This document shows, piece after piece, positions 1-64,000 of a stretch of 64,000 bases of DNA. The stretch spans positions 5,642,001-5,706,000 of the forward strand of contig CM102289.1 of NCBI GenBank assembly GCA_046563655.1. The letters run 5' to 3'. A model generated the notes under the pieces. That model was not told where the DNA came from. It saw only the letters and a list, made by a program, of their open reading frames with translations, and did not search any database. The first letter of the stretch is position 1. Every line of letters starts with the position of its first letter. The DNA comes from Yuukianura sp. NJ FZ-2021 (Eukaryota). The position numbers and the translations under genes were made by a program.

Positions 1-770
1 TGGTCCTAGTTGCTCGATCTGCTCAAGGATTGCAAGAGACCAAGTCAGAACTGGACAACGCTGGAATCGCTGACATTAAAATTGTGACAGCCACGCTGGA
101 TTTAGAAAAATCCGAGACATCCGACTACCTCAACGTCATCAACACTGCGCTGATTAATACTGGAACTTCCGCGGGTAACTTTGAACATTCACTGCTGGTG
201 CATAATGCTGCAACTGTCAACGATTCCACCCTCCGAGCTATCCAAAATGACAATACTGACGTTGTTCGGGCATATATCGATTTGAATCTAAACTCAATGA
301 TTGTTCTCACGTCCCAATTTTTCAAGATTTTCCACGATGCGGAGAAACAGCGAACCTTGATTAACATCTCCGACATGTCGTCACCCTCTGGTGGACAAAT
401 AATATATAAAATGTACAGCTTGTACTGCATTTGTAAAGCCGCTCGTGAAACATTCATGAAAAGTGTTGCTGTCGAGGATCCTTCAATTGCTTGTATTAAC
501 TATTGTCCAGGAGCAGTCGATACCGATATGCTATCCTACGTAACGAAGACCACCACGGATCCCGAACTTCGACAACAGTTGGATGAAACTGTTTCTTCTG
601 GAAGAGTATTGGCTCCAATTCAAACCGTGGCAAAACTGATTGCAATTCTGGAATCTAAGAAATTTACCAAGGCAGAGCATGTGGACTACTACGACGACGA
701 GGACCCCAGTACATGTCATTACGTTGTGGGCTCATCGGTATCATCATCAGTTTCGAAAATTGAAAAATAA
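1..770 (+). CDS. Divergent sepiapterin reductase-like SDR, copy 1 (5' end lies outside the window)
   Basis: The frame is open from the window edge to TAA at 768-770 and carries YxxxK (LYCICKAAR), PGAVDTDM and HVDYYD, as in SPR. It appears identical to 2838-3607. Confidence 0.9.
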   Translation, partial: VLVARSAQGLQETKSELDNAGIADIKIVTATLDLEKSETSDYLNVINTALINTGTSAGNFEHSLLVHNAATVNDSTLRAIQNDNTDVVRAYIDLNLNSMIVLTSQFFKIFHDAEKQRTLINISDMSSPSGGQIIYKMYSLYCICKAARETFMKSVAVEDPSIACINYCPGAVDTDMLSYVTKTTTDPELRQQLDETVSSGRVLAPIQTVAKLIAILESKKFTKAEHVDYYDDEDPSTCHYVVGSSVSSSVSKIEK

Positions 771-1491
771 GTTTATTTTGAGAACAACCAAAATTTCTAT
801 CTGATAATATATAATATATAATATATCTATAAGGTCAAGACAAACAATTTAAATTAAAAAAATTCGTTTCAATTAAACAAGGCAATAGAAGCCATTTCTT
901 TTTAAGAAGTCGCCTCCCGTAAAATTTGGCAGTAGCAAACTGCTTGCATGCATTTGCATCACAACTTTGTCTTCGGAAGGCGAAAGTTGTTCAGAATTTG
1001 ACCTTTCTCATCTTCCCATCATTTGCAGTATTTTTTCAAAAATAAATCTGGAAACTCCAGCATCGTGGAGCACTATGATAAGCAGATCTCGATGAGATTT
1101 TTTTTTCTGTTTGGTACGGAGGCTGCGTTGAATCTCCTCTCAAGGTCAACTGCTCTTATTCTGCTGTCTTCTGCAACAGGTTTTCTCCGGAATACATTTT
1201 GAAAACTTTCGTCTTGCAGTTGCAGTGCTCTGACTGGTAAGAAAAACTATGTCTTTGTTAGTTAACACTGTGACGAAATAACGATACTAAAAACCTTACC
1301 GTAGTATGTAACATGTATGAGATTCCGATTCTGAGAAAACAGACAGATCGGTCGAAGTGCGAATAAGTAGAATTCAACTGCGACTTAAAGTAAACGTTAC
1401 ATATTCATAATGTATTTATATCAGTTATAAGACATTTTGTTTTACATTGTATTACATGCATAAGTATTCATTGTGTTCTTTATTTGGTTGA

Positions 1492-1995
1492 AGTAAACTT
1501 GGCGGCCAGACTGTCCCCACCCGTTTGAATTTTCGCGCTGCTTCCATTGTACCCACCCAGTGTCTCCATCGGATGGATACATTTGTCCCCACCACAACCA
1601 AAAGCAGTACGTCCACCTAGCGGCAATACAGTAACCTCCGAATTCAAGCTGGCAACGTTTTTTCTTTTTGATTTGGTAAATCCTGTTATATTTTCCCGCG
1701 CCGAAGGCGCGGCGGTAGGTTTGGTAAAGCACTCAATACTGATTAAGTCTGTAGCTTTAACTTATTCAGTTGCGCTATGTTGATTACATCTGCCATGGGT
1801 GGGCACAATGCAGCAATGCTACAACGTTGCCAGCTCGAATTCGCTAATTCCACTTCAGCCGCTAGGGGGACTCTCGGTGTACGACTGGTGGGTTATCCAT
1901 CCGATGTATCCATCCGGTGGGGACAATGGGTGGGTACAATCGAGGCAGCGCGAAATTTTGAACGGGTGGGGACAGTCTGGCCGCCCAAGTTTACT
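1492..1995. mobile_element. Foldback/MITE-like element, family A, copy 1
   Basis: AGTAAACTTGGCGGCCAGACTGTCCCCACCCGTT... at the left end is matched by ...AACGGGTGGGGACAGTCTGGCCGCCCAAGTTTACT at the right. The inverted repeat is close over ~90 bp and looser out to ~165 bp. Internal hairpin CCGCGCC-GAA-GGCGCGG; no credible ORF. Confidence 0.8.
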
Positions 1996-2023
1996 CCGAC
2001 CCTTTATTTTGTTATAGACTAAC

Positions 2024-2104
2024 ATGGAATTTTGGAATCAGCGTACGTTTTGCTTGATTACTGGAGCGTCCAGGGGAATTGGAAAATGCATGGCGGTGGA
2101 CTGA
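2024..2104 (+). pseudogene. 5' stub of the canonical SPR gene (26 codons), truncated at the duplication junction
   Basis: Encodes MEFWNQRTFCLITGASRGIGKCMAVD*. The first 77 nt are identical to 8177-8253, followed by unrelated sequence. Confidence 0.9.
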
Positions 2105-2728
2105 GGCAAATATAAAGTTGTGCAATGCAAGAAAGCAATACCGCAGGAAAAATTATTATTCTTCCATACTAAAAGAAAAACTGTAAGTGTCTTTGAATAT
2201 TCTGAATCTAGCGTGAACTCGAAAGATGTTGATTTGGTTTCGTGAGTTGCTATGCTACGTGTGATTCAAGGTCAACTAAACTACATGACCTTGCATGGAG
2301 CTCTCCAGATTCTGGAGCTGCACTCACATATTTTTCTTTGTTGCTCCGCTCACTCCCGTGTCTGAAAAAAAAACTTTTTTGTGACTATAGTCTTACCATT
2401 TTTTTCAACTTTATCAAACAAGTTAGTCTGCCTCAATTCTTGGTACTCTACCTCCAGGAAAAAATCTAGACGATATAATATTCTACTTTTAATTGCTCAA
2501 AATGTCTTCAACCTGCCTTCGGCAGGTGCAAGTTTTTCATTAAATAAAAAGACTGATAGTTCTCACAAAAAAAGTTACTCCGCTTTTTATTTAATTCGCA
2601 CACCGACCGACCTGTCGAGGTGAACGCAAGGTTTGCTGAAAGTTTTGCTTTTGAAAACTTGTGTTTAAGTATAAGTAATACTTAAAATTTTTGTAGCAAT
2701 TGATTCTATACGTTTGTCACAGGTTAAG

Positions 2729-3607
2729 ATGGAATTCTGGAATCAACGAACATTTTGTCTAATCACTGGAGCTTCCAGGGGAATTGGAAGATGTATTGCA
2801 GTGGAATTTGGGAAGAAAGTTGGAGCTGGATCCGTATTGGTCCTAGTTGCTCGATCTGCTCAAGGATTGCAAGAGACCAAGTCAGAACTGGACAACGCTG
2901 GAATCGCTGACATTAAAATTGTGACAGCCACGCTGGATTTAGAAAAATCCGAGACATCCGACTACCTCAACGTCATCAACACTGCGCTGATTAATACTGG
3001 AACTTCCGCGGGTAACTTTGAACATTCACTGCTGGTGCATAATGCTGCAACTGTCAACGATTCCACCCTCCGAGCTATCCAAAATGACAATACTGACGTT
3101 GTTCGGGCATATATCGATTTGAATCTAAACTCAATGATTGTTCTCACGTCCCAATTTTTCAAGATTTTCCACGATGCGGAGAAACAGCGAACCTTGATTA
3201 ACATCTCCGACATGTCGTCACCCTCTGGTGGACAAATAATATATAAAATGTACAGCTTGTACTGCATTTGTAAAGCCGCTCGTGAAACATTCATGAAAAG
3301 TGTTGCTGTCGAGGATCCTTCAATTGCTTGTATTAACTATTGTCCAGGAGCAGTCGATACCGATATGCTATCCTACGTAACGAAGACCACCACGGATCCC
3401 GAACTTCGACAACAGTTGGATGAAACTGTTTCTTCTGGAAGAGTATTGGCTCCAATTCAAACCGTGGCAAAACTGATTGCAATTCTGGAATCTAAGAAAT
3501 TTACCAAGGCAGAGCATGTGGACTACTACGACGACGAGGACCCCAGTACATGTCATTACGTTGTGGGCTCATCGGTATCATCATCAGTTTCGAAAATTGA
3601 AAAATAA
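2729..3607 (+). CDS. Divergent sepiapterin reductase-like SDR, copy 2 (292 aa)
   Basis: ATG at 2729 follows an acceptor-like TCACAG (2717-2722). Motifs: TGASRGIG Rossmann motif, HNAA in place of HNAG, YxxxK, HVDYYD, plus a C-terminal extension. The CDS has no introns. Confidence 0.92.
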   Translation: MEFWNQRTFCLITGASRGIGRCIAVEFGKKVGAGSVLVLVARSAQGLQETKSELDNAGIADIKIVTATLDLEKSETSDYLNVINTALINTGTSAGNFEHSLLVHNAATVNDSTLRAIQNDNTDVVRAYIDLNLNSMIVLTSQFFKIFHDAEKQRTLINISDMSSPSGGQIIYKMYSLYCICKAARETFMKSVAVEDPSIACINYCPGAVDTDMLSYVTKTTTDPELRQQLDETVSSGRVLAPIQTVAKLIAILESKKFTKAEHVDYYDDEDPSTCHYVVGSSVSSSVSKIEK

Positions 3608-4328
3608 GTTTATTTTGAGAACAACCAAAATTTCTATCTGATAATATATAATATATAATATATCTATAAGGTCAAGACAAACAATTTAAATTAAAAAAAT
3701 TCGTTTCAATTAAACAAGGCAATAGAAGCCATTTCTTTTTAAGAAGTCGCCTCCCGTAAAATTTGGCAGTAGCAAACTGCTTGCATGCATTTGCATCACA
3801 ACTTTGTCTTCGGAAGGCGAAAGTTGTTCAGAATTTGACCTTTCTCATCTTCCCATCATTTGCAGTATTTTTTCAAAAATAAATCTGGAAACTCCAGCAT
3901 CGTGGAGCACTATGATAAGCAGATCTCGATGAGATTTTTTTTTCTGTTTGGTACGGAGGCTGCGTTGAATCTCCTCTCAAGGTCAACTGCTCTTATTCTG
4001 CTGTCTTCTGCAACAGGTTTTCTCCGGAATACATTTTGAAAACTTTCGTCTTGCAGTTGCAGTGCTCTGACTGGTAAGAAAAACTATGTCTTTGTTAGTT
4101 AACACTGTGACGAAATAACGATACTAAAAACCTTACCGTAGTATGTAACATGTATGAGATTCCGATTCTGAGAAAACAGACAGATCGGTCGAAGTGCGAA
4201 TAAGTAGAATTCAACTGCGACTTAAAGTAAACGTTACATATTCATAATGTATTTATATCAGTTATAAGACATTTTGTTTTACATTGTATTACATGCATAA
4301 GTATTCATTGTGTTCTTTATTTGGTTGA

Positions 4329-4832
4329 AGTAAACTTGGCGGCCAGACTGTCCCCACCCGTTTGAATTTTCGCGCTGCTTCCATTGTACCCACCCAGTGT
4401 CTCCATCGGATGGATACATTTGTCCCCACCACAACCAAAAGCAGTACGTCCACCTAGCGGCAATACAGTAACCTCCGAATTCAAGCTGGCAACGTTTTTT
4501 CTTTTTGATTTGGTAAATCCTGTTATATTTTCCCGCGCCGAAGGCGCGGCGGTAGGTTTGGTAAAGCACTCAATACTGATTAAGTCTGTAGCTTTAACTT
4601 ATTCAGTTGCGCTATGTTGATTACATCTGCCATGGGTGGGCACAATGCAGCAATGCTACAACGTTGCCAGCTCGAATTCGCTAATTCCACTTCAGCCGCT
4701 AGGGGGACTCTCGGTGTACGACTGGTGGGTTATCCATCCGATGTATCCATCCGGTGGGGACAATGGGTGGGTACAATCGAGGCAGCGCGAAATTTTGAAC
4801 GGGTGGGGACAGTCTGGCCGCCCAAGTTTACT
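4329..4832. mobile_element. Foldback/MITE-like element, family A, copy 2
   Basis: Same sequence as 1492-1995, carried along with the tandem duplication. Confidence 0.8.
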
Positions 4833-4860
4833 CCGACCCTTTATTTTGTTATAGACTAAC

Positions 4861-4941
4861 ATGGAATTTTGGAATCAGCGTACGTTTTGCTTGATTACTG
4901 GAGCGTCCAGGGGAATTGGAAAATGCATGGCGGTGGACTGA
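4861..4941 (+). pseudogene. Second 5' stub of the canonical SPR gene
   Basis: Identical to 2024-2104. Confidence 0.9.
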
Positions 4942-5414
4942 GGCAAATATAAAGTTGTGCAATGCAAGAAAGCAATACAGCAGCAAAAATTATTATTCTT
5001 CATACTAAAAGAAAAACTGTAGTATCTTTGAATATTCTGAATCTAGCGTGAACTCGAAAGATCTTCGTTTTGCTTTGAGTTGCTGCGTGTGATTCAAGGT
5101 CAACTACAATCCTGTACTTTGTGACCTTGGAGCTCTCCAGATTCTGGAGCTGAACTCACATATTTTTCTTTGTTGCTCCATTCACTAAAGCGTCTGAAAA
5201 AAAAAACTTTTTTTGTGACTAGTCTTACCATTTTTATCAACTTTATCAAACAAGATTTACTCTGCTTTTTATTTAATTTTAATTCACACACCAACCTGTC
5301 GAGTTGAACGCAAGGTTTGCTGAAAGGTTTGATTTTGAAAACCTTTGTGTTTAAGTATAAGTAATACTTAAAATTTTTGTGGCAATTGATTCTATACGTT
5401 CGTCACAGGTTAAG

Positions 5415-6293
5415 ATGGAATTCTGGAATCAACGAACATTTTGTCTAATCACTGGAGCTTCCAGGGGAATTGGAAGATGTATTGCAGTGGAATTTGGGAA
5501 GAAAGTTGGATCTGGATCCGTATTGGTCCTAGTTGCTCGATCTGCTCAAGGTTTGCAAGAAACCAAGTCAGAACTGGACAACGCTGGAATCGCTGACATT
5601 AAAATTGTGACAGCTACGCTGGATTTAGAAAAATCCGAGACATCCGACTACCTCGACGTCATCAACACTGCGTTGATTACTACTGGAACTTCCGCGGGTA
5701 ACTTTGAACATTCACTTCTGGTGCATAATGCTGCAACTGTCAACGATTCCACCCTCCGAGCTATCCAAAATGACAATACTGACGTTGTTCGGGCATATAT
5801 CGATTTGAATCTAAACTCAATGATTGTTCTCACATCCCAATTTTTCAAGATTTTCCACGATGCGGAGAAACAGCGAACCTTGATTAACATCGCCGACATG
5901 GCGTCACCCTCTGGTGTACCAGTAATAGTTAAAATGTTAGGCTTGTACAGCATTTGTAAAGCCGCTCGTGAAACATTCATGAAAATTGTTGCTGTCGAGG
6001 ATCCTTCAATTGCTTGTATTAACTATTCTCCAGGAGTAGTCGATACCGATATGCTATCCTACGTAATGAAGACCACCACGGATTCCGAACTTCGACAACA
6101 ACTGGATGAAACTATTTCTTCTGGAAGATTATTGGCTCCCATTCAAACCGTTGCAAAACTGATTAAAATTCTGGAGTCTAAAAAATTTACGAAGGCAGAG
6201 CATGTCGACTACTACGACGACGAGGACCCCAGTAAATGCCATTTCGTGGTGGCCTCATCGGTATCATCATCAGTTTCGAAAATTGAAAAATAA
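5415..6293 (+). CDS. Divergent sepiapterin reductase-like SDR, copy 3 (292 aa)
   Basis: Intact ORF and close paralog of copy 2, with differences clustered in INIADMASPSGVPVIVKMLGLYSICK. Confidence 0.92.
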   Translation: MEFWNQRTFCLITGASRGIGRCIAVEFGKKVGSGSVLVLVARSAQGLQETKSELDNAGIADIKIVTATLDLEKSETSDYLDVINTALITTGTSAGNFEHSLLVHNAATVNDSTLRAIQNDNTDVVRAYIDLNLNSMIVLTSQFFKIFHDAEKQRTLINIADMASPSGVPVIVKMLGLYSICKAARETFMKIVAVEDPSIACINYSPGVVDTDMLSYVMKTTTDSELRQQLDETISSGRLLAPIQTVAKLIKILESKKFTKAEHVDYYDDEDPSKCHFVVASSVSSSVSKIEK

Positions 6294-6966
6294 GTTTATT
6301 TTGAGAACAACCAAAATTTCTGTCAGATCAATATAAGGTCAAGACAAACCATTTAAATAAAAAAATTCGTTTCAATTGAACAAGGCAGTAGAAGACATTT
6401 CTTTTTAAGTAGAAGTCGCCTCCCGTCATATTAAAATTTGGCAGTAGCAAACTGCTTGCTTGCATTTGCATCACAACTTTCTCTTCGGAAGGCGAAAGTT
6501 GTTCAGAATTTGATCTTTCTCATTTTCCCATCATTTGCAGTATTTTTCCAAAAATAAATCTGGAAACTCCAGCATCGTGAGCACAATGATAAGCAGATCT
6601 CGATGAGATTTTTTTTCCGTTTGGTACGGAGGCTGCGTTGAATCTCCTCTCAAGGTCAACTGCTCTTCTGCTGTCTTCTGCAACAGGTTTTCTCCGGAAT
6701 CTGAATAGGAAGATACATTTTGAAAACTTTCGTCTTGCAGTTGCAAGTGCTCTGACTGGTAAGAAAAACTATGTCTTTGTTAGTTAACACTGTGACGAAA
6801 TAACGATACTAAAAACCTTACCGTAGTATGTAACATGTCTGAGATTCCGATTCTGAGAAAACAGACAGATCGATCGATGTGCGAATAAGTAGAATTCAAC
6901 TGCGACTTAAAGTAAACGTTACATATTCATAATGTATTGACATCAGTTATAAGACATTTTGTTCTA

Positions 6967-7608
6967 CCGAGTGGAAAATAATTCCTTTCCAAGCCATGTA
7001 TAAGAACGCGACGGAGTTGGGCGGAGTTTGGATGGCGGGAACCGAAAATTTGAACGGTTGACTTTCCGCTGAGGTGACAAAAGTGTTCACATCTGGTCTT
7101 GTTTATTCTCATCCTTTGACTCATTCTTTTACTTCACTCTAGTTAATTGTTTTAACAATTAACGTCATTAATGAATCCTTTAAACCCTACTAGAGTGAGC
7201 TTTAGTGTGCAGCAGCGAGGCTTTATAGTCTAAACTTACCTCACACACACACACAGATTGTAATTTTTAATCTTTAATCTATTAGGAGTACCGCACAACT
7301 AATTGGCTTCATCAGTCCCCACAATCCTGTGAGACAAAGACAAAGACTCCTAAGGCTCGCTGCTGCACACTAAAGCTCACTCTAGTAGGGTTTAAAGGAT
7401 TCATTAATGACGTTAATTGTTAAAACAATTAACTAGAGTGAAGTAAAAGAATGAGTGAAAGGATGAGAATAAACAAGACCAGATGTGAACACTTTTGTCA
7501 CCTCAGCGGAAAGTCAACCGTTCAAATTTTCGGTTCCCGCCATCCAAACTCCGCCCAACTCCGTCGCGTTCTTATACATGGCTTGGAAAGGAATTATTTT
7601 CCACTCGG
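6967..7608. mobile_element. Young non-autonomous TA-targeting (Tc1/mariner-type) MITE/foldback with 253-bp TIRs, family B
   Basis: Structure TA|CCGAGTGGAAAATAATTCC...GGAATTATTTTCCACTCGG|TA. Arms 6967-7219 and 7356-7608 are reverse complements with one mismatch seen; the spacer is 136 bp. The element is absent from the paralogous sites near 1445 and 4282. Confidence 0.92.
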
Positions 7609-7643
7609 TACATAAGTATTTATTGTGTTCTTTATGTGGTTGA

Positions 7644-8148
7644 AGTAAACGTGGGCGGCCAGACTGTCCCCACCCGTTTGAATTTTCGCGCTGCTTCCAT
7701 TGTACCCACCCAGTGTCTCCATCGGATGGATACATTTGTCCCCACCACAACCAAAAGCAGTACGTCCACCTAGCGGCAATACAGTAACCTCCGAATTCAA
7801 GCTGGCAACGTTTTTTCTTTTTGATTTGGTAAATCCTGTTATATTTTCCCGCGCCGAAGGCGCGGCGGTAGGTTTGGTAAAGCACTCAATACTGATTAAG
7901 TCTGTAGCTTTAACTTATTCAGTTGCGCTATGTTGATTACATCTGCCATGGGTGGGCACAATGCAGCAATGCTACAACGTTGCCAGCTCGAATTCGCTAA
8001 TTCCACTTCAGCCGCTAGGGGGACTCTCGGTGTACGACTGGTGGGTTATCCATCCGATGTATCCATCCGGTGGGGACACTGGGTGGGTACAATCGAGGCA
8101 GCGCGAAATTTTGAACGGGTGGGGACAGTCTGGCCGCCCAAGTTTACT
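7644..8148. mobile_element. Foldback/MITE-like element, family A, copy 3
   Basis: Near-identical to 1492-1995. It ends ~20 nt before the acceptor-like TTATAG (8165-8170) that precedes the SPR ATG. Confidence 0.8.
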
Positions 8149-8176
8149 CCGACCCTTTATTTTGTTATAGACTAAC

Positions 8177-8989
8177 ATGGAATTTTGGAATCAGCGTACG
8201 TTTTGCTTGATTACTGGAGCGTCCAGGGGAATTGGAAAATGCATGGCGGTGGAATTTGGGAAGAAAGTTGGATCTGGATCCGTATTGGTTCTAGTTGCTC
8301 GATCTGCTCAAGGATTGCAAGAAACCAAGTCAGAACTGGACAATGCTGGAATCGCTGACATTAAAATTGTGACAGCTACGCTGGATTTAGAAAAATCCGA
8401 GACATCCGACTACCTCAATCTCATCAACACTGCGCTGATTACTACTGGAACCTCCGCCGGTGACTTTGAACATTCACTTCTGGTTCACAATGCGGGATCC
8501 ACCGGAGACGTTACACTTCGAGCTATTCAACACGACAATTCAGACATTCTTCGCGGCTACTTCGATTTAAACCTAAACTCGATGATTCTTCTAACATCCC
8601 AATTTTTTAAGATCTTCAATGATGCTGAAAAACAACGAAGCATGATTAACATCACGTCACTCGCTGGGGTGCAACCATTTAAAACATTCAGTTTGTACTG
8701 CATCGGCAAAGCCGCTCGAGAAACATTCATGAAAAATGTGGCAGCTGAAGATCCATCAATTTCGTGCATTAACTACGCTCCGGGACCAGTCGATACAGAG
8801 ATGTACTCCTATGTGTCGCAAAACACCTCGGATGAGGAAGTTCGACAGCAATTCGCTGAAACGACTTCGTCTGGAAGTGTATTAACTCCAATTCAAACCG
8901 TTTCTAAACTGATTCGAATTCTGGAATCTAAGAAATTTACAAAGGCGGAGCATGTGGACTACTACGACGATGAGCCTGCACGAAAATAA
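8177..8989 (+). CDS. SPR: Sepiapterin reductase, canonical copy (270 aa)
   Basis: TGASRGIG, HNAGSTGD, catalytic S-Y-K in INITSLAGVQPFKTFSLYCIGKAAR, YAPGPVDTEM and C-terminal HVDYYD all match the SPR family pattern. Confidence 0.93.
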   Translation: MEFWNQRTFCLITGASRGIGKCMAVEFGKKVGSGSVLVLVARSAQGLQETKSELDNAGIADIKIVTATLDLEKSETSDYLNLINTALITTGTSAGDFEHSLLVHNAGSTGDVTLRAIQHDNSDILRGYFDLNLNSMILLTSQFFKIFNDAEKQRSMINITSLAGVQPFKTFSLYCIGKAARETFMKNVAAEDPSISCINYAPGPVDTEMYSYVSQNTSDEEVRQQFAETTSSGSVLTPIQTVSKLIRILESKKFTKAEHVDYYDDEPARK

Positions 8990-9216
8990 CACTAAAATAA
9001 GTTCGATTATCGTCGAGTCTGGGCTAATTTTTTTCATTTAGCCTTCCCTTTTCTGAATTATTGCTAAAAACAATTTCCAACTACAAGCTACTTCCTTTTG
9101 GCACATAATTTCTCACTAACTCGATTGATCTTTGTACTAAACTTACCGACTAGGTATACAGCACGAAATTTCTAATGTCGTGTAACAGGTCATGGATTCA
9201 TTGCATCATAAATAAA

Positions 9217-12200
9217 TTACGATTTCAGCTTCTTCAAATCATTCAAAACCTGTTAAAAAGAATAAAGTTTTGCAAGTTTTAAGGAATTTAGGAATTGTCG
9301 TTTAAGATTTTTATGAAATCCAACCTCCAAAATTGTTCCACAACTCCACGCTTGAGCTGGACAACTTGCTTCACACGTTTTCCCGCCGCTATTTGTCAGT
9401 TCCGGCAAACTTTTCCAACTGCTAGCTTTGATGTGTTCGTAGTGACGACTCAAAATTTGACGAATCTCAGGTATGGCACATTTACCGACAAAAGTCAGAC
9501 GAGCTCGTAGGTAAAACCCCATGGGCCACAACCACTCCTATGACAATAAACGTTGTTTTTAGTTGATACAGCTTAAATTAACCCACCTTTAGTAGTTGAA
9601 TATAAATTTACCGGTCCTTGATGGTAGTTAAATCCTCCAGCGACTTTGTAGTTTGATGAATCAGTGTTATAGTAGTCTCCATCGTAATTCCAATCAGATT
9701 CATCCAACGTTTTGAGCCCAAGTTTGGAAACCAATTTTGCCTTCACAGTTTCCAGTGCTGAAACTGCATTCCCTTGATCAAAAAGTTCTGGAGCAACTGT
9801 CATTGCAACGAGGAAGTTTGGACGGAGTTGGAAATCTCCGAATCCGTTGGAAGCACCTACAGTGTCCTTGTAAATATTCCGGACGTTTACAAGTCTCTCG
9901 GTTGCTGAAGCAGATACGAAAAACTGTGATTCAAAATTCAGTTTGATTTTGGTATACCATTCACCATAGGACATGCGCACTGCAAACAAAGACATTGTCA
10001 TTAAAGTGACATTATTTGAATAAGGATTTTTTTTCCAATTGACAACTATCGAGCACAAGTAAAAAAAAACTTACAATTATCTTTTTGAACAAATCTATTC
10101 CTAAACTCTTCTGTTGTGCTCAACTTGTTCAGAACAGCGGCACATAGTCCAACGATTTCCACTGCAGCACCATCACGTGGAGTAGCTGGAATTCCTGTAA
10201 TAAAATACTTCGAAATTGAGCTTTCTGTTCACAAGGTTAAACTGTTGAAGTTTTGTTTCCTCAGGATACCTCGATTTCCTCCTGTTTCACTGCTTCCCAT
10301 TTTGTCCATCCAAGTTCCGCAGTTGAAAGCATTTCCACCATGAACGAAACCTAAATTAAAGGTCCCAATTAACATTCCTTCAATTGACAAACTTTAGCGA
10401 CCGAAAGTTACCAGTGTTCTGGTCCACATGGATATCGATGTTGAAGCCTTCGTTTTTCATATGAGCGTCGATCTGTGGTCCAGCATTTTCCTCGCGAAAT
10501 TGAATTCCTTTGAAATGCAAGTCAATTGCGAGGTGCATTACGTCTTGAAGTGGCTTTATTTCTCCATTGAGCATCTTAACTTCATTGCTCAGAATCTGGA
10601 TTCCATTTCCAACCGTATCTATGTATCTCACGATGGCATACAGCCACCACCAAGTTGCGTCACGGCAATTGTAGCGACAATTCCCTTGGTTCATCAAGTT
10701 GGGAATCAGTCCGTTTCGTAAAACGGCAGCAAAAGACAGGATGTGTTGCCTGTATTAACAAAGAAAGACAAAAGATACTTATATTACTATTATTATATTA
10801 TATTATTATATTATATTATATTATTATATGTGATTATACCTAAAACTATTTCAAATTTTCCATACCTTGCTTCTTCATGCCTTCCTGTAAGCAAAAGGAC
10901 TCCAGGTAGCGCTATGAATGTATCTCGACCCCAGCTTCGCATGTACCCAGTAGAGAAATGTGGAAGACCTAGACAGAATTATACCAGCAACAAAATGGTT
11001 CAACATTTAAAACAGTTGTGTTTTTGCATCTTTTTTAAATAAATTAAATAATTTGAGAAAAAAAATTGGACGCTACCAGCCGAAAGCGAGTAAGGGATGA
11101 ACTGCTTGTGATCTTGGGCATCTCCACATGGCAGAGCTCCTCCTTCTACTACTCCCACAAATTGCAGCGACGAGAGAGCCAGTAACCTCCATAATTCCGT
11201 TTCAGTCCGAGAATTGGTAATATCGAGGGCCGACTCTATGCAAAGATCGTAAATACGCCTGAAACACTGCTCGAAATATGTTGGGACCAAATAGTTCGGG
11301 AGGTCAGCAACTGCTCCACAAAGTTTCCCAACGTACGTTCCTAGCTTGTTGGTTTCTTCTCTCTTGAGTAGCCGATTGACAATATAATCTATTGAAAAAC
11401 GAAACATAATTTGAATACTTTGAGATTTCAAAATTTTAAACCGTAAGGGTTTACCAAGTAGCCATTTGCCCTCTCTCAAATTACAACACAGTGGATGTCC
11501 AAGGTCATTATTGAGAGAAACAGAATCTAAAATGGAAGCAATTCCTTGAAGTCCTGCATACGTCAGTTCTCCAGTATTCGGAATGGCATAAACACCTCCT
11601 TCCTCTTCTTTGCAACGATACAAAACGTAATTCAAAGACACAAAATCCAAGTCTCGAATGATCAATCCCAGATAAGGTGATGCCAAATAATTAGCCAAAT
11701 TATGAAGTGCCAAGGCTGCAGAAGGAAATGGCTGAGCTCTTAAACCCACACCAAACGTTACTCAAATGAATTTCCTTTTCAATCCAAGAAGTTCAGAACT
11801 CACTTGAAAGCTACAACGTCACCGGGTTGAAAATTCAGAAATTCCACTCGACTCAAGCGATTGCTCTTAAGGACGTCAATGAACTTGGACTCTTCAATGG
11901 CAATATCTTCTCTCCATTCTTGTTCACATTGAATTCCAGTCAAGAACGTCTCATCTTCTGCATAAGTGGCTGACCCTTGTACAAGTCTTCCTTCAAAAAC
12001 TATTCGTGTCACATGACCTTGAACTTCAATGCCTCTGATAGAGTGTGGTGGTCGCTTGAAATCCTGAGGCGGAGCATGGAAGGCTGTGTAGGCCACCAGT
12101 ATTAAAGATTCTCTGGTCTTTGGATTTCCTCTTGTGACTGATACTACATCCGCGTCCAGTTGATCAACAAATGTCTATTACAAAAAATGATTATTGTAAT

Positions 12201-13515
12201 AAAGCACTTTTCAAAAAAAAAGTTTTGAAAAGTTCGATGGTAAAGTTACCTCAGAAAATCCGTCTTGGCCAAGCAGATGATGGATCTTATTGAGTGTCTT
12301 TCGAGCACGAAGCATCCCGGAATCTAAATTCACTTCTCCAGGACCTTTAGGGGTTTTATCAAAACTTGTGTACAGTCGTGATTCGATCACAACATGAATC
12401 TGTACACAAATTCCAAATTACACAGTTTTGTAAACTTATACCCCATAAAACTAAAGTAAACAGTACAAAGGGTAATTTAATTATTGTTACTTACCTGATA
12501 CGGAACAATGTCGTCGTATCCCCGGTTGCTTCCTATGGCAAAAGCACCAAATGATACCAACGCTGCTGTTGGCAGAATGTCCTTGATGCATCTCTTTTCA
12601 ATTGGACACGGATTGTCATGTGTTTGATCAAAAAATAACGCGTCAGCCACAGCCGGCGGAACAGTATTTTCAAAAGCACCAACTGGTTTCCCACCTAATT
12701 TCAACGAACTTATGTAAAAATGTGCTTCTGTAAAACTAGCAATGACGTTTTTTTAAATAAACCGGTTGTAAACCGCGCATAAGAAATAGCTCAAGCGATA
12801 AGGCGGTATTTGTTGAAGGTAACTAAACTTCTACTCTCCCAAGGGCGAGTGGGGTGGGTTCCCCCACCTTTCCGCCCAGCTCGGGGGAGTGGGTGTGGGT
12901 TCCCCACACTTTTTCGTTCCGCACCCCAGGATGCGTGGGGTGGGTTCCCCCACTTTTTCGCTCCGCACCCCAGGAGGCGTTCCCCTGCTTGGTGGGTTCC
13001 CCGGGGGGAGAGTGGGTGGGTTCCCTGGACAAGAGAGGGTGGGTTGCCCGGAACAGAGGGGGTGTGTTCCCCGGGAGGGGGAGTTGGTTCCCCGGGGGAA
13101 GGGCGTGGGGAAGGTTTCCCCGGGGGTGTGTGTGGGTCACCCGTGGGTGTGAGGGTGGGTCACCCGGGAGTGTGACTGTGGGTCACCCGGCGCTGTGGGG
13201 TGGGGTCCTCCCCGCTTCCCAGCTAGGAGGAAGTTAATTTGAAAAAAAGTTGACCTTTGACCCGGAAGTAGGTCACTTGGGGTCATTTGATATAAACAAA
13301 AGTTGTTAGTCTCGACGAGATGAACAACTTTTGTAGAGGTCGTTTTCCGGGTTACCGGGGATGGAACCGGTTGACCTTGACCTTGCACCCGGAAGGAGTT
13401 CACCTACCGGGATAATATTCAATAGTGACCAGGTTGGGGTCATGAGGTGTTGATAGGAGAAAACCGGAATCAAATCCGTCCAGTAGTTTCTGAGATAATT
13501 GAGCTGGACAGACGG

Positions 13516-13549
<34 letters not shown>

Positions 13550-15868
13550 ATGAATCAGATTATTAATAGCTTTCGCTATTAATAAATATTTCAGATTTAA
13601 CTAAAAAATCATAAAGTATTGCACCGTATCGGAAGAGGAGACGTCCTTGCTCATGACTATTCCATGCTTGTTGGGCTTCTACACAGAAACAGATGATTCA
13701 ATTCGCTAAGCATATAAAAATTGCTAACTTTAACGGCTAATGTTCACCTTACCGCGAATGAGAACATTAATTCCCAGATGATTCACAAAAACATTGTCCT
13801 TGGCGTCGGAATTTGTAAAAAGTTCAGCTACGACTAGTAGTTCTGGACGCACGCCTCTTGCTGCGTCAATCAAGAATTCCGCTACATGTAATGGTGTAGA
13901 ATGGCAGTTGTCCAGACGCACACCGTCGAAAACGGTCGCAACGAGTTCCACGTATTGCCGCATATAGGACCATAGAAAGGGAGAATCTTCTGGTGAATGT
14001 CCATATCTGACCGAAGCGAAAGGCGAAATTAATATTAGAAATTTTGAAAAATTCAGATCGTATAAATCACCTTAGTTTTACGCTGTCGCTCCACGCAATT
14101 AGCTCTCTTCGTAGATAGACATTAGAATCCGCATCAGCAAAGTTCCTGAGTGGATCATCATTCATTACCCATCCGTTGTGAGCCATTATAAAAGGACGTT
14201 TCTCAGAGGCCACGTCGAGCATTGTTTCTGCCTGTTCATCTCCGAGGTCATGAATTTCAGTGAAATACCTTAGATCCAAAAATTCACGAGTTTTTTAAAT
14301 AGCTAAATACTTGTGAGTTTAATTGATTCATCGAGTACCTGTGTGTGAGAGGTCGGTCTTTTGTAACTTTTTGATATCTCGGGCCATTGGATTGGATTCG
14401 TTCATAGCGAATTCCAGCAATAACATTTTCGACGGCAGCATCTAAATGACTTTTTATTACGCTTTTCGTTTCTTCATTCAATTTTTCCACTTTCCATCGT
14501 GGCGTATCACTGAAACAAATAACAGTTGATTCGAAATGCTAGTGTCATATTGCGTAACACATGTTTGTGTTTCTTGTTCGGTTCGACTCACCCTCCAACC
14601 TTTGACCCATATCTGTGATAAGTGTGAATGACACTCAGTTTTTTGTCGTTCAAGCTTGAATCAAGTCGGCAGTCTACGATACTTATTAAGTAAAACTCTT
14701 CTAGGCGTAGGACTTGTATCTGTTCGTGTAAAAGACTTCGAAGATTGTTTAGATGATCTTCGGAGTTGAGAGTTGAAGGAACTCCGCGATGTTTCCATTG
14801 ATCATTGGACACCTCATTGCTCAATTTTAGAAGCAAACGATCCAGAAGATAGGCTGGAAGTAGATGTGGTGAGTTGTGTAAATTGTACGCAGCATCGGGA
14901 TGATCTCTGAGCCAAGGACTTTCATTGGCAGTATGATTCAGTACGATGTCACACAAGGACAAGATCTATCTTTCAAAGCCAAATAAGGAAAAAACTTAGT
15001 TTAGAAGAATCCGAATCACATCGGCAACCCACTTACGTTCCACTCAGTACGCATTTTCGCTATGAAGGATTTCATAGATTCCCAGCTAACGTCTCCAAAA
15101 TTTTTGTTCAGTTCGAGCTGATTCAAAATGCTGTATCCGCTTGCACTAGGTCCCAAAGCCTGTTAAAAATAATGCTTATTCATATTTCAAAATACTTCGA
15201 GAAATAAATAGGAATAACTGTAACCTGAACAGGCGTGAAATGGATGAAGTTGAATCCAGTCTCTTTCGCTACCCCAAGTCTTCCTTCCCATTCATCAAAG
15301 GGGCCCAGACACTTGGGCATATAAGTAATCATGCTGATTGCATCTAGACGTAGACTTCCGTTAGAGAGCTCCAAGTCTGGATCAACCACGATCCAGCCCC
15401 CACCAATTCGGTCACTGTTTAAAGAATATTTCAGTTTTTCTACTACGTAACTCTAACTCCCAGATTATCATAGTACTCGTGTAACTTACTCGTTCTGGTA
15501 CTTGGTAAAATAGTAACTGAACGATCCAGGACGTTCTATGCTCAGCGTGGCTGACGTATCCTCGTTATAATCTTGGTCACTGAACTGAACGGGATAGAAC
15601 GCCGTCCGTTCGAAAGCGGTTCCATGGTAGTTCGTGAACAGTTTTATTGTAATCCCGTGAAGTGCAGCATCCAATTTAAAAATTACGTTGGTGCCTACAA
15701 TAAATAAAAGCAAACAAAATAATGGACAAAAGGAAAGGACAATTAACTTTTCGTTTTAAAAATGGCTTCCTCAATGTTCAAATTACCTCGTTGAATTTTT
15801 ACAAGAAGGTCTTCACCAAACACGCCATCTTTCAAATACAATACCCTTGGCTGATGTTGCATTACCAT
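9217..15868 (-). CDS. AGL: Glycogen debranching enzyme (4-alpha-glucanotransferase / amylo-1,6-glucosidase), about 21 exons
   Basis: Start [12 protein letters not shown] at 15868; the last exon 9249-9217 encodes [10 protein letters not shown]. Motifs include [84 protein letters not shown] and QAWS. Introns are mostly short GT-AG. Confidence 0.96.
10783..10828. repeat. (ATTAT)n-type low-complexity microsatellite in an AGL intron
   Basis: Run of TATTATATTATATTAT... Confidence 0.7.
12755..13585 (+). mobile_element. Non-autonomous Helitron/Helentron-like (HINE/DINE-1-type) element with an internal G-rich repeat array, in AGL intron 12695-13625
   Basis: This intron is 931 bp, whereas most others in the gene are under ~120 bp. 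It has G-rich degenerate repeats (12845-13215), a hairpin AAAAGTTGTT..TCTCGACGAGA..AACAACTTTT, the block AAATCCGTCCAGTAGTTTCTGAGAT, a (GACA/GACG)n microsatellite (13507-13550) and a terminal hairpin TTATTAATAGC-TTTC-GCTATTAATAA (13560-13585). The 5' boundary is approximate. Confidence 0.72.
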
Positions 15869-16554
15869 TACTATTAAAATTCAAACGTTTGATTTTGAAT
15901 TGGTTTGATACGTTATGTCAATTAACAATTGACAACTGACCCGAACGGTTTGGTTGATAACGACAAGCAAACAGCAACAGGAATCAGAAAGAGAGGAAGA
16001 CCAAAAAGATTTGTGTTTGTCTTCGCAAATTAAAAAAAATTCGCGCCATCAAATTCAATTTTTCCCATGTAAAAGACGCTATGAGTACTTTTCTTATGTA
16101 AACGAAATTTTTCTTTTTCAAACCACATTACCTTATCAGTTATCTTGACATTTATAACATAGCAATAACATGAATTATTTTTTCCAAATTACATTTATGG
16201 CAAGTTATCCATATTCGATGATGGACTGAATTCTACAGCAGGTTGGATGGGGCAAAAATTCGTCTTTCCCACGATAAACTTTTTTTTCGCTTCAATTCGA
16301 CTTTGATTTCTTTGACAAATGCTGCCAAATTGTAAAAGGAACGACTTTTAGTTTTTGTAAGCTTTTATTTTAAGACAAGTGAATTTTTTGGTAAACGGTT
16401 TTCATTTTTTAAGTTACATTTGTTACTCTACCAAAAGAGGAACATAATTAATTCTTAATTAACTAGCTAATTAAGTTTACTTTCACCTAGTAACATCACT
16501 AAAACCACAAAGAGAAAGAGACATGCGTCGCACATTGCTTTGATTTATAAGTTG

Positions 16555-19500
16555 CTAGCAGTGATGATGAGTCTCGCGTCCAGAACTCATGTGTTCATGG
16601 TTACCATACAGTACGGGATCTGCGCAGAATCAAATGCAAATGTTAACTTACTTACGTTATTGGAATGTTGCCAATCTCAGGTATTTAGGTTCGCCTTAAT
16701 GTTAGGTTTAAGTAGGTTAACTTTAATGTTAGGTTGATATGTTTTGGTCACTTACTAATAGTAATTACCTAGTGAGTTGAGACCGTAGTGACTTTGGTAC
16801 ATGGAGGGACCGCCAGAGGTGGGTACGGAATGTGACATCGGCAGTCCAGAATTGAGACTCTGCGACTGATGCTGTAGTTGACTAAACCCGCCCATCGACA
16901 CACCAGCCTGACTCAACTGCCCCGCCAAGCCCACTGCTCAAAGTGTTAAAAAAACATTATTATCATTTTGTTTTTAATTTTTGCACATTTTTTGCTAAAA
17001 AGTTACCAGCAGCGTTCATACTGGCCATGCTCCATCTATTATCTGGAGTGCCAAACATGCCTGCTGGAGAACATAGCGTGTCTGAGACGGAGCCAAAGGG
17101 TGGGAGTCCATGTGACGGCAGAAGAGAACCCGGCGTTCGGAATACATTCGTCGTCTTCTTCCGCTTCTTCCATTTTGCCCGCCGATTTTGAAACCAAACC
17201 TAACAAATTAACAAAATTTAAGTAACTTTTACCATCAAGAAATGCAAACTTATTTTTACAATAATTTATAAATTGTTTACAACTGTTTACAGTTATTGTT
17301 AAACTTTGAAGTGAAAGCAAAATCCGAGATCAGTTGACTTTTTCCATATCCTGGTTTATTTGACCTCTAACTTTTGTGCAAGGAAAGTACCGCGAAAGTA
17401 AAAAGAGAAGAGTAGTTTTGGCATAATGGAACCACATTGGAGTCAATTTCAGAAGCAAATTACTTTTTCGGTGTTTATGAACCACCCGTGAATTTTTTCC
17501 GGCAGAAAGGATTTTTGGGGAGGGGAGAAGCTGAGATGAACTCGAAATGCTTTCAAAAATTGTTTCCAATTCAAATCCGCAAAAACAAACACCAGAAATT
17601 TTTTATACTACAACATTTGGATAAGCGCTTCTTTAGTTTAGAAAAAATTTTCAAACTTTTAGCACTTTTACGTTGCGGCTTTGAAGGTTACTTAAGTCAC
17701 AACTTCTGAAGTTAGACGCTAAGGAATTGACTTCTTTTAAAAATTATTCCAACTTTTTTTTTTATAAAAGAACGGAAATTCCATATACGTTTTCTCGTTA
17801 GCTAGAGAGGACCTTAGCGCTAAATTTGAAAGTTCAAAATGTTCAATTTTATTTTTGAAAGTTGAGTTTTGGAGATACTGCGGCAAGTGGTATGACTTTG
17901 GAAGTGGGAATAAGGTGGTGCATAAATTATGAGCCCATTAGACGGAGCCTTAAGCAGCCAAAAACTAAGTCCAACGGCATTATCTCCCTACACTGACTTT
18001 CTCCAAAAACAAAAGTGGAGGGAAAGTTTGACTTTAAAAAGACGTAGGAAAGCAGAGGAGGGTCGCTAGGGAATTAGCTAGGGATACTGAAACTGAAGCT
18101 ACGAGGGGATAGGGGGTCATAAGTCTCAAAGTCCCACATGAACTCTAATGCAGTCTAACACAACAACAACATTCCCTGCTCCCACTAAAATCCGAAATTC
18201 GGAATGAGATTGGAGTACACAGAGTTCTGGGCACTGCGCAGCAGCATCCTCATCTGAGATTAGATATCAATGTTAAAGTTAAATCAATGTTAAAGTTGAA
18301 TAAAAGAGTTTGAATGTCAACAATGACACATTTGAAATACAATGCAACTTTTTTTCGCACCTTTTCTATTGTTATTTTCTTCCATGTTCGGCCTCTCTCA
18401 ATCCACAAAATAAATAAAATGTTACAACAGTTCTTTTTCTAAAGGTGAACTTATACAGGCAGCTCAAGGGAGCGGCAGTTTCCATGTTTGAATTTTTGAC
18501 ACTTGGGTGGCAAAATTCAAATTCAAATACAATAGGGTACCTTTTCTCTTCAAAACGACTTTAACCGCGGTCATTGTTTGAGTTTTTAGATATAAATCGT
18601 TTTTGAAAAAAAAATTGTGGGCTACGCGCACGGAGCTTTGAAAACATTTTGAGAAATTACAATCAAAAACTAAGTTTTAAACAAAACGTAAAATCCATCG
18701 AATTCAGACAAGAATTTTTTTCCAAATTTTCATCTTGAATATTACTACAATTTTTTTAAAGTAGAAGGAAGTAAAACTTTTGTACTTTCAGATTGACAAT
18801 TGTTAAAAGTGTATACTACAAACGTATTACAAAAAAATTCCTAATGCGGAATAAGTTAAAACAAATATAATATAAAACGTTAATATTAAATTTTATTCAA
18901 ATTTCACATGTTTTGATAACAATGAAAAAAGATGGGTTCGGTTGTGTTAGCTGGAGGTTGAATTTTTTATGAGTTCTTGAGTACACACACTTCAAATTTA
19001 AAGGTGTGAAAACCCCATGTACCAAACGGAATAACCATAAAGTATCGGTGGAAGCTGCCGCCACCACGATCACGCTGTTACTTTTTGTTATACAGTCGAG
19101 AAGATCTTGGGCTTGATACAAACTTTAAATGTTCCTTCCCAAGTGTAAATGTAATTTTGAATTAATTATTTAAATTTCACAAGAAGAAATTCCTGCTGCA
19201 GGAGAATCACGCGGCGTTTAAGAATTGTGCTACAGTAAATTTAAATGCAGAGATGAACTACTTGAATTACGCTCCACCACCGATTAATTTACACCAATTA
19301 GAACGTGGCTGTGGAGAGTGAAGATGCATCTTCGCACCAACTTTGAAAAAAATGTTTAAATGTTTGATGTAAAAGTCAACACTTGCATAACTTCACACTT
19401 TGCATACTTTACATCGCTTAAACATTTTCGTAGTTTTTCACTTCCAAGGAACTCGCAGCTTCTGTTCTTTGTTTCTCAAGTTTTTAAGTGTCCAAACTTT

Positions 19501-21146
19501 ACTTTTATGGTCATCAACTGACTACTGGAATTTAAAGTTTCTACAACTCAAAAGTTAATGTAAAAAAGAAAGTTTGGAAACAAGTTTTAGGACATTCAAA
19601 GGCAAATTCGGTAAAATCGTGAACACTCTAAAAAATAGAATTAAGAACTTATGGAAATTGTGCTTTAGCTGTTTGAGTAAACGCGTGATAATACGGTAAT
19701 TTTGAGCGTAAACTGAAATCCCACGAAACTGGGACCCTAAACAAGCAATAGTTACCGTATTTCCAGGAATAATTCACCAGAAAATTTAAGTTATAATTTT
19801 TAAATTGGTTTTACCTGAACACGTGACTCGGTTAGTCCAATCCGCATTGCGATTTCCTCTCGCATGAAGATGTCAGGGTAATGTGTTTTTGAAAAACAGC
19901 GCTCGAGTTCGTTGAGTTGCACGGGGGTGAAGCGAGTGCGATGTCTTTTTTGTTTCACGGGTTTGTCGCTGTCTGATGACACGGGCGTCGAAGTGCCCGT
20001 CCCCAACCCTCCGCCGCCCCCCAACTGCGACAAGTAAATCCAAAAGCCCAAAGTCTAATTTATCACGATTAACACACTTATTGGAAACACAAAATCCTAT
20101 CTCATCTCCCTCCAAAATAAATCCAAATGAAATATCGACTTCAAAAGTTATTCTTACAGATTCAAAAAAAGAAAAAAAAATATATCACAAAAGTTAATAA
20201 TTTTGTTATCTTAGAAAACTAACCTGGAGAGATGTGACCCCTTGACCTTGTGAGGAGCCGAGGGAATGCGACGTGCGAGAGTCACTGAGGTTGCAAAGAC
20301 TAGAAGGTCCGTGATGCCCTAAATCACGGACAAATTTAAAAATTAAATTTCTTTAGAACATGTTACGCTACAGCTTTCATAGTTGAAATTTAAGTGAATT
20401 TCATTATCATTATTAATTTTTGAAGTTAGCGCAATTTTGGAGTTAATAAATTAAATTAGCAGAGATATAGTGAGTGTAAATCCAATTGATTAAAGTTCAT
20501 TAACGTTAATACGAAAGCTTTCTCCTTAACCTAACCTGATTAACAACGGAGCAAGATGTGCAAAAAAAATCTGCAAAAAAAAATCAGTAAATCTAAACCT
20601 AGCCAAAAATTTTCTCCTAAAGTAAATCATTTTCTAAACTCTAAGTTAAAATTGGGTTAGATAACATTAAATTAGATAACGTTAAATTTTTAAATTTGAA
20701 AATGTCAAACTGAAAAAGGGTGAAAATTTTGATTTGTTTTCTAAAGCGCTTTTAGCTTAGTCTCAGTTTTTGGTTAATTTGCTTAAAGTTAGGTTAATTC
20801 CTAAGTTGCTTAAACTTAAAGTTGACCAAGTTTGAGGTTTCGGGTAATTAAGAGTAGTAAATTAATTAAGGTGTGTTAACGTGGTCTTTCGTAGGAACGA
20901 CTATTTAGTAGGCACTTTCTCCTAATCTAGTTATGCCCTAATTAATTGAATTTGGTCCAATTTATGCCTTAGTGAATCTCATTATTCACAAAACCTAAAA
21001 CAAACCGCCATTTTCACTAGAACGCACCAAGATTTTTAACTCTCAAATTTAACGTTAACTTTCCCCACATTCAATTTCTTTTTTGGTTTAAAAATTTCAA
21101 AAATTTCAAAAATCCGTGTGTTACCTCCCGAGATGTTGTTCAACAT
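16555..21146 (-). CDS. otp: Homeobox protein orthopedia
   Basis: Exons 21146-21125 (MLNNISG), 20318-20224, 20024-19815 ([47 protein letters not shown]), 17199-17007 ([36 protein letters not shown]) and 16933-16769 (..[11 protein letters not shown]), all phase-compatible. The 3' end is uncertain: either read-through to TAG at 16757-16755 or a terminal exon 16619-16555. Confidence 0.93.
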
Positions 21147-24100
21147 GGCCAAAAATTCCAGTTTGGAGTTGCACTTTATGCAGCACACACACTTTCCAAA
21201 TTCGGCCTCTTCCCAAATGGAACTGTTACATTAGAGGTTAATTGGTGTAAATTAATTGTGATTAGGGAGAAAGTGGAGGTGGCGGTGGTGCTGGAGGTAG
21301 GGAAAGATCAACTGTGTTTCCTATTTCGTGAATCCTGTGTTGCTTTTAGGTTATGTTAGGTTAAAGTTAGGTTGGTGGAAGATGCTTTGGGGCTGGGATG
21401 TTTTGGAGGGAGGATTCAAACTGGGTTTTGGGCGAATGAGTAGGGCGAATGGCTTTTGCAGTGGGCGGCTGCTCTTCCGCCTCGAACAGACCAACGAATC
21501 AATTTCCATTTGCACCAAAGCACCAAGGCTCCCTCCTCTTCCCGGATCATCTTACGAGGCAGTCTCATACGACAAGACTTTTTGAAAAAAAAAATCAAAA
21601 AAATTCAAAAAGCGAAAAAAAAAATCAAGTGCCCATGGGGAATCAAATTCACAAGTTCGTTTAAAGAGAAATCTGAAATCTGCAAACAGGAAAATTTTCA
21701 GTTTGCGGTTATGTTTCTTAGAAAAGTGTTTACTGCGAACAAATGAGTTACTATTTTGATTTTAAAGTCGCCCGAGGCAAACACTCGCGGATTAGGTTAG
21801 TTCAAGATAGCCTAAAATTGTACAAGCATTGTTTTTTTTTCTAGCAAATAGGCGCCATAGTTTGAAAATCCAGCTCAAATCCTTGTTGATCCATCATCGT
21901 CTTCTTGGAAGTCGCTTTTGCTGGTGAAAGTTGCTTTCCTTTTCAGGCGAAGTCTGTTTTTGCTTCTTTTTTGTAAATCCCGGGAGAAAGGGAGTGAAAG
22001 TGGCCATGGTTTCTGGAGCCTAATGGAACGCATTGGGCTGGAACATGGAAGTTTTGAGCTGGAAGTGGTTTGAAAACAACGGCTTCTTATAGCGCTGCGA
22101 TTGAGCTTTGTTGCTGAGCACTGGAAGTCCAATTCATTAGACTCAATTTTGGGTAATGCTCCTCCCAATTGGACCTAATGAATGAGATTAGTTTGTGTTA
22201 GATTTAGATTTACAAGAAGGAAATGCGGAGAGGCAGCTTGCTAAGGCCAACCATACTTTCTCTCAGTGAAAGCAAGTGGAGCTCCTCTGGGGAAAATAAG
22301 GACCATCACCTCCGCTGCCTTTCCTTCACTTACCTCCAAAGACAAACTAATAAATTGCCTTAACTAATACAGTTACCGAAACAAAAACACACAACCATAA
22401 GTCTCAATACATTATGCTTCCTTCACAACCACTTGCTCTTCTTTTTAGCCTAACAGTAACCTAACACAATAGGTTAACCTAACCGCTGCCTCGCCCAAGG
22501 TCACAGACAGGACCTTCTACAGCTGCAATTTGCTCCAGCTTTAGAAATAACTAAAAGTAAAATTTCTAATGTATTTTAATATTTTTTGAATTAAAAAAAA
22601 CTAACCAATACTGTTAAAATCATGATAAAAGTAATTTAACTGGACAGGGCACAGTGTGTTGCAATAATGCGTGTGATAGTTTAGCTTTAGTTGTCATGTT
22701 AAGATTTTAGGTTATTGTTAGGTTGTATTTTCGTGACATTTAGATAATGTGTTCTCAGCATGTTTTCCAATTGGATTTTGTCTAATGAAGTTGAAAAGAC
22801 TTGGGCGGAAGGTTCTGCAGAGAGAAAGTTGCTGGGAGTGAAAGTTCTGACAGAGCGGATGGGCGTTTCCTCCTTTTTCCATTTAATCATCTTCCTCTAA
22901 ATCGAATCCAACAGCCTCTGCTTTCCCGCCAACTTAAAAAAAATCTTGTTTTTGTGTTCTTTTAAAACAATGTTAGTTTTTTCCTTGATTTGAATTTAGA
23001 AAACCTGAAATTGAAACAGCGGGGAAACTCCTGCTAAATTCCACAAAGCATAACATTGTTCGACTGCAAGTAAAAATCACAATCGGTCTGAGATTTTACA
23101 GCTTCCAATTGTAATGGAGTTCTTTTTTTTCATGCGAAAATAAGAATGTTGACGGAATTTTTTGTTTTTTTGTTTTCAAATTTTGGTTGCACATTTGCGT
23201 TTTATTTTTGGAAGTGTTGATTACAAAAGTGGGCGTTTCAACTTTGGTTTCATTTCTGATTCTAATCTGACAGAATAAGCTTAGCCTCTGAATGTTATTA
23301 TAAACACACAAGAAGAACCCCATTGACTTAACATATGTTTTGCTATCCCAAAGTAAGAGAGCAAATAGAACCCAAACATTAATTTGAACTCCCCTCTCTC
23401 CATCTTCGATGCTCCACGTAAGCCGCTTATTTTCAAAAACTGACATAAATGGGCATCGGAGGCTATGAATAAGAGAGGGGAGGGTGACTACAATGTAATT
23501 TCAGTGCCAATTGGATTTGAACTCATCATTTTAATAACCTAACCTAACTTTAATTTTGGCTTCATAAATCCACAACCTAACATTACGGCTTATTACATCT
23601 CCTACAATGTAGTTACTCCCTCCACCGCTCGCTCGAAAACCGAAAAGTTAATAACAATGGAACTCAAAACAATAAGATTTTCCGTCCATTCTTCATGAGC
23701 CACACGACTTGACGGATGTCTCATCGTGTGCCGTCGTCGTGCGTCCTTAATGAAGATGTTTCTCTCCCTAACTTTTCGGTGCAACATAGTTACTCTCTCC
23801 AACTTAATGAAACTTTCTACCTGCTTTCTCCCTTACCAAAATGAGTTTCTCACCTTGTTGACTCCTAGGAATTTTCTCATAAAAGAGGAGCCAAAATCAA
23901 AGGGTTTCCTTTGAAATTGGTTTTCATAGTTTGTGAACTTCCAAAAAAAGTTGCGTGACCTTCGACCTTTGTCTACGCTTTGCAAGAAACAACGCGTTTT
24001 CGGCAATTATGCTTCTCGGGACTCGCAGGTGAAAGATCAAAGAAAAACTGTAAACTTTGGAGGGAAAAGAAATTGAAAGTTTTACATCTTTTTTGTACGA

Positions 24101-27100
24101 TGGTTCAAGGAGTTTTTCAAATTGAAAATTTTAGTTTTATTTAAAACGAACCCTTGAAGTAGCAAACGGTTGGTGCTGAGAACAGGTTGGTAAAAATATA
24201 CTTTGTAAAAAATTCAAAAATTTCAACCCCTTTGAATTCACCGCCACCGTTGAGCCATGTAGCTTCAAGTGGTTGTTTGAAATCTCTTTCGTTTTATATG
24301 AAAAATTGATGTCCTCAAGATCACTCTAGAGAAGGATCACACGAAAAGAGTGAAAGAAGGGGGAAATTGAAAAGTTCAAACAAGCAGCTTTCCAACCTGA
24401 AAACTTCAAATTTTATTTTACTATTTGGAATTTTTCAAAAAATGTTGGGGAAATTGTTTTTTCAGTTGAAGACATAATGAAAACAGAGGACTTTAAAATA
24501 GTGAATATTTTTTATGTATTCTTTATAATTTTCTTATTACCTAAAAAATCCTTACTTTTTTATTTTTTTGACGTTTCCTTAAGTTTTAAGAAAATACGTA
24601 TTTTATTTTTCACGTTCCCGTTTGGTGTGTTAGTATTCAAAGAGAATTGAAGTTACAAATTGATACAAAGTGCGGTTGACTTTATTTGAATGCGCAAAGC
24701 ATTCAACTCATTTCTATTCTGGAAGCAATTTCATTTGAATTTATTTTCATTCTCCTTTTCTCCAATGACGTTTTTTTAAAAAAAAATTTTTGAAGATTTT
24801 CAAAGCAATTGTAAGAAAAATATTCCAAGTGAAGTGAAGATTTGCCTTTGAACAAAAATTTGTAGAATCGAACAGTTTTGAATTTGGTATGGGCGAGTGC
24901 CTGTTTGTATTCAATCTGTCAGTGCGGAAAACACTAACATTGAACTGCCATATGTCATGATAGTGCCACTAGTCAAGTTTTGGCGCTTTTCCAGAAGGCG
25001 AGTGACTAAAGTGGTGGTGCTGGTATTTTTTGGATAGAGAAATGACATTCCCTTGGGAAACTTTTCCATTTTCCTCCACTCTACCCAAACACCAAAATCC
25101 AATCTGTGGCTTCACAATGTCAACTCAAAAGGAAGAGGGTGAAAGTCATCCTGGTCGCATCAATCCCCTCTCATAAAGTCCTACAAACTTAATTACTACA
25201 CCAAATGCTCCATTTTCAAAATATCAAATTTTCCCGCACTCATATTTTCAAAATGTGTTAGTATTTAATTATTAAGAGCAGTTCACGGTTCCATTTCGCA
25301 AATATTTCCTTGCTAGTTTCTTTCGAGGCTACATGCTGAAGAAATCTTTAAAGTTTTCGGATTTTTGTTTCTGTTTTTCAAATTTGTTTCTATTGCATCC
25401 TTTATGCTTTAGACTACTGATTCAATTTTTTGAATTAATTTTTGAATTTTTGAATTTTTGAATCTAATTTTGGCATTTTTGGAACGATTGACTTTTCTGT
25501 CCTCAGCTAAGTCAACGTTTTGCCAAACCTGGTGAAAGGTCAAGCAATTCTAAAGCCATTGCTCAAAATTATCTTTGAATTCTCCAATTGTCAATCTTTC
25601 TATCGAGTGACAATTTTTAGAAGGAAAAAGAGAAACTACCGATCGAGAGTTGCTGAATTTTAAGTTTGGAAAACTGCGTTTCTTGACTAGTTCTCGGTTA
25701 AACCTATTTCAGGCTACTTTTTTGAAAAAAGTAAAAGAAGATTTTGATTTTGAACACTTTGCACAGATGACGTCGTCGGAAGCTTAGTTTTGCCGCTTGA
25801 ATTTTGTTCGCCGTTACAATAAAACCTGAAAAACGTTCCTAGTGCACGGCCTGCGGTTAGTTGCTTGGATGGCTAAGAAGGTAGATGGAGAAAATAGAAG
25901 AAGAAAGCAAAGGAAATTGTGGGGCGAAACTGTCAAGCGTCCAAATCAAGACGAATGCTCCAACAGGAAAGTGCTTTTCTCGGTTCCCTCCGCTGGGAAC
26001 TCCCTCTGCGCCTTCCCTACCACCAACCATTGTCACTTTCTCCCTACTAAACAAAGGAAATAGACACAACACTAGTAAAAACTTTACAAATAAATAAAAC
26101 TAACTTATTACATTTATTTAATCCACACCTTACATTATTTTACTCGTTTAAACTCAATTCAACCTAACTGAATATTGAACTCTCTTCACCAATTAGCTTA
26201 TTTTCTAAAACAGGTAATTAAATCAAATTTTGGTAGAATTCAATTTTAATTTTTTAAGGGAAAATGTTTTTTTTAAGTTGTGAAGTTTTCGGCGGTTTGA
26301 ACTTGCTTTGACTTTGTTTGATTTGTGAAACAGACTTTTTTCGTGAGTATCGTTTTAGTATGGGGTGAGCGGAGAAAGTTAAGGGTCAAAAGATGAAGTT
26401 TTATTGGAAAATGAAATGGGCATTTAGGCGGGAAGAGAGGGATTTGGAAGTGGAAGTTGGAAGGAAATCGAAGGGACGATCAAGCCCTCATACAAATGGC
26501 CATCTTCACATGGCCACCTAACCTAACATAGCCTAACCTAACCACTTTGGCCTCATCTTTCCAATCATACTTTCACCACTTTCTACAACGACCACCATTT
26601 ACCTTTTTATGGCACCCGCAACTTCCTTTTCCTCCAAAACTTACTTTCTTGAGCCACAAAATGGCCACTTTCTCCCTCCGACTCTCATCGCCTCATCGAC
26701 ACAACCGAAATTCAGGTACTTTCTCCAAAAATTTTTCTTGAAACTGCAAAACTGAAATTGAAATTAAAGTTCTTATGAAAAATGAGAGATGGAAATCAGC
26801 ATCTCCTTCAAAATCAGTTTCAAAAAAGTGCACGTTCCACTTTTGTGCATAATCATGAAAGGTAATGGAGTTTTGAATTTCCTGCGTTAAGCCAGACGCA
26901 CACTCCGCGGTGAGTAGTTTATTCAAATTATTTTTTGAAGTCATCCCGCCACGTCTGAGTTTTAGCGAATGTTGGAACTAAAACTTCAGAATTGTTAACC
27001 TTAACTGGCTCATCACTACGTTCAATAAGTTAGCCTAACTAATCTAATCGGCGAATTTGGTTCAGGTTAGGTTAGCTTAACAGTTGTGCTTATGTTGGAG

Positions 27101-27534
27101 ATTTGTTTCGAAGTTCATCTGGAAGCGTGTAATTAGGCACTTATTTATCATGTTCCGGGCATTAGGGTTACTCCGCCAGATTATCTAGTGTGATAATCAT
27201 GGGGCTGGAACAAGAGAGCGCGTTTTTTGAATTATTTGAATTTGGTAAATATCGCATCTGCTCATCCCGCAAGTTAGTTTTGAATTTCCCGCCTGAAATC
27301 GGAAGTGATGATTGTTTAAGTTTTTTTAAGAGTTGATTTTTTAGACAAAAGATTAGAGTAAATTGACTTCCGATTGCCACGTGTCTAACCCACAGTGTGA
27401 ATCCTATTGTTATTCAAATCCTCAAAGTGAAAGCTGCACAGAAGCGGAATCAATCAATAATTCTCCTGCTGAATTTTAGAACGGAGAACACTTTAAAAAT
27501 CAATTTACACCAGGAAACTTTTGGATACGCACAC

Positions 27535-27600
27535 AAAAAAAGTTGGAGGTGGTAGGGTTCGAACCGCGAAGACTCAAAATCTCCAGCTCTACTCATGATT
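27535..27600 (-). pseudogene. Possible degenerate tRNA-derived (SINE-head-like) fragment
   Basis: The minus strand reads ...GAGTAGAGCTGGAGATTTTGAGTCTTCGCGGTTCGAACCCTACCACCTCCAACTTTTTT: a B-box, a tRNA-like 3' end and a T-run. The A-box is poor and there is no 5' acceptor stem. Confidence 0.3.
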
Positions 27601-29364
27601 CATTTTGATTTGAGAGTTTATGTTGAAGGTATGGTGGTTGATATGGCAGATGGTTTTTGGTTGAATTGAGGCAGAGGCTGCTGATTCCTAGGAGACAGAA
27701 GCTAATAAATCATTGGGGTGATGTGGTGAGGAGAGCATTAAGGACGAACAGAGATTCACTTTGGACAGTTGGTTGAAGTAAGCACGAACAGTCACTGGTG
27801 GTGGTAGTGGTTGAACTGGTGGTTGGAGTAAAGCGCCAACATTCAAAAATCATTTTTTCAGAAAAGTGCCAATGTGGTTTACCCAATAATAACTTTTATC
27901 CGCCTCTTCTCTTTCAAAGTCACATCCATCATCATTCCGTGGGTTCTCAACATGACACTTTCTCCAACTTTGAAGCCTAAACGGCTTTCACTTTTCAAAA
28001 AACTTTTGGCGCAAAAAAAATTTCCTAAAAGCTCTTTGCCCGAAACCTACCTTAGCAGACAGACTTTAAAAGGCTAAGAACATCACACCTTTGGATTGGT
28101 CCATTTTAAAGAAAACACATGCCAAGAGTTTATAGGTCAAATTTCTTCACGTTTTTATTATAATGTGAGACTTTAAAGTGACCGAAAATAAAAATTTGAA
28201 AATATGCCTTTGAATTTATGTCAAAAAAGTAAGAATTTATTTTACGAAACAACAGCAAAGGCATGTAAAATTTCAATAAAAAAAAAGTTCAGTTTTTCTA
28301 TCCCGTAAGGTCAAAGGGAAGCTGGCTTGTGCCATCTAGGAACCTTCGGAAATAACTTTTTGAAAAGGGATTTCTCTTATAACAAAGTCCTGTTAAATTT
28401 TGAACTTTCAATTTTTATGAATATTTTATGAGATTTTTTATTTCGAACTAAATGCTGCGTTTTTCTAAAGTCTGTGATTCTACGTTCTAAATAAACTTTT
28501 CCTTTATTATTTCATAAATATTGTGTCATTTCGACGATATCTTGTCACTTTAATAAATATTTTTTTTTGCAAGCTTGTAAGATTCATTTGACACTTGATT
28601 CCTTGTAACGTTTTGGTGTTGTGAAAGTACCTAAAATTTTGTTCTTTTGTGAACCATTTAGGTCTTAACGTCTCCAAAAATTGTCAGTTGATTCAAACGA
28701 ACAAAAAAGAAGAAGATAAATCAAGGCTACCGAAATCCATGATTTTTGCAATAAAGACATCACAGCGGAAATGCAAAAGACACGTTTGCACAGTTAGTTT
28801 TCCTAAAATGGCAATTTGGACTTGACAAGACGAAAGTGTAACTTTAACTATACTGATTTTTTAAACAAAAAATTGGAGTTTAAAACACTACCCCGCTTAA
28901 TGTTCAAATAACGACTTCTCAAGCCATCATCAGCAAAAAAAAAAACGTCCAGTTAGCAGTTATAATTTGAACATCAAAATTTTCAAACAGGTCGATTTCA
29001 TTCTTTGTTCAAAAGGAGACGACTCTGAGTCACTCAAGTTGGTTAACCATTTCGGCATTGGATTTCTGCGAATCGGTTTGTTCAAATAACATTTTTTATT
29101 ATCTTGAAACAAAGTAAGGTTTGGAAATTTTTGCTGACATCGAAGATTAAGTTTAAGATTTAAACTTTGCCCTATTTCCAATGTACCTAACATTTTTCGA
29201 CTTTATCGGATTCTGATTTTCAAAATTCATTTCACGTTTTGCATTTGACCAAGTCAGACCACGATTCTTAGCTCCCAACTTCTAATACTTCAAAGGATTA
29301 AAATTTAGGAAACAAATTAACATTGCAATTTCTGTTTTGTTTTTCCTTCGAAAGGTAAATCAAA

Positions 29365-32051
29365 ATGGAGTCACTTATTCCAACGGTCAACAAAATCCAT
29401 GATATTGCTATTGCAGCCAAGACGCCAGTGGGTGCCTTGCCGCAAATTGTTATACAAGGAGACCAGGTAGCGAAAGATGCAAGTTTTAGTTTCAATGTAT
29501 CTCACATGTGAATTCTCACAACGTTTTTATTTCATTTTGAACAGAGCTCGGGCAAGAGTTCTGCAATAGAAAATATTGTTGGACGATCGTTTCTACCGCG
29601 TGGAAAAGGAATTGTTACGCGATGCCCAATAATTATTCAGATGATTCCAACGACAGGCATTCACGCCTACCAGAACGGAGATGTTGAGGGGCACTCTGGG
29701 CAACAAAATGGTATCACTGGTAAGAATATCCAATTTAACTTTTTGATATTTTTTCGGGTTCCTTATGTCGAGTATTGTTTTTGAATATTTTTAACTTCAA
29801 TTTTTTGTAGTATCGGATGAGTGGGTTGAATTTCTTCATACGAACAAACGTTTTACGGATTTTAATGCTGTCAAAGACGAAATTCAAGCTGAAACTGATC
29901 GCCAATGCGGCAGAAACAAGGGAATTTCCAACACGCCGATTACTGTCAAGATTTATTCTCCAAAAGTCGTGCAACTCACCTTGGTTGACCTTCCGGGATA
30001 CACTCGGGTCAGTCAGAAATTCTCTTGTTTAATGTTTTTAGCTTTTCAAAAAAAAATTTTTTTTCTTAACTGATTAGGTTCCAGTTGGTGACCAGCCGGA
30101 AGACATTGAGAAGCAAATTCGAGAGTTGGTTCTGGAATACATTAGACAACCAAATACGATCATTCTTGCTGTGTCTCCGGCAATTGTTGATGTCCAGACG
30201 AGTGAAAGCATCAAATTGGCTCAAGAAGTTGACCCCACTGGATCACGGACTCTCTTGGTCATTACCAAGCTGGATTTGCTTTCTGAAGGGGAAACTTACA
30301 TTGAGACGTTGAGCGGTAAGGTTCTGGATGTCAAACTCGGAATTATTGGGCTCGTCAACCGATCAACTGTCGACGTTAGAACTGAGAAGACAATCGAAGC
30401 TGCGATTCGGGACGAAAAACGCTTTTTCGCTGGGCGTTACCCCAGAATTGCACATTTGCATGGAACGGAACGACTGCGCATGCGCCTTCACGAGTTGCTT
30501 GTTCAACACATCAAGTATTGCTTGGATGACATCGAGGTAGAATCAAAAATTCACATTGCATCTATAAAAATGTGCCAATCCATTAAACTTTCTTCTATAA
30601 AAATATAAATTATATATAATATATATTAGATAATATTACATAATTCTACATAATATTATAATAATGCATAATATTAACCATATTATAAAATATTATTTTG
30701 CCTTTGTAGTTGGCCATTAGTGGTATGATTGCTGAAGCTGAAATGGAACTTCGGAAACTTGGAACCGCTGGAGAGGAAATCAAGGACAAGCGTCGTGTTG
30801 TTGGGGAAGTAATTTCCCGCTACTGTGAAGATGTCAAATCGGAAATATTCGGAAGTGCTCGGAACCCACGAACGGACCGAGTTGCTGGGAAAGAACAACT
30901 TCTGCTGCTTTTCTCTGAAACTTTTCGTGAGGTTTTGGATGACATTGACCCGGTCATTTCAGCGACAGACAATGACATTGCAACTGCAATCAGTTTTTCG
31001 GGTCCAATTGAAGCAATTTTCTTCGTTCCAGATGTAAGAATCTTCAGAATTTTAAAAACTCAAAAAAATGTAACTTTTGAATTTTGTGTTAATATTTTTA
31101 ATTGCCTATTTTCTTATTAATTAAATAGGGAGCTTTTCGAACCTTGGTTAGACGCCCAATCGAAGACTTAATGGAGCCATCTCAACTCTGTGCTGCTCTT
31201 GCGCATCGTGAAATGAAGCAAATCCTCTACACATGCGCCGATGACTTGAAAAAGACTCGCTACTACTTTCCACGACTCAATGAAGCTTTGACCAACGGTG
31301 CATCGAAATTGCTCAATGAACGATTTAAAATGGCCAAGGAGATCATCGAGACTTACGTCAACATTCATGCTGACTCTGCCTTTACGACGGATCCAACCTT
31401 TTTGAAAAAAGCGCAGGAACTGAAGGCCAAGATGGACGTGTCTCCACCGCTTTTGTCCGAATGTCACGTGAGTGTTGCTGCTGCAAATGAGTCTGTCAAC
31501 AACAGTCCATTTCGAAAAGCAAAAGCTGCGAAAGGTCAAAGTTCTCAGCAGCAGGGTACGACTGACGTGGTTGAGCCTAGTAATTTGACCAATGGAAACG
31601 CTAACATCGTTGCAAAGTTGCCTTCCACGATGGCTGCACCCGCCCAATCGACTTCTACAAACGGCTCAGCAGTAGCTGAACCATTGACTATTCAGCAGCG
31701 GAAGTGTGAGATTGTGCGGGAACTGATGCGACTCTACTTCAACATTGTACGCAAATGCCACCAGGATTATGTGCCTAAAGCACTTCTTCACACTGTCATC
31801 TACTACGTTGTTGAAAATCTCAACACTGAATTGGTAAGTTCATCAATTAAAAACTCACAATTTTCTGTAAAGTCTAAAGTATTTTTTTGTGTCAAAATTT
31901 TAACTAGTCCGCTCTACATGCAAATCAAGAAGAATTGGAAAGACTGGTGGAGCCACCAGCAGACGTCCTGGAGAAACGACGCAACACTCTGCAGAATTTG
32001 GCGTCATTGAAGGAAACGGCTGAAGCTATTCCAAAGCTCCGCCTCCTCTAA
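29365..32051 (+). CDS. Divergent Drp1/DNM1L-derived dynamin-family GTPase, paralog 1 (7 exons, ~701 aa)
   Basis: Exons 29365-29466, 29545-29719, 29811-30007, 30078-30536, 30710-31033, 31129-31833 and 31908-32051 splice into one open frame. G1 GDQSSGKSS, G2 VTRCP, G3 DLPG, G4 TKLD; Drp1-type [18 protein letters not shown] and [11 protein letters not shown]; low-complexity insert [20 protein letters not shown]. No PH or PRD domain. Confidence 0.92.
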
Positions 32052-32831
32052 AGTGCCAATTTAGCACTCGGTTTTATTTGAGCAATTATATTTTAAAAAT
32101 GTATAACTTTTCATGCTCAATTTTCAATTATGCTTTTGAAAAAATGTCATGCATTTTCCTACTAAAACTTATCAAATATTTGCTGAAACTTTCTCGGAAA
32201 AGTTTCCTCTATGCTTGCTTCTTCTTGAGTTTGTATTAAATAAAACATTACATGGACGTTTTAATATGTCAATTGTATTTTATTTTCTAAAATCGGAAAA
32301 CGCGTGGCTAAAAAACTATTTTTATTTTGTGTAATGCGTTCACTTTTGCCTCTGATTTGATATACTAAAAACAGTATCTCATGTAAACATTTCGTTTGTG
32401 TTTTTTTCAAAACTTGAAACAACGTAATAGTAACTAGAATTACGTGATGTGTGTGACTCGTTTCCGACAAATATTATCCCATTAATTGAAAGTACGCAAT
32501 TAAGCGAGAGCTTGACTTGTTGACTTTGAGATTATAATTTCTGGAAATCCGTACAATACTAACTGTGACGCTGAGTATTGTTTTAGTATCGACTATAAAA
32601 ATATTTATCTTAAAAATCCCAGTTGATAAATTTCTACAAACAATGTGCGAAAGCGTCAGAAAAAAACAAAACAAAAATTGACGCAGTTTCGACAAACTGG
32701 ATAATGTCATTTAAACTGAATCTTGTAACTATAAATCCAGTTACAAGATCAATTGGTCAAATCAGTTCCAACCTTGACTTAAATTTCAAATCATCCAAAT
32801 ATTTCCGGTTGCAAAACTTAGCCGTACCAAA

Positions 32832-33229
32832 ATGGCGTTACTCAAATTCCTTGTTTTCCTCTGCATCGTCGCCGTGACTATGAGCACCCCTTTGTCCAAG
32901 TCCAGAAAGTAAGTACTTCCGAACGACTTTTTTCTTAGTTTCAGATAAGTTAAGTTAATTGTATTTAATTTTTGAAATTATTGTTCAGAAACTCGCTACT
33001 GACGGATGGCTGTGCAGGAATCGACTGTCCCGGAGGTGAAGTTGATGGTTACTTTGCACATCCAGAGAGTTGCACCCTGTACTGCCACTGCTCCAATGGT
33101 GTCCCCATTGAACGACCCTGTGGACCTAAGCAGGAGTTTGACCCTGACCTGAACGTCTGTGTCCACGAGGGAGACTACGACTGCCCATACAGTGAGGAGT
33201 CGTCAGAAGAAGATTTGAAAATTCGTTAA
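32832..33229 (+). CDS. Small secreted chitin-binding protein with a single CBM14/peritrophin-A domain
   Basis: Exon 32832-32908 encodes a signal peptide (MALLKFLVFLCIVAVTMS). Exon 32989-33229 encodes CPGGEVDGYFAHPESCTLYCHCSNGVPIERPCGPKQEFDPDLNVCVHEGDYDC with ChtBD2 cysteine spacing and an acidic tail. Confidence 0.88.
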
Positions 33230-34234
33230 AATATTATGCAGTCTAATATCTGCAATTTATCTTTCACTTTTTAACTAAAATACTTATTTTCCACTATTTG
33301 TCGTAAATGTTTATTACGTATTTTCAAGAAAATATTACAGAAAACACTTACCCAAGTCTTTGCCAAAAGTTTATCTCTAAAAGTTTTCGCTTGCTTCTCC
33401 TTCACTTTCTTTTTCAAAAAAAAATTGCACGAGATAGCTTAATCGTTTTAATGATTACTATTTTGGACAACATGAATAGCCTTGAGAGTATCTTTGTTTA
33501 TTTTGCGGCATAACATGTACTTTGAATTTGATTTGACTAACATCAAACGTTACTCTGTTCAAATTCATCAAAAAGGAGCTACACTGCGTTATAGAATATT
33601 TTGTGTAAATTGAACGATGGAACGCAATTGGGACACCTAACAGCTAAATCATGTTTTCTAATGCGCTAATTCTAAAATGAAGAAATAATTTTTCGGTAAT
33701 ATCCATTTTTAATCGGTTTTTAGAAATTAAAAACTGTTTCAAACTGCCGAGATTCTTACGGCTAATATTCCAAAAAAAAAACGTTTCATTTGCAGTGGTC
33801 AAAATCGGATGTTTAGCTAAAACTAATTTTTAAATTACAATGTTAAACCGGATATTTTTGGCGTGCGTTGAAATGATATTGTCCTGGGTCGTCAAATTCA
33901 TTCTGCTTGCTCGTAGTTGTTCTTTCATTGCTTGTGTAAATTTGATAAATTTTGTCTTATCTTCAAAGCAAATTTATTTTGCAAATTTCTTCTGAAATTG
34001 TGGGATTTACTTTATGAATAGCCGCCGCCGACTTTCTTTTGTTTGCCAATTCAAAAGCAAATAGTTCGGATCCTTGAGTTTACACTTTTGAACATTCTTT
34101 CCAGTTTCTGGCTTGCCCTAAATTAGACGTCCATGTCCGAGAAGGAATAATTTCAAAAACTTACTGCAATTTCCTGTTGTTAGAAAGTTAGCATATTGTC
34201 ATTTTCCTACTTGCAATACCTTTAGAGAACCAAT

Positions 34235-37200
34235 ATGGACTCACTAATTTCCATTGTCAACAAAATTCACGATGTCGCTACTATGGCCAAGATGCCATTA
34301 AGCGACTTGCCGCAAATTGTAGTACAAGGTGACCAGGTAAGAAGAACTTTGGCATTAAATCGAATTCAATTTACAGTCACCGCGCATGCGTTAACTGTAT
34401 TTATTATCGCAGAGTTCTGGCAAGAGTTCGGTCATGGAAAGTTTAGTTGGACGCTCATTTTTGCCCCGTGGAAAAGGAATGGTCACTCGAAGTCCAACAA
34501 CTGTTCAAATGATTCCCACCAAAAGCGGAAGCGCCAATCACGTCGGAGACGATGGCAAGCAAAATGGTTATGTTTGTAAATATTAAAATATTTTTGATTT
34601 GAATCTTTTTAATAAAAAAAATAAAATCATAAAAACAAATTTCAAATTTAGCACCGGCAGATGAATGGGTAGAGTTTCTTCATACGGAGAAACGCTTTAC
34701 TGATTTCAATGCCGTTAAAGACGAAATTCAAGCTGAAACGGATCGGCGAGCTGAAACAAACAAGGGAATTTGTAAAACTCCAATCACCGTCAAAATTTAT
34801 TCTCCAAAGGTCGTACAACTTACATTGATTGACCTTCCAGGCTACACTCGGGTAAATAAAAGATTTTTTCTAAAAAAATTCTTTTCAAAAAATGGAATTT
34901 TTACACCTAGGTTCCAGTAGGAGACCAACCTGAGGACCTTGAAAAGCAAATTCGAGAGTTGGTTCTTGAATACATTACACAACCAAATTCAATTATTCTC
35001 GCCGTGTCGCAAGCAACTGTAGATGTCACGACGAGTGAAAGCATAAAATTGGCTCAACAAGTTGACCCGACGGGGGCAAGGACTCTTGTGGTCATAACCA
35101 AGTTGGATTTGCTTCCCCCCGGGGAAAATTTTACGGAGACCTTGAACGGAAAAGTTTTGAATGTTAAGCTTGGAATTATTGGAGTCATCAATCGGTCAAA
35201 CGCGGACGTGAAGAAAGAAAAGACAATCGAACAGGCAACTCGCGATGAGAAAAGTTTCTTACTTTCGCGCTATCCAAGTATTGCCCATTTGCATGGTACA
35301 GAGCGCCTGCGCTCACGGCTTCAAGAACTTCTTGCTCATCACATCAAATTCTGTTTAGATGATATCGAGGTTACACTTTACATATTTATATCGTACTTAT
35401 GGATAACTATTGAATAATTATGTTATCGAGCTATTATTGAATAACTAAATTGAATTCTTGCTCTTTAGATTTGTGATTTCGTTTTGTTTTTTAGGTAGAA
35501 ATCAGTGGGATGATTGCTGAACGTGAAATGGAACTAAGAAAAATTGGGAATGCTGGCGAAGAAATTAAAGACAAGCGGCGAGTCGTTGGTGAAGTAATTT
35601 CTCGATATTGTGACAATGTCAAATCGGAAATACTCGGAAGTGCTCGGAATGTTCGAACTGACCGAATTGCGGGAAAAGAACAACTTCACGTGCTCTTTTC
35701 TGAAACGTTTCGTTTGGTTTTGGATGAAATTGATCCCGTAGAGAACACAACTGATAATGACATTGTAACTGCAATTAGTCGTTCAGGACCAATCGAAGCA
35801 ATTTTTTATGTTCCAGACGTAAAACAAAATATTTCCAATTCTATAATAACAATAACGTTGGTCTTTCCTTTTTTTTTAAGTTTTAAGGAGAGACAGGAGG
35901 TCAATAAAAATAACGCCAAAGAGTGTTTAGTAGACATGGCAACGACTGAGAATTGAGAATTTACAACTACGTGATCATGAAAAACCCCAACGGGTGGATT
36001 CTTTACGATTGAAATTTTGCACAACTCACGCTAACTCGCGAATCACTGCGTTAAATTTCAAATTTGAGAAACGTTTGCGTTTTTTCTAAAACTGCCAGAC
36101 GAAGTGGATGAGCCATTTCTTTTTCTCAACTCTCATGTTACCCCAACTCTTGGTGACGTAATACAAAATTGTAAATTGTAAACAAGAAATTCGTGAACTC
36201 TGACCCAATCTTCTGGTGCATTTCCTGTATGATTGGTTAGGCGCTCAAAAAACTACGACCACACTTTTCGCATTAGCACACGCTGATCAGCAAAACATCG
36301 GACAACTAGGTGACGAAAAGAGTACCCTTCGCCCAGAAAACCTAGTTTTTCTGGATTTTCCCGAGGATTTCAGAAACATTTTCCGGAAAACTTAAGTTTT
36401 CTGGACGAAGGGCACTGTTTTCGTCACCTAGTTGTCCGATGTTTTGATCATCATCGTGTGCTAATGCGAAAAGTGTGGTCGTAGTTTTTTGAGCGCCTAA
36501 CCAATCTTACAGGAGATGCACCAGAAGTCTTATGGGAAATTGCGTTGAAGCGAATCTGTCCATCCTAATCTTAAGTACAAAATTTATGTTGTTTAAAAAC
36601 TCTAGGGTGCATTTCGTACTCTGATTCGACGCCCAATTGAAAACTTAATGGAGCCTTCTCAGCTGTGTGCTACTCTTGCGCATCGTGAAATGAAACAAAT
36701 TCTTTACACATGCGCCGACGATTTGAAAGAAACGCAATACTATTTTCCAAAACTTAACGAAGCTGTGACCAAACTTGCTACCAAATTGCTCGATGAGCGA
36801 TTTGACAAAGCCAAAGACATCATCGAAACTTATGTTAACATTCATGCTGACTCTGCTTTTACAACGGATCTAATTTTCTTCAAAAAAGGGCAGGAGTTGA
36901 AGGGAAAAATGGACGTAGCACCGCCAGTTTTGACAGAATGTCAGTCTGCTGGTTCAACAGAAACGGTAAACAGCAGCGCTTTTGTCAAAGCAAAGGCCAA
37001 AGGTCAAAACTTGGTGCAGCAAGTAACAGCTGACGTACCAGTAGCAGATACTTCTTTGCCAAATGGGAATGTCAGCACTACTACTACGACTGCGCAACTG
37101 AACGCTGACCAGTTGACTATTCAGCAGCGTAAGTGTGAGACTGTGCGTGAGTTGATGCGGCTCTACTTCAACATTGTGCGCAAGTGCCACCAGGATTATG

Positions 37201-37483
37201 TTCCGAAGGCATTGCTCCACACTGTCATCTACTACGTTGTTGAAAATCTGCACACTGAGTTGGTAAGTTTACAAATTCAAAAAATATTATTATTTTTAAA
37301 TCTGTGTAAAATATTTTTCGGTTTTAACATTTCGAATAGTCTGCTCTTCACGCAAATCAAGAAGATTTGGACAAATTGGTAGAGCCGCCTGCAGATGTTT
37401 TGGAAAAGCGGCAAAATACTTTGCAGAATTTGCAGTCCTTGAGGGAAGCGGCTGAAGCAATTCCGAAGCTCCGCCTACTTTAG
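34235..37483 (+). CDS. Divergent Drp1/DNM1L-derived dynamin-family GTPase, paralog 2 (7 exons, ~679 aa)
   Basis: Exons 34235-34336, 34413-34566, 34652-34851, 34911-35369, 35495-35818, 36606-37262 and 37340-37483, with the same intron positions as paralog 1. Motifs [22 protein letters not shown]; ends AIPKLRLL*. Confidence 0.92.
36210..36527. mobile_element. Foldback/MITE-like long inverted repeat in intron 5 of dynamin paralog 2
   Basis: CTTCTGGTGCATTTCCTGTATGATTGGTTAGGCGCTCAAAAAACTACGACCACACTTTTCGC... is matched by its reverse complement ending ...TACAGGAGATGCACCAGAAG, with arms of ~135 bp. The host intron is 787 bp against 95 bp in paralog 1. Confidence 0.8.
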
Positions 37484-38503
37484 TACTTGCTGCAGTTTAA
37501 GAAGCACTTATATGACGAGCGATGTTTTCAAAAAATGCAAACACGAAAAAAAATCATTCAATTTTGCTTCAAAAAAATCTTTCAATGCCTCACGCCTCTC
37601 TCTCCCCAAACATTCAATAAACTTATAAAAAAACACAATATTCTATATGACAATTATTTTAATTCCTATTAGCTGAAATGTTTTTTATGAAGAGTTTTTG
37701 TGTGATTCTTTGACACACATTCTTCTTTTGTCAGCTTTTCCAGACATTTTTTGATCGTAACCTGAAACATTCCAATAGTAGATGACGTTGTGACATATGT
37801 GACATATTTCTAATTTATTTTTCATCGACAACTAATTTGATTTTTATATTTCTCAGAATACAGACTTAAATTAGTTCAATTACTCAAACTTGAATTGGTT
37901 TTAAAAAAAGAATCAAAAATTTAAAAACAAGGTTTGGTTATCGTGCACACTATGATTTCACTCAAGAGGTGATCACAAGAAAAGTACCGTCAAGTTTCCA
38001 TACATCTAAACTATTTCTAACTAATTAGTTAATTAGTTTGCTAAGAACCGAACCTTGTCAGTCTCACTTTAAATATAAAAATTAAAACATTCTAAACTTA
38101 TTCTAAATATTATTAAGAACCGGTTTACAAGTATTTCTTTACTGTACAAACTGTGAATATGGTTTGTCTTTGTCTACTACAAAACTAGAATATAAATTAT
38201 TGGCTAAAACTTTTATTTGTTAAAACAATTTGCAATATCCCGAGGACTTCAAAAATAGATCCTGCAACTTTCAAAATTTCTGTTTGCCGCCGCGATGGTT
38301 TTGAGAACTACAAACCAAAAAAGAAAATTAGTACTATAAGCTTTTACTTTCTGATAGAGATTTAAGAAAAGCTGCTTGTCTTACCGTTTGAGACTCCACG
38401 AGGGCAGACTTATTGTTTGGTTAGTGTTTCCCAAGGTACTTAACTTGTTTAATTAAGTTAATTGTGATTAATTGAGTATTAAAAATTAAACCTAATGATC
38501 CCC

Positions 38504-41500
38504 TCATCTCCTTAGCCAGTGATGGTAGGTTTCAGACGACATGCTTGTAGTGATAAGTGAAAGGAAATGTAGGAGGAGCCAAAGGAGAAAGTAGTCCCAA
38601 GGACGCAGTGAAGAAGTGCTTGACGAACTTCGGTTGCCATGCTGCATCGCTGCTGGATGTTCTCCTGCAACAATTTATTTCAAATTTTAAACCTATCAAA
38701 TTCAAAATTTCAAATCTTGAAAGGGCAAGGCAAGGCACAAAAGGAACTCCGCTGGAACGTCACATAACTACGTGCAGACATAATTTATAGTGGGAGCAGA
38801 GTGTGCTGACAAGTTTCAAGGACGACGGTTTTCTTTTTAGAACAGCTTTGAATTTAAAAAATAGGTCCTACGTGTTTAAGAAAATGGACTCTGTTCGGAA
38901 TACGAATCTCAGTGTGGAAATTAAGGATGGGAAACCGATTATCTGTAAACGAGTAAACAGACGGAAGTCCAACTTCCAATTCCCTGGAGAAAGATTTTTG
39001 GGGGAAAGTTCAAATAAAAAAGTCTGGGAAAAGTTAAAAAGGAAATTAGAAAAGTAGAAAGAGATGTCTGGTCGGACTTGTTTGAACAAATGTCTGGGTT
39101 TAGATTTGTTTGAAAAAGAACGACTGAACAAATTGAAAAACAAAATGAGAAAAAGCGGGCTAATTCAATTGCAATAAACTTTTTCGAACGGACATAAAAA
39201 GATCGCCTATCGAATTCGGAGAATCGGATTTCTCTGTTGAAATATGTACGGGTTAAAAAAACGCCTAACGCTGGGAATTCGAATTGAAATAGGATAAATA
39301 CGAGGTTGGTCATTTTGAAATAAGTTTTAACAGTTGTTTTTTGAATAATTTAAACTATAATTTGGATATCAGGATTGTTTTTGAATTAATTATTAATCAA
39401 TTGTTGTTTTCAAATTTATGTGAAACTTTTGTTAAAACTGAAATGCAGATCAAAAGTCAGTGGCGCCAATGTTGCCGGTTTAAATTTTGACAAGTAAGGA
39501 TTTGGTTGACAAAAGATTTAATAGGCTACTATTGTTACCACACAGTGTAGCTGCTTGTGGCTACAAGAAATGGCTACACGTTGTGGCAACATTTGTAGCC
39601 ACTCAAATGTAAAACAGAACTTAACCTGCAGCGGCAACATACGTAGCCGCAGAGCATAGCTACAATTGTAGCTGCAAAGTGGCTACACCGTACGGTTACA
39701 ATGAGTTTTGCGCAACGTTACTCCAACCAGAAATTTTAAAATTTCAAAATTAAAAATCAAAAGTTTGAAAACTCCACTCTTCAATTTAATTTTTCAATTT
39801 AATTAGTTTTAATTAGTTTTCAGAATCACTCTATAAGAAACAAGTAACTTCAAATGCCAGGTAACTAGACATCGAAGTTGGAAATTAATTGCAATACCGG
39901 TAAGTTCTTTTGAAAAAACACATTTTCTTGTTGTAAGTTAAAATTTAATTAGGTCATTTAATTATACTTTCTACAAATTGAAAGTGACTACTATTTTAAA
40001 AAAAATATTGCTTTTTCTTAGAAAATGTTCCGAGGCCTAGACCCACCTATACAAGCGTTGCTGGCAACTTTATTCACATGGTTCCTGACAGCGCTAGGCG
40101 CCGCTGCCGTCTTTCTACTCCACAAGACAAAGTTCAAGGTACTACACGAGAATATCGATTGGTTCAGTTGAATGGATCGGAGTTAGGTACAATGCAATCA
40201 TCCAGATCCAATTCAATTTAAGTTCTGAAGCGAGGAATCAAAAAGCGCTGAAAAGCCGTGTAATATTAAAATTGCATACAACTTTAAGGGTATATCTTCT
40301 GCAAACTCGCGAAGGTTCTATGGGAGAGATAGGGAATTTCACTTTCTCTCAGAGTAACAGCTCTGGGCATCTCACTTCTCCCTATCTCATACATGGGGGC
40401 ACATTTTAGTTAAAGTTAGGTTAGGTTAAGTTAGGGTAATGAGCGGCCAAAACTAATTACAGATTCGTAATCAGCGTAAAAAACTGAGTTAATTGAGATT
40501 TTTATCTCAATTAAATGAGCTTCGCGAGTTTCCGAAAGGAGTTCCACTTTAAGATTTATTTTGTTATTTTAGAAAGAGCTTCTAGCAACATCACTTGGAT
40601 TCGCTGGTGGTGTTATGCTGTCGGCTTCTTACTTCTCTCTACTTGCACCGGCAGCTGAAATTAGTGGAATCGTTCCGATTTGCGGTGGGTTTTTACTGGG
40701 TGCTGGATTTGTGACCTTGGCGGATTGGATAATTGGGGATGTGGATAAACCGGAAATGTTCTACAGTACGTTGTTCAATCAATCACAGATTAATCAACTT
40801 TTGATTTTCACGTGGGTGACCTGTCTTTCTGTCTGTAGCGATGTCAAAACAAAACAAGAGAGAGTACAAACGGATGTTGCTGCTCATCGCTGCGATAACG
40901 GTGCATAATATTCCAGAAGGACTTGCCGTCGGTGTAGCTTTTAGTGGGAAACAGTTTGAATCTGCAAGGAACTTAGCCATTGCCATTGGATTACAGAACT
41001 TTCCAGAAGGTTTAGCCGTCAGTCTTCCACTAGTTGCCAGTGGCATGAGCAAATGGAAAGCCTTCTGGTGATTGTCAACTGAACTAACTTAATTACTTTC
41101 TCCTTAAAAACTTTCACAACAACTGTTTGGTTACTCCTAGGTATGGTCAACTGTCTGGCATGGTGGAACCATTTGCTGGAGTAATCGGTGCCCTAGCTAT
41201 TTCTCTCTTTGAGCCTATGTTACCATGGGCCCTTGCCTTTGCCGCTGGAGCCATGATCCATGTCGTTGTTCGAGAATTGGTTCCAGAAAATAGTTGGAGT
41301 CATATCGTCGGATTTACCATTATGATGGCCCTTGACCTTGGACTGGGATAACCCATTTCTGTGATACCACTCCAAGTCTCTCGCTTTGAGTTTTGATTTT
41401 TATGATTCCTGTCACAAATGATCAGTTTTAAACTTCCATTTTAACTTTGACTTAAGGATGTGATTTTATGATTTAAGCTTAATCGAATTGATTTTAACAC

Positions 41501-44500
41501 CAAACTAAATGGTACTTACAATTGTTATTTTCAGGCTAATGACAAAAGACAATAACTTAAATGAAATTATGTTTTGTTAACTAAAATCACTTTTCAAGTT
41601 TTTGAGTGTTTTGCCCAACGGGATTGCTTTTCTCGAAATTAATGATCATTTCCCGTTTACAAATGATGATGGGTTTGTGCATGAGTTTTGAATTTGAGAA
41701 ACTATGAAAATCCATTAGCTGAAATACTAGATTCGCACTGATTACCTACCACGCATCCATCGGAGTGATCATCAACGTAACCTAATCCAATTTCAAAATT
41801 ACAAGTTTTCAACACAAAATTCCAGAAAAGAGAAACTTTTTGAATAGATTTTGAGGTCGATCGTTTTCAAACTTTTTCCAGACTTTTCTCTTCTAATTTC
41901 TTTTTTCTCCAGAAATCTACAAAAGGTGAAGAGGTAGGCGGTCGAGATTGGAAACTGCTTTTTCGGTTTCGGAAATGAAAATCTTTTCTTTAAATGCGAA
42001 CTTTTGTAAGTTACTTTATTTCCAACGGTCGAGTCCTTTTCAATTGCATTAAATTCTCTGTTTCCTCATTTCCAGAAGACTGGCGGTGGCGGGCATTGGC
42101 CTTTCAGCATTTCAACTTCTCTGCCGGTCCAAGACGGAAAAGTTTTTGGTGAGTCTGAATTGAAGAAGAGACTTGGAATGGAATCGAACAGAAAGAAGAA
42201 AGACTTAAGTCTTCTTGTGGCTAATTTCATTTCACAAACTTTTCTTTCCAAATGGAACTTCCGCATCTTTCCTTCCGCCAAAATTTGAGAAAAGGGAGTG
42301 AAAGTTCGGAAGTAGGAAACAAATGGGATATTTCCACACACACTTTTGGCTGGAGATTCTTCTACTATAGTAGAGTTATTGACGCTCATCGTTCTATTTG
42401 AGCTCCCACTTCAAGTCACTCATCTTCATCAAGCGGAAAATCATGGAAAAAAATATCAACGACAACTGCGTCACAACTCGCACAACTTTCTAATCTCATC
42501 AACACCAAAAATCTGCCGTCAAAGTTTGTCCAACGCTACTTTCTTTAGAAAACTTGCGTACGCCATTACACACGTAAACATATTAGATAATAATAGTAAC
42601 TCTTTTGGATTTTAATTTCAAACAAACTTTTTTGTCCCGCGAAAAACAACTCTCTCTTTTTTTCGTTTTTTGTAGGTTGAACTGGAAAAGTTGTTAACGG
42701 AAATGGCGAGTCAAGAGTTTCATTTTGGACAACTACGACGAAGACGCGTAGGAGAACGTAAAGGGGGAAAGGTGTTAGGTTCTCATTTAATTAGGCTATT
42801 TGTTTCGCCTCAAGGAGTCTAAAACCTCTTTTCTCCATTATTATCTTCTACATCTTCCAGGAACAAAGGACATAAAATGGCGGGAGATTCAAAAGGACCA
42901 TTTCAAGGCACAAGAGGAAACACAATTTATGAAAACTCAAGTCCCCCTCTCCGCAAATGACCTTTTACCCCATTCAAACGTTCGACACTGAAAATCTTAG
43001 AAAATGGAGTCGTCGACTGGCTTAATATCTCAGAACATTAGACAACGCATGCGTAGTTTGTACCGAAAGAGGCACAAATTGCTTATACTATTTCAAATTT
43101 CGCGAAATTCTAAGAAATCTTACAAGTGTGGTTTAGTGAAGAGGTCAAGGAATTTGATTTTGAAATCGATTTTTTTAAGTGAGTGAAATTCCGCATGTGA
43201 AGCGAAGCACCTTCTCCATCTTCGTTTTTTTCATTGCGACGAGTAGATATTATAGTGAAAGGTATTTTGTCAATTTTGAACTTTTTCAAACTTTCACTTT
43301 TTTTCCGCTTTTTTTTTTTATCCTAGCCTTAGTGAATTCCTGCTTGACTGATTCAACTTTGGTGCTCCTTGGGGTGTGGATTTGAATGGAGACTTGGAGG
43401 AGATTTGTGATGTCGCAGAAAGTCCATTACTGAAAAACTGAATTCAGCCATTGCCTGAGATGAATAGGGAAAGTAACAAAAGCTATCCAAAAACTTCAAA
43501 GGAACAAGTATTTAGACCCACTGTCCTCCGTCCCACGCTCCCACCCACCAAATTCCGTCCCACTCTCGGCTGATGGTGGGACCCGCTCCTAGTGACATAC
43601 ATCATCTCTCTAGCGAATCGACACACTTTTCTTTCTTTCTCTGTGTTCCCGCATGTCCAATGGCTAAATGTATGACTCTACGCATCAAAGGAACCCCCAG
43701 TTCCATTCTGTGTGCCAACCAGAGAAAACCATCAAATTTCTCAGATGAGTGACTTCACATTATGCTAAGGTTGGGGACGCTACCACTGGAAGCGACTTTC
43801 TCTGGAGTACCAGCAGAACTTAGTAGTGGTGTCCTTAGCCTATCGTCATAAATAACACACCGGAACGAGGAACGTACACGAGTAGGTTTGTAAAGTTCCA
43901 CAAAGTCCTTCCGGAAGAGAAAGTAACCTTTCCCCATTTCTATTCAAATGCTATTCGGCGCTAGTCTTCTATTAGCACTAAACTGGGAAATGATGATGAT
44001 TGAAGGGGGGACGGAGAGCGGGAAGCAATACTTCAAAAAAAGAGAAAAAGATCCTGCTCTGGAACAAGTATTGGCACGGACATAAAATTTCAGAGAAAAA
44101 AAGTTTGTGTAGAACGCACCTACTATTTTATGTGCGCCCAGCCACACAAACTTTCTCTTTCCGTCGGTAGTGAATAATATTAGTGGTTTTGGGTACGGAG
44201 TGGAGTGGAATTCAAGGAAGGTAAACGCACACTTGAGACTCTCCGGGAAAGTTTACTGACATAGTTTGCGTACTTTTTCAAAAAAATATTCTTTTTTCAA
44301 ACAAAGGCGTCGTTTCAAACACTCACATACACGAGTGTGACTGGTAAACAATGAAAGCCCATGGCTTCCGGACACAACTGACCGTTGTAAACTTGTATGA
44401 AAACAAAAAGTTACATAATTTATGGACGTAACATCCTTGTAAAAAAAAACATTTCAAAAAAATCCAAAAAATTGTAAGTTTCGCCGGCTGTAGCAAAGCA

Positions 44501-47500
44501 ACAAAAATCTGGAAGCAAAGGAGTACTGAAGGCTTTTTTTGTACTAGGAATGTCTGATGAAATTTCGTAGAGGAAGTTGTTTTTTAAATTTTAATATTTT
44601 GAACAAGAACTTTTCTGAAAAAAGTTACCTGAAATGACATGGACGACGACACTGGCGGGAGCAGACATGGTAGGGGAGCATGTGTAGTTGCCGGAGTGGT
44701 TCGCCCGGACTTTGGCAATGGTCAGAACTGAACGAAGGACTTCTCCACGCTGCGTCGTGACCTTTATGTCAGAAGACGCTGATGAAGGGTCACCGTAGTA
44801 CCCTTGAGGATCAACTATACTTGACCCTTGGTACCAAAAAACCTGCAAGTTTCATAAGCAAAAGTTCAAATTAACGCTGACCGTCGGTTGGTCTAACACT
44901 AAAAAGTGGTTAGACAGTGGGTGTTTAAATTTTTGAATTTTTGAAGTAGTCGTTAAATTGTTTTGACCTGAGCAATATCATGCGGTCCATGATCAACTTC
45001 GCAAGTCAGTCTGAGAGAACTCCCGCTTTTGACATGAACGTCGGGTCCACCGATGATTCTCGCTTTGGACTCTGCCAAAATGATTTCAAATTTTTTTTTA
45101 AATTGTTGCCTTGTGCGTAAGTAAGTGTGGCGCTGAAGTCAAAGAATTTGAGCGGAAACAACATTGACGCCGCCTTGAAATTTTTTCCACTTTCACTTTC
45201 CAATTTTCCTTTGAACATAGGAGCAGAAAACAGCCCGAAGGTTCTGTTTCGCAACTTTGTAAACACAGTTTTTTGTTTCTTTTTTGAATTCATTCAAAAT
45301 CTCTTCTAAAAAGTTGAAAACAAATTTGGGAGGATACGGCGATGTGTTTACCGTAAATGCTCTAATATAAGCGCGCCGCTTATAAGAATTTTCGACCTTT
45401 CGGACGCGCCTCTATTAGAACACTATTTATTACCGCAATAATTAATAAGTTTTAAGTGAGCCAAAATTCAATTAATAGTGATCCCATTCGTCGCTGGCGT
45501 CACTGTTGCTTTCTTCAAGGCTCCTCCAAATGTGCCCACTGTAGTAATACTTGGCATGTCAAAAAATATTCCAGTCATGGCAATAATATTTGTGTTGGAA
45601 ATTTTATTCGTAACAGCGAGGTTGGAAGTGTACATGACGAACTCGACAAGCTATTCAAATAACGAATTTGGATCTTTTTGAGCCAACGACGCTTTCTTTC
45701 TCAAACCGAGGTCATGGCGCTTCATAAATTTTTGTAGCCAACCACTGCTGGCCTGAAATTCGTTTGTTTGAAGCACTGCAGAATAGACTTCCCTAGCTTT
45801 CACACGAATAGATTTGAAGGAGACACTTTGCTGGTTGGTGCGCTGATTTAAAATCCAATCGTAAACCATTTTGTTTGCTTCTTTAGAAAGTTGTTTTCTC
45901 GAGTCGAAAGGTAAAATTACTAGTTAAATTTTTACCGATTTTATCTTTTGCTTCAGCCAACTGAAGACTTGTTTTCGGTGTATTCCGAAGTGAGCTGCGT
46001 TACCATCCGTGGTATTAGTAGAAGCGTACTGAACCACTTTTAACTTAAAACTGAGATCAAACGATCGTATTTTAGTTACACCATTTTTAAAACTTGTATT
46101 TAAGTGCTACATTTTGATTTGAGTCAAATTATCAACATAGAAGTTAAACAGATGATGTCACTTTGCTCTAGGCTCTGCTTTAAACTCAAGTTAGCTACCG
46201 CGCTTATATCACAATTTGCCCCCGCTGAAACCGCGCTTGCATTAGAGTATGCGCTTATATTAGAATACGCGCTTGCATTAGAGCATTTACGGTATGTCTA
46301 GGAAATCAAAATTTACAAAGGACTTAGGAAAAGTATTATCTAACATTTACTGCGCAAAGGAAAGATAAACTCATCAAAGCAGTTTTTTTCCGTGTTCAGC
46401 AACGAAAATTGTATTCAAAAACTTTTTTCTCTGTTGAACCCTATCAAAGGAAAGTAGACAGACTGGAACTGATGGGGAGAATAACATCTCTCCTATTTCA
46501 ATTTTTTACAAAACTATAAAAAAAAATCAAAAAAAAATTTTGATGTAAGGTAGAAATTTTTTTTTTTTTTTTTTTTCAAAAATTTTTAATTTTTATTTTA
46601 TAGGTAGAGATTATTTTTTTTTTATTATAAAAAACATCGTTTCGTAAACACAATGGAATAAAATCAAACAAAAATTTTGTCTAAAAGAACAAATACTTCA
46701 ATCTTCACGAAGACTTTTGAAATTCAAATCCTTTCTGAACTGTGAAAATATATATTTGCAATAATTTTGAACACAAAGGGAAAATTTATTCCCAATTTGA
46801 AAAACTTTTCTATTTTTTTTCTCTGTATTACAGTGGATTCTCTAAATAAGGGACAGGAGCTCCTCCTCTTTCTCACTTTCACTCGAAGTCGCGGTTTTAA
46901 TTTTGGAGGGAACGTTTCAGTTTATCGGCTTATTTTTTACGATTGTTTTTTTTTTTGGTTAATTTTTTTTTTGGTGCGAAACAAAAGTAATTAGATAATT
47001 AAATGGAATTAACTAATATTAATATATATATATTATATAGATATATCTGCGCAAAAACTGCGCAACAGCGCACAACCTGCGCAACAGCGCACAACCTGCG
47101 CAACAGCGCACAACCTGCGCAACAGCGCACAACCTGCGTAACAGCGCACAACCTGCGCAACAGCGCACAACCTGCGCGACAGCGCACAACTTGCGCAACC
47201 TCGCACAACCTGCGCAACAGCGCACAACCTGCGCGACAGCGCACAACTTGCGCAACCTCGCACAACCTGCACAACAGCGCACAACCTGCGCGACAGCGCA
47301 CAACTTGCGCAACCTCGCACAACCTGCACAACAGCGCACTGCATATAATATATTATATTATATAACCTGTTTAATAAGGGTGGCATTCACAACGTAATTT
47401 GCATGTAATATACCATATAATATTGATTAGTATATAGATATCACATATAATTAGCATTAATATATGAATATTATGTATATTAATATTAATTATATACTCT

Positions 47501-50500
47501 GAACTTCGAAACAGGAAATTTTCATTAGAATGGTGTTCCTAGCCTTAAATTCCATATAACTGTCCGTTTACCAGAAATCTTACGGTACTGGGGGAGGCGC
47601 CTACTACCAATCCTCCAATCGTGATTTTTTACCTTATTTAGAGAATCCACTGTAGTATAAATAAGCCGTGGCTTCTGCAGAAACTATATAGTAAATGAGA
47701 AACCTGCTTATGTTTTTGTGTAAAAGCTATGAAGCCCAAGAACAAAAATTGAATAAAAATGATATGCATTTTAAAGGCAAGGCTTCCGACATTTCCCGAG
47801 CTAATAACGCACTTAAAGTGCTTTCTCTTGTCTTGCAAAATGAAAAAAAAGAAGTCAAAGCAGAAAAGTAAAAAAAAATGAAATTTTGGTGATGAAATAA
47901 AGACGATGCAGGGCTCTATTTCAAAGTAATTTATTAGTACCCCGGGTTCAGACCAAGTTTTTGTGAGTGTGCCTCAGAAACAAATGAGGTTATAAAATGG
48001 CAAATACGGAACAAAATACGAAAAGAGCGCGAGAAGAAAAGTGAAAAGTTAAACTTTTTCGAAAGAAACAAAACGGTTTAACGCGTCGCTTCTTTTCACT
48101 TTGGTTGAATTTTTGCGGTTCTTTCACAATATTATTCTTTTCTATATGTGCTACTGTAAGTTCTGGTGCGTGGAAACTGCTGGAGAGAGAACAAATAAAT
48201 CTTAGAGACCATTGAGAACCTTCTTCTTCTTTTTTCCAAAGACAGTGAAAGTGGAGACATTTAATTAAGTCGTAAAATCTCCTCTCTTCCTGGACTCTCA
48301 GTTCTCCTTATTTCCCGCCACACGTGACCTCTTGACCTCCCTTGATTTTCTATTATAACAGGTCACTTGGGACAAAAGATGCTGAGAATAATAGAAGTTA
48401 ACTATTAAAAATAAAAGTTCCAGCATGAAACACAAATCCTTTCCGGGAAAGCTTCCCAAGTGTATGAAATTTCCCGCTCTTAAGCCACGGAGAAAAGTAA
48501 AAGTTATGACTAATTTCTCGATTGAAAAACCTTTATGAGATTTTAAATCCTCTTGCTTCTGAGTTGGAGCTAGAGTGTGGGGAAAGATGAGGTTTTTAGT
48601 GAAAGTCGTCAATTCTAGTGGAGTTTACCTTTATGACCATGTTGGATTAAATATGTTTAATTTAATGCTGCCCATAAAATCCAACGCTTAAAGCAGATGG
48701 GATCTTGTGTCGAAACGACTTTAACCTTAGGTTTGTTGTCTCGTTGTCTGCTCAAAATTTCTATTTCCACATGCACTTTCCCCGGGGAAAGAACTATAAA
48801 GTCAAGACGTCTAAAAATTCTTCATATTTTCAAACATTAATGTCAGCGTGTACAGTAAACTAAAAGTTTGTATTTTGTCACGTGCTCAAAAGGAAAGTTA
48901 ACAATTTTTCGCAATTACACATTTCTCCGAAAACTGGAAATAAACTTACCAATCACGGTGAGATGAAAGGCCATACTAATTTTTGGTTCAGTGTTTACCT
49001 TAAAAAATTATAATTAAAATATAATATATTATTGAAATATGATAGTAAATTATAGTTAGATTTTAGGTTTACTTGACACTCGTAAATTCCAGAGTCTCTC
49101 TGTTGTGGATATTTGATCTGCAAAGTCCAGTTTTCGGACTTATCTGAATGGAGCACCACGAACCGCTGGTCCTAGAAACAAAACGAGTTTGAATAAATAT
49201 TTTATAATGTTTATTTCAATAAATTTAAGTAAAATATATAAAAATATTACTTTGTTTTATTAAAACTGGATTCACTTACGGTTGTGTAGGTCAGGACGCC
49301 CGCCGTGAGGATGTGTAGGTCACGCTTCCGAATCCAGGATACCTACGGATTTAAGAGGCATGATAAGATTATGTTAGGTTAGGGTTTTAGTAAATTCAAA
49401 ATTTTGCACAACGTATCCCGCTTGTTCTGTCACAACAAGCTGTTTTTATTACAACATAAATCACACTGTGACCCCATTTCGACACAAATACAACTTGTCA
49501 AGTAGGTCGAAGTCAAAATACCGTAAACTTTCAACTAACTTCTGCTGTAAGTGAAATTAAACAAAAACATCAAAGACTCTTTTTCCAAAACACGTCGCGT
49601 GATCCATTGCTCCAGTACAATGCACCAATCAGCTGAAGAAGACAACTTGGCCATAAATCTACCCGGATCGAATGACATCGGAATGACGTCAATTACGGCA
49701 ACAGAGACCAAGGACCTCACTTGACCTCTCCATGGTATAAGACCCATCAAATCCAAAATTCCCTCCACTTCATCATTTTCAAGAATCCATTCCATTCTAG
49801 ATCCTTTTCAAAATGGCCATGTCATCAAAAGCAATTGACTGCAGGACATTCGCTGTATGACATTCACTCAGACAGAAGTAGTAATGGATTAGCCAAAACC
49901 CAATATGGGCCATGTCACTTTTACCTAAAATCCCAACATTCAAAATTGAATTCAGAATTTACAGAGTTTTGTTTCCAATAATTAATATATTTAACACGCC
50001 ATGTCTGGGATTTAAAACAAGGAAATGTAATTTAGCTTCTGGTTTTAGGATTTGACAGATTTGGAAATGGCGCCTCCATATGTTGAGTTATGAGGCGCAT
50101 TGTAAAGTTAATGACAAAATTTCTTCACGTGTCGCCTTGATTGACATTTTCCGTTGTTCTACAAAGTCTGTCCCGTATGAAACACACGAGAAAAGTCGAT
50201 TTCTGGATCCAAACAATGAAATAATGGAGAGGAAAGTGGAATGTCTTGTCTTGCCCAGCTCTGTTCATTCATTTTCATTTGGATGGAACAGCAGAGTTGG
50301 GCTTCTACTAGAATGACACCCTTAGTCATTACAATCAAAGTGACAGATTCCATGCACACCTTTCATGTTCACTCTAATCTAATAAAAAGGGCCCAGGGTC
50401 CCTTAACTCTTAAATTAAACTTTGACCTCGTTCCAGTACACAGGCATGCGATCATTCAAACTTGGTGCATTGCTGCATAACACTATTATACGCTTTTATG

Positions 50501-53500
50501 TTTTGAATTCTTTTATATTTCAAAGCTCAACAGAGTAATATACGTTTGGTATGCACCGATTTAACAAAATTCTAATTCGGAAAAGAGTTTAAAAACATGT
50601 TTTAGAATTTTCACATTTTTAGTTCTAGTTTCTTTTCTGACGTGGTAAAAATTATGTAAAAATAGTAGCAAGATGAAGATGGAATTCGAGAATATTTTTT
50701 GTTGATTTTTTAGAAAGTAATTTTGTTGAAAAAGTAATTTTTCACTGAAAAAGGAAGAAGTGAAAGCGAGAAGCGTGTTGTAGGACCCACTGCCTCAGTA
50801 AAAAGTCAAAGTCATAAATTGAAGTGGGTTTGGTAGTGGATGGGAATATCAAACGGTGGATGTGGAAGCTGAGACTTGATGAGGAGACTGATGTGATGTG
50901 TCGGTTGATGATGAGCCACCGACTCCACCGTTTTACAACTCTGAGCCACTTTCTCCGGTGAGTCTCGTGGGACTTGGAAGTTCCATAAAACCAAAGGGAG
51001 TGAGAGAGACAGTCTCTGTCCAACATACTAACGTCGTCTCCTTGGAACACTCACAATTACTGATTGCTTTCCCCTTCGGACACTCACTCTCCCTGGCTCC
51101 AACCTTCAAAAGAAAAACGATCACACGAAGACATTTTCCCGATCTTCGACGTATCTGGCTCTCAAATCAACCATTTCCGCCATTTCGTCGGAAAAGTCTC
51201 TCTTTGCCCCAGTCGTAGCGCCTATGATCTATGGGCATTTTTGGGCACATCTTGCTTTTTATTGGTGGCAGCATCAAGGACGGCAAAGAAAGTTTGGCCG
51301 ATTTGGGCTTGATTGTCATCCGGAAAGTTGTAAAGTGTAACAAGTCAGCTGTGAGGATCGTAACAAGTCAGTTTAGGAATTGTGCAGTGCACAAAACAGA
51401 GTTGTGCACTTGCAAGCACTCGAAATGGCGCAACACAGTGAACACGGACCCCCAAAGATTGTTAAGACTTTTCAACTTTTAGGAATCTACGGTCGCTGTT
51501 CTCAGCGAAGCGAACGATGATGATTTGTGTGAAAACGAAGGAGCTTAGAATTGACTCTACGGAAATGATTTACACACGTACGAGGACCACTTCCCAGGCG
51601 AACCCCAATTTCCTTCGACTTCATGTAACTCTTGCTATTGCTGGTTTGTAACTTTCGTTGGTTTTGGTAGGCTACAACATGGGTACATCCAGCAGGTTAC
51701 ATTTTTCTAACAAGTTGTGACACGGGAGACTTATAAGTGTAGTCTCTGTCCTGGGAATCGATATCTTATCTACGTGCAAAATCAAATTGAAGTCAAAATA
51801 GACTCGTGTGAACCCTACAGCAAATTCTCAGAATCTAAATCACACAACTTTCATATTTAAAAAACGAAGCTTGCTCAGGATCCCTTGTGAAAAAAAAAGA
51901 AGACTTTCTCTTGAAAAAAACAACAACAAAATTTACGTTCTTTTTGAAAAAAATGGCAGAAAACTATGTCTTAGGTGAGTTTTGGAGTATTTTAAGTGGA
52001 TGGACGTTAGCTAAAAGATATGTTTGGTTAGAACCATTAGGTTAACATATCGTGAGTTTGAACACAAAAATCGTGCATTTGTTGAGCATCATTATGCTAA
52101 CCTACTTTTAAAAAAATCGACTTTTTAGAAATTGAGATCGACATGTCTGCAACAACTGGTTGAATTGATCCGTAGAACGTTGTGCCTGAAATGCGCATGG
52201 TTGCAGAAAGCGACAAGATGGTATTCGCCTGAGGCTTTAGCAGAGGCAAAATGCCATGCCGTTCTGTCAGTTGTGACAGGTAGACAGGCGACTCTTTTAA
52301 TTCTCTGTAGGACTGTCGGAAATTAGTAGGAGAAAGTAGAAATAGTATGACAGAAGAAAGTTTCAACCACGAAGTTTTCTAAATTCAAATTTGAAAACCC
52401 ACAACTGCGTTTTCTAGCTAACCCAATAAAAAGTAAAGTAAAAACTTTCGCTCCCTTTCACTCCAATCGCTTTCTACACTCTGAAAACTGTGTTTATTGT
52501 CACAAAATTTTAGAATTGTCAACTCAAAACTTCCGTTTGGAAAGAGACACCGTTCTAGAAAGAAAGCGTCTTTAAAAACAAAAGAATAATCAAAAAGAGA
52601 AAGCGAAAGTTTGAAACCTGCCCCCTAACCTAGGGGGCAGTACTTCTTTTGTGAAAAGAAGCGGGAGAATATGCTAATTTCTGAAAAGTGAAACTTTTCC
52701 GCGCCAACTTTCTCTTCGCCGTTTCTTGTGTTTCCCAAACTGGCATGTTCAACTTCCGTTCCATCTCTGCGAATAACTGGGTGACTTTGGTGAGGAACCA
52801 TTTCAGCTTCTTCTTTTGCCTAAAACTTTGTGTCTGTTTGAAAAAAGAGTTTGGAAGTTTCTGAAGTTGGCGGAGAAAGGAGGGAAGTGAAGTGGTCATT
52901 TATGAAATAAAACCGTCTTGTGGAACTAAATGGAAGTGAAGGCGAAGAAGGTTTGTGTTTTTGGGTAAGGTTTGGTAAAGGGTGCTGCCAAAGGGAGTCA
53001 TTTCTGCTTTTTAAAAGTTTTCCAGAGCGTGACTTCCTAGAGAAAAGAAAAGAGAGTCGTCAGTCCCCAAAACGAGAGAAAGCAACGCCAAGAACAGCCG
53101 AAACAGAAAAAACGTGAAAAACTTTGACAATAAATACGTCCAGGGGACTCGTGTTGTGTGTTGAGATTGTTTCGGAAGATGGGGAAAAGAGGAACGAAAA
53201 AAAGCGACTAAAACGGATCTACCAAAAAGTCAGAACTACTTTGTTCTAAACACTGCCAAAACTAACCTTCTAGGAGCTCAACTTTCTCCATGTTTTTTTT
53301 AAAAAACTGCACAGAGTAAATGAAAAAAATTGTGAACTTGCATGGTTTACACGGTATTCCTCAGATAAAATTTTGTCATGAAATGTCAACTTGACTGAAT
53401 CAGTAAAATGAAAAAAATTTTACCCGCAATTCTTTTCGAAAACAAATAAAAAGTCTGCGTAAATTTTTCTTTAACGCCATAGTGCCTCTCCAAAAAAAGT

Positions 53501-56500
53501 TTGTGCTTACATTGTCTTTACGTCATTTTCTGTTTGCGTCTGCGCGTGGAGAGGAATTCGTCGCCTTCCTTTTGCACGAAAAGTTGTGGAAATGATAGGC
53601 CATCATTTCAATTTCTTCTAGGTAAAATACACACAGCCCATGCGCCGTGGCTCAGTCGTAAAAGCAAGTAAATGTCAAATGTTTGAAGAAGGTCATAAAA
53701 CCATTAGGAATTAATTGAAGTTGGATTCCAAGTTTTTTGGAAATAGCGGAGACTTTGGAAAAACTGTCATAACTTGAAACGGTTTCTCATTTTTTACTGT
53801 TATCCTTCAATTAGAAAGTTTGAGCCATCGAAGAAAGCATAAGCTACCACAACTTCTTTCTGCGAGTCTTCTGCATCCACAAATTGGAAAATTCTTCTAA
53901 TAGCACCAAGTTATAAATTGCTCTTCTCAAATAATCCACTCCCGCCTCCAGAACTTTCCTCTTTGGCTCCCGTCCTCTGAGAAGAAAGCGTTCGATCTCT
54001 CTTCTCCAGGTTTAGGATGAGAAAAGATGTCGAAATTAATTTTTCCTTCACAGAAGAAAACCCTGGAGCTTAACAAATTCCAAGTGGATCGTCGTCGTCT
54101 TTTGACTGAGTTGTGGCTTTCGACAAAAAGAAATGACTCAAGGAACAAAAACCGAAAAAAAAAGTGGAAGAGCAAAAATCGATTCCGGATGAAAGTGGGA
54201 TGTTCGCATTACCTTTATATCTGAGTATTTCTTTAACAAAAAAATTGTTGAATTGTATTTTTGAAAAAGTAAATACAAACCAACTAGCCAGTTTGTATAA
54301 TCTCGATAATTTCTGATGCGGGACATGAAAAGTTTTTCAATAATCCAAACGTTTTTTTAAATTTTCACCAACCGGAAAACTTTTTTTTTTGCTTACAAAG
54401 TTTTTCGGCTTAAACTGCTTTTGGATTTTCCCTGCACTACTTTGAAATACAAAAGATGAAAGGATATGTTAATCCGGGAGCATGCCCAACACAGATGCGG
54501 GTAGCGGCAGCGTGTGGATGCCCAACTATGCAAAATTTAAAATATGCACATAAATAGATAAGGGCGTAAAGTGCAACTGCTGCTGGTCCCATTCGCATAA
54601 TTTTCTTCCACTTCCTTTGTTTTTGACTGAATTGCAAATTTCGGATTTTCTGCTAAGAAAGTGCGTAAAGAGAGAAAAAAATTCATACGAAAATCTATAC
54701 TGTCAGCAAAATTTAAAAACAGAGGAGGAAAATTCGAAAATTTCAGCTACCATTAAAACAGGAGAGTACAAAGAGCACGAGGATTTTTTGAAAAAAGAAA
54801 AGATTTCTGATTCCACTGGCTCTCATGAATAATGAATGCTTTAATCTCTGAAGCAGTGAAAGTTATGGTTCAATAGAGATGTCGGCCATTAAGTCAGATC
54901 TTTCCACTTTCTTCCAAAATCTGGGGATTTCGAATGAGAGGAGAAAAAAGGAGGGAAATATTGAATCTTTTATGGCTCTGCTTTCTTTTCATCCCATTGT
55001 TTCACAGCTAAAGTAAGGAGGGCCATATAAAAACTATAGTTTTTTTTTAGAAAGATCTACTGACAGAACTAGAAGGTTTTCGTAACTTTCACCCAATCTT
55101 AATCAGATTTATTTCTATTGTTTTATTTTCTAGGCACTAGAGACTCATTTTTGGAAATCTAATCTTCACTTTCAATACTTACGGTAATCCCTACTCTCCT
55201 ATTGACCGGTACCGCTCAAGGACACTTCCCGGTTTTCTTCTTTCGTAAAAAAAAAGAGTTGAAAAACAATAAATCTCACACTAACATCTCACAGATAAAT
55301 CTAAAATTACTAAAATTGCTTAGAAATATCAACCCTAATATCAACTAACCTAAACTAATCAAATTAGTTTCACTCAAACTTTATAAAACTTTAGACTAAA
55401 AAATGGGTAAGTCTGGAATGCAATTTTGAGGGAGTATAAATATAAGGGCTATTTAACAAACATTTCAGATTAGGTTATGGCGTTAGTTGGAAAATGGAGG
55501 GAGTAACTATGATCCGTTGCGTCTTGCGTTATTTCGAGATAGGTGTGAATATGGCAGTGTTGTGTTGAGGTAGAGATGGAGAAAGTGTTTGATAATTCGT
55601 TTTCTATTATTCCTTTGGAGTAAGGGGAAGAGAGATGGGAGTCCCAAGTGTAGGATAAATAATTCAAAAAACTCAGCCCTTGTTCCCTCTTTTCTCACAT
55701 TTTGGCACTTTAAACCTTAAGAAGGTACGGTAAAATGGTGAGAAAATTTAAACTTTCCAAAATAGGAATTGGAAAGTTATTCCTGCTATGGCTACTGGCT
55801 ACGGAGAGAAGGAGGTTAAACCATAGCCTCATAGGAAATCTTATTCTTGAATTGAAAATTACATGTAAAAATGCAAGCAGAAAATACGGTGCATAACACA
55901 AGACAACAGTTTCCAAAATTTTGAAAGTGGCTGAAATTGAAAATTTGTTTGAATTTGTGAAAGAGTTTCATTTTCCCACTTTATACGGTCCAACGGAAAA
56001 AAGTGTAATTGGACGTTCACGTAACCACACGTTTGAAGTCTTTGAAAAGCGTTCTTGAATTTTCCGTTTGACTGCACTCCAGTTCATAAAAGTTGCATAC
56101 AGGCGTCAGTTTCAAACTTGCTCAAAGGCATGAAAGAATTTTCATTTTAAAAAATTCCGATAGACTCAAAAGAGTCACAATGCGTTTGATCATTTCATTA
56201 AAACCAGAGTTTCTGCGGCTGCAGCAGGAGCAGCATGCAGAACAAAAACCAACTTGCATCGGGCCTCTGAGCCATATTCAACGAAAGTGCTTAAAAAAAA
56301 TGAAAACAACTGAAATGTATATACACTTTTTCTTTGTATTCGCCTTTTGTGTAGAATACTTTAGTTCTGAATTAAGTAAAAAAAAATCCTCAAAACAGAG
56401 TTGCTATCCAGGAAACTAGGAAGCACTTTGCCTGCTATTTTTTTTACATCTTTGAATTTTCCTTTGTAAAATAACGGGGTTAAATCAACATTTTTGTAGA

Positions 56501-59500
56501 AAATAAACTTGGGTAACCTGCGTATATTTTTACAAATCGAGAAAGTAAAAGTGAGTTGCAAAGCAAGATTTTTTAAAATTGAAAATGAAGTCAAGAGTCG
56601 TTTTGGAAAAAAAACTTTCTAACCCCGCCGTTTGTTAAAGTTTAGTTGAAAAATATGGAATTCTGATTACAGTTTCTGGGAAGATCTTCTTGACATTTGC
56701 ATTTTACATAACTCGGGTAGTTTTGCCGAAGCCAAACTTTACTTTCCTTTTGCAAAAAAGGAAGTACGAAAAGAAAGCAGGCCGACAACAGGAGCTCCCG
56801 CGGAAAAGTTTTTTAGCGGGAGAAAGTTCATATCTGTCATTCAAATTTGAATCGGAGAAAGTGGAGTTGATGGATACTGGAGAGGTTGAGGCGGAAGTCG
56901 AGCGGAGGGATGATCCAAATGCCTTTTCCATTCTATTCATAAGCCTCTCTCTCCATTTCAACACAAGTGAACGAAAACCGCATATTTTTTCTACCACAGA
57001 ACTCCTCTGCTCAAAAAAAAAATTCGGTTCCATTATACCGCCGTTTCTGAGCTTCAACGAGTTTCGCTTTTCTCGAGAGGAAAAATTCTTTCTCACAGAA
57101 AAATGGCTCCCAGAAATATTCAAACTGATTCTATAAGAAACATGACCTAAAGACCGAGACAATTGAATTTCCCGCCTTATTACCATAATGCTCTCTTCAC
57201 TTTCTAACCATCTGGAAAAGCTCAAATTTAAACCACCATAGAACCAAATCACTTCAATTTTGCCGCTTTTGAAACAGTCACGCGGCGCCAAAGTTCCAAT
57301 TCAAGTCTAATTTAACTGATTCTCGGTCTGGAATTTCAAGTAATTTCAATTTTAAAAAAATTTCGTCGTCTCTCCTCGTCTTCACAAAATCTATTTTGGC
57401 CAAAAATCCTCAAATGTGGGTGGAAAGTAACCAAAAAAAAAAGTTTTATATTGAATTTGCGTTTCCCTTTTGTTATAAAGTCCACTGTACTGTTTCAGTT
57501 TCTCCGCTGTAGGTCAAAGGTCACAGAAGGTCAAAAGTCACAGGGTCATAAAATTACGAGTTTCTGTTTCAAAAGGTGTGGAAGTACGACTTTTCTCACA
57601 AAATTTTCTTCATTCATTCATTATTATTATGTACGTTGAAAAATTGGGAGGCGGTGGAGTATGAGCTCCAGAATGTTTGAGTGCAGATTTCGCTTTCTTT
57701 TGGGGGAAAGGGAGACATTAGGGAACTGTGTATGTTAAACAAGGAATAAAAGAGCCCGGAGTGTTTGGATTTGGTCCAAATGTCTAAGTCCATGGAAGTC
57801 TAATGAGCCTCACACAGCATTGGTGTGTCCCTGTTCGGGCATTAGGTGGATTAGGTCAGACGACGGAAGAAGGGCCGCAGTCCAATCCTACTTCTTCTTG
57901 GCTCCAGTGCAGAAACAGTAAGAATAAGATCACTCGATCGTGAACAAAGAAATAAGTCTTGACAATCGCTTCCGAATTTCACTTTTGCAGAAACCAAAAC
58001 ATCAAAGATGGTAGAACGCAACCAAAAAGCTTTACTTAATTTGTTCAGTTCTAAAAACACTTGAGTATTCTAACTGGGATGAAGAAATTCAAAAAATTAA
58101 AGCGATTTTGTGAACTGAAATCCGAAAATGCATCCATTTACAAAATTGTGCGTGAAGAAGACCAAATATTTTTGTTTGTTCTAGATGAACAGTTTTCAAC
58201 TTTGAGGAAAAGTCAAATAAACTGTTGAACTCATTTTGGATTTCTTGATTCTTGAATTATTTCCAAAATAAAGATTCCAAACCCTAAGTAAACATTAATT
58301 ACCATAAAAAATTCATATTCCTAAATTGAAGTCAAGCCTAAAATTTCGAAGTTTTTTTTTTTGCCCGGAGGGTACTAGCACATTTATTTACAAACTTTGT
58401 TTATCGAGCCCTTCAGCAGAAAAGTCGATCACTCTTGCATTGCCGAATGAGAACTTTGTAAAAACTTAATAGAGTTACCATACCTAAAATTGAAATTCAA
58501 TTGATTCAAATTTTCAAATTAATTCCAAATTCTTACCCCAATGTCATTTTCTCGATGAACTCGACAGAGTAGAAATGCATGTTGACCAACGACTGTTGTA
58601 ACATTCCGGGTCACAGAGTAGTCAAAATATGGAATAGTATTTGGATCTAGGCCATCTTCATCTCCCAGTCTAGATTCACGCATGCTCGGTGCTCCGATTC
58701 CTGTAAAACAACAAGCGCAAAGTCATCATCAAAAAAGTTGTTAATTAATTAACTGATGGTAGTCGTAACTTTCCATTTTCTAAAAAGTTTTTCCAATTAC
58801 TTTCGTATTTTTTACCAAAATTTTTCAAAAAACTTTCATAATACATCCTGCTCTCTCTACTTACTTATTTTTATTACCCGGTTCTCTCTTTCTCCAAAAC
58901 AAAAATTTACAACTCCAAAATTAGTGCTCGCTTCCAAAAATATTTTTAGCGCGCTTTTGTGTTTACTATCGACGCATCTGGGCTTCCATCTTTTTTATTT
59001 CAAAATTTTTAGCCAAACTTTAGCAGTCGGCCGATACTTTTACAACCCTGGAGCTAGTTGCAATGGGTGTTTTGAAATTTCAGAAATTTTGACAGCGCAT
59101 GTTCTCGCAGCCTCATTTTTGATCTGACAAAGTACCGAATGTTAAAGCGTACCGAACAGTGATACCTGAGCCCTGTCGAGTAATTTAATCCTAGTAATTA
59201 GATCCTATTAAGTGGGAAAGGAGAGCCGGAAGGATTTGAAAAGCTTAACATACAGACACAAAAAGTTAGACATGTTAGGGTTCGAAGAGACACGAAGAAG
59301 CTTGTGCAGAGGCTGGAAGGTGATGATGAGAGTGCTGTCCTCATTAATCAAGCACAGGAAGACAGGAACAGGAGAAGGACTTTCACTCCCGCCACTTTCA
59401 CCAAACTGTCACAACTTTCTTCAAGCTTGAAAAAAACTAGGTCCTCCCCAAAGCTTTTCGAACTTTGAGCTGAAAAGAATATGTTCAACGTAGTGGAATG

Positions 59501-61333
59501 TTACGTTAGGTTACATTAGGCAAAGCTTAGATGAGACTCCAAAACTAGCAATGTTGTTATGCAGCACAGACGTGGTGTGTTACAAAGTAGCTTTCGTTAA
59601 CTTAAAGTCTTTGAAACTGTAGGACAGGCCTTTTGGACCTGATGTTTCTCATTTTGACAAAAAGACGAAAGAACAATTTGAGTTTTTTGAATTTTCCCGA
59701 GAGGAACGAACCTTCTCGCGGGTTAATTGAGTTAGTGACTACAGATAACGCTTGGTTCCCAGTAGGTCACATGTCAAGAGCCTTTAAACTTGTGATTTGG
59801 GCTCGAAAGATTTTCAAAATTTGAAAGTTTGGAGAGTAATATACTTTCTTGCGACAAATTAAAGTTTATAGTGACGAAAGAAGATGAAAGTAATTTGAAA
59901 CGCGTGATGCTGTTATAGTATAACCAAAAGTTTTGGTGTGTTCTGGAGGTTAGACGCCATGGCGTATCTTTGAACTCTGAAAATCAACTCACTAACTTAT
60001 CAATTTCTTTCCAAGTATTACACTTGACCATCCCAACCCTAACGCAAACATATGCAGTTGAACACGTTTCCGCTTAGCTCAGTCATTTTGAAATTGAAAA
60101 CTCCAATTTTTTTTTAAACTTGGCTATACTTGAGGTTAAAAAAAAAACTCTGTAACTATTTTTATAGACAACTTAAAATTTGGTTCGTATTCGGTTAAAA
60201 TTAGGCGCTATTTGAATGAGGTCCACGAACACGATCCCATGTTGTGGCAATTTTTGTTTATGTTTAGTACGTTTTTTAGAACCCCTCGAAATGTTGAATC
60301 TGTGGGAATTTGCATGGACTTGTGTTTTCGAAAACTGTTCCTAAGAGGAAGATGAAGTTGCTAAAGATCCTAATCTCCTCATCTTCATCACCATAAGCCA
60401 CTTCAAGAATAGTTGAGCTAAAGTTATGAGGCAGAAGGATTTTCCAAACTACTTTCCATCTCCCATCGGTTGCTTTCTGCCCCACTTCAACAACACCACT
60501 CACTTTCTCCTTTGATTTCAATAACAGCTTTTGAATCCTCGCGCTCAATTTTGACCCAGAAAATTGTGATCCCTTTGCAGAATAAACCTTGAAAATTTTG
60601 TCTATTTCTTTTAAATAAATTAGGTTCATGTTGTGCGTATGTCTCTCGAATCACGTCTTAAACCTTTCTCCGTTCGACTCAAAACAAATGATTTTCCTAA
60701 CTTCCCTTGACACTTTTGAATAAACCAACGACACTCGAAGTGAAAAATAAGCACTTTTTCTTCTACTGCCCACCTACAAATTCTCAGAATTGTGCAATAT
60801 GAGCCACCAAATTTCACTTTGTAGCGATCTTTTTTCAAAAAGAAAATTTATTTTGAACGTGAATGACTTTTGGACCAGGCTGTACTTTTCGCCGTGACAC
60901 GTACGACGTAAGAGACTTGATCCGTGAGCTTGGAGTTCCATCAAGCCTTGGGTGTTGGAGGCTTCCTTTGTTTGCAATTGTGAGCCAGAGATTCAGAGTA
61001 TTTGAGAAATAGTGAGCAAGTGCTTTTCTCCATTGTATGACAGATGCAGACAAGACGCAGAGAGGATTCGTGTGTGATCCTATTAGGATACGAGCGCTGG
61101 GCTTTCTTCTTACCATTTGACGTTTTCCGAATTTGACAGAACGTGAATTCAATCCCAATCCAGGAGACTCTCAAAAGCCAAACAAGAAAATGGACGGGGA
61201 GGGAGGGAGGAGCAGAATTGGGAGGCAGGAGGTGTTGGAGGACTCGAGGTGACAGGCGGATGGGAAGGGAAAGTGGAGGTGACATTCCAGGAAAAGCCAA
61301 GAGCTTAATGTCAACTGACACTACGGTGACCAT
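38504..61333 (-). CDS. Dpr (defective proboscis extension response)-family two-Ig cell-surface protein, 8 coding exons
   Basis: Exons 58700-58537 ([25 protein letters not shown]), 49342-49280 ([21 protein letters not shown]), 49171-49073 ([33 protein letters not shown]), 48998-48950 ([16 protein letters not shown]), 45071-44968 ([23 protein letters not shown]), 44842-44629 ([20 protein letters not shown]) and 38664-38504 (GEHPAAMQ plus hydrophobic tail). Candidate first exon 61333-61114 (hydrophobic stretch, phase-1 GTAAG donor) is less certain. Confidence 0.9.
39530..39703. repeat. Decayed inverted repeat (old MITE-like relic) upstream of ZIP11
   Basis: TATTGTTACCACACAGTGTAGCTGCTTGTGGCTACAA aligns imperfectly with the reverse complement of TTGTAGCTGCAAAGTGGCTACACCGTACGGTTACAATG; GTAGC/GCTAC motifs recur internally. 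Confidence 0.5.
40025..41351 (+). CDS. SLC39A11: Zinc transporter ZIP11 (GufA subfamily), 4 coding exons, ~248 aa, nested in the last Dpr intron
   Basis: Exons 40025-40138 ([21 protein letters not shown]), 40573-40765 ([21 protein letters not shown]), 40839-41067 ([30 protein letters not shown]) and 41141-41351 ([30 protein letters not shown]). Confidence 0.95.
40282..40553. repeat. Possible degenerate MITE in ZIP11 intron 1
   Basis: AAACTCGCGAAG near 40304 is inverted as CTTCGCGAGTTT near 40520, both ends lie beside TTAAG, and the intron is enlarged (434 bp). Confidence 0.35.
45351..46292 (-). mobile_element. Internally deleted pogo/Tigger-type (Tc1/mariner superfamily) DNA transposon
   Basis: TA|CCGTAAATGCTCTAAT...ATTAGAGCATTTACGG|TA, a 25-bp TIR with 2 mismatches, and subterminal GCGCTT(G/A)(C/T)ATTAGA repeats. 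A broken ORF from ATG 46084 gives a Brinker/psq-like HTH ([29 protein letters not shown]), a CENP-B HTH ([17 protein letters not shown]) and the start of the DDE region (IIAM..IFFDMP), with stops and a deletion. Confidence 0.88.
47058..47339. repeat. 19-bp minisatellite (CTGCGCAACAGCGCACAAC), ~15 copies
   Basis: Direct tandem units with no spacers, flanked by TA-rich sequence. The last nine units form three copies of a 57-bp trimer. Confidence 0.95.
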
Positions 61334-64000
61334 GACTACACATGAGACTCTCTAGCGTTACCGAATACCGAACCGCAATGAATGAATCATTGGATTGGAT
61401 CCCCTTGATGTCGGATCAGAGTTCAATTCAAAAATTCCCGCCGCCATTTTCTATTAACTTTTTATACTAGCTTTTTGAGCATCTTTGAGGTCAAGGTAAC
61501 CGTAACTTAAAATTTAAGACCCTGAAAACATTACTTTGAAGAAAACTAGGATGGAGAAGCTTGTGAATGTCAAAAGTTCAAAAAGAATGTCAAAGCAAAG
61601 CTTTTTTGAAAGTGGGATGAGATCATGAGATCAATGAGCTCGTTCCACCTATGGTCTCAGAAATGTCACTTCATTTGTACTTTGACACGGAATCATCTTG
61701 AGACCTTCACGTTGTGACAGCAAACATCCATTGTGATTTGCGTGTTAGGCGGGAAATCGGGTTTAATTTTTTCTCATATTTTGGCAATTTTATCTCCCGA
61801 AAGCGGAGTTTTCTATTCTCCTGTCATTTCCAATCTGGATTGACAGTAGCATGAAACGAAGCTAATTTGAGTTTACTAGGGAAATTATAAAAATTGTTTG
61901 TTAACCTATCAGATTCGTGTCGAACAAAATTTCATGTTTTTCCAGCTTGTCGACACAGTAGACATGTCCAGCCAACGACCAAAATTGTTTAAATGGAAAA
62001 ATTTTGACACCAATTTACGCCGGAAAAGGCAAATTCAATTTTCCGCTTCAACTGAAAAATTTGTTTCCTGGTCGAAATTCAAACAGTGAAGCGTGTAATG
62101 CAAGCAAGGAAGTGATGAAAAATTCTAAAAATTTAGCTTAGCAATGGCAGTATCCACTAAAAATTTTTTTTGCAAAATCTTTTTACGTAGCGCAACTTTT
62201 CTCTTTTTCAACACCCGCTACGACCGTCACTTTTCTCTTTTACAGTTCCGGATGGTCCAACCATCAGACACTGCCTGATTGAGTCCATTGTTAGGAATGA
62301 CAGGAGAAAAGTCTCGCTTTCACTGTGTGCACAAGTGCACAACCATTGCACACAATAACTACACAAAGTGCACAATGAGCCATGTGACACTGGACTATTC
62401 CCAGAAACTTCAATTTGGCATCGCGTGCACCATCGACTAACATGAGAATTTTTTTAAGCAGTGAAAGTTCGTGTATTACTATGTTTGTAAGTGTTCTTCT
62501 TTGTCCAAATCGTCTGCCATTTTTGTTTCTTTGTATTTCTATAATCCCTATAACTACTGTTTCCAAATACTGCATTGATTTTTTTAAAGTTGTCGACACA
62601 AGAGTTGGTCCATTTTGAACCGAAGTACCAGCATAACGAACAGTTGAGCCTGGAAGTATCTCATTCCTTTGCCCATTTCCGTCTCCTGGTGTAATTCAAG
62701 TAACTGAGGTGTGTAATGTAGGGCGGGAGAAATCGGATGCCGTTTCGGCAGAACTGGAGCATCCACTACTACCACTAGAATTTAGAATCATAGAACTTAG
62801 CCTAGTACTACAGTGCACCAACATGTCGGAAATGGCAGTTCTCCTATCCAGTTCCTTTAGACGAGCACCAAGTCGTCTTCAATTACACTTTTCAAATATG
62901 CACAACCAACTCGAACGAAACTTTCTTCAAAGGACTGCTGGAATGAGGTCATTGACCAACCGCAAATCCAGCATCATCCATTTCTCAACTCCAGCAACCA
63001 CCGCACCAGCACCAGATCTCAAATGATTCTCAAGATTCAATTGAATTCAAGCGTAACTCATCCTAAGTGTTAACTCTTAGAATTTTTGCTAACATTCAGT
63101 GTACAACACAACTCAAAAGTAGAATGAATGGTAATAGAAGGTCAATAACTCTTTGACCCCGTAAAAAGAACAGAGTTTTGTTGGTTGTTCTACGCTGAGT
63201 TAATATATAACTTGAGTTATTTTAAATTTCAAATATATTTAAATAGCGCTTATTTCGCAACTTCAAAATTTATGCTCTAATAATTTTCACAAACTAAAAT
63301 TTTCACAACATTGCTGTTTAGATATTTCCTGCTTGTACAATTGCATTTTCTTCCAAAACGTTTGACTTGAATTTATTTTTTTCTGCTTTTTCAAAATTTT
63401 GTCATTTTTGGGCTGAAAGACTGGAGAACCAGAAAGATAAAACGAAATTCACCCGGGCGTTTCTTTAAAATGTGAAAGTGACATGATGGCTTCTGGTCTT
63501 ACTTTTTGTGAATGTGTATGTGGTAAGTATGGAGGGAATTTTTGACTTTAAACGCTTACGGTTTTACAACTCTACTTGTTATCACTTGAATCATGTTCTT
63601 GTTCTGAAGGGTCATCTCTCTCTGCGACTCCTAGAAAAGTAGAGTAAAGATGATGGATTTCCTCCAGGGAGGTTTGTGGACTTTTGCGAGAACTTTCTCC
63701 ACTTTCCCCAAAGAACGTAAGAGATGGGCATTGCCTCTCTTTTTCCAAAAAAAAATAAGACTTACAAGACAGAGACGGGCAGCCGAAGCTCTTCTCCTCA
63801 TCATCCTAAAACCACCTTCAGGGAATTCTACGCGGACCAACGACTCCAAAATGTATTTCATCTTCATCACTCAAATTTCCCGCAGCTTCCCAGAAAAAGA
63901 ATTTCCAGGATAGGCTAGAAATAGTTAGGTTAGTGTATATGTCACTTTGGGTTATGTAGTCTCTCTTCACCGCACCTTCTGATCATCTTCTAAATTCGAA

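Follow-up and report, generated by a model that had tools for sequence, protein, structure and literature searches.

It was found that four intronless sepiapterin reductase (SPR) genes of the SDR superfamily lie in tandem on the plus strand at positions 1–9000 of the window, the whole 64,000-nucleotide stretch of Yuukianura sp. DNA that was analysed. Three derived copies (c1, c2, and c3, in this order) are located upstream of one canonical copy (c4). With moderate confidence, I regard the array as a lineage-specific tandem set of SPR paralogs that are functional and whose substrate pocket has been remodelled; this has probably altered the substrate preference rather than created a new enzyme family. 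The intact ORFs, the retention of 20 of 21 family-conserved positions, the purifying selection, the faster rate of the derived lineage, and a loop found in none of 158 relatives together fit a neofunctionalisation of the pocket. This was also the overall interpretation of the first-pass annotation of this DNA, although its wording of a "new family" under "diversifying selection" was too strong, as described below.

The SPR gene array and its duplication history

The c1 ORF (3..770, plus strand) comprises 255 codons within the window, and its 5′ end is truncated by the window start. The c2 (2729..3607, plus strand) and c3 (5415..6293, plus strand) ORFs encode derived SPR paralogs of 292 aa each, while the c4 gene (8177..8989, plus strand) encodes a canonical SPR of 270 aa with Ser161, Tyr174, and Lys178 and a Ser-to-Tyr spacing of 13. 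The duplicates had been described as intact, and all ORFs are indeed open, c1 being known from the 255 codons inside the window. The c2 and c3 proteins are 92% identical to each other, and the derived copies are 79% identical to the neighbouring c4. By tblastn, c1 and c2 are 100% identical, and their DNA is 100% identical over the first 2141 nt of a 2837-nt unit, which could reflect an assembly duplication. A neighbouring exon of a glycogen debranching enzyme gene has 32–38% matches in nematode, crustacean, sponge, and brachiopod proteins.

The Pfam adh_short profile (PF00106; curated cutoff, 26.6 bits) matches c2, c3, and c4 with 76.8, 68.0, and 90.6 bits, respectively. The best solved relatives are human SPR (1Z6Z; E = 1.2e-39 and 34% identity to c2) and mouse SPR (1SEP), and both are also the top Foldseek matches of the AF2 model of c2, with TMt values of 0.86–0.91 indicating the same fold. 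The mean pLDDT is 92.2 for c2 and 96.8 for c4. In the protein atlas the nearest clusters are sepiapterin reductases, and the closest SPR proteins are 46–54% identical to c2. Given the 79% identity to c4 and the human and mouse SPRs as best solved relatives, the derived copies are lineage-specific SPR paralogs, and a "new reductase family" is an overstatement.

The TGASRGIG, YxxxK, and HVDYYD motifs are present in all copies, as had been noticed at first sight. Thr13, Gly14, Gly18, and Gly20 are conserved, with the same residues in 145–157 of the 158 relatives. The TGxxxGxG motif, Arg42, the YxxxK motif, the PG motif, and the C-terminal Asp are shared with animal SPR, of which c4 is a fully canonical member. 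The catalytic Tyr-x3-Lys corresponds to Tyr178 and Lys182 in c2 and c3 and to Tyr174 and Lys178 in c4. Tyr178, Lys182, Asn132, and Asp265 are all present in the derived copies, and the only family-conserved position at which they differ is the Ser column. In the accessible text of a review (PMC7520308), Ser158, Tyr171, and Lys175 of SPR are assigned to proton transfer, and Asp257 of human SPR is described as the C-terminal anchor of the pterin or inhibitor, which hydrogen-bonds inhibitors and whose D257H mutation abolishes sepiapterin reduction. The corresponding Asp of the HVDYYD motif (Asp265) is retained in c2, c3, and c4, and 125 of 148 relatives have Asp at this column. The changes of NAG to NAA and of PGP to PGA or PGV, which had been listed among the peculiarities of the derived copies, do exist but are ordinary variants (NAA in 39 of 160 relatives; PGA or PGV in 17 of 151).

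Another difference from animal SPR is a C-terminal extension of 22 aa in the derived copies (3539..3604 in c2 and 6225–6290 in c3, plus strand). The DNA alignment revealed an indel beside the ancestral stop codon, which shifts the frame to a later stop codon. The tail of c2 is predicted to be disordered (AF2 pLDDT of 57, 48, and 46 in the last three blocks).

The spacers record how the array arose. A high-copy repeat (1501..2023, about 4338–4860, and about 7654–8176; no strand assigned) lies between each derived gene and a c4-type gene start. At least 300 nt of the repeat are 100% identical across all three units (families D4 and D5), the word depth reaches about 49,586 in the sequencing run X2, and a tRNA scan over the repeat region yielded 0 genes. 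Directly after the repeat, tblastn and sequence inspection revealed a 77-nt c4-type relic at 2024..2100 and a second copy at 4861–4937 (plus strand). The relic corresponds to c4 over its initial 77 nt, including the c4-type Lys22 and Met24, and a stop codon comes next. It marks the boundary of a segmental duplication unit within codon 26 of c4. These relics show a coherent duplication history. Judged from the sequence, the canonical gene was duplicated once to give an older derived lineage, which then gained in-frame insertions of 9 nt and 3 nt at the junction of β5 and the catalytic Ser, further substitutions in pocket segments, and the 22-aa tail through the indel beside the old stop codon. 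A segmental duplication that took in the derived gene, the spacer behind it, and 77 nt from the start of c4 then produced c3, c2, and c1. The unit is a gene-conversion mosaic, along which the neutral divergence ranges from about 0 to 15%.

Read support came from short Logan contigs, and row-by-row cover of the loop discussed below was seen for c2. In run X2, one contig spans 3140–3341, including the c2 loop, with 1 differing letter. A contig of run X5, from a separate study and labelled as a different organism, covers 138–788 with 20 differing letters; it is of the derived type and 97% identical. At least for c2, the loop is not a read artefact.

The remodelled loop and the catalytic Ser

The loop occupies codons 160–179 at 3206..3265 in c2 (plus strand), with Asp161 at 3209–3211, Ser164 at 3218–3220, and Tyr178 at 3260–3262. 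The corresponding segments are 369–428 in c1, which is identical to the c2 loop, and 5892..5951 in c3 (plus strand; codons 160–179). On re-reading, the loop sequences quoted for all copies in the first-pass annotation matched exactly. There, the loop was said to be four residues longer than that of c4, with Asp standing on the column of the catalytic Ser. Four extra residues are present, but they form a single block only under protein aligners and are otherwise split into three codons and one codon. Likewise, Asp161 falls on the Ser column by MAFFT and phmmer but not by codon-level DNA homology. A codon test against c4 gave 24 of 33 identical nucleotides for the insertion of three codons plus one codon, versus 11 of 33 (c2) or 12 of 33 (c3) for a single four-codon gap. 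The three-codon insertion sits directly after Ile159, and a DNA aligner concurred.

The DNA alignment and the codon test thus place a 9-nt in-frame insertion at 3206..3214 in c2 (Ser-Asp-Met) and at 5892–5900 in c3 (Ala-Asp-Met), on the plus strand. It appears to precede directly a retained Ser codon, and it may have arisen by tandem duplication of the codons for Asn-Ile-Thr, with 6 of 9 nucleotides matching. Under the codon alignment, the TCA codon of the c4 catalytic Ser corresponds to Ser164 in c2 and c3. The distance to Tyr178 is 14 residues from Ser164 and 17 from Asp161, compared with 13 in animal SPR. A family profile HMM from which c2 and c3 had been left out placed c2 as the 3 + 1 insertion and c3 the other way, with low posteriors in both cases. 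Among the relatives, the Ser-to-Tyr spacing is 13 in 153 of 158, whereas neither an Asp at the Ser column nor a 17-residue spacing occurs in any of the 158. The Ser column itself has Ser in 147 of 158 relatives and Ala, Thr, Gly, or Cys in 10.

In the AF2 models, strand β5 terminates at residue 159 in c2 and c4 alike, so residue 161 has the same index after the strand in both. In c2 the extra residues fold into a small hairpin, bridged at 163 and 169, although the confidence in the loop is low (pLDDT of 67 for residues 161–170, compared with 98 for the control loop block of c4). Either Asp161 or Ser164 may be the neighbour of Tyr178 in the derived copies, and the DNA homology does not support a loss of the catalytic Ser. 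Calls of a "lost" catalytic residue made from protein alignments can be artefacts of gap placement, which codon-level homology resolves. A metagenome scan with generic SDR motif patterns was uninformative about the derived loop. The 80 loci kept are at most 44% identical over the best segment, or at most 32% except for one 61-residue match, and appear to be bacterial-type SDRs.

Substitution pattern of the derived copies

The striking feature claimed for the loop was a change by amino acid replacements only. A direct comparison of 3206–3265 with 5892–5951 bore this out, with 11 nucleotide differences, nine amino acid changes, and no synonymous change. The near-identity of the N-terminal part was also found as stated: the 158 codons there have only three replacement and six synonymous changes between c2 and c3. 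No indels separate the two loops, and Asp161, Met162, Ser164, Pro165, Ser166, and Gly167 are common to both. When the changes are polarised by c4, at least three are assigned to c2 and at least five to c3. The positions six and three residues before the catalytic Tyr are altered in both copies (Phe in c4). Both positions are naturally variable, since the residues now found there (Tyr, Val, and Leu) are all common among the relatives. The transition-to-transversion ratio is 2:9 in the loop and 15:16 in the rest of the gene, a difference that is not significant (p = 0.15).

The clustering exceeds chance. The two genes have 42 differences in all, and of the 26 replacement differences among them, 11 fall within 61 of the 669.5 replacement sites (binomial p = 7.6e-6), and the ratio of replacement to synonymous differences is 11:0 in the loop versus 15:16 in the rest of the gene (Fisher p = 0.0027). 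The dN/dS is not uniform along the gene. The loop changes faster and is under less constraint than any other part of the protein. Outside it, the omega between c2 and c3 is 0.29, indicating purifying selection (p = 0.0007 against neutrality). The omega between c2 and c4 is 0.20, and that between the derived copies and c4 is about 0.2 at a dS of about 0.66; this dS exceeds 1.3 in the middle third of the gene.

Is the loop then under diversifying selection, as was proposed? Omega does vary significantly along the gene, but a value above 1 is not significant. The probability of seeing no synonymous change among 11 in the loop is 0.067, and the tests of an omega above 1 gave p values spanning 0.02 to 0.30 depending on the neutral proxy: 0.022 when the loop pN was set against the gene-wide pS and 0.30 when it was set against that of the neighbouring 3′ half. 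The loop dN is 0.206, while the dS of the adjacent 3′ half is 0.146. The replacement-only change of the loop in both lineages may reflect either positive selection on specificity or a relaxation of constraint restricted to the loop. The cluster may also have come by gene conversion from a divergent paralog outside the array. A donor with replacement and synonymous differences at about 1:1, as in the rest of the gene, would have carried synonymous differences too, yet the ratio is 11:0, so that this source would relocate the signal to the donor.

After the duplication, 21 lineage-specific changes fall on the derived stem and five on c4 (p = 0.0017). The derived lineage evolved faster than the canonical copy. 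Several of the stem changes lie in segments 108–112, 161–167, 174, 181, and 214–220.

Possible functions and known systems

On the reading of the array as functional paralogs with a remodelled pocket, I infer that the derived proteins have remained SDR reductases of the dimer type that bind NADPH. Since the pocket would have been re-shaped, their substrate is most likely a carbonyl compound that differs from, or forms part of a broader range than, that of canonical SPR. Should the derived copies be active, they would show a natural re-engineering of a classical SDR active site, in which a micro-duplication in frame at the catalytic Ser was followed by a replacement-only change of the specificity loop, all within a few kilobases and beside the unchanged parent gene. 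The array would then serve as a compact natural experiment on SDR specificity and on the role of the triad Ser.

Alternatively, the insertion may have displaced or replaced the catalytic Ser, leaving pseudoenzymes whose loop drifts under relaxed constraint in the loop only, while the proteins bind NADPH, dimerise with canonical SPR, or have another non-catalytic role. I consider this unlikely. An omega of about 1 in the loop would be expected, and the loop dN does not significantly exceed the dS of the adjacent 3′ half. The drop in AF2 confidence is confined to the loop, and the Ser column scarcely varies among the relatives. Low residual activity of SPR mutated singly at Ser158 or Tyr171, as well as non-enzymatic roles of SPR, are implied or described in the review text (PMC7520308), and if Asp161 does replace Ser, the activity may accordingly be low. 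However, a purely structural role would not need the retained Tyr178, Lys182, Asn132, and Asp265. The loops of c2 and c3 differ by neither indels nor synonymous changes, and the six residues common to both indicate that the new loop is partly conserved. The 10 relatives with Ala, Thr, Gly, or Cys indicate that the family tolerates the loss of this Ser. Inactive copies would add an SDR example to the known conserved pseudoenzymes.

A more improbable reading is that Asp161 takes the triad position in an Asp-Tyr-Lys enzyme, passing a proton from solvent to Tyr, as in the pteridine reductase PTR1 of trypanosomatids. The copies would then, with similarly low probability, reduce a pterin ring at C=N, or some other compound that requires an acidic relay, and not the carbonyls in the sepiapterin side chain. 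According to the available text of two papers (PMC8996148 and PMC1618733), PTR1 is a pterin-acting SDR that has Asp for the usual Ser, in the triads Asp181-Tyr194-Lys198 of Leishmania major and Asp161-Tyr174-Lys178 of Trypanosoma brucei, where the Asp acquires the proton. Apart from this precedent, the placement of Asp161 on the Ser column by protein aligners (and, for c3, by the profile HMM), the equal index of residue 161 after β5, and the retention of the pterin-anchoring Asp of SPR are consistent with such an enzyme. Nevertheless, the published residue numbers of PTR1 give an Asp-to-Tyr spacing of 13 rather than 17, the DNA puts the Asp within the inserted tripeptide with the ancestral Ser kept three residues on, and the confidence of the loop model is low. 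PTR1 also belongs to a different, tetrameric SDR lineage; the likeness would be one of function, and common descent is not expected. If true, this reading would bring new pterin-ring or other C=N or C=O reductase activities that are absent from canonical animal SPR, through an arrangement otherwise known from trypanosomatid PTR1. A natural Asp-Tyr-Lys centre in a duplicate of animal SPR, combined with a lengthened specificity loop diversifying among tandem copies, is an improbable prospect.

Finally, that the copies have no function, being young duplicates decaying to pseudogenes or errors of assembly or consensus in a repeat-rich region, is very improbable: the 2141-nt identity of c1 and c2 is possible through mis-assembly and a very high-copy repeat surrounds the array, but all ORFs are intact, purifying selection is seen beyond the loop in the comparison of c2 with c3 and also relative to c4, independent contigs from several runs, including the derived-type one of the second study, cover the regions, and the c4-type relics give a coherent history.

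How do the paralogs with the remodelled pocket compare with other SPR systems? My literature search on SPR paralogs and duplications found teleost duplicates only and no description of a lengthened catalytic loop. In the teleost spra and sprb genes, SPR duplicates have likewise been retained in an animal lineage; as far as the available text of the sources goes (PMC1890551 and PMC2839281), they derive from whole-genome duplication, whereas the copies described here are local, in tandem, and have a rebuilt loop. In Chlorobium tepidum SPR, the review text (PMC7520308) relates loop length and a C-terminal extension to altered substrate binding and stereospecificity. This SPR is bacterial and its loop is shorter, whereas the loop of the derived copies is longer and the change lies at the catalytic Ser itself.

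The sepiapterin reductase array

It was found that four intronless ORFs lie on the plus strand in the first 9 kb of the window, spaced by about 2.7-2.8 kb: copy 1 (3-770, its 5′ end truncated at the window start), copy 2 (2729-3607), copy 3 (5415-6293), and copy 4 (8177-8989). Judging from the Pfam adh_short scores of the proteins (68-91 bits; cutoff, 26.6), they encode short-chain dehydrogenases/reductases (SDRs). Among proteins of solved structure, human and mouse sepiapterin reductase (SPR) come closest, at 34% identity (E 1e-39). The AlphaFold2 model of copy 2 (mean pLDDT 92.2) has target-normalised TM-scores of 0.86-0.91 to SPR structures, and a protein atlas groups copy 2 with SPR clusters. 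The nearest SPR proteins among 5.8 billion sequences are only 46-54% identical to copy 2. Copies 1-3, which the first-pass annotation had called a candidate new reductase family, are real but belong to a known enzyme family, of which they form a lineage-specific variant; copy 4 is the canonical SPR.

Synonymous divergence marks copy 4 and the derived lineage as old duplicates, with an overall dS of 0.66; it is about 0.33 for codons 1-105 and above 1.3 for codons 106-184. This unevenness suggests gene conversion in the 5′ third. The derived lineage evolved faster than copy 4: in a Tajima-type test against the eight closest outgroup proteins, 21 substitutions proved unique to the stem of copies 2 and 3 and five to copy 4 (p=0.0017). 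Of the 21, six fall within the loop, where the alignment is ambiguous, and another 14 sites were ambiguous as well. The derived genes also have a 22-residue Ser-rich tail, created by an indel beside the old stop codon and predicted to be disordered in the copy 2 model.

Relics of exactly the first 77 nt of copy 4 (identical to 8177-8253) were found 3′ of copy 1 (2024-2100) and of copy 2 (4861-4937), in each case beyond a high-copy repeat. They carry Lys22 and Met24, diagnostic of copy 4, followed by a stop codon, and represent a segmental duplication breakpoint inside codon 26 of copy 4. Thus, the amplified unit began upstream of a derived gene and extended to codon 26 of copy 4. On the sequence evidence, the array is a coherent biological history and not an assembly accident. 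Across the three units, the repeat itself (about 1501-2023, 4338-4860, and 7654-8176) shares at least 300 nt with 100% identity. In the sequencing runs its words reach depths between thousands and about 49,586, which makes it a very high-copy element of the genome; a scan with ARAGORN gave no tRNA there. Copy 1 with its spacer (1-2141) is 100% identical to copy 2 with its spacer (2838-4978), and past 2141 nt of the 2837-nt unit the identity falls sharply to about 90% with indels. Such complete identity could mean that duplication or conversion was very recent, or that the assembly has doubled the stretch. In the spacer before copy 4, contigs of three runs from one sample (X1, X2, and X4) join both ends of 6964-7609 and skip 644 nt, which could point to presence/absence variation or to a second copy without that piece.

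The active-site loop and the catalytic serine

The loop sequences quoted by the first-pass annotation are correct, and its placement of an Asp on the catalytic Ser column, with one 4-residue gap, is reproduced by MAFFT and phmmer. It is not supported by codon-level DNA alignment. The codons of copy 4 are ATC ACG TCA CTC GCT GGG GTG CAA CCA TTT AAA, and those of copy 2 are ATC TCC GAC ATG TCG TCA CCC TCT GGT GGA CAA ATA ATA TAT AAA. If three codons are inserted right after Ile159 and one after Gln169, 24 of 33 aligned nt are identical to copy 4 in copies 2 and 3 alike; a single 4-codon gap leaves just 11/33 (copy 2) and 12/33 (copy 3). In the better alignment, the TCA codon for the catalytic Ser of copy 4 remains unchanged as Ser164 in copies 2 and 3, 14 residues before Tyr178. 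The Asp on the Ser column depends on the gap placement of protein aligners, and the DNA indicates another history. A profile HMM built from 163 family members, copies 2 and 3 left out, treats 'dms' as inserted in copy 2 and puts Ser164 on the Ser state, and prefers the Asp alignment for copy 3, with low posterior probabilities in both cases. The inserted tripeptide may derive from a 9-nt tandem duplication of the Asn-Ile-Thr codons (6/9 nt matching). Residues 160 and 163 covary, being Ser/Ser in copy 2 (TCC at 3206-3208, TCG at 3215-3217) and Ala/Ala in copy 3 (GCC at 5892-5894, GCG at 5901-5903), and this T/G difference occupies matching positions in both halves of the putative duplication. 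Loss of the catalytic Ser in the derived copies is not established.

Is such a loop found in other SPR-like proteins? An alignment was made of the 12 nearest proteins and of the best 150 cluster representatives obtained when 1.84 billion proteins were scanned in full with HMMER; the site is covered in 158 of these 162 relatives. The Ser column holds Ser in 147, Ala in five, Thr in three, and Gly, Cys, or a gap in one each; none of the 158 has Asp. The Tyr lies 13 residues from this column in 153 of the 158 and 17 residues from it in none. The derived loop is thus unique within the sampled relatives. The NAA and PGA/PGV motifs, which had been listed as notable changes, are ordinary, occurring in 39/160 and 17/151 relatives, respectively. 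The family alignment has 21 positions with conservation of 90% or more, invariant ones included; copies 2 and 3 retain 20 of them, including the Gly-rich motif, Arg42, Asp70, Asn105, Asn132, Tyr178, Lys182, Pro206, Gly207, and Thr211; the sole miss is the Ser column. They also retain the C-terminal Asp, which is Asp in 125/148 relatives, under the 90% threshold and hence outside the 21-position set. According to passages of the review PMC7520308, this residue of SPR forms hydrogen bonds with inhibitors, and sepiapterin reduction depends on it (D257H).

In the predicted structures, strand β5 ends at residue 159 in copies 2 and 4 alike, and helix αF begins at Ser176 in copy 2 and at Ser172 in copy 4. 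The added residues of copy 2 fold into a small hairpin, bridged at 163 and 169. This modelled topology favours a position of Asp161 near the catalytic site, though pLDDT is 67 for residues 161-170, versus 98 in the copy 4 control.

The derived copies combine the SPR fold, a complete cofactor and Tyr-Lys apparatus, and the pterin-anchoring Asp. Copies 2 and 3 are probably NADPH-dependent reductases in which alteration of the pocket entrance and of the proton-relay partner has shifted the substrate preference. If the displaced Ser164 serves, ordinary Ser-Tyr-Lys chemistry would operate with a bulged strand end. If Asp161 serves, the Asp-Tyr-Lys centre would have a precedent in another pterin-reducing SDR: in passages of PMC8996148 and PMC1618733, trypanosomatid PTR1 has an Asp-Tyr-Lys triad whose Asp takes a proton from solvent and hands it to the Tyr. 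Such a PTR1-like role of Asp161, drawn by analogy, seems improbable. In the SPR mutants described in passages of PMC7520308, Y171V+S158D has no detectable activity and the single mutants retain low activity. By analogy, Asp at the Ser position may not necessarily kill the enzyme but may weaken carbonyl reduction.

Selection on the loop

Over the full gene, 26 replacement and 16 synonymous changes separate copies 2 and 3 (Nei-Gojobori dN 0.040, dS 0.082, omega 0.49). As the first-pass annotation had stated, the 11 nt differences between 3206-3265 and 5892-5951 fall in nine codons, and every one is a replacement. Codons 159-184 have 11 replacement and no synonymous changes (dN 0.206), codons 106-158 have none and one, and codons 185-272 have nine and eight (dS 0.146). 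Replacements are clustered in the loop far above chance (binomial p=7.6e-6). Outside the loop the count is 15 replacement to 16 synonymous (omega 0.29), which departs from neutrality (p=0.0007) and shows that both copies have been under purifying selection. Thus, both genes encoded useful proteins while diverging.

The claim that the loop is under diversifying selection is no more than suggestive; what the data show is rate heterogeneity, the ratio of replacement to synonymous changes being unlike that in the remainder of the gene (Fisher p=0.0027). Positive selection is plausible from the sequence comparison, and relaxation restricted to the loop is the main alternative. The probability of no synonymous change among the 11 under neutrality is 0.067. 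Replacement divergence of the loop (11/61 sites) exceeds gene-wide synonymous divergence (16/206.5; p=0.022) and downstream non-coding divergence (20/646; p=2e-5); it is not above the synonymous divergence of the adjacent 3′ half (10/75; p=0.30) or upstream non-coding divergence (about 50/454; p=0.09). Neutral divergence varies along the unit as a mosaic, between 0 and about 15%, and the choice of a proper neutral yardstick is therefore uncertain. The nine amino-acid differences were polarised with copy 4 as the reference on the DNA-based alignment, which left three without direction. At least three changes belong to the copy 2 lineage (Gly168, Tyr172, and Tyr175) and at least five to the copy 3 lineage (Pro169, Val172, Leu175, Gly176, and Ser179). 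Both lineages replaced the Phe that copy 4 has at two positions, located 6 and 3 residues ahead of the catalytic Tyr. This parallel departure from Phe is suggestive; however, both columns vary within the family, where the new residues are frequent.

Consensus error as the source of the loop differences is unlikely for copy 2, whose entire loop is covered by an X2 contig (3140-3341) with one differing letter. For copy 3 such an error is conceivable: the bins over its loop have depth in X1, X2, and X4, and among the differing-letter rows listed none falls at 5892-5951. Parts of the stretch were found in four DNA runs of one sample and in a run (X5) that belongs to a different study and bears the label of a different organism. 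An X5 contig over 138-788 includes the copy 1 loop with 20 differing letters. Thus, a derived-type copy is present in an independent data set.

Neighbouring genes and repeats

The gene adjoining the array is a multi-exon glycogen debranching enzyme gene on the minus strand (9253-14965). Its exon at 11003-11761 is 30-38% identical to animal and fungal debranching enzymes, with 32-38% identity to nematode, crustacean, sponge, and brachiopod proteins. The window DNA is eukaryotic. A G+C-rich patch with Pro/Gly-rich open frames on both strands (12783-13237) lies inside the range of the debranching-enzyme exon ORFs; the GC content reaches 0.464 in the 12-14 kb bin and is about 0.34-0.42 elsewhere. 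On the plus strand, a tandem pair of multi-exon paralogues with highly alike exon ORFs occupies 30078-32010 and 34226-37382; they presumably resemble dynamin-family GTPases. A minisatellite-like tandem array at 46999-47397 has long repetitive ORFs in several frames on both strands.

Follow-up and report, generated by a model that had tools for sequence, protein, structure and literature searches.

The mitochondrial-fission protein Drp1 is among the most conserved proteins of animals, and its stalk carries a GPRP loop that is required for higher-order assembly. According to Langley et al. (2025, PMC11789081), all the animals in their sample have a single copy of Drp1, Mx forms a clade outside Dyn plus Drp, and Mx is reported to be absent from Drosophila melanogaster and C. 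elegans. Our literature search returned no mention, among the papers listed, of Drp1 paralogs or of Drp1 duplication and nothing relevant on dynamin in Collembola. Here we describe a tandem pair of Drp1-like genes, g1 and g2, encoded in a window of 64,000 nt (the whole stretch of DNA that was analysed).

Two seven-exon genes with Drp1 architecture

Both genes lie on the forward strand, and their coding exons, delimited in spliced models supported by Pfam matches, are as follows.

29365-32051, + strand: g1, Drp1-derived dynamin gene, 7 coding exons, 701 aa
29365-29466, + strand: g1 exon 1, BSE helix of the N terminus, first part of G1 (..QGDQ)
29545-29719, + strand: g1 exon 2, P-loop continued (SSGKSS), GIVTRCP of switch I, variable A-insert
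29811-30007, + strand: g1 exon 3, from DEWVEFLH to G3 (DLPGYTR)
30078-30536, + strand: g1 exon 4, G4 (TKLD) and VNRS, last part of the G domain, BSE, first part of the middle domain
30710-31033, + strand: g1 exon 5, first half of the stalk, assembly loop SGPIEA
31129-31833, + strand: g1 exon 6, remaining half of the stalk, insert B (low complexity, about 85 aa), first part of the GED
31908-32051, + strand: g1 exon 7, end of the GED, stop codon
34235-37483, + strand: g2, paralogue of g1, 7 coding exons, 682 aa
34235-34336, + strand: g2 exon 1, from the spliced model
34413-34575, + strand: g2 exon 2, SSGKSS, GMVTRSP, A-insert
34652-34851, + strand: g2 exon 3, from DEWVEFLH to DLPGYTR
34911-35369, + strand: g2 exon 4, G4, BSE, start of the middle domain
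35495-35818, + strand: g2 exon 5, stalk
36606-37262, + strand: g2 exon 6, stalk, insert B, first part of the GED
37340-37483, + strand: g2 exon 7, end of the GED, stop codon

All 12 introns of the two genes are of the GT..AG type, internal stops are absent, and the exon phases of g1 and g2 are identical. Poly(A) signals are found 184-188 nt past the stop codon of g1 and a single one 133 nt past that of g2; their presence after both stops was counted in favour of the two genes being extra paralogues. A search of Rfam gave no match anywhere in the window.

Exon by exon, Pfam detected only Dynamin_N, Dynamin_M and GED in g1 and g2, with a PH match in no exon, and each protein stops directly after the GED, so that there is no PRD. 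The G domain with G1-G4, the middle domain and the GED place both proteins in the dynamin superfamily (Dyn/Drp/Mx type); the PH domain and C-terminal PRD of classical dynamin are missing from both, and the arrangement without PH and proline-rich tail but with an insert B between stalk and GED is that of Drp1/Dnm1. The GTPase motifs (P-loop, switch I threonine, DxxG, TKLD, VNRS) are whole in both genes. A run of 17 residues and DLPGYTRV are present in both, and the GIVTRCP and PAIVDV of g1 have their counterparts in the GMVTRSP and QATVDV of g2. The first-pass annotation of this DNA had proposed two intact seven-exon genes in tandem with Drp1 architecture, full G1-G4 and neither PH nor PRD, and had quoted GDQSSGKSS and DLPGYTRV for both genes and GIVTRCP and PAIVDV for the first; the exon boundaries, open frames, introns, Pfam matches and motifs agree with it throughout. 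The form that it gave for the G3 motif of Drp1, DLPGMTKV, proved to be rare, occurring in only 2 of 118 canonical-type matches, as against 68 with DLPGITKV and 34 with DLPGLTKV.

An old duplication and a long stem

The proteins encoded by g1 and g2 share 77% amino acid identity. Between the two genes dS is 1.05, dN is 0.139 and dN/dS is 0.13, which indicates an old duplication followed by purifying selection on both copies. By region, dN/dS ranges from 0.06 in the GED to 0.24 in insert B, which is rich in S, T, A and Q and only 41% identical between the genes; in windows of 100 codons the maximum, likewise 0.24, falls in insert B, in what is a two-sequence comparison with dS near saturation. 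The DNA of the two loci is alike only in the coding exons. Segmental duplication including the CBM14 gene was considered and ruled out, since there is one CBM14 copy and no similarity beyond the coding exons.

Canonical Drp1s of eight animals from different phyla are 54-76% identical to one another; with canonical animal Drp1, g1 and g2 share only 38-40% identity. Across 101 canonical Drp1s we defined 239 near-invariant columns, of which canonical sequences keep a median of 238, g1 158 (66%) and g2 155 (65%), so that neither gene retains this residue set. The 81 positions changed in g1 compare in number with the 87 at which Drp1 differs from classical dynamin, and of the Drp1-specific columns g1 keeps 42 of 87 and g2 41 of 87. 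The losses are concentrated in the stalk and GED: g1 keeps 110 of 134 near-invariant columns in the G domain, 34 of 76 in the stalk and 14 of 29 in the GED. The stalk loop reads SGPIEA in g1, TGPRPA in 5WP9 and TAAAAA in 4BEJ, and GPRP is thus not conserved in g1. Where a near-invariant column has changed in both genes, the new residue is identical in 60 of 78 cases. The initial description of the pair as tandem, intact and very divergent duplicates, far from the Drp1 consensus, is therefore accurate; "fast-evolving" is an apt term for the long stem that preceded the duplication, to which the shared changes belong, but not for the time since, when purifying selection has prevailed.

External databases were searched with one exon at a time, rather than with spliced proteins, as the query. 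Among longer proteins, exon 4 of g1 had no relative above 58% identity. Exon 6 of g1 had no match at E < 1e-30 among 1.84 billion representative proteins, where its best identity was 37-38% over long stretches. The ESM Atlas yielded generic GED and Dynamin_M clusters only, and no viral contig in IMG/VR was found to encode a relative. A metagenome scan returned 62 loci, all of which scored higher with canonical insect Drp1 than with g1, in a scan that was non-specific because its search patterns were near-universal dynamin motifs.

Descent from Drp1 and the question of likeness to Mx

For exon 4, PDB matches scored 159-161 bits with Drp1, 134 with Vps1, 120-127 with dynamin, 96 with plant DRP1A, 67-69 with Mx1 and 59 with Mx2. 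Exons 2 and 3 scored 37-39 and 70 bits with Drp1; Vps1 (41-44 bits) for exon 2, Vps1 and dynamin (70-72 bits) for exon 3, and also plant DRP1A, are equal to or slightly above Drp1 there. For stalk exon 5 of g1, the only PDB matches are Drp1 chains, with 33 bits for the human protein, and a single chain labelled "Dynamin". In five of six trees g1 and g2 fall inside a clade that unites the Drp1s of cnidarians and bilaterians and is distinct from classical dynamin, whereas in the largest they belong to a long-branch cluster beside, not inside, the canonical Drp1 clade; the trees were rooted on a single classical dynamin outgroup, and the mixture-model trees and AU tests used sets of fewer than 32 rows. 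The stem of the pair measures 3.4-8.4 substitutions per site, compared with median end branches of 0.31-0.38, and its exact position among Drp1s (within protostomes) is unsure because this stem is so long. A clade of g1 and g2 with hexapods was not rejected (p-AU 0.27), nor was a placement with the non-insect pancrustacean clade formed by five canonical sequences (P0020/22/35/41/54), for which the gain (lnL +3.8, p-AU 0.79) is not significant. Of the six introns, four lie where canonical Drp1 genes on metagenome contigs are also interrupted. The initial assignment to Drp1 is thus upheld by the PDB ranking and the trees, and g1 and g2 descend from an animal Drp1 gene, probably of a pancrustacean or hexapod, as judged from these sequence comparisons.

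The first-pass annotation had also called the G domain Mx-like, and this does not hold: Mx scores are 27, 24-28 and 59-69 bits for exons 2, 3 and 4, below Drp1 in each. A few residues, namely the G1 aspartate, TRCP, TRV and VD, presumably agree with the corresponding motifs of Mx. As signs of Mx, TRCP and TRV fail, since TRCP is seen in 8 of 107 canonical Drp1 matches showing the motif, and at least two canonical matches have TRV. What stands of the Mx-like residues is the GDQ aspartate, found in 0 of 101 canonical Drp1 matches, and the xVD valine, found in 1 of 101. Membership of g1 and g2 in the Mx family was rejected, as the G domain is closer to Drp1, the pair falls in the Drp1 clade and the stalk exon matches no Mx chain.

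A second tandem pair is known from a springtail, Orchesella cincta, in which a "Dynamin-1-like protein" (P0001, 1337 aa) consists of head-to-tail, very divergent Drp1-like units. Its two halves share 77% identity, just as g1 and g2 do, but they are annotated as one fused protein, unlike the separate genes of the window. P0001 shares 30-33% identity with g1 and g2, which is less than these share with canonical Drp1, and one-to-one orthology between the Orchesella copies and g1 and g2 is absent. P0001 clusters with g1 and g2 in two trees, possibly as a long-branch artefact. Among 54 near-invariant columns changed in both g1 and P0001, 15 carry identical derived residues, compared with 3-8 in control pairs. 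Another divergent representative, P0181, has both GDQSSGKS and GIVTRCP.

Extra paralogues or sole orthologues

The lineage rate was gauged from a single comparator gene, the flanking glycogen debranching enzyme, which is 37-42% identical to references and only mildly accelerated (44-54% among most other animal phyla, 38-44% for a nematode). The SDR gene of the window is 52% identical to its Orchesella counterpart. As estimated from identities, the Drp1 pair appears to be accelerated roughly 4-fold and the debranching enzyme 1.5-fold. Because the debranching enzyme is only mildly accelerated, and because the SDR stands at 52% but g1 at only 31-33% with the Drp1-like pair of Orchesella, we favour the reading that g1 and g2 are specialised extra paralogues beside a canonical Drp1. 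In this reading, which we hold to be somewhat probable, they would be functional, independently transcribed GTPases that arose through DNA-level duplication of Drp1 in the host lineage, probably a springtail. From the relative rates, a canonical Drp1 most likely resides elsewhere in the genome, in the housekeeping fission role. A canonical springtail Drp1 was sought in soil metatranscriptomes, and the loci retrieved proved chelicerate-like (L001, L004, L005) or insect-like (L002).

It is possible, though we think it rather unlikely, that g1 and g2 are instead the only Drp1 genes of the organism, long-branch co-orthologues that perform ordinary mitochondrial and peroxisomal fission and owe their divergence to a generally fast lineage. 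The single copy found in the animals sampled by Langley et al. (PMC11789081) is in line with this and lowers the prior for extra copies, though duplication is evident here. The debranching enzyme is likewise somewhat more divergent than in most phyla, Orchesella, the only named springtail relative found, is very divergent too, and a dN/dS of 0.13 with an intact GTPase would suit an essential gene. Against a generally fast lineage stands the acceleration of the pair far above that of its neighbour, together with changes at 81 of the 239 positions that are nearly invariant across 101 canonical Drp1s; extended to Orchesella, the same explanation would require an essential fission GTPase that is only 31-33% identical between springtails whose SDR is 52% identical. 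The loss of so many otherwise invariant positions could also be read as decay of one or both genes into functionless duplicates, which is barely credible given frames open over seven exons, canonical splice sites in both, every GTPase motif intact and, at a dS of about 1, a dN/dS of 0.13 gene-wide and of 0.06 within the GED. Nor do we see much reason to regard the pair as a Drp1-derived analogue of Mx that serves in defence against viruses or endosymbionts where the lineage has no Mx of its own. The tandem duplication, strong divergence and variable loops do recall the turnover of immune genes, GDQSSGKS is missing from all 101 canonical matches in which the motif is visible and recurs in P0181 together with GIVTRCP, and Mx is reported missing in D. 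melanogaster and C. elegans in PMC11789081. However, for the G-domain exons Mx comes far behind Drp1, Vps1 and dynamin in similarity, ordinary Drp1s have TRCP and TRV as well, no window of the g1-g2 comparison approaches a dN/dS of 1 (the maximum being 0.24, in insert B), and no viral relatives were found in IMG/VR; such a role is quite improbable.

The proteins of g1 and g2 probably still bind and hydrolyse GTP and dimerise via their G domains, and by analogy with Drp1 their stalks may polymerise into membrane-constricting assemblies. The remodelled surfaces of stalk and GED, including the change of GPRP to GPIE, suggest that canonical co-assembly with Drp1 and the use of its adaptors have been lost. 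Beside a canonical Drp1, the pair could be a specialised offshoot whose action on organelle membranes is confined, for instance, to one tissue, to the germline or to states of stress, and g1 and g2 may have divided their functions by way of the A-insert and insert B, in which they diverge. More speculatively, and in our opinion unlikely, g1 and g2 may represent, together with P0181 and the Orchesella pair, a new, fast-evolving and repeatedly tandem-duplicated springtail offshoot of Drp1, present alongside canonical Drp1 and perhaps also in other soil arthropods, in which the GTPase engine was kept and the surfaces of stalk and GED were rebuilt for a new target, for example in defence or in the remodelling of germline organelles. 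If true, it would be the first reported exception to single-copy animal Drp1.

A duplicated lineage that has kept the GTPase and replaced a third of the invariant positions would amount to a natural experiment, one that separates those surfaces of Drp1 that are dispensable for the motor from those tied to mitochondrial fission. Should a canonical copy coexist, g1 and g2 would define a new animal dynamin subfamily; should there be none, the fission machinery of one hexapod lineage would tolerate far more change than thought.

Among described systems, Mx (MxA/Mx1 and MxB/Mx2) resembles g1 and g2 in that it belongs to the GTPases of the dynamin superfamily, has both middle domain and GED and lacks a PH domain. 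Fungal Vps1 and classical dynamin have a highly similar G domain, whereas exon 4 and the stalk of g1 and g2 are closer to Drp1. Canonical Drp1/DNM1L (human 4BEJ, 5WP9, 3W6N) shares with the pair the G domain with A-insert, the BSE, the stalk, the disordered insert B and the GED; it differs in having GTQ or GSQ at G1 in place of the GDQ of g1 and g2, which, unlike canonical Drp1, form a tandem pair.

Two Drp1-type genes in tandem

Two intact, constrained and extremely divergent genes, derived from the mitochondrial-fission dynamin Drp1 and duplicated in tandem, were modelled in the window from stop-to-stop frames and splice-site inspection:

29365-32051, + strand: g1, 7 exons, 701 aa
34235-37483, + strand: g2, 7 exons, 682 aa

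Each of the 12 introns has GT..AG borders, and their lengths are 59-173 nt except for g2 intron 5 (787 nt). Exon phases are identical in g1 and g2, the N- and C-termini coincide with those of canonical (ordinary animal) Drp1, and poly(A) signals lie downstream of both stop codons. Dynamin_N, Dynamin_M and GED were the sole domains found by an exon-by-exon Pfam scan. The frames, splice sites and domains confirm the two complete Drp1-type dynamin genes proposed in the first-pass annotation, and all the motifs it quoted are found in them. The window contains only these two dynamin copies, and DNA similarity between the loci is restricted to coding exons. Much of g2 intron 5 consists of an inverted repeat (36210-36527; 146-nt arms, 92% complementary, 26-nt spacer) resembling an inserted MITE or hairpin, and g1 intron 4 holds an AT-rich tandem repeat (30623-30695; about 7.6 copies of the 10-nt unit ATATTACATA). 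Between g1 and g2 lies a further gene:

32832-33229, + strand: CBM14 (peritrophin-A) gene, two exons, signal-peptide-like N-terminus

Its product is a predicted secreted protein with one chitin-binding domain; being single-copy in the window, the gene was rejected as part of the duplicated dynamin unit.

A two-sequence Nei-Gojobori comparison of g1 with g2 gave dS 1.05, dN 0.139 and dN/dS 0.13, with no sign of recent gene conversion. By regions, dN/dS was 0.06 in the GED, 0.09 in exon 3, 0.23 in exons 1-2 and 0.24 in insert B (the S/T/A/Q-rich stretch between stalk and GED), and no 100-codon window exceeded 0.24. Judged by these rates, the duplication is old and both copies are constrained; since dS is near saturation and two sequences were compared, some sites may still have been under positive selection.

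Drp1 ancestry and the Mx-like residues

Against PDB sequences, g1 exon 4 scored 159-161 bits with human Drp1, 134 with Vps1, 120-127 with dynamins, 96 with plant DRP1A, 67-69 with Mx1 and 59 with Mx2. For exons 2 and 3 the scores were 37-44 and 69-72 bits across the group of Vps1, dynamin and Drp1, while Mx reached 27-28 and 24-28 bits; the stalk exon matched Drp1 chains (33 bits) and, apart from them, just a single chain named 'Dynamin'. Five smaller trees nested the pair in a starred cnidarian and bilaterian Drp1 clade; one of them put it inside a starred pancrustacean clade, and another, from a careful search, inside an unresolved protostome group (support 90/98). The largest tree (53 rows, 22 of them unnamed long-branch representatives) put the pair in a long-branch cluster adjoining the canonical animal clade, not within it, and still in a starred clade (98) without classical dynamin. 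The stem of the pair measures 3.4-8.4 substitutions per site, with median end branches of 0.31-0.38, and a constraint uniting the pair with hexapods was not rejected (p-AU 0.27). Five environmental or assembled canonical Drp1s (P0020, P0022, P0035, P0041 and P0054) form a distinct, well-supported non-insect pancrustacean clade and might be those of springtails.

Where canonical Drp1 genes on metagenome contigs show HSP breaks, four of the six g1 intron positions match (Gryllus coordinates 34, 85, 152 and 305), and for the other two the nearest breaks are 6-10 residues off; the pair thus descends from an intron-bearing animal Drp1. A retrocopy origin was rejected because of these common positions. 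Trees, PDB scores and intron positions thus agree with the proposed Drp1 origin. The viral contigs searched (IMG/VR) contained no relatives.

The Mx-like G domain seen by the first-pass annotation did not hold up: Mx chains scored 24-69 bits, well under Drp1, and TRCP and TRV also occur in canonical Drp1. The label relies on comparison with Mx consensus motifs. Among 118 canonical-type matches, TRCP was present in 8 of the 107 showing the switch I motif and DLPGITRV in 2 of 118. GDQ was found in none of the 101 showing the G1 motif, where this residue varies among T, S, A, N and V; a V stood before the D of the ANTDM stretch in 1 of 101, and g1 lacks the N too. Both GDQSSGKS and GIVTRCP recur in P0181, an unnamed divergent representative. 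By these counts and the PDB scores, the Mx likeness is confined to a handful of single residues, including ordinary Drp1 variants.

Divergence of the pair and the rate of its neighbours

By full-length blastp, g1 and g2 are 38-40% identical to canonical Drp1, whichever the phylum among the matches, while pairwise identity among eight canonical Drp1s is 54-76% (tick, sea urchin, bee, shrimp, coelacanth, soft coral, tardigrade and a bug). Aligning the pair with 101 canonical matches of full length gave 239 near-invariant columns (conserved at 95% or more). Of these, g1 keeps 158 and g2 155, against a canonical median of 238 and 152 for the single classical dynamin included; the pair is indeed far from the Drp1 consensus, as had been claimed. 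Retention in g1 is uneven (G domain 110/134, stalk 34/76, GED 14/29). Both genes are altered at 78 columns, with the same replacement in 60, so the bulk of the divergence predates the duplication. The stalk loop reads SGPIEA in g1, TGPRPA in wild-type human Drp1 chains, where it is presumably needed for higher-order assembly, and TAAAAA in the 4BEJ chain. The proteins would retain the dynamin mechanochemical cycle, and their assembly and adaptor surfaces may be altered.

Other genes and gene fragments in the window are:

3-767 (cut by window start), 2675-3604, 5361-6290 and 8171-8986, + strand: four intronless SDR (sepiapterin-reductase-like) genes in tandem
9256-15755, - strand: glycogen debranching enzyme gene, at least 12 coding pieces
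19803-20054, - strand: homeobox exon (homeodomain, Pfam E-value 2e-15)
40573-41348, + strand: exons of a ZIP zinc transporter gene
45654-45923, - strand: Tc5/pogo-type transposase fragment, DNA-binding domain

The SDR cluster occupies 1-8989 (+ strand), its genes one and two having identical translations across their common part. Its best matches are about 21 proteins, unnamed and environmental or assembled (48-62% identity) except for Orchesella cincta sepiapterin reductase (52%); the following named matches fall to 36%. As the top match of dynamin exon 4 is an Orchesella protein too, the host is probably a springtail. Over all tblastn pieces the debranching enzyme shares 37-42% of its residues with the references, compared with 44-54% between most other animal phyla and 38-44% for a nematode, which points to a moderately fast, roughly nematode-like lineage; one poorly conserved exon gave 32-38%, against 42-62% among named animal references. 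Between its coding pieces, 12783-13237 is G+C-rich and open in several frames, and repetitive DNA at about 47000-47400 can be read without stops in several frames of both strands, giving repeated peptide units.

Copy number, relatives and known systems

Among the longer proteins of a 5.8-billion-protein set no relative exceeded 58% identity to exon 4, the top match being an Orchesella protein; 1.84 billion representatives yielded none closer (0 matches at E < 1e-30, exon 6 query), and none of 62 metagenome loci was nearer to g1 than to canonical Drp1. The Orchesella cincta 'Dynamin-1-like protein' (P0001) joins two divergent Drp1-like units, arranged in tandem, in one fused prediction; the units are 77% identical mutually, and their identity to g1 and g2 is 30-33%. 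P0001, g1, g2 and P0181 cluster in two trees (support 92 in the 53-row tree; in a smaller one 99, the stem measuring 1.43), both groupings being flagged as possible long-branch attraction. The first of the two Orchesella units and g1 have 54 changed near-invariant columns in common (35 expected if independent), 15 of them with identical new residues, compared with 10 for g1 and P0181 and 3-8 in control pairs (dynamin pairs; Orchesella and P0181). These common derived residues are suggestive, not decisive, of kinship between g1 and the Orchesella unit.

We lean towards reading g1 and g2 as extra paralogues alongside a predicted canonical Drp1 elsewhere in the genome, because they are far more accelerated than the neighbouring debranching enzyme gene, and because the window and Orchesella forms diverge more than a fast-evolving enzyme does. 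Were they instead the organism's only Drp1 orthologues on a long branch, which we consider possible and the less probable case, the Drp1-like branch of about four times the usual length would stand beside about 1.5 times for the debranching enzyme (estimates from blastp and tblastn identities with one comparator gene), and 30-33% identity to the Orchesella units beside 52% for the SDR enzymes. According to Langley et al. 2025 (PMC11789081), Drp1 is single-copy in all animals sampled, and no description of duplicated animal Drp1 emerged from phrase searches of the literature. An Mx-analogous effector role is speculation, and very improbable.

Compared with known systems, g1 has in common with the Mx consensus the D of GDQ and the V before D, both rare in canonical Drp1, but Mx chains score below Drp1, Vps1 and dynamin for exons 2, 3 and 4. 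Vps1 and dynamin score level with Drp1 or slightly above it for exons 2-3 and below it for exon 4. Like g1 and g2, the Orchesella units are divergent, Drp1-like and in tandem, although their identity to the pair is low and they form a single fused prediction, unlike the two genes here.
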